This document shows positions 1 to 64,000 of a DNA stretch of 64,000 nucleotides, piece after piece. The translations under genes and the position numbers were made by a program. Numbering within the stretch: position 1 is the stretch's first letter; each line of letters opens with the position of its first letter. The DNA is from Bythopirellula sp. (GTDB lineage Bacteria; Planctomycetota; Planctomycetia; Pirellulales; Lacipirellulaceae). The stretch spans positions 576,001 to 640,000 of the forward strand of contig OZ244170.1 in assembly GCA_965216565.1 (NCBI GenBank), in the 5' to 3' direction. The notes under the pieces were generated by a model. It made no database searches and was not told the DNA's origin. It saw only the letters and a list, made by a program, of their open reading frames with translations.

Positions 1-1
1 A

Positions 2-181
2 AAGCTACGACGTCTGTTTGGTACAGGAGCAGCCGTTGTCTTCAAAGGGTCGGGCTTCTACCAGACCGACTATCGCAGCGAGTCGTACAATAAAGGTGCC
101 GAAAAAGATAAGAAAAAGACGGCAAAGAAGTCGACGGAAAAATCAGAGAAGAAATCGACACCCAAGAAAGACTCGGACTAG
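2..181 (+). CDS. FmdB-family zinc-ribbon protein, C-terminal part (5' end outside window)
   Basis: Manual translation of frame 2: KLRRLFGTGAAVVFKGSGFYQTDYRSESY plus a Lys-rich tail, TAG at 179-181. FKGSGFYxTDY is typical of the family. Not in the ORF track. Confidence 0.8.
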   Translation, partial: KLRRLFGTGAAVVFKGSGFYQTDYRSESYNKGAEKDKKKTAKKSTEKSEKKSTPKKDSD

Positions 182-238
182 CCCTGTTGATGGTTTAGCC
201 AGAGACAATGATTTTCTAGTACACAGTTGCAGCACGCT

Positions 239-451
239 ATGGAATGCCCAATCTGTAAAGGCGATTTTGAACCTGAGATCTCGGTGGCGATGCCATTTTG
301 CAGCGAGCGTTGTCGCTCAATTGATCTTGGACGCTGGTTAGGAGAGGAGTATAGCCTACCGCATGTGCCCGATCCGGAAGACGACGAAACTCCAGATGAG
401 GACTTTGCTTCAGGAATTGGCAGTGAATTCCCAGCCGAGCCTGGCGAATAA
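239..451 (+). CDS. yacG: DNA gyrase inhibitor YacG
   Basis: CPIC...PFCSERCRSIDLGRWLGEEY zinc-finger signature with acidic tail; ATG at 239. Confidence 0.9.
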   Translation: MECPICKGDFEPEISVAMPFCSERCRSIDLGRWLGEEYSLPHVPDPEDDETPDEDFASGIGSEFPAEPGE

Positions 452-561
452 TCAGCCGTGGGAATCAGCTAGGCTTCGCACTACGAGCCCTCTATAATGC
501 CGCTCGGTAAACTCGTCGTGAGCCCTCTTGAAGATAACCAGCCGTCCCGCTTGCAAAGATT

Positions 562-1854
562 ATGTCCCGAACATCAAGCTCTCCAGCTGGCGCATTGTAC
601 GAAATCCGCTACAGCGAAATCTGTCCCTGGCTAATCCTAGTCCGATCGCTCCGCGTTTCGTTACTCTTGCGAGTCCTAATGCTGGCCTTGCTGGGAGTAT
701 TTCTTACTCAATTAGGTTGGGTTTTGCTGGACCAAGTTTTTCCAGCGAGCGCCGCAGGTCTCGAGCCCATCACGAATCCGTCTGCAAGGGAAGTGTCCGG
801 GGGACCATTGTTGGTCTCTCCCGACGCGCCAGCGGGAATTGCTGAACTGCCTAAGCTTAGAGTTCGCGAAGCCATTCCGAAACGGCTGGCATTTGGTCCC
901 TTAGTTCGAGCTTGGGGATGGTTGACCAGTCCTTTTGTGCAGTCAACCTCTCAAGGGATTACCTGGGGAGAGTGTCTTGTACTGGTACTCAGTGGCTTGT
1001 GGGCAATCGCAGTCTGGGCAGTTTTTGGTGGAGCTATTTCGCGGATTGCGGCGCTCTATCTTACTCGCGGAGAAATGTTGGGGCCGGTGAAAGCCCTAGG
1101 GGCCGCAATTTCGAAGTGGCCTGGGACCGCCGGAGGACCAGTGATTTCACTCATCGTCGCGGCAGTGCTGGCTTTGCCTTTGGTGCTCACCGGTTTGTTG
1201 TTGCGGCTCGATTTGCTGGCACTGGTTGTAGGATTGCTGTGGTTTGTTGCACTCTGTTGGGGACTAATGCTTGCCGTCGTACTGCTTGGTCTTCTCCTCG
1301 GCTGGCCGTTGATGTGGGCCACCATTGGCGTCGAAAGAAGTGATGCATTCGATTCCGTCAGCCGTTGCTACGCCTATATCTACCAACGTCCCCTGCACTT
1401 GGTCTTCTATTTGGTTGTTGCTTCTCTGCTCGGTTTGCTGGGCGAATTGGCGGTGGAGTACTTCGTGGTTGCAGGGTCGACGCTCACAGATTGGACGACA
1501 AGCTGGGGGGCCGGAAACGAACGGCTAGCCCAACTCTCACTTGGCGAAGCAACGGACGGACCCCCTCTTAGTGGTACTGCCAGTACGGCTGCTATGTCGA
1601 TCCGCTTTTGGAAAGGAATGTTGCTTGCGATCGCTGCCTCCTATCCCTTGGCTTATCTTTGGAGCGCCACGGTTGGGATTTATCTCTTGCTGCGTCGGCA
1701 CGTCGACTCTACGGAAATGGACGAAGTCTGCCTAAGTGAACCTGAACCAGCGGTGGGACTGCCGCCACTCACGGCCCAAGATGGCGGAGTAGCTCAGGTA
1801 GATTCAACAGTAGAAGGCGACGCAGTAAATGAGACGCAGAGCGACGAGAACTAA
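562..1854 (+). CDS. Hypothetical multi-pass membrane protein
   Basis: 430-aa ORF with several long hydrophobic segments; no recognised motif. Confidence 0.7.
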   Translation: MSRTSSSPAGALYEIRYSEICPWLILVRSLRVSLLLRVLMLALLGVFLTQLGWVLLDQVFPASAAGLEPITNPSAREVSGGPLLVSPDAPAGIAELPKLRVREAIPKRLAFGPLVRAWGWLTSPFVQSTSQGITWGECLVLVLSGLWAIAVWAVFGGAISRIAALYLTRGEMLGPVKALGAAISKWPGTAGGPVISLIVAAVLALPLVLTGLLLRLDLLALVVGLLWFVALCWGLMLAVVLLGLLLGWPLMWATIGVERSDAFDSVSRCYAYIYQRPLHLVFYLVVASLLGLLGELAVEYFVVAGSTLTDWTTSWGAGNERLAQLSLGEATDGPPLSGTASTAAMSIRFWKGMLLAIAASYPLAYLWSATVGIYLLLRRHVDSTEMDEVCLSEPEPAVGLPPLTAQDGGVAQVDSTVEGDAVNETQSDEN

Positions 1855-1871
1855 GCCTAGGCTCTCCTAGC

Positions 1872-2228
1872 CTAGTCTCCCAGGAGCTGCGATATCAGGG
1901 CGGCCCCCTCGCGGTCCAATTGCCCACGGCTTACCACTAGATCGCATCCCGCGGCTTCTGCAGCTGCCAACAGCTTGGTGTGTACGTGTGGCCCACTAGC
2001 GACGATGCGAACGGCATCGTGTGCCTGGATGAGTTGTGCCCGCAAATCGTCAATGGCCAAGCTGGGCAACTTCAAGTCGACGATGGCTACTAATGTATCT
2101 TCGTTGCACTTTGCAGCCGCTGACGAGGGACTACTGGCTTGCGTGGCTTCCAGGTCGAGCGCACTTGCTATTCCCTGCAAACGAGAAACTAGCATTAAAT
2201 CAGCGCTAATGATCAAGAGTTGCGGCAA
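1872..2228 (-). CDS. Atypical stand-alone receiver (CheY-like) domain protein
   Basis: beta/alpha pattern LLIISAD...VAIVDL...IVASGPH; canonical acidic pocket and Lys are not evident. Confidence 0.55.
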   Translation of the reverse strand: MPQLLIISADLMLVSRLQGIASALDLEATQASSPSSAAAKCNEDTLVAIVDLKLPSLAIDDLRAQLIQAHDAVRIVASGPHVHTKLLAAAEAAGCDLVVSRGQLDREGAALISQLLGD

Positions 2229-2247
2229 AGGATTGTCCTTGTTGAAA

Positions 2248-2595
2248 TCAAACGGCGCCCGGTCCGCGCTGCCCGTCGCTTAGCTGGACCGTCTCCATGA
2301 CCGGCAGCACAAAGATTTTTCCATCGCCGATCGTGCCTTCATTGCCGGTGCGACTTGCTTTTTGAAGGCAATCGATTGTTCGTTCTAAAAAGTCCTCGTT
2401 CACAGCAATTTCAAGTTGCACTTTTCTGAGCAGATTCGTTTCGTATTCCGACCCGCGAAATGTTTCCTGCTGACCTCGCTGGCGTGCGAAACCGGTGGCA
2501 TCGCAGATACTCAACCGCGACACGCCGATTTGCTGCAGCGCCTGCCGAACCGATTCTAGTTTGGCGGGTTGTATTGTAGCGAGGATGAGTTTCAT
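2248..2595 (-). CDS. glnB: P-II family nitrogen regulatory protein (GlnB/GlnK)
   Basis: MKLILATIQP, T-loop GFARQRG...FRGSEY, GTIGDGKIFV. Confidence 0.92.
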   Translation of the reverse strand: MKLILATIQPAKLESVRQALQQIGVSRLSICDATGFARQRGQQETFRGSEYETNLLRKVQLEIAVNEDFLERTIDCLQKASRTGNEGTIGDGKIFVLPVMETVQLSDGQRGPGAV

Positions 2596-2738
2596 GAGTA
2601 TGCCCGAACGCGTCTAACGATGTCACTCGATTCAGGATAACTCTTTCGTAGCTAAATTGAAAATAGCTAATCAGCAGGCACCGCCCTGGCTATAGAACTA
2701 CGTTCGGCCGAGGCCTAACACAAGAGCTCGAGAGGAGC

Positions 2739-5429
2739 CTAGAGCGTAGTTTTTAACTGTTGCTCCACCCGTCTAACGATTTCGGCAAGATGCGCCCGGC
2801 TGTATGTGTCGAGGTGAGCACCGCTGTAGAGAAATTCGCTGCTCCGCTCCGATATATGCTTGAGCTGTAGCACTGCGATCGCTCGGCAGTCAGAAGGTAC
2901 CTCAACATCAGGGAGCAGTAAGGCTTCTAGGCGTTTAATCAATGCCATTTGAAGATTCCGCCGTAGGCTACTGATGGCCGGTTGGCGATTGGAGTATGCG
3001 GTGGTATCGCTTGATTGCAATTCAGCAAAGATGTCGTCTACCAACGTCTGCATCAATTCGGCCACCGTATAGGCATCTGCCTCGGCAGGAACCAATAGCT
3101 CCGAGTCGTGGAGCCTGGTGAGCGTCAATGGCGAGAGTAGTTTCTCAAGAATCCGATCTTGCCAATTGAGAACCGACTGATGGACGGGAAAGTCTGTTCG
3201 TTCGGCTATCTCATTCCCCCAATGGTTCCAATGCGTGGCCGCGAAATGATTGCAAAGTTGCAATGGCTTCTCATAGGGCTGATCGCTGAACATGTGACGA
3301 GAGAGCAGAGCCAAAGCGCGGCGCTGGACTTTGGCATCAACCACTTTGAACGGAGCTTCCGCTCCTGGATCGCCACGGTGAGAGTGTGTGGTGTGGATAC
3401 CGCCGATATACTTGGAGGCATTAAACATGGCACGCCCATGGGTGGCCATCATTACGCCGAATGCTTGACGGGCATGTTGATATCCATCGCCCTCAGAAGT
3501 GACGCGCTCGGTCAAACCATCCCAACTGTCGGCTACCAGCGCTGCTTGGTTCTCTGCAAAAGCGATCATATCGTCGCCAAAGTCATAGACCCCACTGTGC
3601 GGATCGGCATCGATACCACGGGTTTCTTCGTCCGTGGCATAGGCATGTCCGGGCTCGGCGCTTCTGGATGCAATGGCTTGGAGATAGGGACGCTCGCTAT
3701 AAGTACTTGAGGCATCAAACTGACGATACCCATATTCGATGGCCCAGTAGTCATAGGGTCCGATCGTGGGGGAGTAGTAACTATTCTGCTCGGGATTGTC
3801 TTTGACAAATAGCGCTGGCAGGTAATCCATTACGGAGCCTGCCAAGGGTAACGCCTGTTCGCTTGTGGAACGTGCGTGAGCATCTTTCAGCGAATAGAGG
3901 GTGCTGCCCTTGAAATTATGGCGAAGACCTAGGGTATGGCCCACTTCGTGCATGACAGTTTTCTTGATACCTTGAATAGTTAGTCGCTCAATCTCACGTT
4001 TCGATCGAGAACTGTGCGCGAGCACGGTGGAACTCATTGCTAGCTGGTGGGAAAAGCTGTGCTGACACCGGCACAAGGGACTATGCGAACGCGAACCACC
4101 ACGGGCAGATAGTTCGTGCTGGCGCCGCGAACTTGCCAAATCGACTGAGCCCCCGGTCATCAACGATACCCCTTCTGGCGAGAGGTATTCATACTTGCGT
4201 TTCCAGGTTTGCAAATAATCGGCATCGAAGACGATGTCGGCATCCAGGATCTGACCGGTCCGAGGGTTCACCCTGGTCGGTCCCATCGCGACAGAGAGCC
4301 CCGAGGTAATCCACCGAAATGTGTTGTAACGAATATCACCCGGATGCCAAGAAGCATCATCGGCCTGCTGACGGACAACGATCGCGTTGCGAATGCCGAT
4401 GCGTTCAAACGCCTTGTTCCACTCCAAGATGCCGGCGCGAATCGTTTCTCGGTATTTGTGTGGAACCGTCTTCTCGAGCCAGAATACAATCGGTTCTTTC
4501 GGCTCGGAAAGTTCCTGACGGGGATTCTTCTTCTCCAAGTGCCAGCGATTGATGTACCGCTCGAATCGATCTTCCTGGGAGGGGCTGGAGAAGTTTTTGG
4601 AAACCGATAGAAAATACCCAATTCGATCGTCTGCTAGACGAGGTTGGTAGTTGGACTGCGAGAGTCGGCTGATTGAGTAGTGCACGCGAATGGTCAGCGA
4701 CCGCGAGTCTGGTACTGCTTCCAAATCCGTGGTTCCGTCCGACGTATACGTGGCATCGACTTGTAGCTCAATATTCTTGGCAAAGCCCTGGACATTCGCC
4801 CACGAAGATTTCTCCGCACAAAACTCAAATCCCGGCAGCATTTTCTGGATGTTGGGTAGGTCGCTCAGATAGGCGTTTGAGAGGTCTACCAACAACGAAC
4901 CGTCACTCTTCTCGGCAACAATCGGCAGGGCAGTTAAAATACTATCGGAGTATGCCTCCTCAACAGCCATGGCCGCGGGACTGCCGGGGTCGGCCCGGTA
5001 ACGGACATTGCGACGGACAAAGTGAACTTTGTCACCGACTCGCCGGAACTGACAAACCCAATCGTTACCAAATTCCCAGGTGGCACCCGAGAACAAGGGA
5101 CGCTGGGCGATTCCGCGGGCAATACTAATTAGGACAAGGAGGTCCTGGTCGAGGTCGTGTGGGCTGAGGATAGCGTAAAGATGGCTATCTTTGCGGTACA
5201 ATGCGATGAATCCATCGTGCCGAGTGGAACCGGCAAGAATTGTGGCGAAATTGTGCGGGGTGATGCTTTGTTTGCCGGACTTGGACGAGCCAACAACTAC
5301 GGAAGTAAACGATCGGACAGAATTTCCGTTGGCGGCTTCCGCCGATGGGCACTGTGGAAAACCGGAGGGGAGTAAGATTCCGAATACCAGTAGGCGGAAT
5401 AGGCTTTGTCGGTTTCTTCCAAAGTGCAT
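2739..5429 (-). CDS. Secreted zinc-dependent metalloprotease (metzincin, DUF5117/DUF4953-like)
   Basis: Signal peptide; HEVGHTLGLRHN zinc motif; Met-turn SVMDY; PRLADDRIGYF. Confidence 0.88.
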   Translation of the reverse strand: MHFGRNRQSLFRLLVFGILLPSGFPQCPSAEAANGNSVRSFTSVVVGSSKSGKQSITPHNFATILAGSTRHDGFIALYRKDSHLYAILSPHDLDQDLLVLISIARGIAQRPLFSGATWEFGNDWVCQFRRVGDKVHFVRRNVRYRADPGSPAAMAVEEAYSDSILTALPIVAEKSDGSLLVDLSNAYLSDLPNIQKMLPGFEFCAEKSSWANVQGFAKNIELQVDATYTSDGTTDLEAVPDSRSLTIRVHYSISRLSQSNYQPRLADDRIGYFLSVSKNFSSPSQEDRFERYINRWHLEKKNPRQELSEPKEPIVFWLEKTVPHKYRETIRAGILEWNKAFERIGIRNAIVVRQQADDASWHPGDIRYNTFRWITSGLSVAMGPTRVNPRTGQILDADIVFDADYLQTWKRKYEYLSPEGVSLMTGGSVDLASSRRQHELSARGGSRSHSPLCRCQHSFSHQLAMSSTVLAHSSRSKREIERLTIQGIKKTVMHEVGHTLGLRHNFKGSTLYSLKDAHARSTSEQALPLAGSVMDYLPALFVKDNPEQNSYYSPTIGPYDYWAIEYGYRQFDASSTYSERPYLQAIASRSAEPGHAYATDEETRGIDADPHSGVYDFGDDMIAFAENQAALVADSWDGLTERVTSEGDGYQHARQAFGVMMATHGRAMFNASKYIGGIHTTHSHRGDPGAEAPFKVVDAKVQRRALALLSRHMFSDQPYEKPLQLCNHFAATHWNHWGNEIAERTDFPVHQSVLNWQDRILEKLLSPLTLTRLHDSELLVPAEADAYTVAELMQTLVDDIFAELQSSDTTAYSNRQPAISSLRRNLQMALIKRLEALLLPDVEVPSDCRAIAVLQLKHISERSSEFLYSGAHLDTYSRAHLAEIVRRVEQQLKTTL

Positions 5430-5610
5430 TGCTGCTTCCTAGGTTGAACCGCCGTGGCTATACGGGATGTCGCATGCCGGTGGTTAGAATTGCACCGATT
5501 GTGCTGCCCCTCTAAAACGAAGAGCAGCAATCGTGGCTTACTTCGAGGTACTAACTATTATTTCGACCCATTTGAGTCGGCGTTGTAACTGAGGTCCGGT
5601 AAAAGCAATT

Positions 5611-6612
5611 GTGCAGAGTTCGTATCCCGACGGATTGTTAGAATCGATACTGAGCGAGTGGTTCGACCATCTCGGCGAGGTGGAGATTCGTTCTCACAAC
5701 GATTCCCTGGCACTAAGCAATGCGCACGTTTGGCAGATTTGTTACCAAGAAACAACATATTGTCTCAAGTGCTGGCCCTGCGGTCTGTATTCCGAGCAAC
5801 AGTTAGAAGTGTGGCACGACTTGCTGAGGCACATTAACGCCAATGGTTTTCAAAAAGTTGCTCTGCCAACCATGGCCCGCTCGGGCTTGTCGGTCGTTTG
5901 CAAAAACAATGAACTTTGGGATCTAACTACTTGGTTGCCCGGGACTGCCTGCCCGCCTGAGGAGTGCGACGACCAGAAGCTGGATGAAATGCTGTGCTCT
6001 CTGGCGGAGTTCCATCAGGCAGCTTCTACTTTCCAGAAACCAATCATCGATGTATCCCCCGGTTTGCAGAAACGTCGCGAGATTCTGAGACATTTCTCCG
6101 CGGGCGGAAGCAGACAGTTGGAACTGGCACTTTCACAGTCGACCCCTCCGTGGCACGACTTGCTGCAAAAACTCTTTGCCGAGCTGTTGCGGGTAACACC
6201 AGGCATACTTAGCGAACTGAGTAGTATGGCTGACCGGGAACTCATCCAGCAGTGGTGTCTGCGAGATGTGAAGTGCGATCACATGCTACTGGAAGGCGGA
6301 CGCGTTAGTGGCATCGTGGACTACGGCGCGGCGAACGTGGATTCGGTGGCGTGCGATCTTGCACGTCTGGCGGGGAGTGTTCGTGGCGACCAGAAGTGCG
6401 ATTGGCAGTCGATCTTGGCCAGCTACGAATCGCACCGAACGCTCACGCCCGACGAGCGGGAACTAATCCCACTATTCCATGCGGGGGGGATAACTTCCGC
6501 ATCCGCCAACTGGCTTGGCTGGCTACTTCTAGAAAAACGGAACTTTCACCGGGCCAAGAATGTCCAACTTCGACTGAAATGGCTGCTTGCTTGCTTGAGA
6601 AATCTCCCGTAG
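5611..6612 (+). CDS. Aminoglycoside/homoserine-kinase type II-like phosphotransferase
   Basis: YCLK, LAEFH, RDVKCDHMLL...GIVDYG, DLARL kinase-like motifs. Confidence 0.7.
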   Translation: MQSSYPDGLLESILSEWFDHLGEVEIRSHNDSLALSNAHVWQICYQETTYCLKCWPCGLYSEQQLEVWHDLLRHINANGFQKVALPTMARSGLSVVCKNNELWDLTTWLPGTACPPEECDDQKLDEMLCSLAEFHQAASTFQKPIIDVSPGLQKRREILRHFSAGGSRQLELALSQSTPPWHDLLQKLFAELLRVTPGILSELSSMADRELIQQWCLRDVKCDHMLLEGGRVSGIVDYGAANVDSVACDLARLAGSVRGDQKCDWQSILASYESHRTLTPDERELIPLFHAGGITSASANWLGWLLLEKRNFHRAKNVQLRLKWLLACLRNLP

Positions 6613-6774
6613 CAAACTGCTAGCGAATTCCGGGCGAAACTGCGTCCTGGTCTCAATTGCCTAGCAAATGTGCTAGTTCTTACACACCTTTCACGCTTGC
6701 GGGCAGATAATATAAGGGTTTAACTTCGTACTGGTGGAACTTATCCCTCGATTGGTGTGCGGACCAGGGCGACG

Positions 6775-6804
6775 TTGACCCGATTTTTAAGGAACGGCTA
6801 CAAT
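6775..6804 (+). promoter_or_regulatory. Putative sigma-70 promoter of dsbD
   Basis: TTGACC-N18-TACAAT upstream of the 6870 start. Confidence 0.45.
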
Positions 6805-6869
6805 CCAATCTTCCACTGCTAGCGACAGGAAGTCGCTAGACTCGCCTGAATAGCGCAAAGGGTTCCGGG

Positions 6870-8972
6870 ATGATCGCTCACGCTTCGTCATATCGACGAA
6901 TGTTCTCCGTTTTGCTTAGCCTGCTCGCCTGTTTCGCAGCGCAGATCGCCGTTGCGCAGTTTGATGCGTTCGAAGGCCTTTCTGGATTAGGAGGCGACGA
7001 CGGCTCGACCGAGGTGAGTATCTCAGCGGAGTTGATTCCTTCCAAAGATGATTCACCGGCACAACTAGCAATTACGGCTGATATCCCTGAAGGCTTTCAC
7101 GTCTTTGCAATCGATCAGGGTGCTTTGCCCAATAATGGCGGTGGCCCGATGGCAACGGAGATCACTATCAACCCGGAGTCACCGGTCAAACTGCTTGGTA
7201 ATTGGCAACCCTCCGAGCCACCACACGTGCACATCGACCAAGAAGCTTGGGTTGGGTTGGAACTTCGCGAGCACGAGCAGCAGATTACCTGGACCGTTCC
7301 AGTTGAAGTAACTGGCGGAGGTGCAATCACCGGGTTGGTCCGTGGTCAATCGTGCAATCCCAACACCTGCATTCCTTTTAGACAGGAAATCAACATCACT
7401 GCCAGCTTGGGCACCGCAGCGTCTGGAAGCACGACGGCCAATGTGTCCTTGCAGAGCCCCAGCCATTCCATTGAAATTGGATCGCAATCGGCTACGAACG
7501 TGTCCGGCTACGACATCTCCAAGATTGAACTGAATGACTCGACCGAGCAATCAATCTGGTACTACCTAGTCTCGGCTTTCTTCGGAGGCATCATTCTCAA
7601 CATTATGCCCTGCGTGTTACCTGTGATTGGGCTCAAGGTGATGAGCTTCGTGCAGCAAGCGGGGCAAAGCCGCGCCCAAGCATGGGTGCTCAACTGTTGG
7701 TATTCCGCGGGGATCATTATTGTTTTCTTAATTCTGGCCAGCTTGGCTGTTAGCCTTCAACTCGGTTGGGGAGGCCAGTTTGGCAACGCCGGATTTAATC
7801 TCACATTGATTGCAATCGTATTTGCCATGGCCCTCAGCTTACTGGGTGTTTGGGACATTCCGATTCCTGGGTTTGTTGGAGGCAGCAAGGCGACGATGGC
7901 CGCAGAACGCGAAGGCCCAGCTGCGGCGTTCCTGAAGGGGGTGTTGACAACGATCCTAGCCACACCCTGTACAGGACCCTTGATGGCAGCAGCGTTGGCT
8001 TGGGCCGTGAAACAGCCTGCTTGGGTCACGTTCTCGGTATTCGGTACACTCGGACTCGGGATGGCTAGCCCCTATCTGTTGATCGGTGCGTTTCCCAGCC
8101 TGGTGAATTTTCTTCCCAAGCCCGGCCCCTGGATGGAAACTTTCAAGAAAGTCACAGGCTTCATACTGCTAGCTACGGTTGTTTGGCTGATGTCCTTCAT
8201 CGACTCGGCTCTGCTTGTTCCCACGGCGTTGATGCTGTTAGGGATTTCGATCGCCTGCTGGTGGGTTTCAAAGACTCCAATCACCGCCAGCCGATTGCAA
8301 AAGACTTATGCCTGGGCAACTGCTGGATTGCTAACGGTTGTTTCGGCACTGCTATCCTATGGGATCTTGCAGCCCATTATGGAGGAGCGATTCGAAGAGG
8401 AAGTAGCCGCTCACAGTGCGACACAAATTGAGCTGAAGAGCCAAGAGATTGCTCAACAGTTAGCGAATGTCGATTCGCTTGATCAATTGCAGGGAATCAT
8501 CTCTGAATTCGCAAAGGCTTCGACCAAGGACACCGGTAAACCTTGGCAACCCTTTACTAACGACAAGCTTTCCCGGATTGCTCTTAGTGAAGGTCGGACC
8601 GTCATGGTCGACTTCACTGCTGATTGGTGTGTGAGTTGCAAAGCACTCGAAAAGTATGTGCTGAAAACCGAACCCGTAGAGCAAGCTATCGATGCTGCCG
8701 ACGTGGTAACGATGGAAGCCGACTATACGGACGAACCTCCTGAGATGAAGGAAATGATCAAAGCCCTGGGTGGCATTGGCGTGCCACTCGTCGCTATCTT
8801 TCCTGCCTCGAATCCCTACCAGCCGATCGTGTTCTCCAACGGCCAGTACACGCAGCAAGATTTGATCGACGGGATCACTCAAGCAACGGGGCAAAGAATA
8901 GCTCCAGTAGCGGACGGCAATGCTACCCAGACCTCACTTTCCCAAGTGGCCGACCCGGAACCGCGGCTCTAG
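6870..8972 (+). CDS. dsbD: Thiol:disulfide interchange protein DsbD family
   Basis: N-domain CNPNTC, membrane MPCVLP and ATPCTGP, C-terminal thioredoxin DFTADWCVSCK. Confidence 0.9.
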   Translation: MIAHASSYRRMFSVLLSLLACFAAQIAVAQFDAFEGLSGLGGDDGSTEVSISAELIPSKDDSPAQLAITADIPEGFHVFAIDQGALPNNGGGPMATEITINPESPVKLLGNWQPSEPPHVHIDQEAWVGLELREHEQQITWTVPVEVTGGGAITGLVRGQSCNPNTCIPFRQEINITASLGTAASGSTTANVSLQSPSHSIEIGSQSATNVSGYDISKIELNDSTEQSIWYYLVSAFFGGIILNIMPCVLPVIGLKVMSFVQQAGQSRAQAWVLNCWYSAGIIIVFLILASLAVSLQLGWGGQFGNAGFNLTLIAIVFAMALSLLGVWDIPIPGFVGGSKATMAAEREGPAAAFLKGVLTTILATPCTGPLMAAALAWAVKQPAWVTFSVFGTLGLGMASPYLLIGAFPSLVNFLPKPGPWMETFKKVTGFILLATVVWLMSFIDSALLVPTALMLLGISIACWWVSKTPITASRLQKTYAWATAGLLTVVSALLSYGILQPIMEERFEEEVAAHSATQIELKSQEIAQQLANVDSLDQLQGIISEFAKASTKDTGKPWQPFTNDKLSRIALSEGRTVMVDFTADWCVSCKALEKYVLKTEPVEQAIDAADVVTMEADYTDEPPEMKEMIKALGGIGVPLVAIFPASNPYQPIVFSNGQYTQQDLIDGITQATGQRIAPVADGNATQTSLSQVADPEPRL

Positions 8973-9008
8973 TTTGCGGTTCCAGGTGTCGTCCTTTGAG
9001 ATAACTGT

Positions 9009-11123
9009 CTAGGCTACGTAACACATCAGCGTGTGATGGTTAAGTCGCAGCTTACCCGTCGATGGCAGTTTCGGCCCGTCTACCTTGGGATGGACATCAT
9101 GCGGCGCCTGGGCGGAGGTATCCACAAATTGGTTCCAGTCCAGCTTGCGAAGAGTCGGTGGGACAACGAACTCCTGCGATGCGGGGCCTGAATGCAGCAA
9201 GATCATAACAGGCCGAGCAGCAGGATCTTGTATCCCCTGAGTGCCCAATACGCAGACCATGCTCTTTGTTTCCTGTGTCCAGTCCATTAACTTGCCAGAG
9301 GCGGCATACCAGGCCACGTCGGGGAGCTCGCCATCTTCTCCTGCCCCGCCTGTCAGAAACGTCGGACGACGGACATTCGGCTGCTCCTTGCGGAAAGCGA
9401 TCAACGCCTCACAGAACCGCAGCATCTCGGCATTCTTGTCTAATAAACGCCAATCGAACCAACTAATGGCGTTGTCCTGGCAGTAGGCGTTATTGTTGCC
9501 GCGCTGAGTACGCAGCACTTCGTCCCCAGCGGAGATCATCGGCGTGCCCTGGCTGAGCAACATCGTAGCCATCATATTCTTGGCTTGGCGTCGGCGAAGT
9601 TCCATTATGTGCTTGCGACGCGTTGGGCCTTCCACTCCATAGTTGGCGCTGTAGTTATTGTTGTCGCCATCGCGGTTGTCTTCGCCATTGGCCTGGTTGT
9701 GCTTTTGCTCGTAGCTCACCAGGTCATTGAGCGGGTAGCCATCGTGCGAAGTCACGAAGTTGATGCTATGGTAAGGCCGACGATTGCTATGTTGATAAAG
9801 ATCACTGGAACCAGAGATCCGCGTCGCAATTTGCCCGGTGAGGCCGTGATCGCCCCGCCAATAGCGGCGCACATCGTCGCGGAAGTGGCCATTCCACTCC
9901 GCCCAGCGATGGTCGGCAAAAGAGCCCACTTGGAACGCGCCCGCCGCATCCCATGCTTCGGCAATAATCTTGGTATCGGCCAGCATTGGATCTTCGGCGA
10001 TTACCTCCACCAACGGCGGATTGGGGACCAATTCACCGGTCCTATCGCGGCTGAGGATCGAAGCCAGATCGAAGCGGAATCCGTCGATGTGGTAGTTGTA
10101 TACCCAGTGACGCAGACAGTGGAATATCATCTCTCGACAAATGGGGTGATTGCCGTTGACTGTATTCCCACAGCCCGAGTAGTTCTTATAGGTGCCGTCC
10201 TCATTCAGCATGTAGTAGACGTCGTTCTGCAGTCCCTTGAAGCTCAGCGTGGGGCCAAGATGATTGCCTTCTGCCGTGTGATTGAACACCACGTCGAGAA
10301 TGACTTCGATCCCCGCCTCATGCAATGCCCGCACCATTTGTTTGAATTGCACAACCTGATCGCCAGGTTTATTGCCATCCATGTAGCCTCGATGTGGAGC
10401 AAAAAAGGCCAGGGAATCGTAACCCCAAAAGTTGCGACGCTCCGGCGTATTGCCTAGCGCATCATTAATGGGAAATTCGTGAATCGGCATTAATTCAACG
10501 GCCGTCACACCCAGCGACTTGAGGTAGGGAATTTTTTCGATCACTCCCAGATACGTGCCGGGATGATCTGTCTCGCTCGTATTGCTTCGTGTGAAGCCAC
10601 GAACGTGCATCTCATAAATCACAGTTTCCGATAGCGGCCGACGCAAATGGCGATCGCCCTGCCAATCGAAGTTGTCCTCCACAGCTACACATTTCGGCGG
10701 ACGCACAATGCCGTCCTTCGAAGATTGAAACCGACCAGCGAGGGCTCGCGAATAAGGGTCGATCAGCCGAGCTTGGTTGTTGAACCGATGACCTGCTTCG
10801 GGGTTGTAAGGCCCATCCGCTTGGAAGTGATAAAGTTGTCCCGGTTTCAACCCAGGTACAAATACACTCCACAAATCACCCCAACGATCGGTTGACGGAT
10901 CAAATTCGATCTTGCGATACGGATCGCGATCGTTGACGCGGCGATACAGGAGGACACTCATGGCTACAGCGCTTTTGCTATAGACGACGAACTGAACCCC
11001 GTCTTCCTGGACGACTGCACCGTAGGGTAGGGGATAGTGGAATTGTAAACCGCGTTTGGAGTTTGGCATTACAAATCGGGTTTGTCCCGTATTCGAAACA
11101 AACGGCGACCATTGGGTGATCAT
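9009..11123 (-). CDS. glgX: Glycogen debranching enzyme (GH13 isoamylase type); start may be a later Met
   Basis: IYEMHVRGFT, NFWGY, DVVFNHT, DGFRFDLAS, IAEAWD, SHDG, GNNNAYCQDN. Confidence 0.95.
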   Translation of the reverse strand: MITQWSPFVSNTGQTRFVMPNSKRGLQFHYPLPYGAVVQEDGVQFVVYSKSAVAMSVLLYRRVNDRDPYRKIEFDPSTDRWGDLWSVFVPGLKPGQLYHFQADGPYNPEAGHRFNNQARLIDPYSRALAGRFQSSKDGIVRPPKCVAVEDNFDWQGDRHLRRPLSETVIYEMHVRGFTRSNTSETDHPGTYLGVIEKIPYLKSLGVTAVELMPIHEFPINDALGNTPERRNFWGYDSLAFFAPHRGYMDGNKPGDQVVQFKQMVRALHEAGIEVILDVVFNHTAEGNHLGPTLSFKGLQNDVYYMLNEDGTYKNYSGCGNTVNGNHPICREMIFHCLRHWVYNYHIDGFRFDLASILSRDRTGELVPNPPLVEVIAEDPMLADTKIIAEAWDAAGAFQVGSFADHRWAEWNGHFRDDVRRYWRGDHGLTGQIATRISGSSDLYQHSNRRPYHSINFVTSHDGYPLNDLVSYEQKHNQANGEDNRDGDNNNYSANYGVEGPTRRKHIMELRRRQAKNMMATMLLSQGTPMISAGDEVLRTQRGNNNAYCQDNAISWFDWRLLDKNAEMLRFCEALIAFRKEQPNVRRPTFLTGGAGEDGELPDVAWYAASGKLMDWTQETKSMVCVLGTQGIQDPAARPVMILLHSGPASQEFVVPPTLRKLDWNQFVDTSAQAPHDVHPKVDGPKLPSTGKLRLNHHTLMCYVA

Positions 11124-11548
11124 GGGTGAAGACTCTCGGTGATTTGGGGGAAGTGTTTCAGGCTAATCGCTCACTGGAAGCAGACGCTCTGCGCCAGGCT
11201 TTGCTAAGCTCGAACGATCGTGTCCTTTACACTTCGACCGGGAGTCTTCCTTTGCGTGAAATTTTGTTAGGTGGGCGGCAGAGATTCGGTGGACGATATC
11301 TCTGGAGTGACCGCTGTGGCCGGTGCTACAGGGCCGAGTGGCGTGATCCCGCTGTTCGGTGTGCGAGACGAATCTTCGCTACCCAACCCAATCGGAACCT
11401 CTGTTGGGTGCTAATCGTAAAGACTAGCACGAACTGCCCGACATAGCCGGACACCTCGGAAAGCTTTGCGCCGACCGCAGGCACCTTAAGAGTGTACCTG
11501 CTATGCCGGGGCCGGTCGAATCGACATGGCCCCTACAAACGGGCCTCG

Positions 11549-11577
11549 TTGACACTACCAGATAAAACGCTCAAAAT
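11549..11577 (+). promoter_or_regulatory. Putative sigma-70 promoter of purM
   Basis: TTGACA-N17-CAAAAT, 35 nt upstream of the ATG at 11613. Confidence 0.5.
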
Positions 11578-11612
11578 TGCGGTCTCCGGTCCGCCACGCA
11601 ATGTGAATCTAA

Positions 11613-12674
11613 ATGGAAAAAATCACCTACCGAGACGCCGGAGTCGACCTGGCAACCTATCAGGAATCGATGGCGCGGCTGCCTTCGCTGCTCAAGCGTA
11701 CTCACTGTTCTCGCGTTATGCCTTGGTCAGGCGGCTATGCGGGGCTGTTCCAGCTCGATTTCTCCGAGGGGCTGTTTTCTCGGAATTATCAGCAGCCGGT
11801 CCTAGTTTCCTGCACAGACGGTGTGGGGACCAAGCTCAAAGTCGCTCAGATGACGGGGCAGCATCGGTCGATCGGCATCGATTTGGTGGCCATGTGCGTG
11901 AACGACGCCATCTGCTGCGGGGCTGAACCTCTGTTCTTTCTCGACTATGTCGCCATGGCCGAGGACGATCCTGGGCTCTTGGAGCAAATCGTCGAAGGCA
12001 TTAGCAACGGCTGCGTTGAGAGCGATGCGGCTCTCGTAGGCGGAGAGACGGCCATCATGCCTGATCTCTATCAAGCGGGTGACTACGATCTGGCAGGGTT
12101 CTGTGTGGGCATCGTCGAGCGATCTCGCATGCTCGATGGTAGTGCAATAGCCGCCGGCGATGTGGTGCTGGGCGTCGCCTCTAGCGGTATCCATTCCAAC
12201 GGCTATAGCCTGGTGAGAAAGATTGTGTTCGAGCACTCAGGCCTATCGGTCGACGATCACGTCGAAGAACTAGACCAAACCGTAGGCGAGGTGTTGCTGA
12301 AACCCACACAACTGTACGTCCGACCGGTGCGCGAGGTTTTGAACCACTACAAAGTGAAGTCCGTGGTGCACGGCATCGCTCACATCACCGGCGGCGGCTT
12401 GCATGAAAATCTAGGAAGAATCCTTCCTGACGGTATCGACGCAGTAATCACCCGCGACAGCTGGACAGTCCCCCTCGAGTTTCCCTGGCTACAAAAGTTA
12501 GGTAACGTCGACGACGAAGAAATGGAGCGCGTGTTCAATATGGGCGTGGGGCTGGCGCTTGTGGTCAGCGACTATTATGCGGAAAGCATCCAACAACAGC
12601 TAAACGGACTGGGCTTCGAGGCCTCGGTCATCGGACAAACCGTGGCTGGCAATGGCGAAAGCCGTTGGGGTTAG
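11613..12674 (+). CDS. purM: Phosphoribosylformylglycinamidine cyclo-ligase (AIR synthetase)
   Basis: [47 protein letters not shown]. Confidence 0.97.
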
Positions 12675-12773
12675 TACTCCGCAAGCCTCGAACGTAAGTG
12701 ACGGGACCGTAGACGGGTCCATAGGCCGAGCGGACTTCAGTCCGCCGGAGCACCAGGAAAAGCCGAATCTGCA

Positions 12774-13811
12774 CTAAACGGTTACAGGTTCGCGTTTCAA
12801 CGGCTCGATGCAGTTGGTATAGAACTGCTCAATATCCGCCTCGGGCCCCATCAGGATGGCGACGTCACCGACTTCGATGATTACTTCATCCTTAGGATTA
12901 AACAGGTTTTCGCCGTCTTTGCGTTTGAGGGCGACGATCATGACTCCCTCCGTGCTAGGCAGATCTTCCGCTTCGCGAACCGTGCGGCCCACGAACGGGC
13001 TCTTAGCGGTGAACTCAAACTCTTCCAGCTCCGCGTTGACGCCTGACTCGTGACCGACGCAACGCAACAGGTTCGATGCCTCGGGTCGGATGATGATGTC
13101 CGCCATCCGCTCAGCACCGATTACCGCGGGTAGCACCACTTGGGTGGCACCGGCTTGAAGCAACTTTTTCTCAGTGCGAGGATGTTCGCCGCGGGCGATA
13201 ATTTCGATGTTTGGGTTTAGATTGTGGGCCGTCAGGGTGAGGAACACATTGTCGGCATCGCTGGAGAGTGCAATGACAATCGATTTGGCACGTTCGATAC
13301 CTACGAAGTTAAGAACTTCTTCGTCGGTGGCATCGCCATCGACATACAAATACTTGTGAGATTTCAATTCTAAGACCGACTCGGCACTGGGATCGATGAC
13401 CACAAATGGCACCCGATGGCGAGATAGTCGGTGCGCCAGGTTCTGCCCGATGCGACCGAATCCACAGATGATTACGTGGTTCTCTAGCTTGTTAATTTCC
13501 TTCGACATACGTCTCTCTCCCATTGCCCGATCAAATTGTCCTTCGACAATTGCTTGAATCATCATGCCTAGCGTGTATGCCACGGCACACATGCCGACGA
13601 GAATAACAGTGACGGTAAGCCACTGGTCGCTGACAGTAAGTGAAGGCTCGACGATTTCCGAGTAACCGACCCCAAAGATGGTAATGACGGTCCAATAGAG
13701 CGAGTCGAGCAGCGTTTCGTCGTTCAGATGGTTATGCCCTAGGATAGAAAAGACGAACAAGGCGCCCAAAGCCAAGGCACCGCGTCGAGCTCGTATCAGG
13801 GCAGGATTCAT
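12774..13811 (-). CDS. Two-TM potassium channel with TrkA-N/TrkA-C (RCK) domains
   Basis: Pore segment YWTVITIFGVGYSE, Rossmann ICGFGRIG, GDAT, C-terminal RCK_C; start overlaps the argJ stop (TGATG). Confidence 0.85.
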   Translation of the reverse strand: MNPALIRARRGALALGALFVFSILGHNHLNDETLLDSLYWTVITIFGVGYSEIVEPSLTVSDQWLTVTVILVGMCAVAYTLGMMIQAIVEGQFDRAMGERRMSKEINKLENHVIICGFGRIGQNLAHRLSRHRVPFVVIDPSAESVLELKSHKYLYVDGDATDEEVLNFVGIERAKSIVIALSSDADNVFLTLTAHNLNPNIEIIARGEHPRTEKKLLQAGATQVVLPAVIGAERMADIIIRPEASNLLRCVGHESGVNAELEEFEFTAKSPFVGRTVREAEDLPSTEGVMIVALKRKDGENLFNPKDEVIIEVGDVAILMGPEADIEQFYTNCIEPLKREPVTV

Positions 13812-15001
13812 CAGGTATGGTAGTCGGCATTAAGTCGGACATATTCTGCCGTTAGGTCAGTTGTCCAAAATCGTGCGGACGCTTCTCCATCGTCAAGGAG
13901 CAAAACGATGCCTGTGTCTCGATTAGCCTTCATTTCAGTCGAGACGGCATCGGCGTCGAACTCTACCGGGGCTCCGTTTTCATAGAGCAGTGTGCCATTC
14001 ACCAAGAGGCTCACTCTAGCCGGGTCGAACGCTACACCAGCGTAGCCCGCGGCTGAGACGATGCGGCCCCAATTTGGATCATTCCCAGCCACTGCGGTCT
14101 TCACCAATGGACTGTCCGCGACGGTCTTAGCGATTTTGACGGCATCAGCCCGGCTTTTACTGCCGTGAACTTCAATGGTGATCAGGTGCGTCGCCCCTTC
14201 GCCATCGGCGGGGATCGATTGAGCGAGATGCTCGCAGACCTCGACCAACGTAGCTTGGAATTTGGCCAGATCGTTGCCCGCCAACTTCGGGCCCCCAGCC
14301 GCGCCATTGGCCAGCAGAACAACGCAGTCGCTCGTGCTCATATGGCCATCGACACTAATGCAGTTAAACGATTCATCGACGGCGTCCTTTAGACCAGCCT
14401 GGGCATCGTCCATGGATATGGCGGCATCGGTCACGACGACTGCCAACATTGTCGCCATGTTGGGGCCAATCATCGCGGCTCCCTTGGCCATGCCTGAGAT
14501 CCGAATCGGTGGGTCGAGTTCAATATCTCTGCAGCAGATTTTCACTCGCGTATCGGTCGTCATCATGCCTCGAGCCGCATTAATCAAAGATGAGCCGTCG
14601 TTCTTAAGCTCACTAGCAGCCATGCTGATGCCACGAGCGATTTTATCCATAGGCAAGAAATCGCCAATCAAGCCCGTCGAGAGCACCAACGCTTGTTCGC
14701 CAGAGAAGCCGCAAGCCTCGCCGGTGAGTTCGGCCATTTTCTCGGCATCCCGATCGCCACGCTCGCCGGTACATGCATTCGAAATGCCCGAGTTGATGAC
14801 GACGCCTCGAATTGCCTCGCTGGGCGTGCGGCTTCGGTTTAGCTTTACGGGGGCTCCGTGAACCAGATTTTGCGTATACACTCCCGCGGCAACGGCAGGA
14901 CGATCGGAAACTACCAGAGAGAGATCCAGCTTCTCTGTGTTTCTTTTGACGCCCGAGTAGACTCCTGCCGCTTGGTATCCTTGTGGGAGCTGATCTGCCA
15001 T
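13811..15001 (-). CDS. argJ: Bifunctional glutamate N-acetyltransferase / ornithine acetyltransferase
   Basis: GMAKGAAMIGPNMATML autoproteolysis site, DGEGATH, SPLVKTA, DPNWGR. Confidence 0.96.
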   Translation of the reverse strand: MADQLPQGYQAAGVYSGVKRNTEKLDLSLVVSDRPAVAAGVYTQNLVHGAPVKLNRSRTPSEAIRGVVINSGISNACTGERGDRDAEKMAELTGEACGFSGEQALVLSTGLIGDFLPMDKIARGISMAASELKNDGSSLINAARGMMTTDTRVKICCRDIELDPPIRISGMAKGAAMIGPNMATMLAVVVTDAAISMDDAQAGLKDAVDESFNCISVDGHMSTSDCVVLLANGAAGGPKLAGNDLAKFQATLVEVCEHLAQSIPADGEGATHLITIEVHGSKSRADAVKIAKTVADSPLVKTAVAGNDPNWGRIVSAAGYAGVAFDPARVSLLVNGTLLYENGAPVEFDADAVSTEMKANRDTGIVLLLDDGEASARFWTTDLTAEYVRLNADYHT

Positions 15002-15020
15002 ACGCCGCCAAGTGCTTTCT

Positions 15021-16031
15021 CTAGAGTAGTGCCGTAGTTTCGGGGAAGTCGTAGATCAAATTGAAGTTTTGCACGGCCGCGCCGGAGGCTCCCTTCAGTA
15101 GATTGTCAATCACGCTTACGGTGACCACTTTGCCGCGGACAACTCGTGTGGCGATGTCGCAGAAGTTGGTACCAACAACTTGTTTCGTCGTGGGCAAATC
15201 GTCAACCACTCGTACGAAGGGTTCGTCCTTGTAAAAGTCCTTCAGAACTTGCTGCACCGCATCGGCATCGCACGCCTTAGTCGGTTCGCTGTAAGTAGTG
15301 GAGAGAATGCCTCGGTCCATGGGAACCAAGTGTGGTGTGAACACCACGTTTGTGGTCGCATTTGCCGTCTTGGAGAGAATGAGGTCGATCTCAGGGGTAT
15401 GCCGATGTTCTCCCACGCCGTAGGCAGCGAAGCTCTCGTTCGATTCTGGAAAGTGTAGATTGGGCTTGGGATTGCGTCCTGCTCCACTGACTCCGCTCTT
15501 GCTATCGACGACAATTCCTTGAGGCGAAATGACCCCTGCCTTCAGCAAAGGAGCCAACGCCAAAATTGCGGATGTTGGATAGCAACCGGGATTAGCAACC
15601 AAGTCCGCGCCACGAATATCGTCGCGGAACAACTCAGGCAGACCATACACGGTTTCCGGCAGTCGTTTGGGATCGGGGTGCTCTACGCCGTACCACTCGG
15701 TGTAGGTTTGCGGGTCGTCGAGGCGATAGTCGGCAGAGAAATCGACTACTCTACAGCCGGCCGCTAGCAGTTGGCTCACAGCTTCGGCGCTTGCCGCATG
15801 GGGTAAACAGCCGAACACGCAGTCCGCTCGCTCAGCAACCTCGGCGGTGGTCAGATTTTCGAGTTCTAGATCCAAGCGATCTCGAATCGCAGGATGAACC
15901 GTCGAAACATGGGGCCGATGCTCTTGCCGCGTGGTTAGAACGGATACCTCTACCTCCGGATGCCTCAGCAGCAGCGGTAGCAATTCCCGAGCCGTATAGC
16001 CCGTGGCACCGAGAATTGCCGTACGAATCAT
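15021..16031 (-). CDS. argC: N-acetyl-gamma-glutamyl-phosphate reductase
   Basis: GATGY, ANPGCYPT, SGVSGAG, DNLLKGASG. Confidence 0.97.
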   Translation of the reverse strand: MIRTAILGATGYTARELLPLLLRHPEVEVSVLTTRQEHRPHVSTVHPAIRDRLDLELENLTTAEVAERADCVFGCLPHAASAEAVSQLLAAGCRVVDFSADYRLDDPQTYTEWYGVEHPDPKRLPETVYGLPELFRDDIRGADLVANPGCYPTSAILALAPLLKAGVISPQGIVVDSKSGVSGAGRNPKPNLHFPESNESFAAYGVGEHRHTPEIDLILSKTANATTNVVFTPHLVPMDRGILSTTYSEPTKACDADAVQQVLKDFYKDEPFVRVVDDLPTTKQVVGTNFCDIATRVVRGKVVTVSVIDNLLKGASGAAVQNFNLIYDFPETTALL

Positions 16032-16385
16032 AGTTCAACCAGGGGAGAGGGGTAATTCGTTTGATCTACGCGAAATTGCTAGACTCGTAAGTATACAGCC
16101 GGGGTATGGCCCTCGCTACAGGTCGAAAGACGCAGCACAACTCTGTCGCTACAGACGCTGGAGGGGCAGGCTAGGGCAGGGACACTTAGCGATTCTTCCC
16201 GGTTCGTAATAACCAGCACAGAATGACCCCATCTCTTGCGAACTTGGGAAGAACCAGTAGCTAGCGTTCAACCTGGGCTGGACTTGCAGCCGAGACAAAG
16301 TGGGGGTTAAATAAACAGCGGGATTAGAGCAAATACACGATTGAGCCTTCAGGGATTCCAAAAGGCCAAGAGGAGAATAATAACT

Positions 16386-16598
16386 ATGTCGCCGACAGAT
16401 CAAAAAAAGAACTTAGGCATTTCTGACGAAGCGGTTTCCAAGCGTGCCTATCAGATATGGGAAGAGCGTGGTTGCCCCAATGACGACGGCTCTGATAATT
16501 GGCAATTGGCCCAAAAGCAGCTACTTGCGGAAGCCCGCCGACGCCAGCCACCCATTTTGCGGCTTCTCAATCGACTGCGTCTTCGAGCGGCCATGTAG
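16386..16598 (+). CDS. DUF2934-type small protein
   Basis: RAYQIWEERG...DNWQLAQKQL; AGGAGA RBS upstream of the ATG at 16386. Confidence 0.75.
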   Translation: MSPTDQKKNLGISDEAVSKRAYQIWEERGCPNDDGSDNWQLAQKQLLAEARRRQPPILRLLNRLRLRAAM

Positions 16599-16631
16599 TC
16601 GAGTTCCGAGCATCTTTCCACTGCTAACGAT

Positions 16632-17264
16632 TCAAATTGCGTCAATCAAATGACGCTGAATTACGGCTAGGATCTCGCGGCCGACCTCAGGCTTTGGCCC
16701 CGAAAACTGGTGGAGCACTTCCCCTTGCGGGTCGATGATCTCGACATTGTTTTCGGCAGCGTGCATTGCCTCGACGCCGTTGGAAACCATCAGGTCGCAG
16801 CTCTTTCGTTGCAACTTGGCTAACGCGCGGAATCGGTGGTCCTCTGTTTCTAAAGCGAAACCGACAACCCACCGTTGACCTTTGGTGGAGGCTAGCGTGG
16901 CAACGACATCCGCAGTTTCGATCAGTTCCAAGACGAGCGGAGCGCCGGTCTTGGCAATCTTGCTAGCTTCGATTTGTCGCGGGCGGTAGTCGGAAGGGGC
17001 CGCTGCGCCGATCATTCCATCGCAGCTTTCAAACTCGCGCTCTGCTGCCTCGAGCATTTCTTCCGTAGAGGTAACCGGCACAACTTGGGCGGTAGCCGGA
17101 TATTTGATTTCTACAGGACCACTGACGACCACCACTTCGTGCCCGAGTCGCAAGGCAGCCTCAGTAAGTGCCAGACCCATGCGTCCGCTGGATGCATTCG
17201 TTAGATAGCGAACCGGATCGATGTATTGCCGCGTGGGGCCCGAGGTGACGAGGATTCTAGCCAT
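16632..17264 (-). CDS. coaB: Phosphopantothenate-cysteine ligase (stand-alone CoaB)
   Basis: VTSGPTRQYIDPVRYLTNASSGRMG, AAAPSDY, VGFALET. Confidence 0.92.
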   Translation of the reverse strand: MARILVTSGPTRQYIDPVRYLTNASSGRMGLALTEAALRLGHEVVVVSGPVEIKYPATAQVVPVTSTEEMLEAAEREFESCDGMIGAAAPSDYRPRQIEASKIAKTGAPLVLELIETADVVATLASTKGQRWVVGFALETEDHRFRALAKLQRKSCDLMVSNGVEAMHAAENNVEIIDPQGEVLHQFSGPKPEVGREILAVIQRHLIDAI

Positions 17265-17278
17265 GCGGCTCTACCCAG

Positions 17279-17815
17279 TTATTTGGCTAGAAGAGACGTG
17301 ATGGCGGCTTTGATGTCGCCAGGCTCAGCCATGCGACCCACTCCCTTATCGCGGCAGCTCAGCCAGCCTTCTTGAGGGTCGGCGAATTGAACGCCGTCAT
17401 CTTGCAATTGCTGAAAATTCCGCTGCACTGCAGGTTTCTCCCACATCTCTCCGTTCATGGCGGGGGCCATCAGGACAGGTCCGCGGAATGAAAGCAGTAG
17501 CGTGCTGAGCAGATCGTCGGCCATCCCAAGTGCGGCTTTGGCCATGAAATCGGCCGACGTGGGGGCGATGCAAAGCAACTCCGCCTTTCGGGCGAGTTCG
17601 ATGTGCGCGCCAAGAGGGTAACGGCGGTCGAAGATATCGGTGCAAACACCGCGGCCGGTCAGCGCCCGAAATGTTGCCGCGCCAATGAATTCTTGTGCGG
17701 AATGCGTCAGAACGACTGTTACACCAAAGTCGCTTTGCACCAAATCACTGACCAGGGAAGCCACCTTGTAGGCCGCGATTCCACCGGTAACACCAACAAC
17801 AATTTCCTGAGGCAT
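17279..17815 (-). CDS. coaC: Phosphopantothenoylcysteine decarboxylase (stand-alone CoaC)
   Basis: GVTGGIAAYK, HIELA, PAMNGEMW, LSCRDKGVGRM. Confidence 0.92.
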   Translation of the reverse strand: MPQEIVVGVTGGIAAYKVASLVSDLVQSDFGVTVVLTHSAQEFIGAATFRALTGRGVCTDIFDRRYPLGAHIELARKAELLCIAPTSADFMAKAALGMADDLLSTLLLSFRGPVLMAPAMNGEMWEKPAVQRNFQQLQDDGVQFADPQEGWLSCRDKGVGRMAEPGDIKAAITSLLAK

Positions 17816-17838
17816 GCGAGTCTTGGTTGTCTCAGGGT

Positions 17839-18105
17839 TTAAAGATCAGACAAGTTCAATTCCGGTGGACCACCGCCTGCTTCGGGAGTCTCGCTGGCAA
17901 TCTGAACTTCGTTCGAGCTATCCAGGTAGATCTTGTCTTGCAGAATCTCTTGAACAACTACTTCCATTTTGTCTTCTGAATTGAAATCTACGAGGGCACG
18001 GGCACCAGCGTTGATGGCTGCTAGGCGTTTCTGGATCAGGGTAGAAAGCTTAAAGCGTCCGCCTACTTTTCGTACGATCTCTTCTTCTTTCAAGGCATCA
18101 ATCAT
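17839..18105 (-). CDS. rpoZ: RNA polymerase omega subunit
   Basis: KVGGRFKLSTLIQKR; conserved gmk-rpoZ-coa gene order. Confidence 0.85.
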   Translation of the reverse strand: MIDALKEEEIVRKVGGRFKLSTLIQKRLAAINAGARALVDFNSEDKMEVVVQEILQDKIYLDSSNEVQIASETPEAGGGPPELNLSDL

Positions 18106-18691
18106 TACTTAAACCTTTGTCGATTAGAATCTGACTTATTTCTTCGACCGCCTCGCGGACCGAATCGTTGATTACTTGGTGTTCGTAGCCTTCAGCCAAG
18201 TCGAGTTCGCGTTGCGCCGCACTCAAACGCCGCTGGATTGCTTCTTCGTTTTCGGTGCCCCGGCTGCGGAGACGCCGTTCCAGTTCTGCCAAGGTTTCGG
18301 GACGGATAAAGATGGTCAGTGCTTGACCGAACCTCTCAAGCACCTCCTCCGCTCCTTCAACATCAATCTCCAAGATAACCCATTGTCCCGCTTCCAGGCT
18401 AGGGCTGACTTCGCTGACCAAGGTGCCATACCAGTGTCCGTGGCCAAAAACCTCGACACATTCCAGGAATTCGCCGGATTCCCGCCGACGAGCAAATTCT
18501 TCCTGCGACAGGTAATGGTAGTCGACACCGTCCTGCTCGCCAGGTCGGGGAGGACGAGTCGTGGCCGACACGCTCATGCGAAGGCTGCGTGGGAACCGTG
18601 CCAAGACTTCCTTCACAACCGTAGATTTGCCCACTCCCGAAGGTCCAGAAATTACAACCAGATTGCCCGGGACAACGCTATCCATACTCAT
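18098..18691 (-). CDS. gmk: Guanylate kinase
   Basis: P-loop SGPSGVGKST, SATTRPPRPGEQDGVDYHY, WYGT. Confidence 0.96.
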   Translation of the reverse strand: MSMDSVVPGNLVVISGPSGVGKSTVVKEVLARFPRSLRMSVSATTRPPRPGEQDGVDYHYLSQEEFARRRESGEFLECVEVFGHGHWYGTLVSEVSPSLEAGQWVILEIDVEGAEEVLERFGQALTIFIRPETLAELERRLRSRGTENEEAIQRRLSAAQRELDLAEGYEHQVINDSVREAVEEISQILIDKGLSND

Positions 18692-18694
18692 TCG

Positions 18695-19582
18695 TTACTG
18701 CACGTTCTGAATCTGTTCTCGGATGCGTTCCAAGGCTGTCTTGATTTCTACCACCTGAGAAGAGATTTCCGCGTCGTTTGCCTTAGAGCCAATGGTGTTG
18801 GTCTCTCGGCCCATTTCTTGGCAGATAAACTCCAGCTTACGTCCTGCACTTTCCTCAAGCTCCAAGGCCTCGTGGAATTGCTGCAGGTGGCTCTTCAAGC
18901 GGACCACTTCTTCGGAGATGTCCGAGCGATCGGCAAACATTGCCACTTCTCGAATTAAATCTGGTGGCTCAACGGTGACTTTTAGTTCTCCAAGGACCTC
19001 AGCTACCCGATCCTCGATCCGTTTTCGATAATGCTCGACGACGCGGGGCGCAAGCTCTTCGATGGCCTCCAAACTCTGTTTCACGGCTAAGCATTGCTGA
19101 CGCAAGTCTTCACCGAGTGCGGCTCCCTCAGCAGCGCGCATTTCGGTGAGATTCTCAAGCGCTCTGCGCAGCAATGGTTCGAGCAACGGCCAAATTGCGG
19201 TGGGATCTTCTGCATCCTCGGAAAGCTCTTCGACCACACCAGGTAAACCAGTTAGTGACTCGAGTCGGACTCGCTCGTCCAAATTACGCTTGGCCGCGAT
19301 CTCTTGCAATTGATCGACGTAGAGGTTCACCAATTGCTTGTTGATGCGATAATCGTCGGCAACGCCGATATGACGAATTCGCAAATTGCATTGTACGGTG
19401 CCGCGCTTAACGAATTCGCGGATAACCTTCTCCGCAGAAGATTCCAGTGCTCCATAGCCTTCCGTCATGCGCAGGCTTAATTTGAAGTGGCGGCTGTTTA
19501 CGGTGCGCAGCTCGACAGAAAACGCGTAGTCGTCGCGTTTTTCGCGGACTTCACCAAAACCAGTCATGCTCAGCAAAGACAC
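18695..19582 (-). CDS. yicC: YicC/YloC family endoribonuclease
   Basis: SMTGFG, DISEEVVRLKSH, GRKLEFICQEMGRETNTIGSK, REQIQNVQ. Confidence 0.93.
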   Translation of the reverse strand: MSLLSMTGFGEVREKRDDYAFSVELRTVNSRHFKLSLRMTEGYGALESSAEKVIREFVKRGTVQCNLRIRHIGVADDYRINKQLVNLYVDQLQEIAAKRNLDERVRLESLTGLPGVVEELSEDAEDPTAIWPLLEPLLRRALENLTEMRAAEGAALGEDLRQQCLAVKQSLEAIEELAPRVVEHYRKRIEDRVAEVLGELKVTVEPPDLIREVAMFADRSDISEEVVRLKSHLQQFHEALELEESAGRKLEFICQEMGRETNTIGSKANDAEISSQVVEIKTALERIREQIQNVQ

Positions 19583-19646
19583 GCTGAATCCTTATGCGAC
19601 ATGCGATGGAATCAAACCAGCATAGACAGGGAGCAAGACGATGCGA

Positions 19647-20129
19647 TTACTCTTGCTCTTCGGAGGTTTCGGATGTGTTATCGGAATTCGCCTCAGAAGC
19701 CGATTCCGCGTCAGCACCTCCGTTGGCAGTCTCGTCGGAGAAGACCTCGTCGATTGGGCCCCCATCGCTATTTTCCCCGTCACCACCTTCTTCGGCAGGG
19801 GCAGTCAAACCAGGGCCCGTGCTAGCGGGCGGTGCGACAGCACCACGTCCACCTGTGTCGAGCCTGCTTTCGCTACTCGGCCCGAGATTAACCGCTGCGA
19901 TACAGAGTACAATCCACACAAACGCTGCCACGATGGTCACGCGGGTAAATACGTCGCCGGCCTTGGCACCAAAAGCGCTGGACCCCCCCATGCCACCGAG
20001 GGCACCTGCCAATCCGCCACCCCGCCCTCGTTGCACAAGGACTAACAGGATCAGGAAGATTGCCACGACAATTAGCAAGAGTTTGACAATCGCTTGTCCA
20101 AGGGCTGCCAACAGAAGGAAATTCACCAC
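19647..20129 (-). CDS. secG: Preprotein translocase subunit SecG with long acidic tail
   Basis: LVLVQRGRGGGLAGALGGMGGSSAFG; downstream of tpiA. Confidence 0.92.
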   Translation of the reverse strand: MVNFLLLAALGQAIVKLLLIVVAIFLILLVLVQRGRGGGLAGALGGMGGSSAFGAKAGDVFTRVTIVAAFVWIVLCIAAVNLGPSSESRLDTGGRGAVAPPASTGPGLTAPAEEGGDGENSDGGPIDEVFSDETANGGADAESASEANSDNTSETSEEQE

Positions 20130-20214
20130 ATTGCTCCGCTTGTTAGGTGATTAGTTGTTTGGTAACTGGCTAGGAGGAAAAAAACTGACTACGCTTGGTT
20201 TACTAACCGAGGAG

Positions 20215-20985
20215 TCAAGCCTGCGCCGCCGCCGTCCCCGCCAAGGCAATGGCAAGGAAATCGTCGGCCTTGAGACTTGCTCCGCCGATGAGTGCCCCAT
20301 CGACGTTTGGCAACGCCAGCAGATCTCCAGCGTTGTCGGGCTTCACACTGCCACCGTACAAGATTCGCACCTTGTCGGCGACTTGGTCATTGTAACGTGT
20401 GGCCAGCAATTTGCGTAGGTCGGCATGGACCTCTTCGGCCTGTTCTGGTGTAGCCACTTTCCCGGTTCCAATGGCCCAGACTGGCTCGTAGGCGATTACG
20501 ATCGAAGCCATGGCTTCTTCCGAGACATCAGCCAGAGAGCCTTCAAATTGAGAGCGGATCACTTCGGCCGTATTTCCAGCTTCGCGCTCTTCCAGCAATT
20601 CGCCCACGCAAACGATCGGCTTGAGTCCTGCAGCTAGGGCTGCCACAGTTTTCTTGTTAATGTCCTCGTCCGTCTCGCCCATCACATGCCGTCGCTCGCT
20701 ATGGCCGAGGATCACGTACGTGGTGCCGATGTCTCGAAGCATTGCTGCGCTCGTCTCACCGGTGAACGCTCCCTTCGCTTCGTGATACATATTCTGGGCC
20801 CCGAGCCCAACGCGGGCATTTCCAAGGGCATCACGAACGGCAGTCAAATAAATCGTCGGGGGACAAACTAACAATTCCACGTCTGCAGCCTCGACGGCAC
20901 GCGTGGCAATCGCCGAAGCTAGCTCAGTAGCCGTTTCGGTTTCAGTGTTCATCTTCCAATTGCCGGCAATTAACGGCGTTCGCAT
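20215..20985 (-). CDS. tpiA: Triosephosphate isomerase
   Basis: [34 protein letters not shown]. Confidence 0.98.
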
Positions 20986-21063
20986 TTCATTTCTCCAAGA
21001 ACAACATGTATCGGATGGGGCGGCTCTATGTACCCGCCGGGGTGCTCGACTTAGCCCCTCAGT

Positions 21064-22158
21064 TTAGCCAATAACCTCAGCCTGCGCATAGGAGCCAAGT
21101 ATGGTTAGCCGCACAGCCTTTTTCTCCAGAGAGGCCAGAGCCCGACGGGCCCGCAACTCACTGGCATGGCCTTGAAACTCCACAAAGAAAAAGTAGCGGC
21201 CTCGCTGGCCGGGAACGGGAAACGATTCGATCCACGTCATATTTAATCGCTGTCGTTTGAAAATGCCCATCGCATCCGCCAAGGCACCCGGTTTGTGATC
21301 GAGTTCGAAAACGATCGAGGTCTTGTCATTCCCCGTTTTCGTCCCGCTATGGTTGGCGATGACAGCGAACCGGGTGACATTGTCGGGATTGTCTTCGATG
21401 TTGCGGGCTAGAACTTGCAGGCCGTGATTCACTCCTGCCTGCTGACTGGCAATGGCTGCCGACTTGGGTTCGTCAGCAGCACGGCGGGCGGCTTCGCCAG
21501 TGCTAGAAACCTCGCGAAGTTCGACGCCGCCCATACGTTTGCTCAGCCAATTGCGGCACTGGGAGAGTGGCTGTGTCTTGCTATAGATGCGTTCGACCTG
21601 TTCGCGAGAACCAGTCCCGAGTAGGCAGTGATGTATGGCCAACGGTATCTCACCGCAAATTTTCAAAGGTGAGCGCGCTAAACAATCTAACGCATCCGTC
21701 ACGCGTCCATCGGTGGAGTTTTCGATGGGAACAATTCCATATTCCACGTGGCCACTTTCAACCTCGTCGAACACCGCGGCTATGGAAACCACCGGGACGA
21801 AAGTCACGCTTTGGCCAAATTGCTCAACTGCGGCCAGGTGACTGTAAGTGAACTCAGGGCCCAAGAATGCCACATGAGTGGGTCGCGCCGTTGCGCTGCA
21901 GGCGCTGACTATTTCGCGAAAAATTGCTTGCACAGAGTCGGTGGTCAACGGGCCATCATTCTGATTAACGATTCTCTGTAGTGCATCTGGATTGATCCCC
22001 GACCACGAAGACTCACCTGCCTCGCGTTGAGCAGTGAGAGTCGCGCGGTGATTCGCGAGTGCCAGGATCTCTTTGTCAATTTTGTCGATCTGCCGCGTCG
22101 ACGGTTTTCGCATCGGCGCTGTGGACGACTTCTTTTTGTTGGTGCGTTTTTTTGCCAT
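21064..22158 (-). CDS. pheA: Prephenate dehydratase with N-terminal (apparently degenerate) chorismate mutase domain and ACT domain
   Basis: FLGPEFTYS, VPIENST, NVTRF, IESFP. Confidence 0.92.
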   Translation of the reverse strand: MAKKRTNKKKSSTAPMRKPSTRQIDKIDKEILALANHRATLTAQREAGESSWSGINPDALQRIVNQNDGPLTTDSVQAIFREIVSACSATARPTHVAFLGPEFTYSHLAAVEQFGQSVTFVPVVSIAAVFDEVESGHVEYGIVPIENSTDGRVTDALDCLARSPLKICGEIPLAIHHCLLGTGSREQVERIYSKTQPLSQCRNWLSKRMGGVELREVSSTGEAARRAADEPKSAAIASQQAGVNHGLQVLARNIEDNPDNVTRFAVIANHSGTKTGNDKTSIVFELDHKPGALADAMGIFKRQRLNMTWIESFPVPGQRGRYFFFVEFQGHASELRARRALASLEKKAVRLTILGSYAQAEVIG

Positions 22159-22264
22159 AGCTGAGTAGTATGTGGGCCCGGCGCTCTACCGCCAAGACAA
22201 CTTGTCGGAGGTGTTGAGAATGAATTTGGGACCAGGCTGAAGCGAGAGATGCAAGTCAACAGTC

Positions 22265-22376
22265 TGCCAAACTGGCAACGGGCATCTTAGAGACACCGTG
22301 GGCATGTGTGCAGTGCGCTGCCAAAGTGGCAGATTTGGACCCAAAACTGCCATAATATGAAAGTGCCAAAATAGTC
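22265..22376. promoter_or_regulatory. Array of TGCCA-N3-TGGCA palindromes (candidate enhancer/UAS)
   Basis: TGCCAAACTGGCA 22265-22277, TGCCAAAGTGGCA 22319-22331, half-sites TGCCA at 22348 and 22364. Confidence 0.6.
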
Positions 22377-22428
22377 GTAAGTCTTGTTTTGATAGTGACT
22401 TACATAGAATTTGTGAGTTCGATTCGGG

Positions 22429-22444
22429 TGGCACACCCTTTGCT
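22429..22444 (+). promoter_or_regulatory. Sigma-54 (-24/-12) promoter of dnaK-clpB
   Basis: TGGCAC-ACCCT-TTGCT, exact match to the TGGCAC-N5-TTGCW consensus with correct GG/GC spacing. Confidence 0.75.
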
Positions 22445-22595
22445 TCAATCTGTGTTCGACCGTCGAGGTTCCATTTCCGGGGCTTCTGCGAGTCCAACTA
22501 ATTGCAAACCTACATACCCGGCAGCGAGAACTGCCGTTCCAAGGCAGAACAGATAGTCTGCCACCAAATAACTGCACTCAAGAGGAGATCACGCA

Positions 22596-24512
22596 ATGGC
22601 TGCGGGAGAAAAAATTATTGGCATCGATCTGGGCACTACCAACTCGGTAGTGGCTGTGATGGAAGGTAAAGAAGCGAAGGTCATTCCGAACCCGGAAGGA
22701 AACCGCCTCACGCCTAGTGTCGTTGCTTTTACAGATAAAGAAGAAGTCTTAGTTGGCGAACCAGCTCGTCGCCAGGCTGTGACTAATCCTTCGCGAACGG
22801 TTTATTCCATCAAGCGATTCATGGGACGACGTCACAACGAGGTCGCTTCGGAAGAGAAGATGGTTCCCTACGAGGTTGTAGGCGGCCCCGAAGATTACGT
22901 GAAGGTGAAAGTCAATGATCAGGAATTCACCCCGCCAGAAATTTCTGCGAAGACCTTGCGTAAGCTTAAGGAATCGGCGGAAGCCTATTTGGGGCACACA
23001 GTCAACAAGGCCGTAATCACCGTTCCGGCGTATTTCAATGACGCCCAACGTCAAGCAACCAAAGATGCTGGGCAGATTGCTGGGCTTGAAGTCGCGCGCA
23101 TTATCAACGAACCGACCGCTGCGTCTCTCGCTTATGGTTTGGATCGCAAAGCACAAGAAACGATTTGTGTGTTTGACCTTGGTGGCGGTACGTTCGACGT
23201 CTCCATTTTGGAAGTTGCTGATGGTGTATTCCGCGTGATCTCCACCAATGGTGATACTCACTTGGGTGGTGACGACTTTGATGAAGAACTGATTAACTAC
23301 GTCGCCGACGAGTTTAAAAAAGAGCAAGGCATCGACTTGCGTGGCGATCAAATGGCTCTACAGCGTTTGCAGGAAGCTTGCGAGAAGGCCAAGAAAGAGT
23401 TGAGCTCGGCCCAAGCGACCGACATCAACTTGCCGTTCATCACGGCCGACGCTAGTGGTCCAAAGCATTTGCAGATGAACATCACTCGCGCCCAGTTCGA
23501 AAAACTCGTCGACGGTTTAGTCGAACGCGTGAAGGGACCGCTGAAAAAGGCTCTGGAAGATGCCAAGTTGAGCCCTAGCGATATCGACGAAATCGTTCTG
23601 GTTGGCGGCTCAACGCGAATTCCTAAGGTGCAAGAAGCCGTAAAGGAAATCTTCGGCAAAGATCCCCACAAGGGGGTGAATCCTGATGAAGTGGTGGCTA
23701 TTGGGGCCGCGATTCAGGGTGGTGTGCTCTCTGGTGAAGTGCAGGACATCCTATTGTTGGACGTCACACCATTATCACTGGGCATCGAAACCCTTGGGGG
23801 TGTAATGACCAAACTTGTGGAGCGAAACACCACGGTTCCTACGGAGCGCAAGCAGGTGTTTAGCACTGCTGACGACAATCAAACAGCAGTGACCGTCCGC
23901 GTGTTCCAAGGCGAACGCGAAATGTGCGCCGACAACCGCTTGCTCGGTCAGTTCAATCTGGAAGGCATCCCGCCCGCGCCGCGTGGTGTACCACAGATCG
24001 AGGTGAAATTCGACATTGATGCGAATGGTATTCTCAACGTTTCAGCAAAGGACCTCGGCACGGGCACAGAACAATCTGTGCAAATCGAGCAGTCCAGCGG
24101 ACTGAGCGAAGAGGAAATCGATCGCATGCAAAAAGATGCCTCGGAACATGCCGAGGAGGACAAAAAGAAACGTACCCTGATTGAAGCCCGCAACGAAGCG
24201 GAGTCGCGCAGCTATCAACTAGAGAAGTTGATCAAGGAGCAAGGCGACAGTTTGGGCGAGGAGGATAAGTCGTCACTAGAAGCCGCCATCGCGAAAGTAC
24301 GCGAAGCGGCCAAGGGCGAAGATGCCGACGCCATCAAGAGTGCCATCGGCGAATTGGAAACTGCATCGCACGCGATGAGCGAAGCACTCTACAAAAATGC
24401 GGGTGCCGCAGGGGGCGAGGAGACCGCAGCGTCCGGTGCCGCGGGCGATACGTCGTCCGACGAATCCTCCGATGACGACGCAATCGACGCCGAGTTCGAG
24501 GTGAAAAGTTAA
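22596..24512 (+). CDS. dnaK: Molecular chaperone DnaK (Hsp70)
   Basis: [26 protein letters not shown]-terminal DAEFEV. Confidence 0.99.
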
Positions 24513-24518
24513 ACCAAT

Positions 24519-24583
24519 GCTCTCAGCATTCAGCCATCAGCAGTCAGCTCCTGGCTGAACGCTGTGAGCTGACCGCTAGGAGC
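24519..24583 (+). repeat. Heptamer-periodic inverted repeat, (TCAGC-NN)x4 / (GCTGA-NN)x4, overlapping the clpB RBS
   Basis: GCTC TCAGC AT TCAGC CA TCAGC AG TCAGC TCCTG GCTGA AC GCTGT GA GCTGA CC GCTAG GAGC. Confidence 0.7.
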
Positions 24584-24587
24584 TAAC

Positions 24588-27260
24588 ATGGCATTTGGAT
24601 TCGACAAACTGACGATCAAGGCCCAAGAGGCCGTGCAGCGGGGGCAAGAACTTGCCGCCGACGCGGGGAATCCCCAGTTCGAGCCGCTGCATCTGCTCTC
24701 GGCCTTGCTCTCTGAGCCTGAGGGGGTTGTTCGTCCGCTGTTGGATCGGATGGGCGTCAATCAAGCACGGCTTAATGAAATTGTCGAAGCCGAACTGGGC
24801 CACTTCCCAAAGACCAGCGGTGGTGCGCCGCCGCAACCCAGTCAAGAACTGGGCAAAGTATTCGAGGCGGCGCAAGCTCAAGCCGAAACGATGCAGGACG
24901 AGTTTGTCTCAACCGAGCATCTCCTCCTGGCACTCGCCAAAGTTAAGGGTAAGGCGCAAGATACGCTCCAGCTTAATGCCATTGGCGAGCAGAATATTCT
25001 CGACGCCCTGAAAGACGTCCGTGGCAGCGCTCGTGTAACGGATCAAACGCCGGAAGACAAATTTCAGGCCCTGGAAAAGTACGGCATTGATTTGGTAGCC
25101 CGTGCCGAGGCGGACAAGCTCGATCCGGTAATTGGCCGCGATCAGGAAATTCGCCGAGTGATTCAGGTGCTGTCGCGTCGCACGAAGAACAATCCGGTGC
25201 TCATCGGCGAGCCTGGCGTTGGCAAAACGGCAATCGCTGAAGGCCTCGCACTCCGCATAGTGCAGAGCGACGTTCCGCAAAGTTTGAAGAATAAACGTGT
25301 AGTCGCCCTCGATATGGGGGCGTTGATCGCCGGTACAAAATTCCGTGGCGAATTCGAGGAACGACTTAAGGCTGTGCTCCGCGAGGTAGAAGATGCCGGC
25401 GGCGGCGTGATCCTATTCATCGATGAATTGCATACCGTTGTTGGAGCCGGTGCAGCCGAAGGTGGTAGCGATGCGGCTAATCTGCTGAAGCCGGCATTGG
25501 CTCGCGGCGAACTCCGTTGTATCGGTGCGACCACCCTCGACGAATACCGCAAATACATTGAGAAAGATGCGGCCCTGGAACGCCGTTTCCAACCGGTGTT
25601 CGTGGGCGAGCCGAACGTGGAAGACACGATCGCCATTCTACGTGGCCTCAAGTCTCGCTACGAAGCACACCATAAGGGCGTAAAGATCAAAGATTCTGCG
25701 CTCGTTGCCGCGGCAGAACTTTCGCAACGCTACATCACCGATCGGTTTCTGCCCGATAAGGCGATTGATCTGATGGACGAAGCCACCAGCAGATTAGCCA
25801 TGGAATTGGAAAGTGTTCCTGAGGAAATCGACAAAGTTCAGCGCCGATTGATGCAACTTGAGCTAGCCGCACGACAATTGACGGACGAAACCGAAGAGCA
25901 CGCACAACAGCGGTTAGCGGATATTAATGAGGAAATGCAGGAACTGAAACGTGAGCTAGCCGACCTCCGCGAACAGTGGGAGAGTGAAAAGTTGGGAGTG
26001 GGCGATGTAGCGCAAGTGCGGCAGCAGCTCCAAGAGGCAAATCATCACTACGAGCAAATCACCGCCACGGTCAAAGACAAGCAATCCGCAGGTCAGCAAG
26101 TGAGCGAGGAACTGTATCAATCTCTCTATGAATGGGATGTCAAACGCAATCAGCTGAACAAACAACTAGAAGAGCTGGAGACGCGGCAAGTCGAAACGCA
26201 GGATCAGGACGAATCGAAACGTCGTTTACTTCGCCAGGAAGTTGGTCCCGATGAAATCGCCGAGGTCGTCAGTGCTTGGACGGGCGTGCCCATTTCGCGC
26301 ATGCTCGAAACCGAGCGAGCCAAGTTGCTTGTTTTGGAAGAACGTTTACACCAACGGGTCATCGGCCAAGACGAAGCGGTCACGGCAGTGGCAAACGCGG
26401 TTCGCCGTAGCCGCAGTGGGTTGCAAGACCCCAATCGGCCCATTGGTTCGTTTCTCTTCTGTGGTCCTACCGGTGTAGGCAAGACTGAGCTATGCAAAGC
26501 CCTTGCAGAGACATTGTTCGATGACGAGCATGCCATGATTCGGCTCGACATGAGCGAGTTCATGGAGAAACATACCGTAAGTCGGCTCATCGGAGCGCCC
26601 CCCGGTTACGTTGGTTATGAAGAAGGCGGAAAGCTGACGGAAGCCGTGCGCCGACGACCCTATTCAGTCGTCCTGCTTGATGAAATTGAAAAGGCACATC
26701 GCGATGTGTTCAATATTCTGCTTCAAGTTTTAGATGATGGCCGGCTAACGGACAATCATGGTCATACGGTCGACTTTACCAATACGATTGTAGTAATGAC
26801 CTCCAATGTCGGAAGCCAAATGATCCAGCAATTGGCTTCGGAAGGCGGCAGCGAAGAAGAGATTCGTAGCTCGCTAAACGAATCGCTTCGTGCACAATTC
26901 TTGCCGGAGTTTCTCAACCGTATTGACGAAACTATTGTTTTCCATCCGCTCGATCGAGATCAGGTGGCGAAGATCGTCGACCTACAGATCGGGCAGCTTG
27001 AGAAAACTTTGGCACGCCGAGAACTTGGATTGGTCGTCACCCAAGATGCACGCAAGGCAATCGCCGCGGAGGGGTACGATCCGATTTACGGGGCGCGTCC
27101 TGTGAAACGCGTGATTCAACAGTCTCTGCAAAATCCGTTGGCCACGGAACTCCTCAAGGGCGAATACCCAGAGGGTGCCATGGTAGAAATCGATTACGAA
27201 GGCGGTGAGTTCACGTTCCAACGCGTTGAGCAAAGCGAACCGGTCTCAGCTTCGGTTTAG
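24588..27260 (+). CDS. clpB: ATP-dependent chaperone ClpB
   Basis: Clp N-domain, Walker A GEPGVGKT and GPTGVGKT, coiled-coil middle domain, GARPVKR. Confidence 0.96.
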
Positions 27261-27265
27261 ATTGA

Positions 27266-27295
27266 TTGAAGGAACCTTCAAGGCCATTCCTTCAA
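27266..27295. terminator. Inverted repeat between convergent genes (possible terminator)
   Basis: TTGAAGGAA-N12-TTCCTTCAA just after the clpB stop; no clear U-tract. Confidence 0.35.
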
Positions 27296-27331
27296 GGGCA
27301 ATTGGCTACGTTTAAACATAGTAGCTAAGAG

Positions 27332-27523
27332 CTACCTGTCCGACTCGACCAGTTCCCACCGCTTGATGAGTTCTTCGGCACCCGGAGTCATCTCGCGCAA
27401 CTTTCGTGCGATTTCGATTTTCTCGCTAGGCGTGGCTTTCGCTAGACGCTTGCGAAAATGCTCTAGCTTCTCTCGACGCTTGCGACGGCGTCCCAACTCT
27501 TTCTGACGTTCACTTTTTCCCAC
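27332..27523 (-). CDS. Small basic hypothetical protein
   Basis: 63 aa, ERQKELGRRRKRREKL...IARKLREMTPGA; GGGAGA RBS upstream of the GTG. Confidence 0.65.
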   Translation of the reverse strand: MGKSERQKELGRRRKRREKLEHFRKRLAKATPSEKIEIARKLREMTPGAEELIKRWELVESDR

Positions 27524-27764
27524 GGGTTCTCCCTAAGTCATCAATGAAGTTTGCGATCGCAAACTGCGGTCCGGATAAATAGTTTCAAGTCTTGTTTTGT
27601 AGCGTAATAACTGGGGATCGTCAACGCGGTGAGTTTCTCGCAACGGGGCTTTAGCCGGTGACACCGAGCAGCGATATAGGCTACAATTTCCGACTGAATC
27701 GAATCGAGGTCGCGAGTCACAAAAACCGCAAAAGGTTTAGTTTCGCAAGTAATCGATGAGCATC

Positions 27765-27849
27765 GGTCGGGTGGCAGAGTGGTCGAATGCACCGGTCTTG
27801 AAAACCGGCGATGGGCAACCATCCGGGGGTTCGAATCCCTCCCCGACCG
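27765..27849 (+). tRNA. tRNA-Ser (anticodon UGA)
   Basis: Acceptor GGTCGGG/CCCGACC+G, anticodon arm CCGGT-CTTGAAA-ACCGG, long variable arm, GGTTCGAATCC T-loop; CCA not encoded. Confidence 0.96.
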
Positions 27850-28010
27850 CTCATTGGCCGCTGGCGACTAACGTAGTGCTAATTTCTTCTAGCTCCGATT
27901 CGTTGATAACAGTATCGTCGCATTGCACTCGGCCGAACTGCACTCGATAGCGGTGGCTGCTCGAATGTTCCGCTATAAAACTCAAACTCTCAAGAACGAA
28001 ACGGACAAGC

Positions 28011-28454
28011 TTACAGTTGGTAGAGGTCTTGTAGCTTGGGAAATCCACAGCGTCCAGAACTACGCCTTATCGATAGAAGTTCGCCAATGGTGCGGCTACC
28101 TAAGAGCTCTTCGATTTTGGCCATAGCGGCGTCGAGTTCAGAATGGAACGGACACAGTTTAGTATGCCCGGCCAAGCCCAGTGGGCAACTGCGAATACGT
28201 TGGATGGGATCGACAGCGTTCAGCACATCAAGAATAGTCAGGTTGTTTGGATCTACCGTGAGAAATACTCCGCCGCCAGTGCCACGTTGTGAACCAACTA
28301 GCTCATTATCGCGGAGCTTATCAATCACCTTTCGTAGATAGGGTGCGTTGACTCGGATCTCTCGCGACATTTCCGGGATCGTGCTCATGCTCTCCGGACA
28401 ATTTGCCAGATGGGCGACAGCACGCAACGCATACTCGGCAGTTTGTGAAAACAG
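28011..28454 (-). CDS. Rrf2-family transcriptional regulator (probable CTG start)
   Basis: In-frame extension (M)FSQTAEYALRAVAHLA, wing SQRGTGGG, CPLG...H..LCPFH cluster-type motif. Confidence 0.88.
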   Translation of the reverse strand: MFSQTAEYALRAVAHLANCPESMSTIPEMSREIRVNAPYLRKVIDKLRDNELVGSQRGTGGGVFLTVDPNNLTILDVLNAVDPIQRIRSCPLGLAGHTKLCPFHSELDAAMAKIEELLGSRTIGELLSIRRSSGRCGFPKLQDLYQL

Positions 28455-28678
28455 TGGACACCTCTAATCTAAGTTAGAACACAGCATCTCTAATGACTAT
28501 AGCCAAGACACCAGCGATATTAGCCATAGGGGCAAACAATGTTGATTGTAGGCCATAGCTCAACTGTGGTCCACAAAGCTCGTAGCCGCTGGCATGAGGT
28601 CTACATGAGAAAGATCCCTTCAAAGATTGTTTGCCGACTGCAAATTGCTCAATTACATGATGCGTTACTATCCCTTGT

Positions 28679-30082
28679 TTAGAAATTTAATTCCCACTGG
28701 GTATAGAAAAAGTCTGCATCAGTCGGTGCAAGAATTTTGTTTCCTCGCCAGAAGTGTGACCAGCCAAATAGTACGTTGGATCGTGGGCCTATCTGATACT
28801 TGGCTATGATATCCAACTCGTCACCTAAATCCTTGCTTGTGATACTCTGTACCGGGGTGCCACCAATGGCAGGCACTACGTCTGAATCTTGATTGGCCAT
28901 TAGGTGCCAATACCAAAACAACAAATTTAGTTTCTCGGTAGGTTTCATGGTTAGTAGCACATTAGGTGATTCAACATTCGAGCGTTGTACTGCGTCGATA
29001 AAACCAAAGTACTTGTGAGCGAGTGGGAAGAGTTGATTGAAACGATTGAAATCGCCACCGATGTTGTTTCCTGAGGCATAGTCATAGTAGAACCACACCG
29101 TAGGCGACCAGGGGAGCATTGCGCTCATCTGCCGGCCAAGACCACACGTGCAGAAGGCCGCTTCGTGGTCGAGACCCAATCCGCTCTGTCGACCAAACTG
29201 AGGTCCACCTTCGAATTCGAATAGCCAATCGTCTAGGCCGCCGTTGATTCGCAGGCCCACCGTATGAAGAGAAAAGTCACCTGATCCTGGTACGGCTCCG
29301 GTAGGATTTTCGTTGTCGTAGCCGATATAGTACGTTTCAATCGAGAAATTCTCGAAGCCATTGTAAGTTGCATAACACCCATAAAAAGGTTGATCGTAGT
29401 CAGCTTCATCTAGATCATTAGGAACGACGGGAACCAGGTGCGTATAGAAGGCGTCAAGAGTCCAGTCTCCAAAGTTCGTCATTACCTTCACACCTTCAAA
29501 AGTCCGACGGACGTTGGCCCAGTCGAGAGGTGAGATAAGACGTTGATTTCCGTAAAGTAATTCTTGGCGTCCGATACGTGCCGACAGAGAATCAGTCAGC
29601 TTTAGTTCGGCAAACAGATTTAGGAAATCGCCGTAGTTGCGGTCAATTGCTCGCGGGGTATAGTTTCCACCATCATCTGATGCTTCAGCCAATATCGCTT
29701 CGGTATAGAACCGCAAACGTTCATTCACTTTCCAATTGCTATACAATCTCAGTCGCGTCAGGACGAAGTCTGTCTCGGTAGGCTGAAAACGTCCGAGTCC
29801 TTGCGATTGTCCCATCCCGCGTTCGTGATGATAGCGCGTGCGGAGCTGACCGCCCAGGTCAAGCGTTCCGTATTCGCCACCTGCCACTGGCATCAGCTTA
29901 AGGCAATCACCAAGGCAACTATCTTGATGAGAGTTGCTCTCGACATAACTGAAGTCATTGTTGAAATACAGTCCCTTGTGTGATGCCGCGCAAGGATTCG
30001 GCTGTGATGAGAACGCTATGTTGGATTCGTTCCAAGTGAATATGATTCCCACCATCAATGCTACGTAAAAAAGTCTTGACAT
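28679..30082 (-). CDS. Alginate-export-family outer-membrane beta-barrel porin
   Basis: Signal peptide, RIGRQELLYGNQRLISPLDWANVRRTFEG, FNQLFPLAHKYFG, C-terminal Phe. Confidence 0.82.
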   Translation of the reverse strand: MSRLFYVALMVGIIFTWNESNIAFSSQPNPCAASHKGLYFNNDFSYVESNSHQDSCLGDCLKLMPVAGGEYGTLDLGGQLRTRYHHERGMGQSQGLGRFQPTETDFVLTRLRLYSNWKVNERLRFYTEAILAEASDDGGNYTPRAIDRNYGDFLNLFAELKLTDSLSARIGRQELLYGNQRLISPLDWANVRRTFEGVKVMTNFGDWTLDAFYTHLVPVVPNDLDEADYDQPFYGCYATYNGFENFSIETYYIGYDNENPTGAVPGSGDFSLHTVGLRINGGLDDWLFEFEGGPQFGRQSGLGLDHEAAFCTCGLGRQMSAMLPWSPTVWFYYDYASGNNIGGDFNRFNQLFPLAHKYFGFIDAVQRSNVESPNVLLTMKPTEKLNLLFWYWHLMANQDSDVVPAIGGTPVQSITSKDLGDELDIIAKYQIGPRSNVLFGWSHFWRGNKILAPTDADFFYTQWELNF

Positions 30083-30097
30083 CGCCGACTCCGCTGA

Positions 30098-30119
30098 AAC
30101 AGAACCTCAAGGTACGCTT
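30098..30119 (-). promoter_or_regulatory. Operator-like 22-mer, copy 1 (upstream of porin)
   Basis: Minus strand AAGCGTA-CCTTGAGG-TTCTGTT. Confidence 0.55.
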
Positions 30120-30265
30120 GGCTAGAATTAGAATCGGGCGTTGCGTCAATTGAAAACAGTTCATCTGTTGCCACCCTAATAGATTGCCTAATAGAACCTC
30201 TGCAAGCGATTCTCGATGCAACTGGCATGGTTGCTCCTGAGGAGGTGTAGCATGCACGACCCAGA

Positions 30266-30304
30266 AAGAGTACCTTGACATCCTGTTGAGGTGATCCGTA
30301 CACT
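30266..30304 (+). promoter_or_regulatory. Operator-like 22-mer, copy 2, overlapping the sigma-70 promoter of the nap operon
   Basis: AAGAGTA-CCTTGACA-TCCTGTT (30266-30287); TTGACA-N18-TACACT. Confidence 0.65.
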
Positions 30305-30441
30305 ATTTGAATGTAAGTTCAGTCTCCAGAAATAGTTAAGTTGTTTCTATGCATGGTGGCCCTAGTTTCATCGCAATACTATCAATAACGACACTGTGGG
30401 CTAGATATTTCAGCTACGAACAAGCCGAGGATTAGCATCCA

Positions 30442-31134
30442 ATGATTCGCGGGGCTGCAAATGTGCATGGGCTCTATCTGGCGATTGGCATGCTAGCGGT
30501 TTGTTCAGGTGCCAGCTGGGTCTTCTACTCCATTTTCGCAGCCAATTCAGAGAATGAGATGCCGACTGGCTATCGGCCAAATGATTCCGCAGTGCTGACG
30601 GAGCAGGTCGAAGCCCCGAGCAAGCAATCCAAATTCCAAATCATAATTCGCAAGCCAGATGGACCACCTCGAATTGATTTAGGGATGATCGATTCAAATG
30701 GTGAGCCCGTGACGGGTGCCTGCTCCACTTGCCATACAACTCGACCTGCGGATCAGGCGAACCGTTCGGTTGCCGATCTCACTGAGTTTCACCAAGAACT
30801 TACCTTTACTCATGGCAACGTAAGTTGCCTCTCTTGTCACAATCCAGAAAACTACGATACGCTGCGGCTAGCAGACGGTAGCGCGGTCGAGTATGCCGAA
30901 GTCATGACGCTTTGCGCCCAGTGCCATGGTCCCCAAACTCGCGACTATCATCATGGTGCCCATGGTGGGATGAACGGCTATTGGGATCTCTCTCTAGGTC
31001 CACGCACTCGCAACAATTGTGTAGATTGCCACGCCCCTCATGCTCCAAGTTTTCCAGCAATGCAGCCAACTTTCAAACCACGCGATCGCTTTCTCACGGC
31101 TGACGATGAGATCGGAACTAAGAGCCATGAGTGA
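30442..31134 (+). CDS. Membrane-anchored or exported tetraheme c-type cytochrome
   Basis: N-terminal hydrophobic segment; CSTCH, CLSCH, CAQCH, CVDCH. Confidence 0.88.
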   Translation: MIRGAANVHGLYLAIGMLAVCSGASWVFYSIFAANSENEMPTGYRPNDSAVLTEQVEAPSKQSKFQIIIRKPDGPPRIDLGMIDSNGEPVTGACSTCHTTRPADQANRSVADLTEFHQELTFTHGNVSCLSCHNPENYDTLRLADGSAVEYAEVMTLCAQCHGPQTRDYHHGAHGGMNGYWDLSLGPRTRNNCVDCHAPHAPSFPAMQPTFKPRDRFLTADDEIGTKSHE

Positions 31135-32107
31135 AAAACAGCCCAATGATGCTCAGAATGCAGCACCGGTCCAGAGTGATGTTCCATTGCTGCCAATTAT
31201 AAACAACGGCTCCTCGACCCGGCGGAATGTCATGAAAGGTGTGGGGCTAACGCTTGGGCTGGCAGCCTTTGGCAAAGCCATCTCGCCATTGGCAACGATT
31301 CCTGAAAATGTTTCGGTCGACGAGTTTCTCCAGCAGCACTACAAAGAACTGACAGAAGAGGAAAAGCAAGAAGTTCTGGCTCGACTAGAATCTGAGACAA
31401 AAGAGAACTACGACGCAGATGTTACCATCACCGATCATCGACCAATTCCCGGTGTGAAGTTCGGCTATGCCATCAATCTCAGCAAATGCAATGGCAACGG
31501 CAAATGTGTTGAGGCCTGTCATCAGGAAAACAACCATGATCGCTCGACAGACGAATCGTACATTCGAGTCCTTGAAATGGATAAAGGTTCGATGGATATG
31601 GAAACGGGCAATACGACGTACGATCACACCGTGCCACAGGACGACAAGTTCTATATGCCGGTGCAGTGCCAACAGTGCGACAATCCTCCTTGTGTGACGG
31701 TCTGCCCTGTCGAAGCGACTTGGAAAGAAGAAGATGGCATCGTGGTCGTCGACTACAACTGGTGCATTGGGTGTCGTTACTGTGAGGCTGCCTGCCCCTA
31801 CCATGCACGTCGGTTCAACTGGGAACAACCGACAATCCCCGCGGAAGAGGTCAATCAGGACCAAAGTTACCTCTCCAACCGCATTCGGCCCCAAGGAGTG
31901 ATGGAGAAGTGCCATTTCTGTTTGCACAGAACCCGCGAAGGTCGGCTACCCGCTTGCTTAGAGGCTTGCCCTACTGGGGCTCGTGTTTTTGGAGATTTGA
32001 ATGACCCTGAGTCGGACATCGTCTGGATTCTAAAGAATAAACGCGTGTTCTTACTCAAAGAGGAATTGGGCACTCAACCGAGCTTCTTTTACTTTTTTGA
32101 TAGCTAA
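31127..32107 (+). CDS. NrfC/DmsB/DsrO-like iron-sulfur protein with Tat-type signal
   Basis: TRRNVMK plus h-region; CNGNGKCVEAC, CQQCDNPPCVTVCP, CIGCRYCEAACP, CHFC...CLEACP; ATG at 31127 overlaps the upstream stop. Confidence 0.9.
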   Translation: MSEKQPNDAQNAAPVQSDVPLLPIINNGSSTRRNVMKGVGLTLGLAAFGKAISPLATIPENVSVDEFLQQHYKELTEEEKQEVLARLESETKENYDADVTITDHRPIPGVKFGYAINLSKCNGNGKCVEACHQENNHDRSTDESYIRVLEMDKGSMDMETGNTTYDHTVPQDDKFYMPVQCQQCDNPPCVTVCPVEATWKEEDGIVVVDYNWCIGCRYCEAACPYHARRFNWEQPTIPAEEVNQDQSYLSNRIRPQGVMEKCHFCLHRTREGRLPACLEACPTGARVFGDLNDPESDIVWILKNKRVFLLKEELGTQPSFFYFFDS

Positions 32108-32122
32108 GTAACCCCCATCAAC

Positions 32123-33412
32123 ATGGCTTTGCCTCACATTACTCATGCCAGTTCGCCACAGTCTGCTCAGCAGCATGATCTGCAAATGCGCAACTATCCG
32201 CGATTCTTGTTGCGGTTGCTGGGTGTGGCCACCGATGGGAGTATTTGGTTTTATGCTTGGATGTTCGCGCTCACAGCCATCTTCTTGGTTGGTGCCAACG
32301 CCTGGGCCGTCCAAGTCGCGGATGGCATGATCGTCACTCACATGACGGATCACGTGAGCTGGGGGCTATACATTGCCAACTTTACATTCGCCGTAGGTGT
32401 TGCTGCCGGGGGAGTGATGATGGTCATCCCTGCCTATCTCTATCACAACAAGAAAATGCACGATGTGGTTATCGTTGGCGAGTTGCTCGCGATTGCCGCG
32501 ATTGTCATGTGCCTGATGTTCGTAACCGCGGACTTAGGACGTCCAGAGCGGTTCTGGCATATGATACCCGGCATAGGGCGATTCAATTTCCCCTTCTCCA
32601 TGCTTACTTGGGATGTATTAGTTCTTAACGGTTATCTGCTGCTTAATCTACACATCTGCGGCTATCTGTTGTACATGCGGTATTTAGGGCGACGCCCAAA
32701 TCCTCGTTGGTATGTGCCATTCGTAATGCTCTCGATCTTCTGGGCCATATCTATTCATACCGTGACTGCATTTCTCTATTGCGGATTGGGGGGCAGGCCA
32801 TTTTGGAATAGCGCATTGCTCGCGCCAAGGTTCTTAGCGAGCGCCTTCGTTTCCGGACCAGCATTTATCATTGTTACGCTATTGATCCTCAGACGCATTT
32901 TGGGGAAACGTATTTCTAACGAACCGATCCGAGTTCTCGTCAACATTGTCCGCGTGACGATAGTGGTCAACCTGATCATGGTTGTGTCAGAAGTCTTTAC
33001 GGAATTCTATTCTGGTGGGAGCCATACCGCTTCAGCCCGGTATTTGTTTTTAGGGCTTCATGGACATGACGCTTTAGTACCATGGATGTGGACTGCCATT
33101 GTTGGCAACATTCTTGCTGCCGGTTTGTTTCTCTCGCCGTTGGTTCTTCGTCGAGCCACCATCTTAGTTGTTGCCTGCGGCCTTGCTTTTGTCGCTGCTT
33201 GGATTGAAAAGGGCATGGGATTGATCGTGCCTGGGTTCGTCCCTAGCACCTTGCACGAAATTGTCGAGTATCAACCAAGCTTGATGGAATGGAAGGTTAC
33301 TGCAGGCGTTTGGGCGTTTGGGCTGATGATTTACACAATCGGGCTAAAGGCCGCGGTGAATGTGTTTGTGGTAAGCCCAGAACAGGCGCTGGAGAATTTT
33401 TCAAATGATTAG
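32123..33412 (+). CDS. NrfD/PsrC/DsrP-family integral membrane quinol-interacting subunit
   Basis: WGLYIANFTF, DLGRPERFWH, SIHTVTAFL, APRFLASAF; about ten TM segments. Confidence 0.9.
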   Translation: MALPHITHASSPQSAQQHDLQMRNYPRFLLRLLGVATDGSIWFYAWMFALTAIFLVGANAWAVQVADGMIVTHMTDHVSWGLYIANFTFAVGVAAGGVMMVIPAYLYHNKKMHDVVIVGELLAIAAIVMCLMFVTADLGRPERFWHMIPGIGRFNFPFSMLTWDVLVLNGYLLLNLHICGYLLYMRYLGRRPNPRWYVPFVMLSIFWAISIHTVTAFLYCGLGGRPFWNSALLAPRFLASAFVSGPAFIIVTLLILRRILGKRISNEPIRVLVNIVRVTIVVNLIMVVSEVFTEFYSGGSHTASARYLFLGLHGHDALVPWMWTAIVGNILAAGLFLSPLVLRRATILVVACGLAFVAAWIEKGMGLIVPGFVPSTLHEIVEYQPSLMEWKVTAGVWAFGLMIYTIGLKAAVNVFVVSPEQALENFSND

Positions 33413-33689
33413 CGGACTAGTAGTGACCCTGAGTTCAGAAGCTGAACTATCAGAATCAGCAATACGCTCAATTCAGCAGCAGCCAGCTCTCGAAGTCGGT
33501 CCTCAAGATCAACGACGTCTACCTCTGGTGCTGGAAACGAACAGTCACACGGAGTCTCAGGAAATCACCGACTGGCTCACTAGTCTGCCGGGAATCGAGT
33601 TTGTCGACGTAGCATTTGTTCATTTGGATGATGTCCAGGATGACGTACTGATAGACGCACCGCCTCAAACAGTAATAAATCGCAGTTGA
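33405..33689 (+). CDS. napD: NapD-like chaperone
   Basis: ISGLVV...LVLET...LPGIEFVDVAF; immediately upstream of napA. Confidence 0.75.
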   Translation: MISGLVVTLSSEAELSESAIRSIQQQPALEVGPQDQRRLPLVLETNSHTESQEITDWLTSLPGIEFVDVAFVHLDDVQDDVLIDAPPQTVINRS

Positions 33690-33699
33690 GAATCTGATC

Positions 33700-36090
33700 A
33701 TGCAACAGAACCGCCGCAGTTTTATACGCTCTACGGCTATGAGTGCCGCCACAGCGATTGCCTCTGGCACGGGAACCTTTTCGTTACCCATCCTCAATGC
33801 TTCTGAGGCTTCTTCGATCGAGTGGAACAAAGCGCCCTGCCGATTCTGCGGCACAGGTTGCCACGTTCAGGTAGGAGTCCAGCAAGGGCGTGTTGTTGCA
33901 GTTGCGGGCGATCAAGATGCTGAGGTGAATCAAGGCCTGCTGTGCGTCAAAGGTTACCATGTTGGCTCGGCCCTCTATGGTGAAGATCGATTGACGCAGC
34001 CTCTACTCCGACGTGGAGACAAATACGAAGCTATCTCATGGGATCAAGCTCTAGAGGTGATAGCGGATAGAATCGAAGGAGCACCGGAGCGTTTTGCCTT
34101 TTATGGATCGGGGCAGTGGACCATTCCCGAAGGCTACATTGCGCAAAAGTTCATGAAGGGAGGATTGGCCAACAACCATATCGACCCCAATGCGCGACTC
34201 TGTATGGCGTCGGCAGTTACCGGATTCTTGGCTACATACGGCGTTGATGAACCAGCCGGGTGTTACGACGATCTCGATAAGTGCGACGTATTGATTATGT
34301 GGGGCAACAACCCGGCCGAAATGCACCCGGTGCTATTCTCTCGGGTAGTTGATCGTCGCTCACGTGGCGAACAGGTCGAGTTGATCGATATTGGTACTCG
34401 TCGAACACGCACCACAGAACAATGCCAGCACTATCTGGAAATGAAGGGTCACGGCGACGTTGCCATTGCCCTGGGGATTGCCCATCTACTGATCAAGGAG
34501 AACACCTACGACCATAGATTTGTCGAGTCTTTTTGCAACTTTAAGGCACCTGATCCTGATAACCCCAATTTGCATGGTAAGTCGATTACATTCGACGAGT
34601 ACAGACAAAGTTTGGAATCTTACACTCCGGAACATGTCGAAAAACTGTCCGGGGTGCCTGCCGACAAGATTCGCATGCTGGCCAAGTTATTTGGGAATCC
34701 TGACCTCAGAATTACTTCGCTGTGGTGCATGGGCATGAACCAACACACGATGGGCACTGCGGTCAACTCCTTGGTCCATGGTGTCCATTTACTTAGCGGG
34801 CACTTTGGAAGGGCGGGCGATGCACCAACTAGCTTGACAGGGCAGCCATCGGCCTGCGGTACGGTGCGAGAGGTCGGCACGCTAGCTCATGCGTTACCTG
34901 GTGGGCGATTGGTTGCCAAGCCAGAACATCGACAGCAGTGTGAAGCTTATTGGAATCTTCCCGCGGGTAAGATCAATCCTCGCCCAGGCTATCACACCGT
35001 GAAGATGTGGGAACAGTTCTGCACGTCAAGCTCCGAGGGTGGCGATATTGACACGATCTGGGTGCAAGTCACGAACCCCGGTCAGACTTTGCCGAATCTC
35101 CACAAACTATTTAACGCCAAAGAGGGGCTCGAAAATAAGTTCTTGATCGTCTCCGATGTCTATCCAACTGCCACGACAAGATTGGCTGATTTAATATTGC
35201 CTTCCGCTATGTGGGTAGAAAAAAACGGGATGGTAGGAAACTCAGAACGCCGTACACAGCAATGGTTCAAAATGGTGGAGCCACCCGGGGATGCACGCGA
35301 CGACGTATGGCAAACCTTGGCTGTGGCTCGCCGACTATTCGAGCGTGGTTTTGCTGGAATGCAAGACAAAGAGGGTAGTTTTCTCTTTGAAGTCTTTGAC
35401 GAATTCGGATCTGTGGTGCCCGCCTGGCGGTGGGAGAATTTCTATGATGTAAATGTCGACAAGCATCTGTTCGAAGAGTATCGGCAATTCACGCGTCTGA
35501 AACATAAAGACTTAGCTCCGTACGAAGAGTACGTCAAAGCGCGAGGGATGCGTTGGCCAGTCGTTGAACAACCCAACGGCACTTGGGAGGAGACCCGATT
35601 CCGATTTGTTGAAGGCGAAGATCCCTATGTCGAGACTGGGGCTGACATTCAATTCTACCATTCTTCGACCAACGACAATCGCGCACAGCTATGGTTTCAT
35701 CCTTACGAGCCTCCTGCTGAGTTGCCGGACGAGACTTATCCGTTGATGATGACCACCGGTAGGGTGTTGGAACATTGGCACTCAGGCTCAATGACTCGTA
35801 GGATACCAGAGTTAAGCGGGGCGATGCCTGCCGCTTATGTTGAAATGAATCCAGAAGATGCCAGGCAACGCAATGTCAACAACGGCGATCTCGTCACTAT
35901 TCGGTCTCGTCGTGGCGAAATGCAAATAACGGCTTGGATCAACGGACGTGGTCGTCCACCCCGTGGCACCGTCTTTGTGCCGTTCTTTGATGAGACGCTC
36001 CTGATTAACGAATTGACTCTGGATGCACTTGATCCATTTTCTAAACAGCCCGATTACAAGAAGACTGCCGTTGAGATTGTGAGGGTCTAG
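33700..36090 (+). CDS. napA: Periplasmic nitrate reductase catalytic subunit
   Basis: Tat NRRSFIR; CRFCGTGC...LCVKG [4Fe-4S]; NARLCMASA Mo ligand; SLTGQPSACGT; TGRVLEHWHSGSMT; DPFSKQPDYKK. Confidence 0.96.
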   Translation: MQQNRRSFIRSTAMSAATAIASGTGTFSLPILNASEASSIEWNKAPCRFCGTGCHVQVGVQQGRVVAVAGDQDAEVNQGLLCVKGYHVGSALYGEDRLTQPLLRRGDKYEAISWDQALEVIADRIEGAPERFAFYGSGQWTIPEGYIAQKFMKGGLANNHIDPNARLCMASAVTGFLATYGVDEPAGCYDDLDKCDVLIMWGNNPAEMHPVLFSRVVDRRSRGEQVELIDIGTRRTRTTEQCQHYLEMKGHGDVAIALGIAHLLIKENTYDHRFVESFCNFKAPDPDNPNLHGKSITFDEYRQSLESYTPEHVEKLSGVPADKIRMLAKLFGNPDLRITSLWCMGMNQHTMGTAVNSLVHGVHLLSGHFGRAGDAPTSLTGQPSACGTVREVGTLAHALPGGRLVAKPEHRQQCEAYWNLPAGKINPRPGYHTVKMWEQFCTSSSEGGDIDTIWVQVTNPGQTLPNLHKLFNAKEGLENKFLIVSDVYPTATTRLADLILPSAMWVEKNGMVGNSERRTQQWFKMVEPPGDARDDVWQTLAVARRLFERGFAGMQDKEGSFLFEVFDEFGSVVPAWRWENFYDVNVDKHLFEEYRQFTRLKHKDLAPYEEYVKARGMRWPVVEQPNGTWEETRFRFVEGEDPYVETGADIQFYHSSTNDNRAQLWFHPYEPPAELPDETYPLMMTTGRVLEHWHSGSMTRRIPELSGAMPAAYVEMNPEDARQRNVNNGDLVTIRSRRGEMQITAWINGRGRPPRGTVFVPFFDETLLINELTLDALDPFSKQPDYKKTAVEIVRV

Positions 36091-36117
36091 TCCGCTGATT
36101 TTCTGTAGAAGTCCAAG

Positions 36118-36972
36118 ATGCCCGTAGATTTGAAAGAAGCTCCAGCCCAACATCACACCGCTCGGCAATCTCCCGAGTCGATGGGGTTTGTGCGGCGATA
36201 CACCGCCCTCATCGCGTCTGTGCTGTTTGGTGCTGCCACCACTGGTTATTTTTTAGGGCTGACGTCTCCTATGACTGCCAACAAGGAGCGTGTAGCTCCC
36301 GTGAGCTCTGCCACACGCACAGAGGTGGAAGTCTATGCTGATCGTAAAGTGATTCCGGCTACCGCGTATGCAGACATGGCGAAATATGTTCGAGGGTCAA
36401 CTCAGAGGGAATCAATGCAACTCGCCAACTTGCGTCAGGAGCCATACGACTTGTTTGCAAACAGGACCATTGATGAAGCAGAGAAGTCTAAATCATTGGC
36501 TCAACGCGAAACACGCCGCGCCTACGATGGAGCTCCTCCGACCGTTCCTCATCCTGCAGACCAGCTCAGCTCAGCTGCTTGCATGGCTTGCCACGGTGAG
36601 GGCCTGAAGAGTAAGAGTCTTCGAGCAGGAAAGATGCCACATCCCTATTATGCTAATTGTATGCAGTGTCACGTCGAGCAGGACGGAGACTTTACCATTG
36701 CGTCGGCAGACTTTGAAAACACTTTTGTTGGCGTCACAGCTCCGACTAGCGGCAGTCGTGCCTATCCGGGAGCTCCGCCAGTCATTCCACACAGCACTTG
36801 GATGCGAAGCGACTGCTTGAGCTGTCATGGTCGCACTTCAGCTCCTGGTATGGAGTCAACACATCCCTGGCGCACCAATTGTTTGCAATGTCATGTGGAG
36901 TCTTCCATGCTGAACCAAAATCCGCAGACAAATCCCCCTTTGTTTCTGCCTGCCCCGGAGATCGTGAGATAG
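36118..36972 (+). CDS. napB: NapB-like cytochrome with two tandem NapB-type units (four hemes)
   Basis: RAYDGAPPTVPH..CMACH..H..CMQCHV and RAYPGAPPVIPH..CLSCH..H..CLQCHV; N-terminal TM segment. Confidence 0.85.
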   Translation: MPVDLKEAPAQHHTARQSPESMGFVRRYTALIASVLFGAATTGYFLGLTSPMTANKERVAPVSSATRTEVEVYADRKVIPATAYADMAKYVRGSTQRESMQLANLRQEPYDLFANRTIDEAEKSKSLAQRETRRAYDGAPPTVPHPADQLSSAACMACHGEGLKSKSLRAGKMPHPYYANCMQCHVEQDGDFTIASADFENTFVGVTAPTSGSRAYPGAPPVIPHSTWMRSDCLSCHGRTSAPGMESTHPWRTNCLQCHVESSMLNQNPQTNPPLFLPAPEIVR

Positions 36973-36974
36973 CT

Positions 36975-37409
36975 ATGAGCAACGAGAAACCACAACTCTC
37001 ACGTCGTGATTGGTTCCGGCTGGGTAAGTCTGCCTCTCGACGACCCAACCAGAAGAGATTGGGTAGCAAGCAGCCTGCGGGAATGCATTCAGTCGCTGAA
37101 CCCGTGAATCATGGTGGAGTCGATCTCTCGACGTTACCTCCAATGCACGAAGCAATACTTGACTCGCAGGATGTTACATCATTATTTGCCGACATCGAGC
37201 AGCATGGCTCCGACATAACATTGATTTTCCGTCGGGCAGCCGGGAATGCACCCGATCAAACTGATAAGCTCAAGATAGCACTAAACCAAATTCTCAATGG
37301 AAACGTCCGTAAATTGCAAATTCGCTACCATTGGGAAAATGCAAATTGGATCGACACACTAGAAACCCAGTCTAACGGATTCCGTCTGGTTCGAATCCAG
37401 CATGGTTAG
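36975..37409 (+). CDS. Hypothetical protein ending the nap operon
   Basis: ATG 2 nt after the napB stop; SRRDWFRL motif without hydrophobic region. Confidence 0.7.
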   Translation: MSNEKPQLSRRDWFRLGKSASRRPNQKRLGSKQPAGMHSVAEPVNHGGVDLSTLPPMHEAILDSQDVTSLFADIEQHGSDITLIFRRAAGNAPDQTDKLKIALNQILNGNVRKLQIRYHWENANWIDTLETQSNGFRLVRIQHG

Positions 37410-37582
37410 AAATAGAACACTCATCTATCTAGATTGCCGCAGTTTTTAGTCCCACATGCCCACCTCTCTCTGTTTGCTACAGAATTTGTACGACTAACTC
37501 GCCGCACTCAGGCTGAAGAGTGTTTGGCAGATAAATGACGGAAGCAAACCTTTTTTTACACTTGGAAGAATTCGAGCATTCA

Positions 37583-37604
37583 AACAGTACCTTGACATAC
37601 TGTT
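37583..37604 (+). promoter_or_regulatory. Operator-like 22-mer, copy 3 (perfect arms), on the -35 box of the globin operon
   Basis: AACAGTA-CCTTGACA-TACTGTT. Confidence 0.7.
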
Positions 37605-37693
37605 ATATTACTCCTACAAATAGAATAAGAATTAAGGCCGGTTGTTTTGCCCCCATCTCTCGCCTTTTAGAACTGTCAATAACACATAGGTAA

Positions 37694-38104
37694 TTGACTG
37701 TGTTGCCTCCAGACCTAGATTCAGTCACTCATAGCTATCATCGTTGCCTTAGTAGCGAAAGATTTCTCGATACCTTCTACGAGAAGTTTTTAGGCAAGTC
37801 AGATGAAATTGCTTCGAAGTTTCGCCTGACCGATTTTGATCGGCAGAAACGCATGTTGCGAGAATCGTTGCTAATGATGGTCATGTTCAATCGTGACCCC
37901 GAAATGCTCGAAGAGGATATGACTGCACTTGCTACGCGTCATGGTCGCCAAGGAGTTGATATTCCTGCCAGGCTCTACGCGCACTGGCTTGACGCATTGT
38001 GTGAGGCCGTAAAAGAGCACGATCCACAATATTCGGCCGATATCGGCATGAAGTGGCGGAAAGCCATGGAGCAGGGGATTAAGTTCATAATCTCGAGATA
38101 TTAA
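37694..38104 (+). CDS. Single-domain globin
   Basis: FYEKFL..S.EI..KF..TDF.RQ.RML, proximal His in RHG, LY..WLDAL, W..AM..GI. Confidence 0.82.
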   Translation: MTVLPPDLDSVTHSYHRCLSSERFLDTFYEKFLGKSDEIASKFRLTDFDRQKRMLRESLLMMVMFNRDPEMLEEDMTALATRHGRQGVDIPARLYAHWLDALCEAVKEHDPQYSADIGMKWRKAMEQGIKFIISRY

Positions 38105-38117
38105 TGTGGGGTGCACT

Positions 38118-38567
38118 ATGAAGAAAGATGCTCATTTCCATTCTGTTACTGCAACTCAAGTCGATCAGGAACACGAAGAACTCCGCGAACTACTCGGAGC
38201 AATCCACAAGAGCCTGACGACCGACAATCCCTCACCCGCTCAGGTTAGAGAACAGCTTGTAGTGTTGTGTAACAATTTGGAATCGCATTTTCAAACGGAA
38301 GAGAATGCCGGCTTTTTTACTGAGATTACCGAGAAGGCTCCTCGCCTCTGTAATCAAGCAGACAAGTTGACTCATGAGCATGAGTCAATGTTGGAAGAGG
38401 CCCGAGCACTCACAAACTTAGCGCTTCGATGTACTGAACCAGAAAGCCTCAGCAACGAAGTGCTGCCCATGTTTCATGAGTTTAGCAAGCACCTGATGCA
38501 CCATGAGAGTGAAGAAAATGAAATGATGCAGAAGGCGTACTGGGACGACATAGGATCTGGAGACTAA
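38118..38567 (+). CDS. Hemerythrin-domain protein
   Basis: EHEEL, HFQTEE, EHESM, HHESEENE His/Glu di-iron pattern. Confidence 0.85.
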   Translation: MKKDAHFHSVTATQVDQEHEELRELLGAIHKSLTTDNPSPAQVREQLVVLCNNLESHFQTEENAGFFTEITEKAPRLCNQADKLTHEHESMLEEARALTNLALRCTEPESLSNEVLPMFHEFSKHLMHHESEENEMMQKAYWDDIGSGD

Positions 38568-38577
38568 GGGGATAGTC

Positions 38578-38775
38578 ATGGCTTGTATCCATTTGCAGCA
38601 ACTCTATCAGCTATGCCAAAAGCACGACTTGCATTTCAGTAGTTCTGATCTCGTTCGTATCATTTGCAAGGAATGCGACTCTGAAGAAACGTGTCCTACA
38701 CTATTAACTGAAATTTCAATTTCCAGGAATGAAAGCGATCAATCGGAACCTCCCCACAAGGTTGAGTCACCCTAA
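38578..38775 (+). CDS. Small Cys/His-rich hypothetical protein
   Basis: MACIHL..LYQLC...CKEC...ETCP; AAGGGG RBS; closely follows the hemerythrin gene. Confidence 0.65.
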   Translation: MACIHLQQLYQLCQKHDLHFSSSDLVRIICKECDSEETCPTLLTEISISRNESDQSEPPHKVESP

Positions 38776-39042
38776 AACCGAACTTTCAAGGAGCGGAAGC
38801 GGAAGAGTTTTAGCGTCGCGGGAGAATGGAGGTAATCCGTCCTTAACGATGTCGGAAAAAGAATGTGCCGCCCTGAACTACCGCAACGAACTAATTCTTA
38901 ATGTGGGTGCGTCTAACCTCGACGTTCTTGCCAATGGCAAGATCGCCGCATTCGAATGTCCCAGTTGGTCGACCAGCAACATCGCTTTAATGTGGCCCAT
39001 TGTGGATCCCCTCTCGCCATGTTGCTGAGCTAGTAAGCTAGT

Positions 39043-40005
39043 TCATTCTTGCTCAGGATTAGAGCGGATGCTGGTGTGATAGGCGCTTGGAAAGTCATCA
39101 GGAATTGGTTGTGTGACTTTGCCTGTGGCTGCCCATTCTGTCCCGCGTTGAAGAGTGGCGATAAATCCCACGTTTTGAACTGCTGGAGCATTGGCGTCTT
39201 GTTCTGCACCGACATGCCCTAACGTTGTATGGAATACGCGGCCTTTACCATAAGAGACTGTAAAAAGCATCGGCTCATTGTGCGGTGATGCTCCTCGCAA
39301 TCTTTGATCTGCGAAGCCCGTCGCCAAAATGGTTACATTCCTCGCCGGCCCACGAAGATTCGAGTACACCTCATCTTTCCCATGCAACCACATCTCAGGC
39401 AATCCTTGAGTAATAGGATGATTAGGATCTCTAACAGTGATCAGGAAATCATGTCTCGGAGGATGTCCCGCTCCTCCCTTGGAATTGTCGCGAACGAGTT
39501 TTCCCTTCTGCCAATAGATGCGCGGTCCCCAAGTCTCATTGCGGCTTGAGGATTGGCTCGAAATACCTGGGTAAAGCGGAGGATCATAGAGTGACGGGCC
39601 TCCCCAGCCTCCGACGCCCGTCATCTCGAGAAATTCCGGCCAATAGGCGAAGGAATTGTTGGTCGCGTGAACGCAAACCAATCCTCCTCCGTCGCGCATA
39701 TAATCGACGAAAGTTGCTTTGGTTGCCTCAGCCCATTCCTCACCATCGTAGTCTAAGACGACGACATCATAGGCGCTCCAAGTAGGAGCAAAACCTCCGA
39801 GGTCTTCCCCAGGTGCGGGAGCAATCACTTTTTCGACCTTAAAGATACCAGCGTCTTGTAGATGCTGCTCAATTGCAGCACTCGTTCCCCTCCAATTATG
39901 GTACTTATTGGATCGACCAGTGAGCAGCAACACTTCGATGTCTTCGCTCGCCACACTCACCGACGCAAGTGTGGTGAGAAAGAAGACTAAGATAAAAATT
40001 CTCAT
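39043..40005 (-). CDS. Exported ThuA-like domain protein
   Basis: Signal peptide; HNW, GGGLVCVHA, HPITQGLP, DEVY, YGKGRVFHTTLGH, RGTEWAATG. Confidence 0.85.
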   Translation of the reverse strand: MRIFILVFFLTTLASVSVASEDIEVLLLTGRSNKYHNWRGTSAAIEQHLQDAGIFKVEKVIAPAPGEDLGGFAPTWSAYDVVVLDYDGEEWAEATKATFVDYMRDGGGLVCVHATNNSFAYWPEFLEMTGVGGWGGPSLYDPPLYPGISSQSSSRNETWGPRIYWQKGKLVRDNSKGGAGHPPRHDFLITVRDPNHPITQGLPEMWLHGKDEVYSNLRGPARNVTILATGFADQRLRGASPHNEPMLFTVSYGKGRVFHTTLGHVGAEQDANAPAVQNVGFIATLQRGTEWAATGKVTQPIPDDFPSAYHTSIRSNPEQE

Positions 40006-40289
40006 TGTTGTGATGAATCAACTTTCTGTAGGCAGAATCAAATTGAGAACTGAATAGCACGGCCAGGACATTCCAGATATCGAATTGTAGAGAATCCAAT
40101 CGGTTAACAGCAACTAGTATTCTATATAGCTAGCCACAAGCTAAGGACGAATTGCACCAAAAATTTAGTGAGGGAACCTTAACGCGAATTCGAGACGCCG
40201 AGACCAGATTCCCTGCGATGGGTCTTAATGGACTTTTAGGTCTAACCCTAAATCACTAGGAAGAGGCACTGCCGAAAGCTAGTAGTATG

Positions 40290-40315
40290 TGACGCCATAG
40301 AATGACGCCATAGAA
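40290..40315. repeat. 13-bp tandem direct repeat
   Basis: TGACGCCATAGAA x2, followed by a degenerate third copy. Confidence 0.6.
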
Positions 40316-40453
40316 ACTGATGGCAATAGTCAGCAATCGCAGAAACACCAAGCTGCCGAAGCATGTATCACTAAGGGTAGATCGGGGGGCAAAGCTCCTT
40401 GAAGCCCAATCTAAGTTCCTCGGGTTGTTGTTTTCGGAAGCGTAGTCGCTTAT

Positions 40454-43327
40454 TCAGATGCCTTGAGGCTTAACGTCTAGCACTGGGTCAACGACCAAAA
40501 TCTCGTTCACTTTGTCTGTGAAAAGACTCTCATAGGGGATCAAGGCAGAAGGTGTGCGGCTATTTTCGTCAAGTTCGCTCAACACGCAGGCTTCGCCGTT
40601 GAGTCGGATCTCTCGCTCCGCTACGTCTTCAAAAGACTGAGCAATACGAACCTGTTTGCCGTGAGCGATTCCCGAAAATTCGAGTGATTGGAAAGGATGC
40701 CACTGGGCAGGAGAGATGCATAAGGAATCTAGACCGGGCTGGAACCCAAAAACATATCGAACTAACAATTTGAGAAGCACATTAGAACAGCCCGTCTGCC
40801 AGTCATTCATGCTTTGACCTTTGAGGTCGAGTTGAGGGTTGTCCACGTAGGAGTTCGGCATCACGAACGTAGAATGGCTTGGCGACTTGTGGTGCGAAGA
40901 AAACGGGAGGATCTTTTCAATCTGTTTCCAAGCCTGATGTGCTTCACCAAGTTTGAATAGTGCAGCAATAGCAAATGTAGTTGCGTGCACATACACAGCC
41001 CCATTCTCGGCCGTACCGCGGGGAAGCTTGGATATGCGGCCAACACCTGGCGCGTCCGAGGCAAAGCCTGGGGCAAAAGTCCTTAGTCCAAACTTGGAAT
41101 CCAGTGATTCGAAAGCCCGTAGAATATCCGCCCTTAACGTGGGGTCTTGATCAAGCATTCCTGATAAAATCCAAAAAGCATTGGAGGTGAGTCCATCACG
41201 CGAAAGTCCATCACTGTCGCAGAAACTACCTACTAGATAGGAACGCTTGTCCCCCCAGCCATGCAAGACTTTTCTTTGCTTGTCCTTCTCGACAATCGCA
41301 TAGTCCAGCAATCCTTGGAGTAATTGTTTTTGGAGCTTTTTATACCGTAGTAAATCGTCGGCGTATGATTCGGAATATGTATGCTGAAGTATATCTATGA
41401 TCTCCGAGCAGCAGTTGTAAAGCTGCAAGCTAGTCATAACGCTGACGCCAGTACCAAATGCCTTGGCGGGATCGCTTGAGATCCCCAAGCCATCGAGTGC
41501 ATCGTTCCAATCGCCATACAAAGCAAATACCAGTCCGGTTTCAGGATCGCAGTTGGCAGCCAGATAGTCCATGATTCGAATCAGATGGTCCAGCACGGAA
41601 TCGATCTCCGCGGACTGAACGATCGTAGCCCCGTCCGTAGGGGATGGGTGGTGGTATCCAACGCGTTGTTTTAGTAATGCCAAGTCTCCAGTCACAGACA
41701 GGTAACTATGCACCGTCGAGATCGCCCAAACTCCTTGGTCAATAAATTCCCGTAAATCAGCCTGGCCGGGATTTCCATTGACCGGTAGTGAATATTGACG
41801 GGGACATCGGCCATCGACCAGAACATGAGCTAAGACTTCGAGTAGCTTCTCTCTGGACTCGTCTGGCTGATCAAGGAGATGTCCTTCGATGGCCTGTAGA
41901 ACATCTCGGAAGCCGATTAACGAATTGGCCGAGGGGTGCATGTAGCCCTTTAGCAGTGCGCACACGGCAACCTGCTTCTTGAGGAAGGGCAGGAATTTGT
42001 TGAAAGTCTTGGCATTTATGTCCAATTGGCTCTTACCTTGAACTTTGAGTTCAAGTTGCCCAGATTGGTGAGCAGTCGATTTGGCAGACGCAAACGCTAA
42101 ATCGACATCGCAGGAAGAGAGCGGTCGATCTAGTTCAATTTCCAACACTTCCAAGCTATCTGGAGTAGAGAAAATATGGTCTCCCCGGAAATAGCAGTTA
42201 GCTGGCAAAGTCATTCGAGCAATGTTTGCCACGACGGCGTTCTCTTTGAAGACCGTCATCGGAACTTCCTGAGCAACTCTACCTGTTTCTAGAAACTCCG
42301 CTGTATTAAGACTGCGTCTAGTCGATCCAATGAGTGCCAAGCGAGAAGTGCATACTTGCGAGTGAATTTCTGTGGCTGCATTTGAAGGGTTTTGTGGACT
42401 GCCATTCTGAGCCTTAATCGATAAAGGTAGGAAAGCTCCAGTAGTTGCATCCCGTATACTCACTGCGCGCCTCAGGAGTGCATAGTTGCTAATCGACTGG
42501 AAACGATCGACGTCTTCGGTAGTCGTAATGACAAATGGTGGCAACACAGCGCCGGCGTCAGGATCACTGACTGCTGTCGCACCGGTTCGGAGTGAAGAGG
42601 TGTCGACATGGATTTTCTTGAACCAGCAGTCTTCATTAGTTTCTACGAATCGATGACGACAGAATGGGTTCATGTATGCTGCTGCAAAGGTTTCTAGAGG
42701 CCCATTGGTCTTGTTTTCAATAAGAACGGAGAATTTGATATGGACATGGTTTGGACGGGATTGATCAACAAAGACACGCACCGCACTCAGTATCTCCGGA
42801 GTCTCAGAAATGAAATAAGTAGCGTCGTGACCGATCACCGTGTAGCGGTCGACTACCTTAGATTCACCACTTTCCACGAAGGGCGTCGGCAATAAAGCAT
42901 GGGATGTGAAGGATGCCTGCCCAACAGGACGTACTCCAGCAAAAAAAGAGATAGGGGGATCTTGACCTTCTTGGGTAGGAAGAAACAAGAAGTAGAGGCC
43001 CTGGTTGCCGTGCATGGCTCCTGAGGCATTTATCCAGAAATTGAAACCTTCCGATCCGTAGGGATAACGGCTATCACCTTGTGTTCGTTCCCTGCACAGA
43101 ACTCGACCGTCCTCTAGAAAGGCCACATTACCCGGCAAACGAGGCGATTGGCCTTCCCTAATGGCAGATTCGCACAAATCTACTTGTTCACGAAGTAGAC
43201 GTACTTGTCCCCGAAACTGCAGTTCTTCAGGAATTGACGTCGAATCGCCTGGCTGGTCGGGCGTGCTTGGTCGTCGGAGGGCATCGAGGTGAGGCATGCT
43301 GTCGATCTTGGTACCAGTTGGATTCAA
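40454..43327 (-). CDS. GH94-like glycoside phosphorylase
   Basis: GFRDVLQ, YGDWNDALD (catalytic Asp), ENGAVYVHA, WQTG; no signal peptide. Confidence 0.8.
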   Translation of the reverse strand: MNPTGTKIDSMPHLDALRRPSTPDQPGDSTSIPEELQFRGQVRLLREQVDLCESAIREGQSPRLPGNVAFLEDGRVLCRERTQGDSRYPYGSEGFNFWINASGAMHGNQGLYFLFLPTQEGQDPPISFFAGVRPVGQASFTSHALLPTPFVESGESKVVDRYTVIGHDATYFISETPEILSAVRVFVDQSRPNHVHIKFSVLIENKTNGPLETFAAAYMNPFCRHRFVETNEDCWFKKIHVDTSSLRTGATAVSDPDAGAVLPPFVITTTEDVDRFQSISNYALLRRAVSIRDATTGAFLPLSIKAQNGSPQNPSNAATEIHSQVCTSRLALIGSTRRSLNTAEFLETGRVAQEVPMTVFKENAVVANIARMTLPANCYFRGDHIFSTPDSLEVLEIELDRPLSSCDVDLAFASAKSTAHQSGQLELKVQGKSQLDINAKTFNKFLPFLKKQVAVCALLKGYMHPSANSLIGFRDVLQAIEGHLLDQPDESREKLLEVLAHVLVDGRCPRQYSLPVNGNPGQADLREFIDQGVWAISTVHSYLSVTGDLALLKQRVGYHHPSPTDGATIVQSAEIDSVLDHLIRIMDYLAANCDPETGLVFALYGDWNDALDGLGISSDPAKAFGTGVSVMTSLQLYNCCSEIIDILQHTYSESYADDLLRYKKLQKQLLQGLLDYAIVEKDKQRKVLHGWGDKRSYLVGSFCDSDGLSRDGLTSNAFWILSGMLDQDPTLRADILRAFESLDSKFGLRTFAPGFASDAPGVGRISKLPRGTAENGAVYVHATTFAIAALFKLGEAHQAWKQIEKILPFSSHHKSPSHSTFVMPNSYVDNPQLDLKGQSMNDWQTGCSNVLLKLLVRYVFGFQPGLDSLCISPAQWHPFQSLEFSGIAHGKQVRIAQSFEDVAEREIRLNGEACVLSELDENSRTPSALIPYESLFTDKVNEILVVDPVLDVKPQGI

Positions 43328-43421
43328 TGTATACTGCTATGCAGTTGGCCAGGATCGATGTAAATCCTTACTGCATAATGCATGAGGGCCACATCTGGCC
43401 TGGACTTGCAGTGTTGCAATC

Positions 43422-43452
43422 TTGCGTTACTTCGCATACTTAATTAAGATAC
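43422..43452 (+). promoter_or_regulatory. Promoter/operator copy A (ROK gene)
   Basis: TTGCGT-N17-TAAGAT with core ATACTTAATTAAGATAC (43436-43452). Confidence 0.7.
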
Positions 43453-43457
43453 ATTCT

Positions 43458-44591
43458 ATGTCAAATTCCCTAACAGGCAAGCCGCAGCTTAGTCGTTTTG
43501 TCAATCGACGCCTGATTTTGGACAAAATTCGCCGTGATGGGCAAATATCGCGTGCCGAATTGGCAAAGCAAACCTCAATTCGCCCCCCCACGGTCTCCGC
43601 GATTGTTAAGCAGCTAATCGTCGAAGGGCTGGTCGAGGAAATTGGAGCAGGTGAAACTAGTGGCGGCCGTGCCCCGCGCATGATTGCTCTCTCGAGGAAT
43701 CAGCCGCAAGCGCTCGGTTTCGAGATGAGCGAAACTTCGATTCTGGCGGGACTCTACGACCTGGGAGGACGCCTCTGTGCGCACCATCAAGAGCCATTCT
43801 CTCCAGAACCTCCTGAGCAATCCGTAGACCGTCTTTACGAGATCGGAACTCGTTTGCTGAAGGATGTAGATCTCGAATGGCAGAACCTTCAGGGGGTAGG
43901 AGTTGCGATTCCCGGTCATCTAAATATTGCCGAGGGTATAGTTCGCTGGAGTAGTCCCTTTAACTGGCGGGACACACCGTTCAAAGAGCTTTGCGAGCAG
44001 CGGTGGAATGTAACAACCGATGTCGTGAATGATTCACTGGCTGGAGGCATGGCTGCGCATCTCTTTGATACGGCACAAACGGTTAACAACTTGGTGTTTT
44101 TGTATTTGCGATTCCAGGATGAATCACACGGAGTCATCGGACTAGGTACGGGCATTATCACCAACGGCGAGCCCTATCACGGAGAGTTTGGTGCTGCGGG
44201 AGAAATCACGACACCCGTAAAGCACCCACTTCTTCACGCGCGGATACAAGATTCCAGCAGATACGAAACGGTCGAATCTTTCACGCAAGCTGTACAGAGA
44301 GGCGATCAACCGGCGGTTCACGCGATGAAGTGTGTTGCAGATGAGCTTGCCCCGTTAGTCGTGCATATTGTCAATCTGCTTGAACCTGGCGTACTGATGA
44401 TAGGTTCTGATGCCCCTGTGTTACGAGACACGCTTCTCAATCATTGGCAAGATACGGTTGAAGAAAGAAGCCTGCCTTATGAAGCCGGGAAAACTCAACT
44501 GATTCCTTCAACCCTAGGGGAATTCGGAGTTGTCCAAGGAGCAATCGTGCCAACCCTGCAGCGAGTATTTCGTATTCCCCAATGGTCTTAG
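43458..44591 (+). CDS. ROK-family transcriptional repressor
   Basis: HTH ISRAELAKQTSIRPPTVSAIVKQL, SGGR, GVGVAIPG, GLGTGII.NG..Y.G..GAAGEI. Confidence 0.92.
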   Translation: MSNSLTGKPQLSRFVNRRLILDKIRRDGQISRAELAKQTSIRPPTVSAIVKQLIVEGLVEEIGAGETSGGRAPRMIALSRNQPQALGFEMSETSILAGLYDLGGRLCAHHQEPFSPEPPEQSVDRLYEIGTRLLKDVDLEWQNLQGVGVAIPGHLNIAEGIVRWSSPFNWRDTPFKELCEQRWNVTTDVVNDSLAGGMAAHLFDTAQTVNNLVFLYLRFQDESHGVIGLGTGIITNGEPYHGEFGAAGEITTPVKHPLLHARIQDSSRYETVESFTQAVQRGDQPAVHAMKCVADELAPLVVHIVNLLEPGVLMIGSDAPVLRDTLLNHWQDTVEERSLPYEAGKTQLIPSTLGEFGVVQGAIVPTLQRVFRIPQWS

Positions 44592-44664
44592 AATTGTGGG
44601 GCCTTGAGGTTGTGGGTCCAGTGCCTCCAGCGAACCATCTTTGCTCTCGCGGAGATTCTACCAA

Positions 44665-46161
44665 ATGTCGTTTCATCCATTACCAGTCGCAGGAGTGCTT
44701 TGTTGCATTTTCAGCAGTGTGGCTGCTTCTTCAGACGGCAGATATGAAATGCCGATCGCAAACTTCGGCTTTGACCTAAGAACTAGCCAGGGAGGCTTCT
44801 ATCGAGCGATTGGGGGACGGCCCACAGAAGTTTCGGATAGATTTGTTGCAATAGGTAAGTCACAACGTCCAGCTTGGCGAGTTGATCTAGCCAACGAGGC
44901 CCCTAGGCAACAGGCTGGGGCGATCGTTCCTCTTTTTGACAATGCTTTGAAGAAGCCGTCTCTTGTCAATCTTCAAACAGGCGATCAACTGGTTGGCCAA
45001 TTTGCCGGGGATTTGGGCAAGCGAAAGCTTCAAGTCGAGTTCTTGTTTTCGACTGACCCCGAAACCCGGGGAATACCCATCGGCACGATTCCCGCTAGAC
45101 AGCTTCACGCTACCAAGTGGAAGACTATCAAGCTTCCCATCTCTGTTGAAGCAAGAAAGCAACGGGCAACGTTTCTGCGTTTCACAGCCGAAGGTCCAGG
45201 GGAGTGTTGGTTTGCGATCAACACGCTGAAACTAGTATCTCGCGGTTCAGCAACCGAGGGCCTCAAGGCAGCGAGGAGCAAGCCACAAGAAAAGACACTT
45301 CGTAAAGCACTGTGGCACTGGCATACTATGGAAACTCTACCAGATAAAGAGCAGTCAATTGCTTTGCTAGAACTGTGCCAGGCTCAGCGAATTACCGATC
45401 TCTACTGTCAGGTGCCATACTCTTACGAAGATGAAAAAGTTGAGCTTCATCTGGTCGAACAGCAGCGCGAGTTCAATTCGGCAGCGTTAGAGCGTGGCAT
45501 TGCGGTACACGTTCTTGATGGCGACCCCAGCTTCATCTTTCAACGCAATCATTCTCGAGTAATTCGATTGGTCGAAGCCATCGAGGATTTCAACAGACAC
45601 TCAGTGCCCCGTGAACGCTACCGAGGTATTCATTTAGACAACGAGCCCCATGTGCTGAAAGAATGGCAGGACGACCAACAGCGTAGTGATCTCATTTACC
45701 AGTATATTCAATTGAACCGACAGCTTAGCCATATGACTAAGAGTTTGGATATGGACTACGGGGTCGACATTCCGTTCTGGTGGGATGCCCATGATTCGGA
45801 AGGACGAGCTCGGTTTACTTATGATTCAGACTCCAGGAAGCAGCCTATTCTGGAAGTGCTGTTTCCTTTGTTAGATAACGTGGGTGTCATGTCTTATCGA
45901 GATCGAGTAACGGGCCCCAATGGTGTAGTCGCCCATTGTCTCGGAGAATTTGAATTAGGAGAGCGGCTTGGCACTGCGGTCTTTGCATCTGTCGAGTTGG
46001 GAGTGGGGCCTGATGTTGAGCCCGGCACGACGTTTGGCGTTCACCCTTGGCGGTACTTCCGAGGACAGCTGGATTCTCTAGAGCGGATATTGGCTCATTC
46101 ACCCGGCTGTGCCGGTTTGGCAATTCACCACGCCCAGCCATTCGCTGAGGCAATGAAGTAG
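44665..46161 (+). CDS. Exported hypothetical protein: beta-rich N-domain plus putative glycoside-hydrolase-like TIM barrel
   Basis: GGAGA RBS, signal-like N-terminus; GIHLDNEP, GVDIPFWW, VMSYRD, GLAIHH strand-end motifs. Confidence 0.55.
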   Translation: MSFHPLPVAGVLCCIFSSVAASSDGRYEMPIANFGFDLRTSQGGFYRAIGGRPTEVSDRFVAIGKSQRPAWRVDLANEAPRQQAGAIVPLFDNALKKPSLVNLQTGDQLVGQFAGDLGKRKLQVEFLFSTDPETRGIPIGTIPARQLHATKWKTIKLPISVEARKQRATFLRFTAEGPGECWFAINTLKLVSRGSATEGLKAARSKPQEKTLRKALWHWHTMETLPDKEQSIALLELCQAQRITDLYCQVPYSYEDEKVELHLVEQQREFNSAALERGIAVHVLDGDPSFIFQRNHSRVIRLVEAIEDFNRHSVPRERYRGIHLDNEPHVLKEWQDDQQRSDLIYQYIQLNRQLSHMTKSLDMDYGVDIPFWWDAHDSEGRARFTYDSDSRKQPILEVLFPLLDNVGVMSYRDRVTGPNGVVAHCLGEFELGERLGTAVFASVELGVGPDVEPGTTFGVHPWRYFRGQLDSLERILAHSPGCAGLAIHHAQPFAEAMK

Positions 46162-46169
46162 GGCGTCCT

Positions 46170-48653
46170 TCAGCTCTCGGCCTCGGTATCAATGCTTGTC
46201 CAGTCCATCGAGCCAATCAGGCGGAAGAGAATGGCGGTCGCTACGACACCGTATGCGGCAAAGCCTGCCGCCGGAATATATTGGCCAAAGCACAAGTGAC
46301 CAAGGGAAAAGATCATTGAAAATAGACCGGTGACGCCAAGGCACCACGCGCACCACTCTCTCCAGCCCACAACCAGACAATCTGGATGACCAGCCAACGC
46401 AGGGATAGGCCCCCAGGCACCTGCTGGTCGGACACGCTTGTAGAATTTTACCAGATGGTCCGTCTGCTCGGGGCCGGTAAGAAATGTAACGCATAGCCAC
46501 ACGACTGAGGTAACAACCAAGTTTACCGTAAAGCGAACCGCATACTCGTCTAACCAATACTCAGGCATTCCCAAATAGCCAAGCAGAGAATGAAAGATCG
46601 AAGTCGTACGCAGCAATGTGAATACCGTCAGAGACGACAGCATGGCAGAGATCTCTGTCCAGGCATTGATTCGCCACCAGTACCAACGCAGTGGGATGAC
46701 AATTCCCGCTCCAGACATCAATTCAAAATAGATGATCCACTGATCGCCAATCGAGCTGGCATAGAATGCCGAGATACCAGCAATCAGTGCTAAGCCACAC
46801 GAAGCCAGCTGAGAGACTCTCACTAAGGTCTTGTCGCTACTATTCGGATGGATGAATCGCTTGTAGAGATCGTTGACCACATACGAGGCACCGAAGTTTA
46901 CATGCGTGGAAATTGTCGACATGTAAGCCGCCATCAACGCTGCAACCATCAGCCCTTTGAGTCCCACCGGCAAGTACTTCATAAGCATGATCACGTAGGC
47001 ATGTTCTTGGTCAAAGTGAGGCGAGTATGCAGTTACATTGGGAACCAAAAAAAGTGACGCAATTCCTACCACGATCCAGGGCCAGGGCCGGAGAACGAAC
47101 ATGGCGAAGTTGTACCACAGCATGGCCAGCACTGAATGCCATTCGTTCTTGCATGAGAAAATGCGCTGAGCGAGAAACCCGTCGCCCGCACCACCTGCCC
47201 ACCACTGCAAACTGATAAAGACGATAAAGGCCCAGACGGCAAGGAAACCAGCTTCTAAATCGAACGGGGGCAGGAAGCTTGTGATCTTCTTGGCCGAAAG
47301 CACCTGATCGTTCCGCCAAACAGCCATAATCTCTCCAGCATCTTTCACGCCTGCGGTGCGTACACGCTCAAGCAGTTGGCTATCCGTCAATGCTAGTGTG
47401 GCAAAACGATAACGGCTGGTCGAAGTTTCTGCCTCTGATACCTGGTCCTCAAACAGAATTCTTGCCCGGAGTAATTCCTGGCGAATTTGCTCGTCTGTGA
47501 GTCGAGACTTGCTGAAAGTGTAAGCCTGCTTCCAGATTTCAAGAACTGCAGCGTGCTGCGAGGGAGAAAGAGCTAATTGATCAAGTCGGTCAGAAACTTC
47601 GTCACCCGTCAGCCCATCGACGTTCCAAATGAGCGAATTGTCCGTCGGGACAGAATTGGTGGGTATGAATAGGTCACTCGCGACCAATTGTTCCACAACC
47701 TCACTGGCAGAGTGCTCCTCCAAAGGCTGATCTTGCCCCTCATTTTGTCGCTGCCTTATCGCTAATGCTGCGACAAGTCCAGCTTGGGATACGACATCCC
47801 GTTTCACTGCTGTTCGATTCTTGACAACGCCACTTTCGACAGCTTCGGTAGCCTCCTGAACCATGTTGGCAGGTCCGCCAGCTACTCTTAAGACAACCCC
47901 CATGAGAATCACAGTAGCCGCCATGGCAAAAAAGAACTGAAAGAAATCAGTCGCCATAACCCCCCACAGACCAGCGATTGTGGTGTAGGCGGCGGCCACA
48001 CCGAAACAGATCAATATCCCAGTTGCCTTGGCTGAAATAATCGCAGTCCCGAGAACCGGCCAGACAGCAATGGAATCTATAGGGATCACTGAAGTAACGG
48101 TAACGCCTTTTGCAACAATTTCCGGAAGCCATTGGTTCTTTAGGAAAACAAGAGTGGGAATATCGAGTGTCACGTCAAGGATCTTCGTCATCGCTAGCGT
48201 GACCCAGCCCATTGTTAGCGTGTTGCGAATGAGCGAGATGAAGCTGGCTTGAAATATCCTCAGCCCTGCTGCCGGCTTACCAGCATAGCGCAGCTCGTTG
48301 AATTCCTGATCGGTGAGCACACGGGCACGACGCCACAGCCTGGCAAAAAAGAAGGTGCAGAGCATGAAGCCCATGATTCCTCCCCACCAAAACCAGTTTT
48401 GCTGCAGGCCGATAGTTCGGGACCAGCCTGAGATAACAAGCGGAGTATCCGCGGCAAAGCTAGTGGCTACCATCGAAGTGCCGGCGACCCACCAAGTCAT
48501 CTTTCTGCCGGCTACAAAGTAATCAGAGACGCTACTGACGGCACGTCGAGAAAAGAAGAAACCGATCATCAAGGTGATCAGAAAAAAGACGCCAATAACG
48601 ATCCAATCCCACGTAGCAAGAGGATCGAGTATGTGCATTGCCGAGCCATCCAA
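46170..48653 (-). CDS. Sodium:solute symporter (SSS) family transporter with large insertion
   Basis: DYFVAGR, SMVATSFAADTPL, GLWGVMATDFFQF, AQRIFS, AAYMST, RWYWWRINAW. Confidence 0.9.
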   Translation of the reverse strand: MDGSAMHILDPLATWDWIVIGVFFLITLMIGFFFSRRAVSSVSDYFVAGRKMTWWVAGTSMVATSFAADTPLVISGWSRTIGLQQNWFWWGGIMGFMLCTFFFARLWRRARVLTDQEFNELRYAGKPAAGLRIFQASFISLIRNTLTMGWVTLAMTKILDVTLDIPTLVFLKNQWLPEIVAKGVTVTSVIPIDSIAVWPVLGTAIISAKATGILICFGVAAAYTTIAGLWGVMATDFFQFFFAMAATVILMGVVLRVAGGPANMVQEATEAVESGVVKNRTAVKRDVVSQAGLVAALAIRQRQNEGQDQPLEEHSASEVVEQLVASDLFIPTNSVPTDNSLIWNVDGLTGDEVSDRLDQLALSPSQHAAVLEIWKQAYTFSKSRLTDEQIRQELLRARILFEDQVSEAETSTSRYRFATLALTDSQLLERVRTAGVKDAGEIMAVWRNDQVLSAKKITSFLPPFDLEAGFLAVWAFIVFISLQWWAGGAGDGFLAQRIFSCKNEWHSVLAMLWYNFAMFVLRPWPWIVVGIASLFLVPNVTAYSPHFDQEHAYVIMLMKYLPVGLKGLMVAALMAAYMSTISTHVNFGASYVVNDLYKRFIHPNSSDKTLVRVSQLASCGLALIAGISAFYASSIGDQWIIYFELMSGAGIVIPLRWYWWRINAWTEISAMLSSLTVFTLLRTTSIFHSLLGYLGMPEYWLDEYAVRFTVNLVVTSVVWLCVTFLTGPEQTDHLVKFYKRVRPAGAWGPIPALAGHPDCLVVGWREWCAWCLGVTGLFSMIFSLGHLCFGQYIPAAGFAAYGVVATAILFRLIGSMDWTSIDTEAES

Positions 48654-48808
48654 GAAAGGTAGTTCGCTAGAAGGCGTGAGTTAAATTGCTACCTAGACTA
48701 TAGACTTGCAACACAAGATTCGTAAGTGAGTGGTCCAGGGTGGAATTTATCCATTGCGTGATACTATTGTCTCGAACCGAGGGCGACGTGCCGTGCGGCC
48801 TAGTTTTA

Positions 48809-49291
48809 CTAGTTTTTCACAAAAAGCTCGGCTGCCTCTTCAGCGCTCATCTCGTGAATGCCGCCACGAACCCGCACTGCGTAGATTCTCCCATCGACTC
48901 CCTGTTGTTCGAACGCCGCGTACGGAGAGCCTGATGCGTCATCTGCAGAAACAACCTCTCCGCTCACAATGACGAGAGGACGGTTATCTCGATACGAATC
49001 GTAGAGTTGGTCGGGATTTTCCACATTGTACAGTCTTAGCTCATCGGCTCGTGATTCTAGAAAACGATAAAAGTCTTGATTGTCCTTGGGCGGCCTGCCT
49101 TTATGTGTATTTAAGTAAGCACCATAAAACTCGCCGACGATACCTAAGATAGCTCGCGTCATTCGGTCGTTATCATTGGGCTCTGGTTTGCTAGTGCCAC
49201 AGCCTACAGCGAACAAGACGAGTAGCGAGGTGAGCAATCTAGTAGAACGCCAAGTGCCGGTCTCAAGAATTGAGCTTTTGAAATCTGACAT
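48809..49291 (-). CDS. Small lipoprotein downstream of the DUF1559 gene
   Basis: Lipobox LVLFAVGC; ATG at 49291. Confidence 0.7.
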   Translation of the reverse strand: MSDFKSSILETGTWRSTRLLTSLLVLFAVGCGTSKPEPNDNDRMTRAILGIVGEFYGAYLNTHKGRPPKDNQDFYRFLESRADELRLYNVENPDQLYDSYRDNRPLVIVSGEVVSADDASGSPYAAFEQQGVDGRIYAVRVRGGIHEMSAEEAAELFVKN

Positions 49292-49331
49292 TATTAATAT
49301 GGTCACTAGTTTGTGGAGTGTTTTGGATAGA

Positions 49332-50609
49332 TCAATCGTTGGCAAGCAATTCCCCGCCGTTCCGAGTGCCCATGCCATTGAAGATAAGCACATCAACGTC
49401 GAAAGAAATCACTCTTACCGATCCGTCGGCGAACACGGCATTGATCCCACTAGGATGCGATGAGCCAAAGAAATACACATCCCCAGATGCACCAGTGCAG
49501 TACTTGTTATCTGGACCCGTCAGACTCTCGTCGAGGCAGATTCCGGTGTCGCCATCGCTGATTGGCTGATACCCGGTAAAGCGAACTGTGTCTGGGTCCC
49601 AGCCATCGGTCCAGCCACGATCATCTGAGTAGCTTGTTGTCCCGTCGGGAGCCACCGTATCGGTCATGTCGAAACGTACATATTTCTCGCTGATGAGCAG
49701 GGTATTACTCAGGCCATCGGTCACGTTGGCAGGTTTTGTGGGCGAGGGGCCTTCGAAATTAACTTGATCTAACTCGGCGGGACTAGTATTCGAAGCTGCA
49801 AACTTGACGCGGTAGGAAGTACGGACGATTACACCATCGTATACATAGACAAAAGTTTCGAAGGGCAACAAATCTGGTGTCGGCTTGGTACACCAGTACG
49901 CCTTTTCAGCTTCTGCATGAGAATTAGCGGTATAAGGGTGAGTTACGTTAAGATCGTACCGCGAGACACCATCGTAGTCTTGTCCACACTGCAAGCTGAG
50001 GGGATGCGCTGAAGCATAGTCGCAGAGCGCTGCAACTGGACCTCCAACGACAGGGGTGTCAGCCACAGTGGGTGCGCGACGCGATGGACAGAAATAGAGA
50101 GGGATTACAGTTCGCTGAATATCTGCTTGGGTGAGGATTCCTTTCACGGCTCCCTGCTCCAAGTACGGCAATATCTGGTAGGCCCATCCTAGTCCTTGTC
50201 TCTTCGGCCCGTTGGGCGTTCCTGGATTGTCTTTGCCGCCTGATACGTAGTTGCTCAGCAAAGGGTTGTAAGTGCTACCGCCAGTAGGAAATACGTCCAA
50301 GGCATCGACATGATTCTGAATCGCTAAGCCGATTTGCTTGACTTTGTTCATGCAACTCACACGCCGAGCCGCCTCACGCGCCGACTGCACAGCCGGAAGA
50401 AGTAAGGCAACCAAAACACCAATGATTGCGATCACAACTAGCAATTCGACAAGCGTGAACGCGTTAGTCTTTTTCCTATGATGCATAAGGGCAAGTCGAA
50501 TTCGCCGGGAGCTGCTCATGCTTCGTTCGTGCGCTGCGTTTTCAAAGGCGAGTATTCGGTGCCTGTTGAAGTGGCAGGAACAGAGAAGATTTGTCATAGC
50601 CGTATTCAT
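49332..50609 (-). CDS. DUF1559 (prepilin-type N-terminal cleavage/methylation) protein; true start probably later (e.g. 50486)
   Basis: FTLVELLVVIAIIGVLVALLLPAVQSAREAARR, DGLSNT, HPSGINAVFADGSV (H-X9-DG). Confidence 0.93.
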   Translation of the reverse strand: MNTAMTNLLCSCHFNRHRILAFENAAHERSMSSSRRIRLALMHHRKKTNAFTLVELLVVIAIIGVLVALLLPAVQSAREAARRVSCMNKVKQIGLAIQNHVDALDVFPTGGSTYNPLLSNYVSGGKDNPGTPNGPKRQGLGWAYQILPYLEQGAVKGILTQADIQRTVIPLYFCPSRRAPTVADTPVVGGPVAALCDYASAHPLSLQCGQDYDGVSRYDLNVTHPYTANSHAEAEKAYWCTKPTPDLLPFETFVYVYDGVIVRTSYRVKFAASNTSPAELDQVNFEGPSPTKPANVTDGLSNTLLISEKYVRFDMTDTVAPDGTTSYSDDRGWTDGWDPDTVRFTGYQPISDGDTGICLDESLTGPDNKYCTGASGDVYFFGSSHPSGINAVFADGSVRVISFDVDVLIFNGMGTRNGGELLAND

Positions 50610-50763
50610 GTGTCACTCGCGAATGAAGGCAGTCGTGTTTTCAATAAAACTCTGGCCGAGAAAGTGATTTGGCTTTGTCAATTGACTCAATGTCCCTACA
50701 GGTAGGATCGAGTTGCGACGGTGCCGGGCTGCCCCATACGGCACTGTTGTTTCCAAGAGTTTC

Positions 50764-51707
50764 TTAACAAACACGACGTAACGGACTGTTGACTATTACA
50801 AATAAGCAGATCCCCAACAAACATGTAGAAGGTTCAGGAACACTCGTAGAGCCAGCCACGCTTGCGGGTAGAATTCCGATAATGTTGTCGAATTCAAGAC
50901 GACCGAGGCCATTACTCCAGTCTGCGATGGGGGCGTCGGTGGCATACTGACTCTCCCAGACACTCAAATCACCAGAACCAACGATCCCATCCAGATTGGC
51001 GTTGCCGCTGGCAAAAGGAATTGCAAAGCCACCGTCAAATGTGCCGTGATTCTGCTGCCATGTCAGGAAATCCAATCCGTCGACACTGGAACTGGCATCG
51101 AAGTCACCGCTATGAAACTTAACCGGAGGTGCTGAGTCGGGATCGACGTCCCCCGTCAACATAAGCATCTTGATTTGGGCCGCGTTGCGCGGGTTGCCTT
51201 CTAAGAAGTCATCGAACATGACTGTGTAGGTTTGGAATTCCTCGGTTAGCATTACAGGCTCATCATAAAGATCACTGCAAGCGTTCATCGATGTCCCGCA
51301 GGCGTCATTAGTATCCCACTGCAACCCGAACTTAATTGGTGACAAACCCGTAAAGACCTCATTGTTAGGATCGTCCGGGTCGATGTCTCGGATAAACCTG
51401 GCATCAATCGAGTATCCGACGTAGGGCGTCAGATCGATGGTGGTGGGGAAGAAGAAGGACCAACTTCGCCAATACCAAAGTCGTTAGGGCTGGTCGAATT
51501 CTCGGTGAAGTTTCCCGTATGTGAAGCACAGACGTTTCCGAGTGTGTCGCAATCAGGGATCAGGCCGCTGTCTGTCGTGATGTTCCCAAAATGTAAGAAG
51601 TCGTCGATGGCAGACTGGAAATCGAACAGTACGGTTTGCCCCTGGACCAGCGATCCTGTAACAACGGTCAGTACAACTGCGCCAAACAGTCTTGAACATG
51701 AATGCAT
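50764..51707 (-). pseudogene. Frameshifted PEP-CTERM protein (signal peptide, CBM-like domain, dockerin-like repeat)
   Basis: ORFs 51429-51707 and 50764-51345 join by a -1 shift near 51445-51461. The joined protein aligns by eye to the middle domain of 55287-56909 and ends VPEPST plus TM. Confidence 0.75.
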
Positions 51708-51892
51708 TGAGCTGCTCCTGGTCAGGAAGAAATTATGAGGCAGAGACTAACGACAACTTCGGTGTCTTTCTCAATTAGCATTCAACGCTCGATCGCGAAG
51801 AAGGCGTCCTCAAAAAAAGTACACGTGGTGCAGTTACCTGGGGCCAATACGCTGCAAATGCAAGGAAAAAGGGCCTTCAGTAAGTTACTTAG

Positions 51893-51923
51893 GCATCTTA
51901 ATTAAGTAGGATGAGGAATGCAA
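51893..51923 (-). promoter_or_regulatory. Promoter/operator copy B
   Basis: Minus strand TTGCAT-N17-TAAGAT, core CTACTTAATTAAGATGC. Confidence 0.7.
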
Positions 51924-52032
51924 TACTATTGCTCTCGCTTTTTGAGAATTCTCATTTCCACGCTGAAATACATGATCTTGTCTTCTCGAGTCTTGGTAGT
52001 TCGAGTACGAAGGGCTAGTCGCTGCGCCCGTT

Positions 52033-54009
52033 CTAAGCCCATGTAGCCCCAGCGAGTCTGGCGTGCTCATTGGCTCGGGCAGGGTCCGAGCATCGGTACA
52101 GAGAAGCCAGTTGCTCATGAGATGCGGCCGGCTCGTGCCCCATCGATAGGCTATTCTCAAAGGCAGCGATTGCCTCTTGCTCACGCTCTAGCCCACGGAG
52201 GGCGACCCCTAAGTGGAAGTGGGCGTCAGGAAAATAGTGCTGAAGTCCAACAGCCTCTAAGGCTAGTTCGGCGGCTTCCTGGAATTGGTATCGCTCGTTT
52301 AGAATTTGCGCTAGTCCAGCCATCGCCCATGGGTTTTCTTCGTAGAGTTCCATGGACCGCTGGAAAACGATCTCTGCCTGATCCCAGCATTCAAGCTCAG
52401 TCAGTAGTCGACCTAGCCGATTGATCATTCCTAAATCTGCTAATCCCGAACTAAGAATTGCTGATGCCGTTTGCAAGGCTGCCTCGCTATCTCCGCGAGC
52501 GTGGGCAATCCGAGCCAGTAAGTACTGGACATCGACCGTGCCGAGGAGTTCTTCTGGCAGCATCGCGATCGTCTGCTCACACTCGTCAAACTGACCCTTG
52601 CTGCAATAGAGAGAAGCCAAACGACATTTGTACGATTGCTCCTGCGGATTCTCCTCGATCAATGTTTGCAACAGCGGGATCGCTTTTTCTGCCCGGTGGC
52701 TCGTTGAGAGGGCTCTTACCAAGTTATGTCGTTGATCAAGTAGGCACTTTCGAACGGCTTCTTCGGCATCTTCCCCAGGTGCCTCGATATATCCTAAATC
52801 GACGAGATGTTTAATGGCTTCGGCAGACTCAGCTGGATCTTCACGTACCTCCACGGGGTGCATGCCAGAGTCTCCGTCCTGCTCATCCCATGACGGGATA
52901 ATTTCAACAGTCTGCGGCACATCAAAGATCTCGACCCAGGGTCGTCCATCCATGTCTTTTCCTACTGGAAGACCGAGGAGTGTCAGAATGGTCGGAGTTA
53001 CATCTAATACCGTTGCCCCGTACAGAGGCTCGCCACTCTTGATGCCAGGACCGGCCAGACAAGCGATTCCATGATGACGATGCCATCCTGTGGGGTTGTC
53101 CATACCGTCCGCACTTGGACGTAAGTCATCATTCTTGAATCCGTGGTCACTGATTAAGATCACGGTTGTGTCAGGGCCCGCCAGTTGAAGTTGGGTACCG
53201 AGCATCATGTCGTGAAATCGGTAGCAATTCTCCATGACCTCGCCGAAGATGGCTACGTCTTGCTTTGAAACGCCTTCCAACTGAGGAGGACGGTAAGGCA
53301 TGAAAGTATGCCCAAACTCGTCGATGCCAATGAAGTAAACGGCAGTCAAATCCCAATCGTCGTTTTTGTGAAGCAGATGAGTCGCTGCGGCCTGAACTGT
53401 TGCTGTGCGGGCTATCAGACCTGCAAGCTTTCTAAGTCGATCATCGTCTTGCTGTGGCACCTCACCAGCTTTAGGGACAAATGGTAGGATGGCATCGGCT
53501 TCAATTTGGCCAATGCCGACGATCAACCGAGACATCTCTTCTGCCAAAGACTCCGGGTGAAAAGTTCCGGTCGGACAATCGTAGATGTTCTCGCCAGCAA
53601 CGGTTTGGGCGACAAAGCGATCGGTGACGATCGATCCCTTGATTGGTTCGGCTGGATGGCTAGCAAACCAGGAAACCACTTGCGAAGTCAAATCAGACTG
53701 CGTCAATATGTTCCACAGTGCTTTACACTTCCTTGAGGTACTAGTCACGGGACGAACACCCGTTCGATCTGGTTTCGGTTCTATGAAACCGTAGATCCCA
53801 TGTTTGTCGGCACGTTTCCCAGTGGCAATCGAATTCCACAGCATGGGAGATAATATCGGTTGAATCGTCGCAAGATTCCCAGATACACCCCGATCCATCA
53901 GTCCCTGAAGATTCGGAAGCTTCCCCTGTGCCAGTAGTGGGCGAATCATCTGCCAGTCGGCCCCATCCCAGCCGATCAACAAGATCTTTTTTGCTAACCG
54001 ATGACCCAT
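52033..54009 (-). CDS. Alkaline-phosphatase-superfamily (phosphodiesterase-type) protein with C-terminal TPRs
   Basis: IGWDGAD, PILSPMLWNSIATGK, DEFGH, SDHGF, DVTPTIL, LVDLGYI, TPR helices; no signal peptide. Confidence 0.85.
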   Translation of the reverse strand: MGHRLAKKILLIGWDGADWQMIRPLLAQGKLPNLQGLMDRGVSGNLATIQPILSPMLWNSIATGKRADKHGIYGFIEPKPDRTGVRPVTSTSRKCKALWNILTQSDLTSQVVSWFASHPAEPIKGSIVTDRFVAQTVAGENIYDCPTGTFHPESLAEEMSRLIVGIGQIEADAILPFVPKAGEVPQQDDDRLRKLAGLIARTATVQAAATHLLHKNDDWDLTAVYFIGIDEFGHTFMPYRPPQLEGVSKQDVAIFGEVMENCYRFHDMMLGTQLQLAGPDTTVILISDHGFKNDDLRPSADGMDNPTGWHRHHGIACLAGPGIKSGEPLYGATVLDVTPTILTLLGLPVGKDMDGRPWVEIFDVPQTVEIIPSWDEQDGDSGMHPVEVREDPAESAEAIKHLVDLGYIEAPGEDAEEAVRKCLLDQRHNLVRALSTSHRAEKAIPLLQTLIEENPQEQSYKCRLASLYCSKGQFDECEQTIAMLPEELLGTVDVQYLLARIAHARGDSEAALQTASAILSSGLADLGMINRLGRLLTELECWDQAEIVFQRSMELYEENPWAMAGLAQILNERYQFQEAAELALEAVGLQHYFPDAHFHLGVALRGLEREQEAIAAFENSLSMGHEPAASHEQLASLYRCSDPARANEHARLAGATWA

Positions 54010-54099
54010 AGCCTGTGTCTCGAAGTGAAGAAAGAGGAGCGTTCCCCTTGGAACGCTCCTCCCCGAATATCGTCTTAATAAAATCTAACCATTCTTGGC

Positions 54100-54915
54100 T
54101 TAAATCGACGTTCGCCGACGACGCGCGAGGCCCAGTCCTCCACATCCTGCAGCTAACAGAGCCAAACTACTTGGTTCCGGTACACCTGCTGGAATCGGCG
54201 TATTGGGTATCATCTCGAACGCGAATTCCGTTAGAGTTGCACTCCAGAATCCCGGTGGGTTCGGAGCAGTGCTGGGTGGGTTCACATCGATTTGCGCCCA
54301 GCCATACTTCACGTCGCCTGTGCCATCGAAATCCCATTGGAGTCCAACGAACATGCTCGTATTTATCTTGTTGTATGCGGTATAGGCACCACGGGCACCT
54401 ACATCTGCATAAAACGTGGGCGACATCGTCGCACGGCTAATCAAGAAGTTTGAAGGTACCGACTCGACGTAGTAGCCAGGATTAGGATCAGCAGGAGCAA
54501 CTGAACCTGGATTACCAAAGAGGGACAACACCTGATTGCCTTCACCTGCACCCGGGACAGAGGGAGCGGCAATGGGGGCGCCTACCAAACCAACGTGTGC
54601 TCCTCGTTCGTCGCCGACGATTCCCGCGAGCGGTCGAGGCGAAACGCGAATCTGGTTTTGTGCTCCGGGAGCAATGATCGTAAATTCCGGCGCGCCACCG
54701 TCTGGATTGATGTCGATGAACTGCGAAGTGCCGCTGAGATTGTTCGTGATGGTCACATCCGGTACGTCATAGACTCGAATGGCACCATGAGCTGCCGTCG
54801 TACACGCGAATGCACCCAGACCAGCAGCTGATGAGTAGTATTGAAGTTTTCGGAGAAACTTTTGTCTGCGTTCGTTGGCGCTCTCACTGCGCGTGTTGTT
54901 TCTGGCACGTTTCAT
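54100..54915 (-). CDS. PEP-CTERM protein of unknown function
   Basis: Long basic signal peptide, KYGWAQI motif, C-terminal VPEPSS-TM-RRRR. Confidence 0.85.
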   Translation of the reverse strand: MKRARNNTRSESANERRQKFLRKLQYYSSAAGLGAFACTTAAHGAIRVYDVPDVTITNNLSGTSQFIDINPDGGAPEFTIIAPGAQNQIRVSPRPLAGIVGDERGAHVGLVGAPIAAPSVPGAGEGNQVLSLFGNPGSVAPADPNPGYYVESVPSNFLISRATMSPTFYADVGARGAYTAYNKINTSMFVGLQWDFDGTGDVKYGWAQIDVNPPSTAPNPPGFWSATLTEFAFEMIPNTPIPAGVPEPSSLALLAAGCGGLGLARRRRTSI

Positions 54916-55080
54916 TAGTCACTCGCTCCCATAGGTTGTTTGGCTTCGGAAAGATTCTGCAAAACCACAATAGGCATCAACTCTTGTCGATTAACCTTCG
55001 ATTGGCCTACTTCTGTCCGCGATTGGGCGAGAGAGCTCATCCATATTCACTATAAATAAAGCCCCTCTTGACTTATGTAA

Positions 55081-55111
55081 GTATCTTAATAAAGTATCAT
55101 TATGTAAGCAA
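55081..55111 (-). promoter_or_regulatory. Promoter/operator copy C
   Basis: Minus strand TTGCTT-N17-TAAGAT, core ATACTTTATTAAGATAC; a divergent TTGACT lies at 55068-55073 on +. Confidence 0.7.
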
Positions 55112-55286
55112 GCTATTTCTTTCTATTTTTTAAATGTCTTTTTGATGCGGCTTACGGGCTCGCGAATTTAGCCTGGAATAATCGTGGTATATCGATCCGA
55201 TCGGTATCAATTGGACGATTGTGTAGGGCCGCAATTCCACGACAGATGAGCAGGCTCGTGGCCGTCGACAAAGACTCGGGATGTAG

Positions 55287-56909
55287 ATGCCAGGTACTAA
55301 GAACACCATGAGATGCACCGTGGAGAATTATCGAAACGCTCCTCTTCCGATCTGTCTTTTCGTTCCCGCTACGGCTCTCCTGGTACTCTGCGCCTTTTTC
55401 GACGGGACTAATCTATCTGCCGCGAGCTTAGATTTCGCCGGCAGGACTTGGAACATCAAGCAATCGAATACGCCCGTAGGCCCGGGGCCGAACCATTTTT
55501 CCGATAGCCCTAACGATGTGTGGTCCGATCAGGAAGGCCTTCACCTAACGATTCAACAAACGGGTGGCATATGGAATAGTACTGAGGTGATACTCGATGA
55601 AAGTCTTGGTTATGGGACTTATATGTTCCAGACGAAAACCCGACAGGACATATTGGACGCCAATGCAGTATTTGGTGCGTTTACCTGGGATTCCTTCGGT
55701 GGCAGTCCAATACCAAATAGTCCTAACCGAGAAATTGATTTTGAAGACTCTCGATTCGGAAATCCCCTTGCGACGACGAACTCTCAATTCGTTGTGCAAC
55801 CCTTCGACGTTGCCGGAAATCTGCAAAAGGTGACACTGCCAGACCTGAGCCAAGACTCTAACTTAACGCGTTTCTTTACTTGGTCTCCTGGTGAGGTAGA
55901 GTTCACAGCATTGAAGGGCCATTACTTGCCAGGCAGCTATCCCCAGAGCGCCGTCATTCAGCAGTTTACTTATCTAGACGACGGCGGTAACCATCGCGTA
56001 CCGATCCCAGATCGAGAGAACTTCCGTTTCAACTTGTGGCTTTTCGAGAGTAGCTCCCCAGCTAGTGCTGCGCCTGTAGAAGTGATAGTAAATGATTTTC
56101 AGTTCTTTCCCTTACCACCATCGAATGACGAACTGCTATTTGATTTTGAAACTGGTAGCCAAGGTTGGGGGTCGTTTGGTGCCATAACGCTAGCCAGTGG
56201 TGAACTCCCCACAGGCGGATCGGAGGGGCAGGGCAGGTTTCATTCCGGCGACTTCAGCCAGCCCGACGCAGGCAATTTTGGCATCGTCGACGTTTCTCCT
56301 GCTGGTCTAGATCTATCTAGCTACGTTGGATTATCCGTAGATGCTCTATTCAGAGACGTTCCTGGACAACCACCTTTCGTGGGGATAAAGGAGCTAGACA
56401 TTATCATCGAAACCTCATCGGCAGAGGAATTCTTTGCCCCGAAAGTCACGATGACCGACGACTTCGGTACCTTTGCAGTGGCCTTCGAAGATTTTCAGAG
56501 TGGGGCAACTTCACTTCCTCCAACACCGACCGATTTGAGCGACGCGTCAATCAAGCTTGTCGTGTTGAATGAGAATGGCACGGGGACTGCTGAACTAATC
56601 TACGACGAAATCTATGGGTTGCACTCCATAAACAATGCTGACTTCGATGCCAATGCTATTGTAGACGGGCTTGATTTCCTTGCCTGGCAAACGGGATTTG
56701 GCAAAGGCAACACGCATAGCCAGGGCGATGCAAATAGCAGCAGGACCGTTGATAGCGCGGATCGATTGCTCTGGGAGAGTCAATACGGCACACCGGGCGG
56801 CAATTTGTTGAGCAGTGTAACAACAGTCCCTGAGCCATCCAGTCTGGTCATTGCCTGTACGGTGCTACTGAGTGTGATTGGTCCGGGCGCTTGCCGACAA
56901 ATCTTCTAG
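55287..56909 (+). CDS. GH16-like catalytic domain, CBM-like domain, dockerin-like repeat, PEP-CTERM
   Basis: LGYGTY, REIDFE (ExDxE), ADFDANAIVDGLDFLAWQ, VPEPSS-TM; exact start uncertain. Confidence 0.78.
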   Translation: MPGTKNTMRCTVENYRNAPLPICLFVPATALLVLCAFFDGTNLSAASLDFAGRTWNIKQSNTPVGPGPNHFSDSPNDVWSDQEGLHLTIQQTGGIWNSTEVILDESLGYGTYMFQTKTRQDILDANAVFGAFTWDSFGGSPIPNSPNREIDFEDSRFGNPLATTNSQFVVQPFDVAGNLQKVTLPDLSQDSNLTRFFTWSPGEVEFTALKGHYLPGSYPQSAVIQQFTYLDDGGNHRVPIPDRENFRFNLWLFESSSPASAAPVEVIVNDFQFFPLPPSNDELLFDFETGSQGWGSFGAITLASGELPTGGSEGQGRFHSGDFSQPDAGNFGIVDVSPAGLDLSSYVGLSVDALFRDVPGQPPFVGIKELDIIIETSSAEEFFAPKVTMTDDFGTFAVAFEDFQSGATSLPPTPTDLSDASIKLVVLNENGTGTAELIYDEIYGLHSINNADFDANAIVDGLDFLAWQTGFGKGNTHSQGDANSSRTVDSADRLLWESQYGTPGGNLLSSVTTVPEPSSLVIACTVLLSVIGPGACRQIF

Positions 56910-57026
56910 TAGAACACAAAGTCAACTTGGAAGATCAGGTCGGACTGGGCCACTGCGGGAGTCAGCTCAAGTTATTGTCCGTGACTAAACTCAAAGGGTT
57001 CCGCTAGCGGCAGAATCTTGCCGGCT

Positions 57027-59237
57027 TCAAGCTCGCAACAATCTTCGAGAACTACTCGCAAGCCCTATTGCAATAGACAGAAGCAACAATGCGTTCGGTT
57101 CCGGTACCGAAGCGGCAGCGGCAGACTGCGAATTCGTACCGTAATTTGCTTCCCAGTCGCTTAGGGAGCCCACGCTTGGATCGGACTGCCAGAATAGAAA
57201 ATCCAGTCCGTCTACAAAACCATCATCATTGAAGTCACCGGCAAGGGGTAAGCCGGCCAAGATCGTGTCGAGTTGCTGCGCAGACAAGCCACCGTTCTGA
57301 TGGAAGATGATCGCATCGATTTCGCTATCCCCTTCCCGACGACCCAAACGAAACTCTAATGGCATTCCGACGTGAGACGCGCTGATACTGAATTCGTCAC
57401 CATTCTCCCAGCGGAAGATACCATTGCTGGAGATGTTTTCCGTACTATCTGGATCCACTCCAAAGTCGTCAGGTGTATAAAAGCTATCGGAGGAACCATC
57501 AAATCCACGGGCGAGGTAGTAGGCGGTGTAGTCGCCTTCTTCACTAAACGCAATGTCGTAAAGAGCCAAGGTTTCGTGGGGATCTCCTGGCAAGTCCGTC
57601 CGACTGCCTTCCGGCGCCTTGATGACTTCGCCACCAGATGCCTCGTTGACGCTGGCGACGGTCCAGATATCGCCGTCATTGTCGGGGTCCGTGATCGCGG
57701 TGAAGTCTTCAGCCTCGATAACAAGAAAATTTCCCGGCGGGAGCTGTACCGGCGGCGGCCATACATCAGGCTCTTCGTAGAGAAACCAGGACGCTCCCAC
57801 GTCGGAAGTGGTCAAAGGCTTGCGAACAATCTGGGCTGCGGAACTCTCGTCGGCTCCGATGTCGAACAAACCGATGCGTGGCTGCCCGTCGAAATCGTCG
57901 GTGACATAATTGGCTGTAACGGCATCGATCGCTGGGCTTCCAGCCGAAGGACGCCACAGGCCATCGGGGGCCAGGGCCAACTGGGGATCAACGACATCGA
58001 TCCCTGGACGAGGGGCAATGCCTAGCGAGGCTCCAAACGCGATGTTGTCTTCCCAAATGTATCCGGTGCCTTCCGACCCTTCAAAAAGTGGTGCAGCGGT
58101 ACTGGAGATTAGGTTGCGGGCGACGGTAACATTTTTCGGGAGCACCGAGCGACCGCTTGAACCATGCCCCCAGTCCATCGTGAGGCCTGCCCCACCGACG
58201 TTCACGACGGTGTTATGAGCAATCAGGACGCCGTCTACAGGTTGGTAACCGCTTGGATTTGAACCGGTCGTTCCAGAAGCAAGCGAGATTGCCCCGTCCG
58301 CCGCGTCGTCGACATCGGCGATATAGTTATTGACAATCACATGGTCTTCGCCGACCACTCGAATACCACCCGAGTCGGTAGTTCCCTCGCCCAGGAAGAA
58401 GTTTCCTTCTACAAGTGCGCGATGGCCATGGCGTAACGTCAGCGTTCCCTTGGATTCTCGAAACGTGTTGTAACGGAAGATATTGTCATTCGCCTTGCTG
58501 GAAATGATCTCAATTTCCCCATCGACTCTCTCGAAGAGATTGTTTTCAACCAGGATATGAGTATCGTAGTGGCTGAACTCACTTTCGCCCAAGCGGATCG
58601 CTTCGAATCCATTGGCCCAACCCTGGGGGCGATCGCCAAAATGGTTGGAGTCGATCTGGTGACGCGCCTCAGAATTCGGATCGGTCTCATCTAGCCAGGC
58701 GACTATTTGAGGTCCAATGTTTTGTTGGTCGAGAAACCGGTTATTATCAACCCGATTTTGTTCGCCATAAAGAGAGATATAGTGCCATTTGTCGTTGAGA
58801 TCGTTCGGATTGTAGTAGGATTCGATGACGGAATTCGTGAAACGTGAGTTTGTCGCCTCACCCAGAGATCCGCGAAACTGCACTACATGATCGGAGTTTT
58901 CGAGTATCCCACCTTTGAAGTGCAGACCATCAACGACCAAGTGCGAGCCGGATATCTTGAGTTGCGAAGAACCGTTGAGAATCACACTGCCGGGAGTTTC
59001 GGCTCGAAGTGTGATCGGCATCGCAGCCGTTCCAATGCCGGCAAAGTTGATATCCTCGTCCGTCCAGGTGCCGTTGGCCATGATCAACGTATCGCCCGGC
59101 CCTGCCGTATCTAATGCGGTTTCGATGTCGTCCGCATCGGAAACATTGAAGATCGTTGCCAAGGAGGGGTTAGTGGCCGCAAAGAGAAAACTCGTCGCGA
59201 TGAAAAGAGTACGTAGATTCGGGATACTATTCTTCAA
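57027..59237 (-). CDS. Polysaccharide lyase family 6 (chondroitinase B/alginate lyase type) with PEP-CTERM
   Basis: PGDTLIMANGTW, PITLRAETPG, EAIRLG, GEIEIISSK, LTLRHG, GGIRV; VPEPNA-TM; TTG start. Confidence 0.9.
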   Translation of the reverse strand: MKNSIPNLRTLFIATSFLFAATNPSLATIFNVSDADDIETALDTAGPGDTLIMANGTWTDEDINFAGIGTAAMPITLRAETPGSVILNGSSQLKISGSHLVVDGLHFKGGILENSDHVVQFRGSLGEATNSRFTNSVIESYYNPNDLNDKWHYISLYGEQNRVDNNRFLDQQNIGPQIVAWLDETDPNSEARHQIDSNHFGDRPQGWANGFEAIRLGESEFSHYDTHILVENNLFERVDGEIEIISSKANDNIFRYNTFRESKGTLTLRHGHRALVEGNFFLGEGTTDSGGIRVVGEDHVIVNNYIADVDDAADGAISLASGTTGSNPSGYQPVDGVLIAHNTVVNVGGAGLTMDWGHGSSGRSVLPKNVTVARNLISSTAAPLFEGSEGTGYIWEDNIAFGASLGIAPRPGIDVVDPQLALAPDGLWRPSAGSPAIDAVTANYVTDDFDGQPRIGLFDIGADESSAAQIVRKPLTTSDVGASWFLYEEPDVWPPPVQLPPGNFLVIEAEDFTAITDPDNDGDIWTVASVNEASGGEVIKAPEGSRTDLPGDPHETLALYDIAFSEEGDYTAYYLARGFDGSSDSFYTPDDFGVDPDSTENISSNGIFRWENGDEFSISASHVGMPLEFRLGRREGDSEIDAIIFHQNGGLSAQQLDTILAGLPLAGDFNDDGFVDGLDFLFWQSDPSVGSLSDWEANYGTNSQSAAAASVPEPNALLLLSIAIGLASSSRRLLRA

Positions 59238-59589
59238 CAGTGCTCTCCCTTCGATGAGTCTTGATCAGGGATTCAGAGTTTTCCCTCTACCCTCTATTGA
59301 GCCAGAGAATCGCGAATCGCTCAATCCGATTAGTAAGAGCAAGATTCCTGTTTTGGTACAACTATGAGAAGGTGAATTCCAGTCACCTATCGGCGGAGTG
59401 ATAAATGTCATTATTGCCGCTTGGATATCAGCTACGCACAGACGGCGGGAGTACCACATGGACTGCCCGTATATATTAAGGCAGTCAATGACGTGAGAAT
59501 TATTTCCATTGCCTGAATTTCTCTCGATATCTGCTATACTGCTTCTGCAAGTTATCAACAATGAGTTGATCTAGATTGGGGAGTCGCTC

Positions 59590-61977
59590 ATGAAATACCA
59601 AAGCGTTTGGTCGTTCCACCTTAGGGAGCGGCATTCTATTGTTCTCATCGCTTTGCTGAGCCTTATTTCTTGTTCTGTTCTGAGCGAAAGTGCGCTTGCC
59701 CGGTTCCTAGAGAATATCGAAAACGATATTCGCCCTGTGGTCTTCGTCACATTTCCTGAAAAGACAGATTCCCCGGTCGCCCTTGGTGTGTTTGACACAG
59801 GAAACAACAATATCACGATCGCCCCTTCGGCGAACGACTTGATTGGAATTGCGGTCGACAGAGCGGGCGACGAGTGGGTCAATGATAGTGTGGTTGGTGT
59901 GGCCACCGATATTCGAGCTGGGGGTTTTCTCGGAGCAGCACTGGACGGGCCGGAGAAAAAGAACGCTGCAGGCGAGAAAGCACATATTCTTACTTCTGCA
60001 TCTCGGTTGCCCAATGCAGCTCCTGTTACTAGAAACGATTTGAAGCCCTCATTAACTTATTTTGAAGCGGTCAGGTCTAGGTTCTCGATCGTCAACTTGG
60101 GTACTGCTTATGTTAGTGGAGGTGGGGGCGACACAAGTCCACTGGTGGCCATGGTCGATCCGATCAACGCACAGGTAATGCCTTTCCCGTTTACGAGTGC
60201 TGATCCAGCCACGGCGAACCCTGCAGACCCTAATCAGCATTTGATAGCTCCGCGATTACCGCTGGATCATTACGCCTCCAGTGTTTCATTCTTCGATCCC
60301 GATGACGCCCAGGTGCCTACCATCAAGCACAATTTTAACCCCAAGTACATGACTTGGGTGCAAATGGTAAATCCAGCCACGGGTGGTGCCGCTGATTTTA
60401 CTCGGGCGGAACCGGACGTCACTTTGGGTCCCGGGCCGCGCGCACCGACTGAGTTCCGGGTTGTGTTGCCAGAAGATAACGTTTTCAGGCTCGATGCGGG
60501 TACGTACTTGCCCGATACGGCAGCCGTGAACAATGCAGGCATCCTGATTGGTACCGATGCTCTCAATGAGTTTACTCAGTATTGGGACTTCAGTTCGAAT
60601 CCCAACAACGATCCGGACGGCGCCGGCGATGCGACGACTGCTCCAACTATCCTGCTATTTGGGCCAAGGAAGAGAGAAGAACTTATCCTAGCTGGGCCGG
60701 GCGTACTGATCGGTGTCGATCGGCACGCGAAAGGACTGGCACGCACAGGAGTGAATCAGCTAGCGGTACACGGACTGCCGCCTGAAATGCGAGAGAACGA
60801 AGCTGCACTCGTAGAAGTCTCAGAATCGCCCGAGCAGGCGGCGGCATTTTTTCGGACGCATCTTTCACACAGCAACGCCGCTTACATCAGTGGTGTAGAC
60901 GCTCTAGGCCTCAGTGGTTTGGGGCTGGATCATATCAATGGATCGTCCATGGGAGGTGATTTTATTCGGTTTCGTGAACGTGCAGATATCTATTTCTCTG
61001 TCGATCATGCTAGTGTTGGCATCACCGGTGCTGGTTTCGGGTTTGGCGGCGGTGTCGATGGACAAGCAGCACTAGGCCAGCACGCCGGCGACGTATTTCG
61101 CAGCGCTGCAGGAGCCCCCCTCTTCTTTCCCGGCAGAAACATCTTGATGATCAATCAGGATGTTATGGGTCTAGGTTCAAACGTGGGGCCCTTACACGAC
61201 GCCGAGGGACGAGGCCATGCCGACAATCTAAGCCTACTCGATCTCAAGACACGTGATTCTTACAAAGTAGATTTTACTTTCACCTCAGTAGGAATCATGA
61301 GCAACTTAGACCCAGTCATCAAATCGCCGGGCGACGAGCGCGACCCAGCCTCAGATGTAGCACGCGCCACCAAGAGTCCCCGCCGCGACATCTATGGTTC
61401 AACGTTCGATACCTACTTCACCCTCGATGCCGCGAGTATTAGCCTGGCACCAAACTCGGCAGCCGATGTCCTTGTCAATAACGCACCTGGCGACGGTCCC
61501 GGGTTTCATCTGTTTGCCCTCGCCGAGCAATCAGGGCTACTAGTAGCGGACGACATCGATGCCATTTCAATAGAGCGTTTTGTGCTCGCTCCACAAGTCG
61601 ATGTTTTGGCTGGTACGGAGCTTGTCTCTGACCCTAACGATATTATTGACGACCGCTATATTCCCGGCGGAGGGTTATTTACGATTGATTCTTTTGCCGG
61701 GCTACCTTCCGATACCATGATGTTTTCGCTATCGCGTGGCTCGCCGACTCTCGATATTTTTGATCCTTTCCTAGGTCGAAAGTTGTCGGCAGCCGATGTG
61801 TTTGTCACAGACTTTGATGGCACGTTTGCTATGTTCTCTTCAGCAGAAAGTCTCGGCCTCAATCCATTGATGGACAACATCGATGCCCTGGATGGCGCGA
61901 AGCACATTCCCGAACCGAATTCTGTGGCACTACTCGCATTGGCCGGGTTTCTGTGTGGACGATGGAGACGAACCTAG
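59590..61977 (+). CDS. PEP-CTERM protein with putative pepsin-like aspartic-peptidase N-region and repeated C-region
   Basis: Signal peptide, FDTG, PDTA, ILIGTDAL...YWDF, FS/T..SAADV..LGL..DNIDAL-type repeats, IPEPNS-TM-RWRR. Confidence 0.7.
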   Translation: MKYQSVWSFHLRERHSIVLIALLSLISCSVLSESALARFLENIENDIRPVVFVTFPEKTDSPVALGVFDTGNNNITIAPSANDLIGIAVDRAGDEWVNDSVVGVATDIRAGGFLGAALDGPEKKNAAGEKAHILTSASRLPNAAPVTRNDLKPSLTYFEAVRSRFSIVNLGTAYVSGGGGDTSPLVAMVDPINAQVMPFPFTSADPATANPADPNQHLIAPRLPLDHYASSVSFFDPDDAQVPTIKHNFNPKYMTWVQMVNPATGGAADFTRAEPDVTLGPGPRAPTEFRVVLPEDNVFRLDAGTYLPDTAAVNNAGILIGTDALNEFTQYWDFSSNPNNDPDGAGDATTAPTILLFGPRKREELILAGPGVLIGVDRHAKGLARTGVNQLAVHGLPPEMRENEAALVEVSESPEQAAAFFRTHLSHSNAAYISGVDALGLSGLGLDHINGSSMGGDFIRFRERADIYFSVDHASVGITGAGFGFGGGVDGQAALGQHAGDVFRSAAGAPLFFPGRNILMINQDVMGLGSNVGPLHDAEGRGHADNLSLLDLKTRDSYKVDFTFTSVGIMSNLDPVIKSPGDERDPASDVARATKSPRRDIYGSTFDTYFTLDAASISLAPNSAADVLVNNAPGDGPGFHLFALAEQSGLLVADDIDAISIERFVLAPQVDVLAGTELVSDPNDIIDDRYIPGGGLFTIDSFAGLPSDTMMFSLSRGSPTLDIFDPFLGRKLSAADVFVTDFDGTFAMFSSAESLGLNPLMDNIDALDGAKHIPEPNSVALLALAGFLCGRWRRT

Positions 61978-61980
61978 GCA

Positions 61981-62973
61981 ATGACTAGCCATAGTTGTGT
62001 GGTGCGGCGTTCTCGCAAATGGCCGCTGCTGACTGCGACCGCACGTTTCAAGGCGCTTACTGCGAGTATTCTGTTAGCGTCTCTGTGCTGCGTTGCAAGT
62101 GAAGCGGAGGAGATCGAGTGGCAGGAGATGATTGACGTGCGACTTGCGCGCGGCGTGCGGTTATACCAGGGCTCGCGGAGTTTTCCAAAGCTGAACGCTT
62201 ATTACATAGATGTTGATCTCAACCACAAAGTTCTCTCTCTAAAACCGCTTCTTTTTGACGATAAAAGAACGGTGGCAGAGCATTTGGCAGGTACCGACAT
62301 AGTGGCTGCGATTAACGGCGGCTACTTCGGCGGCAATGCCAGTTATTCCACGGTTATTTCCAGTGGCAAGGTACGCGCTATCAATGTTAAATCCGTTACA
62401 CGCAATGGAGCGGCTCTTCCCGTCCTGCGTAGTGCGCTTTGTCTCTATAGAGATCGAAAACCTAGAATTCAGTGGGTGTACCACTTTAACCAAGGTTCCA
62501 ATGGCTTGTTCACGTTCGATAGTCCACTCACCTACCGAAGGAACAGCAAGTCGCCACAGCCGACGCCTTTAATGGAGAAGGGCGAGCGTACCACCAAGCT
62601 TTGGGGAGCGATTGGTGGGGGGCCGAGATTGGTGCGGAGTGATAAAATCGAAATCTCCTACGACGAAGAAGTGTTTTGGGATTCTGGTGTGACTTTCGAT
62701 AAGCCTGATCCCCGTACCGCGGTAGGTATCACAGCAGACAACCACGCCATTCTGTTAGTCGTAGATGGTCGGCAGCCACACTTAAGCAGCGGACTTTCTC
62801 TGCCCGAATTAGCTTCCACGATGCGAATTCTAGGCTGTCGAGATGCCATGAACCTGGACGGTGGCGGCTCTTCACAATTGGCAACGCCGGATGGGTTCGT
62901 CAATTCCCCCAGCGAGCTTCGAGCGGTCCCAGCAATTCTCGCGGTAACCAGCCAAGAATCTCACAATCACTGA
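61981..62973 (+). CDS. Phosphodiester glycosidase (NAGPA/DUF2233) family protein
   Basis: AAINGGYF, GGGPRLV, PRTAVG, VVDGRQ, AMNLDGGGSS. Confidence 0.9.
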   Translation: MTSHSCVVRRSRKWPLLTATARFKALTASILLASLCCVASEAEEIEWQEMIDVRLARGVRLYQGSRSFPKLNAYYIDVDLNHKVLSLKPLLFDDKRTVAEHLAGTDIVAAINGGYFGGNASYSTVISSGKVRAINVKSVTRNGAALPVLRSALCLYRDRKPRIQWVYHFNQGSNGLFTFDSPLTYRRNSKSPQPTPLMEKGERTTKLWGAIGGGPRLVRSDKIEISYDEEVFWDSGVTFDKPDPRTAVGITADNHAILLVVDGRQPHLSSGLSLPELASTMRILGCRDAMNLDGGGSSQLATPDGFVNSPSELRAVPAILAVTSQESHNH

Positions 62974-63021
62974 TAGAGTGGCTGCAACAAGGATAGTGCA
63001 CGCAAGTTGCCAATGGCTATA

Positions 63022-64000
63022 TCAATGGTATTCTGCGTGCCGTCTTCTGGTACTGCCGATCATACCCCATGCGAGAAGATTCGTTGCTATCAGAATAGAT
63101 CCAGGTTCAGGGATGACGGCCGCGATTGGACCACTTGGCAAAGTCCCTAGTCCAAACTGCAACTGCCACTGCAGGAAATCGAGCCCATCACTGACTCCAT
63201 CATCGTTGGCGTCAGCCAATGGATCGAGGTTGTAAGACGATTCCCACTCTGCCAAATCCGACCCGTCGACTTTGCCATCAAAATCGAAGTCGGCCGAAAA
63301 AGTAACCACATCGAATGCGTGCTCAGCCAGGAACGAATGAGCCGCTGTCGTTGGATGGATTTCGTCCCAGAATAGGTACTTATCTGGCTCGTCAACAATC
63401 AGATTGGAATCGTAATCGTTGGTGTCAAATTCTAGCCCTGGTGCAGCAGAGTCTGTCGCATTAATCAGGCCAAAAGCTGCCGGGTTGTTCACTGCATTGT
63501 TTATCAGACCGGCTACGTCGAGTCGAAATAGATCAACGTGTGGGGAATTCGTTTCTATCGTGTCGAGAGCTAACGAAAGTGCACCGTTGAAACTTGACGT
63601 GACGGCGTTAATCGCGGCCGACTGATTTGGATCGCTATTAAACCTTGGCGTGAGGCCCAGCAGGGGGAGGTTGGCTACTAAGACGTTCTCAGCGCCGGCA
63701 TTGATTAAGCGGTTAATGTCGTTGACCAGACTCCCAACGGGAGCGTTAACGTTTGTTTCTCCATCCAGCAGGTCGTTGTTACCTGCAAAAATCAGGAAGA
63801 GAGAATCAGAGGCAATGGTGGGACTGGAATCCAAATAGTCGTCGACTTGATCGTCGACATCATCAATGACAATCGATTGAAGAATCCCGGTTCCTGTGGT
63901 CTTCGCATTTGCATAGGCATAGTTGGTCCCGCCAGAGAGACTGTGAGTCAGCGGATCCAAACCCAACAGGCTTGCGAACTGCTCGGAATAAACGGGGCCA
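63022..64000 (-). CDS. SGNH/GDSL hydrolase with dockerin-like repeat and PEP-CTERM (5' end outside window)
   Basis: GGTNYA, FAGNNDL, FWDEIHPT, IPEPGS-TM-RRR; frame open to the window end. Confidence 0.88.
   Translation of the reverse strand, partial: GPVYSEQFASLLGLDPLTHSLSGGTNYAYANAKTTGTGILQSIVIDDVDDQVDDYLDSSPTIASDSLFLIFAGNNDLLDGETNVNAPVGSLVNDINRLINAGAENVLVANLPLLGLTPRFNSDPNQSAAINAVTSSFNGALSLALDTIETNSPHVDLFRLDVAGLINNAVNNPAAFGLINATDSAAPGLEFDTNDYDSNLIVDEPDKYLFWDEIHPTTAAHSFLAEHAFDVVTFSADFDFDGKVDGSDLAEWESSYNLDPLADANDDGVSDGLDFLQWQLQFGLGTLPSGPIAAVIPEPGSILIATNLLAWGMIGSTRRRHAEYH

Follow-up and report, generated by a model that had tools for sequence, protein, structure and literature searches.

A trio of genes encoding a membrane-anchored tetrahaem cytochrome c, a four-cluster Fe-S protein and an NrfD-family membrane subunit is probably the dedicated quinol oxidase of an intact periplasmic nitrate reductase (Nap) operon in Bythopirellula sp., with nitrite passing to a separately encoded NrfHA; we place the probability of this reading at roughly three in four. 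The operon lies within a window of 64,000 nucleotides, positions 576,001 to 640,000 of contig OZ244170.1 (assembly GCA_965216565.1), whose relevant features are collected in Table 1. As we envisage the route, the NrfD-type protein would oxidise quinol, electrons would run along the clusters of the Fe-S protein, and the tetrahaem cytochrome, docked at the far cluster, would pass them to a tandem NapB and then to NapA; with NrfHA taking up the nitrite, the chain would respire nitrate to ammonium or help to balance redox. The route from quinol to NapA in bacteria devoid of NapC and NapH is treated as an open question in the pertinent passage of PMC12285233.

Table 1. Features of the nitrate-respiration locus and its left neighbour (window coordinates)
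Feature	Position	Strand	Basis or remark
tRNA-Ser(TGA)	27765..27850	+	ARAGORN; left neighbour of the block
Rrf2-family regulator	28011..28451	-	PF02082 89 bits; TIGR00738 above cut-off
Outer-membrane porin, alginate-export (AlgE-like) family	28679..30082	-	PF13372 (Alginate_exp) 211 bits
19-bp element AGTACCTTGACATCCTGTT	30269..30287	+	holds -35 box of best sigma70-like promoter upstream of operon
Tetrahaem cytochrome c, membrane-anchored, third module subunit	30442..31134	+	4 CxxCH
Fe-S protein, Tat-type, four-cluster, DsrO/NrfC/PsrB family	31127..32107	+	NCBIfam DsrO 202.7 bits (cut-off 200)
NrfD-family membrane subunit, DsrP branch	32123..33412	+	PF03916 126.7 bits; DsrP 425.8 (cut-off 350)
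napD chaperone	33405..33689	+	PF03927 E 5.2e-5, below cut-off
napA periplasmic nitrate reductase	33700..36090	+	catalytic motifs intact
Tandem (double) NapB carrying four haems, membrane-anchored at its N-terminus	36118..36972	+	PF03892 in two stretches, 49.2 bits
Conserved nap-linked ORF	36975..37409	+	no Pfam or NCBIfam match
Second 19-bp element copy	37586..37604	+	upstream of globin
Single-domain globin, P. aeruginosa PA3967 homologue	37694..38104	+	phmmer E 2.8e-24 to 1TU9; no Pfam match
Hemerythrin-like HHE protein	38106..38567	+	PF01814 45.2 bits
65-aa Cys-rich ORF	38578..38775	+	open reading frame

Organization of the locus

An earlier note on this DNA had described a tight operon running from the tetrahaem gene to the ORF behind napB, a porin and an Rrf2 gene divergent from it, and a globin-hemerythrin-Cys-rich unit on its 3' side; all of these were recovered at the positions it gave. 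The seven operon genes are intact, with successive gaps of -8, 15, -8, 10, 27 and 2 bp, and translational coupling ties the trio to napD. The globin unit begins 284 bp downstream, its genes separated by 1 and 10 bp. Positions 27781-41000 are matched without differences by one contig of run X4, which may be the source sample, and in run X5, from a separate study, a single contig over 36578-41000 links napB to the globin unit. The neighbouring tRNA-Ser is probably not part of the block. No duplicated tRNA end was found near it at this locus, and in two same-genus genomes the stretch retrieved has clpB and the tRNA-Ser but not the module.

Nap genes

A genome scan confirmed at least 584 NrfD relatives in 600 candidate stretches, and the best 80 loci were checked for nap. 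The two best models for NapA are both NapA models (870.8, cut-off 904; 837.4, cut-off 930.55), with the next family at 450.7. In the alignment to C. necator NapA (3ML1; E 2e-210), CRFCGTGC, CVKG, RLCMASA and GQPSACG all align. The [4Fe-4S] motif, the conserved Lys, the Mo-ligating Cys and the twin-arginine leader are thus all present, and these intact motifs identify the product as a putative nitrate reductase of the periplasmic Nap type. It is the only plausible exported molybdoenzyme among the two PF00384 matches in the genome, which also encodes a MoaA above cut-off and a MobA-like protein below it.

The tandem NapB has four CxxCH motifs in all 65 aligned sequences and a hydrophobic segment at residues 30-48; it is retained, with all four haem motifs, in 62 of the 80 best loci, and a NapD homologue in 56. 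Homologues of the nap-linked ORF occur in 46, where 7 loci have the twin-arginine-like leader without a ferredoxin, 32 a ferredoxin without the leader and 7 neither; judged from these sequences, the leader probably derives from a deleted NapF/NapG-like ferredoxin gene. Such a ferredoxin is encoded in 43 of the 80 loci, where it may belong to the chain.

The tetrahaem, Fe-S and NrfD-type subunits

All 75 aligned tetrahaem sequences share the four CxxCH motifs and four more invariant His residues. The N-terminus is a hydrophobic segment, and 3,610 relatives were found at E<=1e-5. The Fe-S protein (326 aa; 15 cluster Cys; invariant RR) can be aligned to PsrB/NrfC 2VPW. Its first motif reads CNGNGKC, with Asn124 in place of the second Cys, a position occupied by Asn in 43 and by Cys in 36 of 79 homologues; on the NapA tree, loci of the Asn type group into a single clade of 41 rows (support 95). 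This substitution would give a [3Fe-4S] or an Asn-ligated cluster. The membrane subunit has 10 hydrophobic segments, is the sole NrfD-family gene product of this genome, has ActC proteins as its closest solved relatives and is predicted to be the quinol-oxidising anchor. The Fe-S protein and the membrane subunit, called NrfC/DsrO-like and NrfD/DsrP-like in the earlier note, are of the DsrO/DsrP branch rather than NrfC/NrfD proper; both score above the cut-offs of the DsrO and DsrP models. In gene make-up the three genes match the trio of the Cbc4/dsrOhPh type, namely an anchored tetrahaem, a four-motif Fe-S protein and a DsrP-branch membrane subunit.

Comparison with known systems

The locus shares with canonical Nap systems (NapAB-NapC; NapAB or NapM-NapGH) the NapA Fe-S and Mo-Cys motifs, NapD and NapB-type haem domains, and many module relatives add the NapF/NapG-like ferredoxin; it departs from them in having no NapC or NapH, a tandem, anchored four-haem NapB, and the trio as its input. 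Table 1 of the NrfD review PMC8076601 lists no nitrate-reducing NrfD complex. Like E. coli NrfBCD-NrfA, the locus joins a multihaem cytochrome, a four-cluster protein and an NrfD anchor to a soluble periplasmic reductase, but the cytochrome is tetrahaem rather than pentahaem (weak NrfB likeness, E 1e-5), the anchor is a 10-helix protein of the DsrP branch and the acceptor is NapAB. Identity as NrfABCD was rejected on the four haem motifs, the absence of nrfA from the operon and an NrfC score of 127.1 (cut-off 377.6). DsrMKJOP was rejected although the DsrO and DsrP cut-offs are exceeded (Table 1); the neighbours are the tetrahaem gene and napD, with no DsrJ, dsrM or dsrK, and no dsrA match was found in the genome. 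Alternative complex III (ACIII) was likewise rejected, as the Fe-S protein lacks a molybdopterin-like domain and the operon has no pentahaem ActA and no ActD, E or F gene.

The trio itself is known in print, judging from descriptions of gene trios in parts of two papers. Cbc4 of Geobacter sulfurreducens (CbcS/CbcT/CbcU) likewise combines an anchored bis-His tetrahaem, a four-cluster Fe-S protein and an integral membrane subunit, and is proposed to carry electrons from quinol to periplasmic cytochromes; it differs in having no known dedicated acceptor, with CbcS passing electrons to PpcA, and CbcS, of about 160 aa, has an NrfH/CymA-like haem core (10.1101/2025.04.14.648717). The dsrOhPh-tetrahaem locus of cable bacteria pairs DsrO/DsrP homologues with a His-His tetrahaem. 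It lies away from dsrMKJ, and its clade, distinct from canonical DsrP, is also represented in non-sulfur bacteria; unlike the present locus, it adds a small TMH1 gene in cable bacteria, and in the passages describing it no nap link is given and its function is termed unknown (PMC13047784). Nap adjacency is mentioned in print for two metagenome-assembled genomes (MAGs), OFTM8 and OFTM33 (PMC10732223). OFTM33 is one of our loci, L012, with an NrfD that is 75% identical, a divergent nap, a porin and an Rrf2 gene, so the layout had already been drawn; the relevant passages group the OFTM cluster with ACIII-like clusters and propose nitrite reduction or general electron transfer. A four-gene locus beside napMADGH, with NapGH and a Hao-like partner, is described in PMC5276818. 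The passages of these last two papers that treat the loci do not propose the trio as a Nap donor. The arrangement is widespread.

Linkage of the trio and nap across genomes

The pairing of trio and nap is common in several phyla; no bench test of it was found in the literature. napA lies next to the trio in 66 of the 80 best loci, nearly always divergently, and 11 of the 14 exceptions have less than 3 kb of upstream sequence; in two loci (L004, L048) napA was not found within 9 kb on either side. The co-linear order seen here is local, the divergent order being commoner. In a phylum-wide draw unselected for nap, napA adjoined all 12 fetched loci with an NrfD at least 64% identical. Among 40 relatives, the NrfD gene occurred in precisely the four genomes with a NapA of at least 77% identity, adjacent in each, and five others had a 50-53% NapA and no NrfD gene. 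In four of these five, a cytochrome with 7-8 haems adjoins napA together with cytochrome b- and Rieske-like ORFs, the last two by motif reading. More distant trios (NrfD 42-56% identical) adjoin octahaem or other multihaem genes, and 13 of 16 had no napA in the fetched stretch; the trio is thus a general plug-in. Within the set it follows one NapA clade, although the NrfD, Fe-S and NapA trees have only 24-26 of 75 splits in common. Only one locus, L133 (40% identical), is linked to a trihaem gene; it sits on a long branch beyond the nap clade of 94 rows, in a tree whose root was not inferred. A separate observation is that nrfHA lies inside 4 of the 80 best loci.

Electron input to NapA

The earlier note had reported no napC, napG, napH or nitrite reductase gene, and none was found in the region it described. 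Genome-wide (assembly 94% complete), the sole NapC/NrfH-family gene and nrfA lie at C1:3114259-3116406, far outside the window and 2.5 Mb from the operon; the former scores as NrfH (164.3 vs 134.2) and adjoins nrfA. No napC or napH is linked to napA, and no NapH-type PF12801 match turned up genome-wide. The occurrence of napC or napGH elsewhere, which the note held would count against its proposal, is thus borne out in part, by an NapC-family NrfH that nonetheless sits beside nrfA. This NrfH, or the two bc-type cytochromes b, could also feed Nap here. In a rival reading, NrfH, a bc complex or ACIII is the main donor to Nap, and the trio is a co-regulated quinol oxidase that serves a different acceptor, for example NrfA or an octahaem nitrite reductase. 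It draws on the presence of nrfHA and both cytochromes b in this genome, on the few loci that enclose nrfHA, and on related trios that share operons with octahaems, one such locus being proposed for nitrite reduction in a passage of PMC5276818 and a nitrite-reductase role being suggested for similar clusters in PMC10732223. We nevertheless consider it unlikely. Among 50 module genomes, NapH scored above cut-off in none, and full-length NrfA is present in 30 and absent from 20; in 29 of those 30, NrfA has its own adjoining NrfH. PF00033 cytochrome b was not found in the five module genomes tested, and here the trio is coupled to napD and tracks one NapA clade. A NapC/NrfH-family match is absent from 13 of the 50, including the complete chromosome of Poriferisphaera sp. 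WC338; each of these 13 also encodes a further NrfD-family protein, probably ActC, so the trio may not be the sole quinol oxidase there.

Co-folding of the tetrahaem and Fe-S proteins alone, with neither NrfD nor NapB nor the Fe-S clusters in the input, gave a score of 0.91 against 0.00 for the best of three controls, a pass that may stem from resemblance to complexes already solved; the mark was reached by 116 of 157 solved pairs and 2 of 215 mismatched pairs. At least 92% of contacts agreed between runs, with partner pLDDT of at least 88. In the model the tetrahaem docks on the Fe-S protein at the first-motif loop, the predicted interface including N122, G123, N124, G125, K126, C281 and P282. 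On the ligand pattern of PsrB/FdnH, which we assume to apply, the first-motif cluster would be the membrane-distal one. Counting against the proposal, it is the haem-4 region of the cytochrome that the model places at the Fe-S protein, whereas haem IV of Geobacter CbcS is called the exit gate by its authors (10.1101/2025.04.14.648717). We infer that quinol is oxidised by the NrfD-type protein and that the tetrahaem transfers electrons to NapB. Taken together, these findings point to a linear wire of the NrfBCD kind, with NapB-NapA at its end, and the core chain of the earlier note (quinol, NrfD, Fe-S protein, tetrahaem, double NapB, NapA) is upheld by the linkage, by the absence of NapH from the 50 genomes and by the co-folding score.

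Two other arrangements of the same proteins fit these results less well. NapA might bind the Fe-S protein without an intermediary, in the manner of PsrA and PsrB, to make a three-subunit membrane molybdoenzyme with the cytochromes as side branches; such enzymes are typically anchored by a pair of Fe-S and NrfD proteins (PMC8076601, Table 1), and the Fe-S and NapA distances give the best correlation of the three pairs (rho 0.61). In the co-folding model, however, the tetrahaem fills the first-cluster face, and the retention of the tandem NapB with all its haem motifs also argues against direct docking, which we judge very improbable. Least probable of all is an ACIII-like side exit, by which the membrane-proximal cluster would hand electrons to the cytochrome, with the Cys-to-Asn change marking a decaying, dead-end cluster. 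Among solved structures, ActC proteins do come nearest to the membrane subunit, and the cable-bacteria homologues are termed candidate ACIII in a passage of PMC13047784, but the predicted interface lies on the altered loop, the CNGN motif is fixed and arose about twice on the Fe-S tree rather than by scattered decay, and the operon has neither an ActA-, D-, E- or F-like gene nor a fused molybdopterin domain.

Accessory genes and a shared promoter element

The porin, Rrf2, globin and hemerythrin-like genes are lineage-specific additions, whose expression is probably turned on together with that of the operon when oxygen is low or during nitrosative stress. The Rrf2 protein, whose C89, C100 and H103 are found in 32 of 32 aligned homologues, is a candidate regulator of the block; it scored below cut-off against the curated NsrR (44.5 vs 182) and IscR (46.1 vs 207.55) models. 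Nitrate may enter through the porin, which lies near the module, in varying position, in 16 of the 80 best loci and 4 of 29 further loci. Residues 9-136 of the globin align to 1TU9 (PDB, PA3967), and His83, opposite a His there, is presumably the haem ligand. The HHE protein has H23, H61xxxE65, H92 and H132xxxE136, a two-HxxxE pattern that we take to be hemerythrin-like; it scored below cut-off against the bacteriohemerythrin model (32.6 vs 84) and was not assigned to the oxygen-carrying bacteriohemerythrins, which are marked by a full His/Glu/Asp ligand set. A homologue of the Cys-rich ORF (63% identical) adjoins the module in locus L002, and homologues occur in 4 of 300 other Planctomycetota genomes, none near nap genes.

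The two copies of the 19-bp element are identical at 18 of 19 positions, and none of 500 shuffles came nearer than 3 mismatches; the element has only two exact matches genome-wide, and the promoter at the upstream copy reads TTGACA-18-TACACT. It is quite conceivable, at somewhat under even odds, that the element is merely a -35 promoter piece duplicated by rearrangement, with no regulator site, and that the globin unit has nothing to do with nitrate metabolism. The element shares bases with TTGACA, its palindrome has a weak right half, and a symmetric matrix run on 16 related loci found no strong site (best 9.8 vs 34); the globin, hemerythrin and Cys-rich genes, moreover, accompany the module in 1, 0 and 1 of the 80 best loci, and the Cys-rich gene is found elsewhere without nap. 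Against this, L002, where the genes are ordered differently and the globin is just 24% identical, has its own 17-bp exact repeat before the globin and tetrahaem genes (shuffles, at most 12 bp), with the core ACCTTGAC in common with the 19-bp element, and genome G059 holds only these two sites at up to 2 mismatches. The suggestion of an NO/O2-handling package under one regulator thus keeps the promoter element that ties the globin unit to the operon, but not conservation of the globin, hemerythrin-like and Cys-rich genes with the module, to which the porin and an Rrf2 gene (the latter in 34 of the 80 best loci) are optional additions.

Implications

The membrane subunit of the Flammeovirga nap operon is named 'sulfate reduction ... 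DsrP' by RefSeq; because of this label, and because the subunit passes the DsrP model, genome surveys may wrongly infer sulfur respiration. As the dedicated quinol oxidase of Nap, the trio would offer a concrete answer to the question of how NapA is fed for hundreds of genomes (at least 584 NrfD relatives, the best 80 checked for nap), including those of cultured carriers, and would give a function to a family left open by the cable-bacteria and Geobacter papers. A bolder and doubtful version makes the trio a third, proton-translocating Nap quinol oxidase, its exit cluster retuned by the Cys-to-Asn change to a high-potential [3Fe-4S] facing the tetrahaem, and co-induced here with the globin and hemerythrin-like protein by a Cys2-His Rrf2 sensor. 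If true, many planctomycetes, verrucomicrobia, acidobacteria and Bacteroidota would conserve energy in Nap respiration, and the Cbc4/dsrOhPh family would have its first defined acceptor.

Organization and integrity of the nap locus

Seven genes, each overlapping its neighbor or lying no more than 27 bp from it, form the operon summarized in the table below. Its Fe-S protein and NrfD-family protein scored above the cut-offs of the DsrO and DsrP models, respectively. NapA scored slightly below both curated NapA cut-offs; it aligned over its length to C. necator NapA, with the cluster motif, Lys, Mo-binding Cys and GQPSACG all retained. Gene positions in the window, family models and spacing thus bore out the gene assignments of the earlier note. 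The assembly was backed by contigs from public sequencing runs, one of which, from another study, joins napB to the globin unit, while run X6, with almost no cover over the globin and hemerythrin genes, carries no weight either way. The closest relatives among the matches listed were Bythopirellula and Adhaeretor records.

Features of the window, of the host genome (contig C1 of G000) and of one related locus
Feature	Coordinates	Strand	Remarks
nap operon	30442-37409	+	tetrahaem cytochrome c, Fe-S protein, NrfD-family protein, napD, napA, tandem napB, ORF without a family assignment
ORF of no known family	36975-37409	+	last gene of the operon
19-bp element, operon copy	30269		
19-bp element, globin copy	37586		
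Porin and Rrf2 genes			divergent from the operon
Globin (PA3967 homologue), hemerythrin-like gene, Cys-rich ORF			284 bp beyond the operon
ThuA-like gene, GH94 glycoside phosphorylase, ROK regulator	39043-44591		sugar-use region after the block; no sign of a link
nrfA	C1:3114259-3115791 (L082:1501-3015)		five CxxCH; type without the usual CxxCK motif
Further multihaem frames	C1:3369937-3382428, 2820148-2824770, 4458840-4461092		4 to 10 CxxCH
Second Rrf2 gene	C1:5130369		49% identical; unrelated surroundings
Second hemerythrin-like gene	C1:1055633		33% identical; unrelated surroundings
Flammeovirga kamogawensis locus (NZ_CP076130.1)	L173:4033-10212		napD-napA-tandem napB-tetrahaem-FeS-NrfD; 640-kb plasmid record; NrfD annotated DsrP

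The module was patchy within the genus (4/24) and occupied other positions in relatives. A genomic island at tRNA-Ser was unsupported: there was no duplicated tRNA end, and inspection of the long ORFs, rather than a family scan, revealed no integrase-like start. The fold of the tetrahaem had no Foldseek match, a model of it lacking haem reached a best Z of 2.7, and likeness of this cytochrome to NrfH was weak (probability 42%). Sequence searches found no solved relative of the porin or hemerythrin; the fold search with the ORF of no known family gave no clear match (best Z 6.7), its Atlas hit being an unnamed cluster (0.88). A small cupin-like ORF often lay inside or beside the trio of cytochrome, Fe-S and NrfD genes (11/80 loci by tblastn, among them L001, L005, L008, L012, L028, L029, L033 and L077).

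The trio is linked to nap in one branch of NrfD

Searching with NrfD, we confirmed at least 584 relatives among 600 candidate stretches and examined the best 80 for neighbors. The Fe-S gene was present in all 80, the tetrahaem gene in 77 and tandem NapB in 62, while napA lay near the trio in 67 by any hit and in 66 above 100 bits. The two units were divergent in 63 of these 66 and co-linear in L001, L002 and L003 only. In 11 of the 14 loci that lack napA, the upstream sequence is shorter than 3 kb, and in L005 it is 4.7 kb, which leaves L004 and L048 as true exceptions.

We searched the whole genomes of 50 nap-linked loci, picked for longer contigs; most were MAGs of unstated completeness. NapH above cut-off was found in none of the 50. 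Full-length NrfA was present in 30, with NrfH adjacent in 29; a NapC/NrfH-family match without full NrfA occurred in 7 more and no such match in 13. One of those 7 matches, in genome G028, could be a stand-alone NapC-type gene. Each of the 13 carried a second NrfD-family gene, probably ActC, and the five that were tested had no bc-type cytochrome b. Across 40 relatives not selected for nap, the NrfD gene occurred in the same four genomes as a close NapA. Five others had a more distant NapA, in four cases beside a cytochrome of 7-8 haems and cytochrome b-/Rieske-like ORFs. Loci L094, L096, L097 and L098, with these neighbors, represent a second NapA clade within the same order, never found together with the NrfD trio among the 40.

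A further draw, likewise unselected for nap, comprised 121 genomes from the phylum of genome G016; the DsrP model matched 29, and stretches were fetched for 29 of the 32 matches, from 27 genomes. Where NrfD was at least 64% identical, napA adjoined it in 12 of 12 fetched loci. Six loci at 52-56% each had an octahaem cytochrome, napA or both, and those at 44-48% (nine loci) and 42% (one) had no napA within the stretch. One fetched locus, with a trihaem cytochrome, resembled true DsrJOP. In an unrooted 109-row tree, from which rows with less than 80% cover or with stops had been removed, the close group formed a 94-row clade (SH-aLRT 97) with 81 nap-linked rows; the DsrJOP-like row fell outside it on a long branch. 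Distant trios accompany other cytochromes and close ones napA; the trio is thus of general use, and one of its branches is tied to Nap. Sulfate reduction, which the DsrO and DsrP scores might imply, was rejected, given the lack of dsrA, a tetrahaem rather than trihaem cytochrome, and the separate clade.

Nitrate and nitrite reduction genes in the host genome

The 5.2-Mb genome of the host, 94% complete, contained a single NrfD-family gene, one other molybdopterin enzyme frame, MoaA and two bc-type cytochromes b; no match to dsrA or NapH was found in it. Its COX1-family gene is the only one, hence no NorB was found. A NapC-family protein does exist in the genome: the sole one is NrfH, adjoining nrfA 2.5 Mb from the module. 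With nrfHA and nap both present, the organism has genes for converting nitrate via nitrite to ammonium.

The predicted tetrahaem docking site coincides with an altered Fe-S cluster

The Fe-S protein has an invariant twin-arginine pair and 15 invariant cluster Cys. At the second Cys position of motif one, 43 of 79 homologues, among them the host protein, have Asn (CNGN). In a 107-row Fe-S tree with this motif masked, the Cys/Asn state changed twice, and on the NapA tree the Asn-type loci formed a single clade of 41. Overall congruence, judged between the gene trees only, was moderate: they have 24-26 of 75 splits in common, and rho ranges over 0.41-0.61. CNGN is also present in related trios that have a nine-haem cytochrome but lack nap (L146, L148, L151, L155 and L159), apparently through a second origin of the change. 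The NrfD proteins of L063, L067, L073, L074, L076, L078, L080 and L160 group with Cys-type loci and the NapA proteins of the six on the tree with Asn-type loci, which suggests that the membrane subunit was exchanged.

Co-folding of the Fe-S protein with the tetrahaem cytochrome and four haems scored 0.91 (best control 0.00); contacts agreed to at least 92% between runs, with a partner pLDDT of 88 or more. Among solved complexes, 116 of 157 reached the mark used, against 2 of 215 for mismatched pairs; these counts apply only roughly here, and a pass may stem from resemblance to solved complexes. On the Fe-S protein, the predicted interface comprises N122-K126, C281 and P282; on the cytochrome, it covers residues 164-214, around the fourth haem motif. 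Judged by the PsrB/FdnH ligand pattern, the quinone-distal cluster is presumably bound by the initial three Cys of motif one and the final Cys of motif four. With the interface at this distal cluster, the cytochrome is predicted to sit where a catalytic subunit would, giving a linear wire of the NrfBCD kind. In other enzymes, loss of the second Cys can yield a [3Fe-4S] cluster, as it may here. We had considered the Asn-type cluster a dead end, an idea dropped because the predicted interface maps onto it; the altered cluster would instead be the exit point to the tetrahaem.

Accessory genes and their control

The earlier note envisaged packaging with NO/O2-handling proteins under one regulator. 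Globin, Cys-rich ORF and hemerythrin were not conserved with the best 80 loci (1/80, 1/80 and 0/80), and homologues of the porin (16/80) and Rrf2 (34/80) were optional. Among 300 further Planctomycetota genomes, four carry the Cys-rich gene, none of them near nap. What stood was a shared element: 19 bp, overlapping a -35 box, precede both operon and globin with 18/19 identity. Across the genome there are two exact matches to it, 500 shuffles never gave fewer than 3 mismatches, and another of the five genome sites with at most 3 mismatches lies just upstream of the porin. Of eight genomic copies of its 10-bp core, only those of the operon and globin are intergenic. In locus L002, where the genes are ordered differently and the globin is only distantly related, a separate 17-bp repeat precedes the globin and tetrahaem genes. 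Because such repeats precede both units in each case, the sequence evidence supports their joint control.

The Rrf2 protein scored below the NsrR and IscR cut-offs. A palindromic operator was also tried: a symmetric matrix scored no site strongly, whether across 16 related loci or upstream of nrfH, rrf2 or the porin, and a degenerate pattern gave fewer matches in six genomes than its reversed control. A TTGAC core preceded the tetrahaem gene in only 14 of 100 loci, in several within rrf2 coding sequence.

Of the 80 loci, 43 carry a NapF/NapG-like ferredoxin gene on the same strand as nap, whereas the host lineage lacks it; four examples scanned scored below both cut-offs. In the ORF of no known family, an SRRDWF-type leader was confined to loci without this gene (7/7: L001, L002, L006, L010, L011, L016 and L017), a pattern that suggests an internal deletion fusing the ferredoxin's leader to the ORF.

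A probable non-canonical route of electrons to Nap

The layout of the Nap-linked trio has partly been seen in print. A cluster like the trio adjoins nap in two MAGs, one of them L012 (PMC10732223); a four-gene NrfD locus adjoins napMADGH (PMC5276818); a dsrOhPh-tetrahaem locus is described with its function given as unknown (PMC13047784); and the NapA-NrfD operon of PMC6995999, set against the trio by description only, sits with NarK and an assimilatory nitrite reductase. The system of PMC11896075 is of the NapGH type; Table 1 of PMC8076601 includes no nitrate-reducing NrfD complex, and passages of PMC12254169 and PMC10541342 yielded no nitrate-respiration phenotype data. In mainly open-access literature (main texts) we found no published bench test of the trio-nap pairing. 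The Cbc4 preprint (10.1101/2025.04.14.648717) characterizes the tetrahaem of such a trio and calls its haem IV the exit gate. Should the proteins be homologous, this would fit poorly with our model, which places the fourth haem at the Fe-S protein.

The alternative chain proposed earlier thus gains from the trio-nap linkage and the predicted docking, and loses part of its novelty. The non-canonical Nap system is real and intact, and it is widespread. We put at roughly three in four the probability that electrons in it pass from quinol to the NrfD-type anchor, from there through the Fe-S wire to the tetrahaem, and on through tandem NapB to NapA. New here are the predicted position of docking on the altered cluster, the finding that this input and one of bc type alternate, and a promoter element common to the operon and the globin unit.
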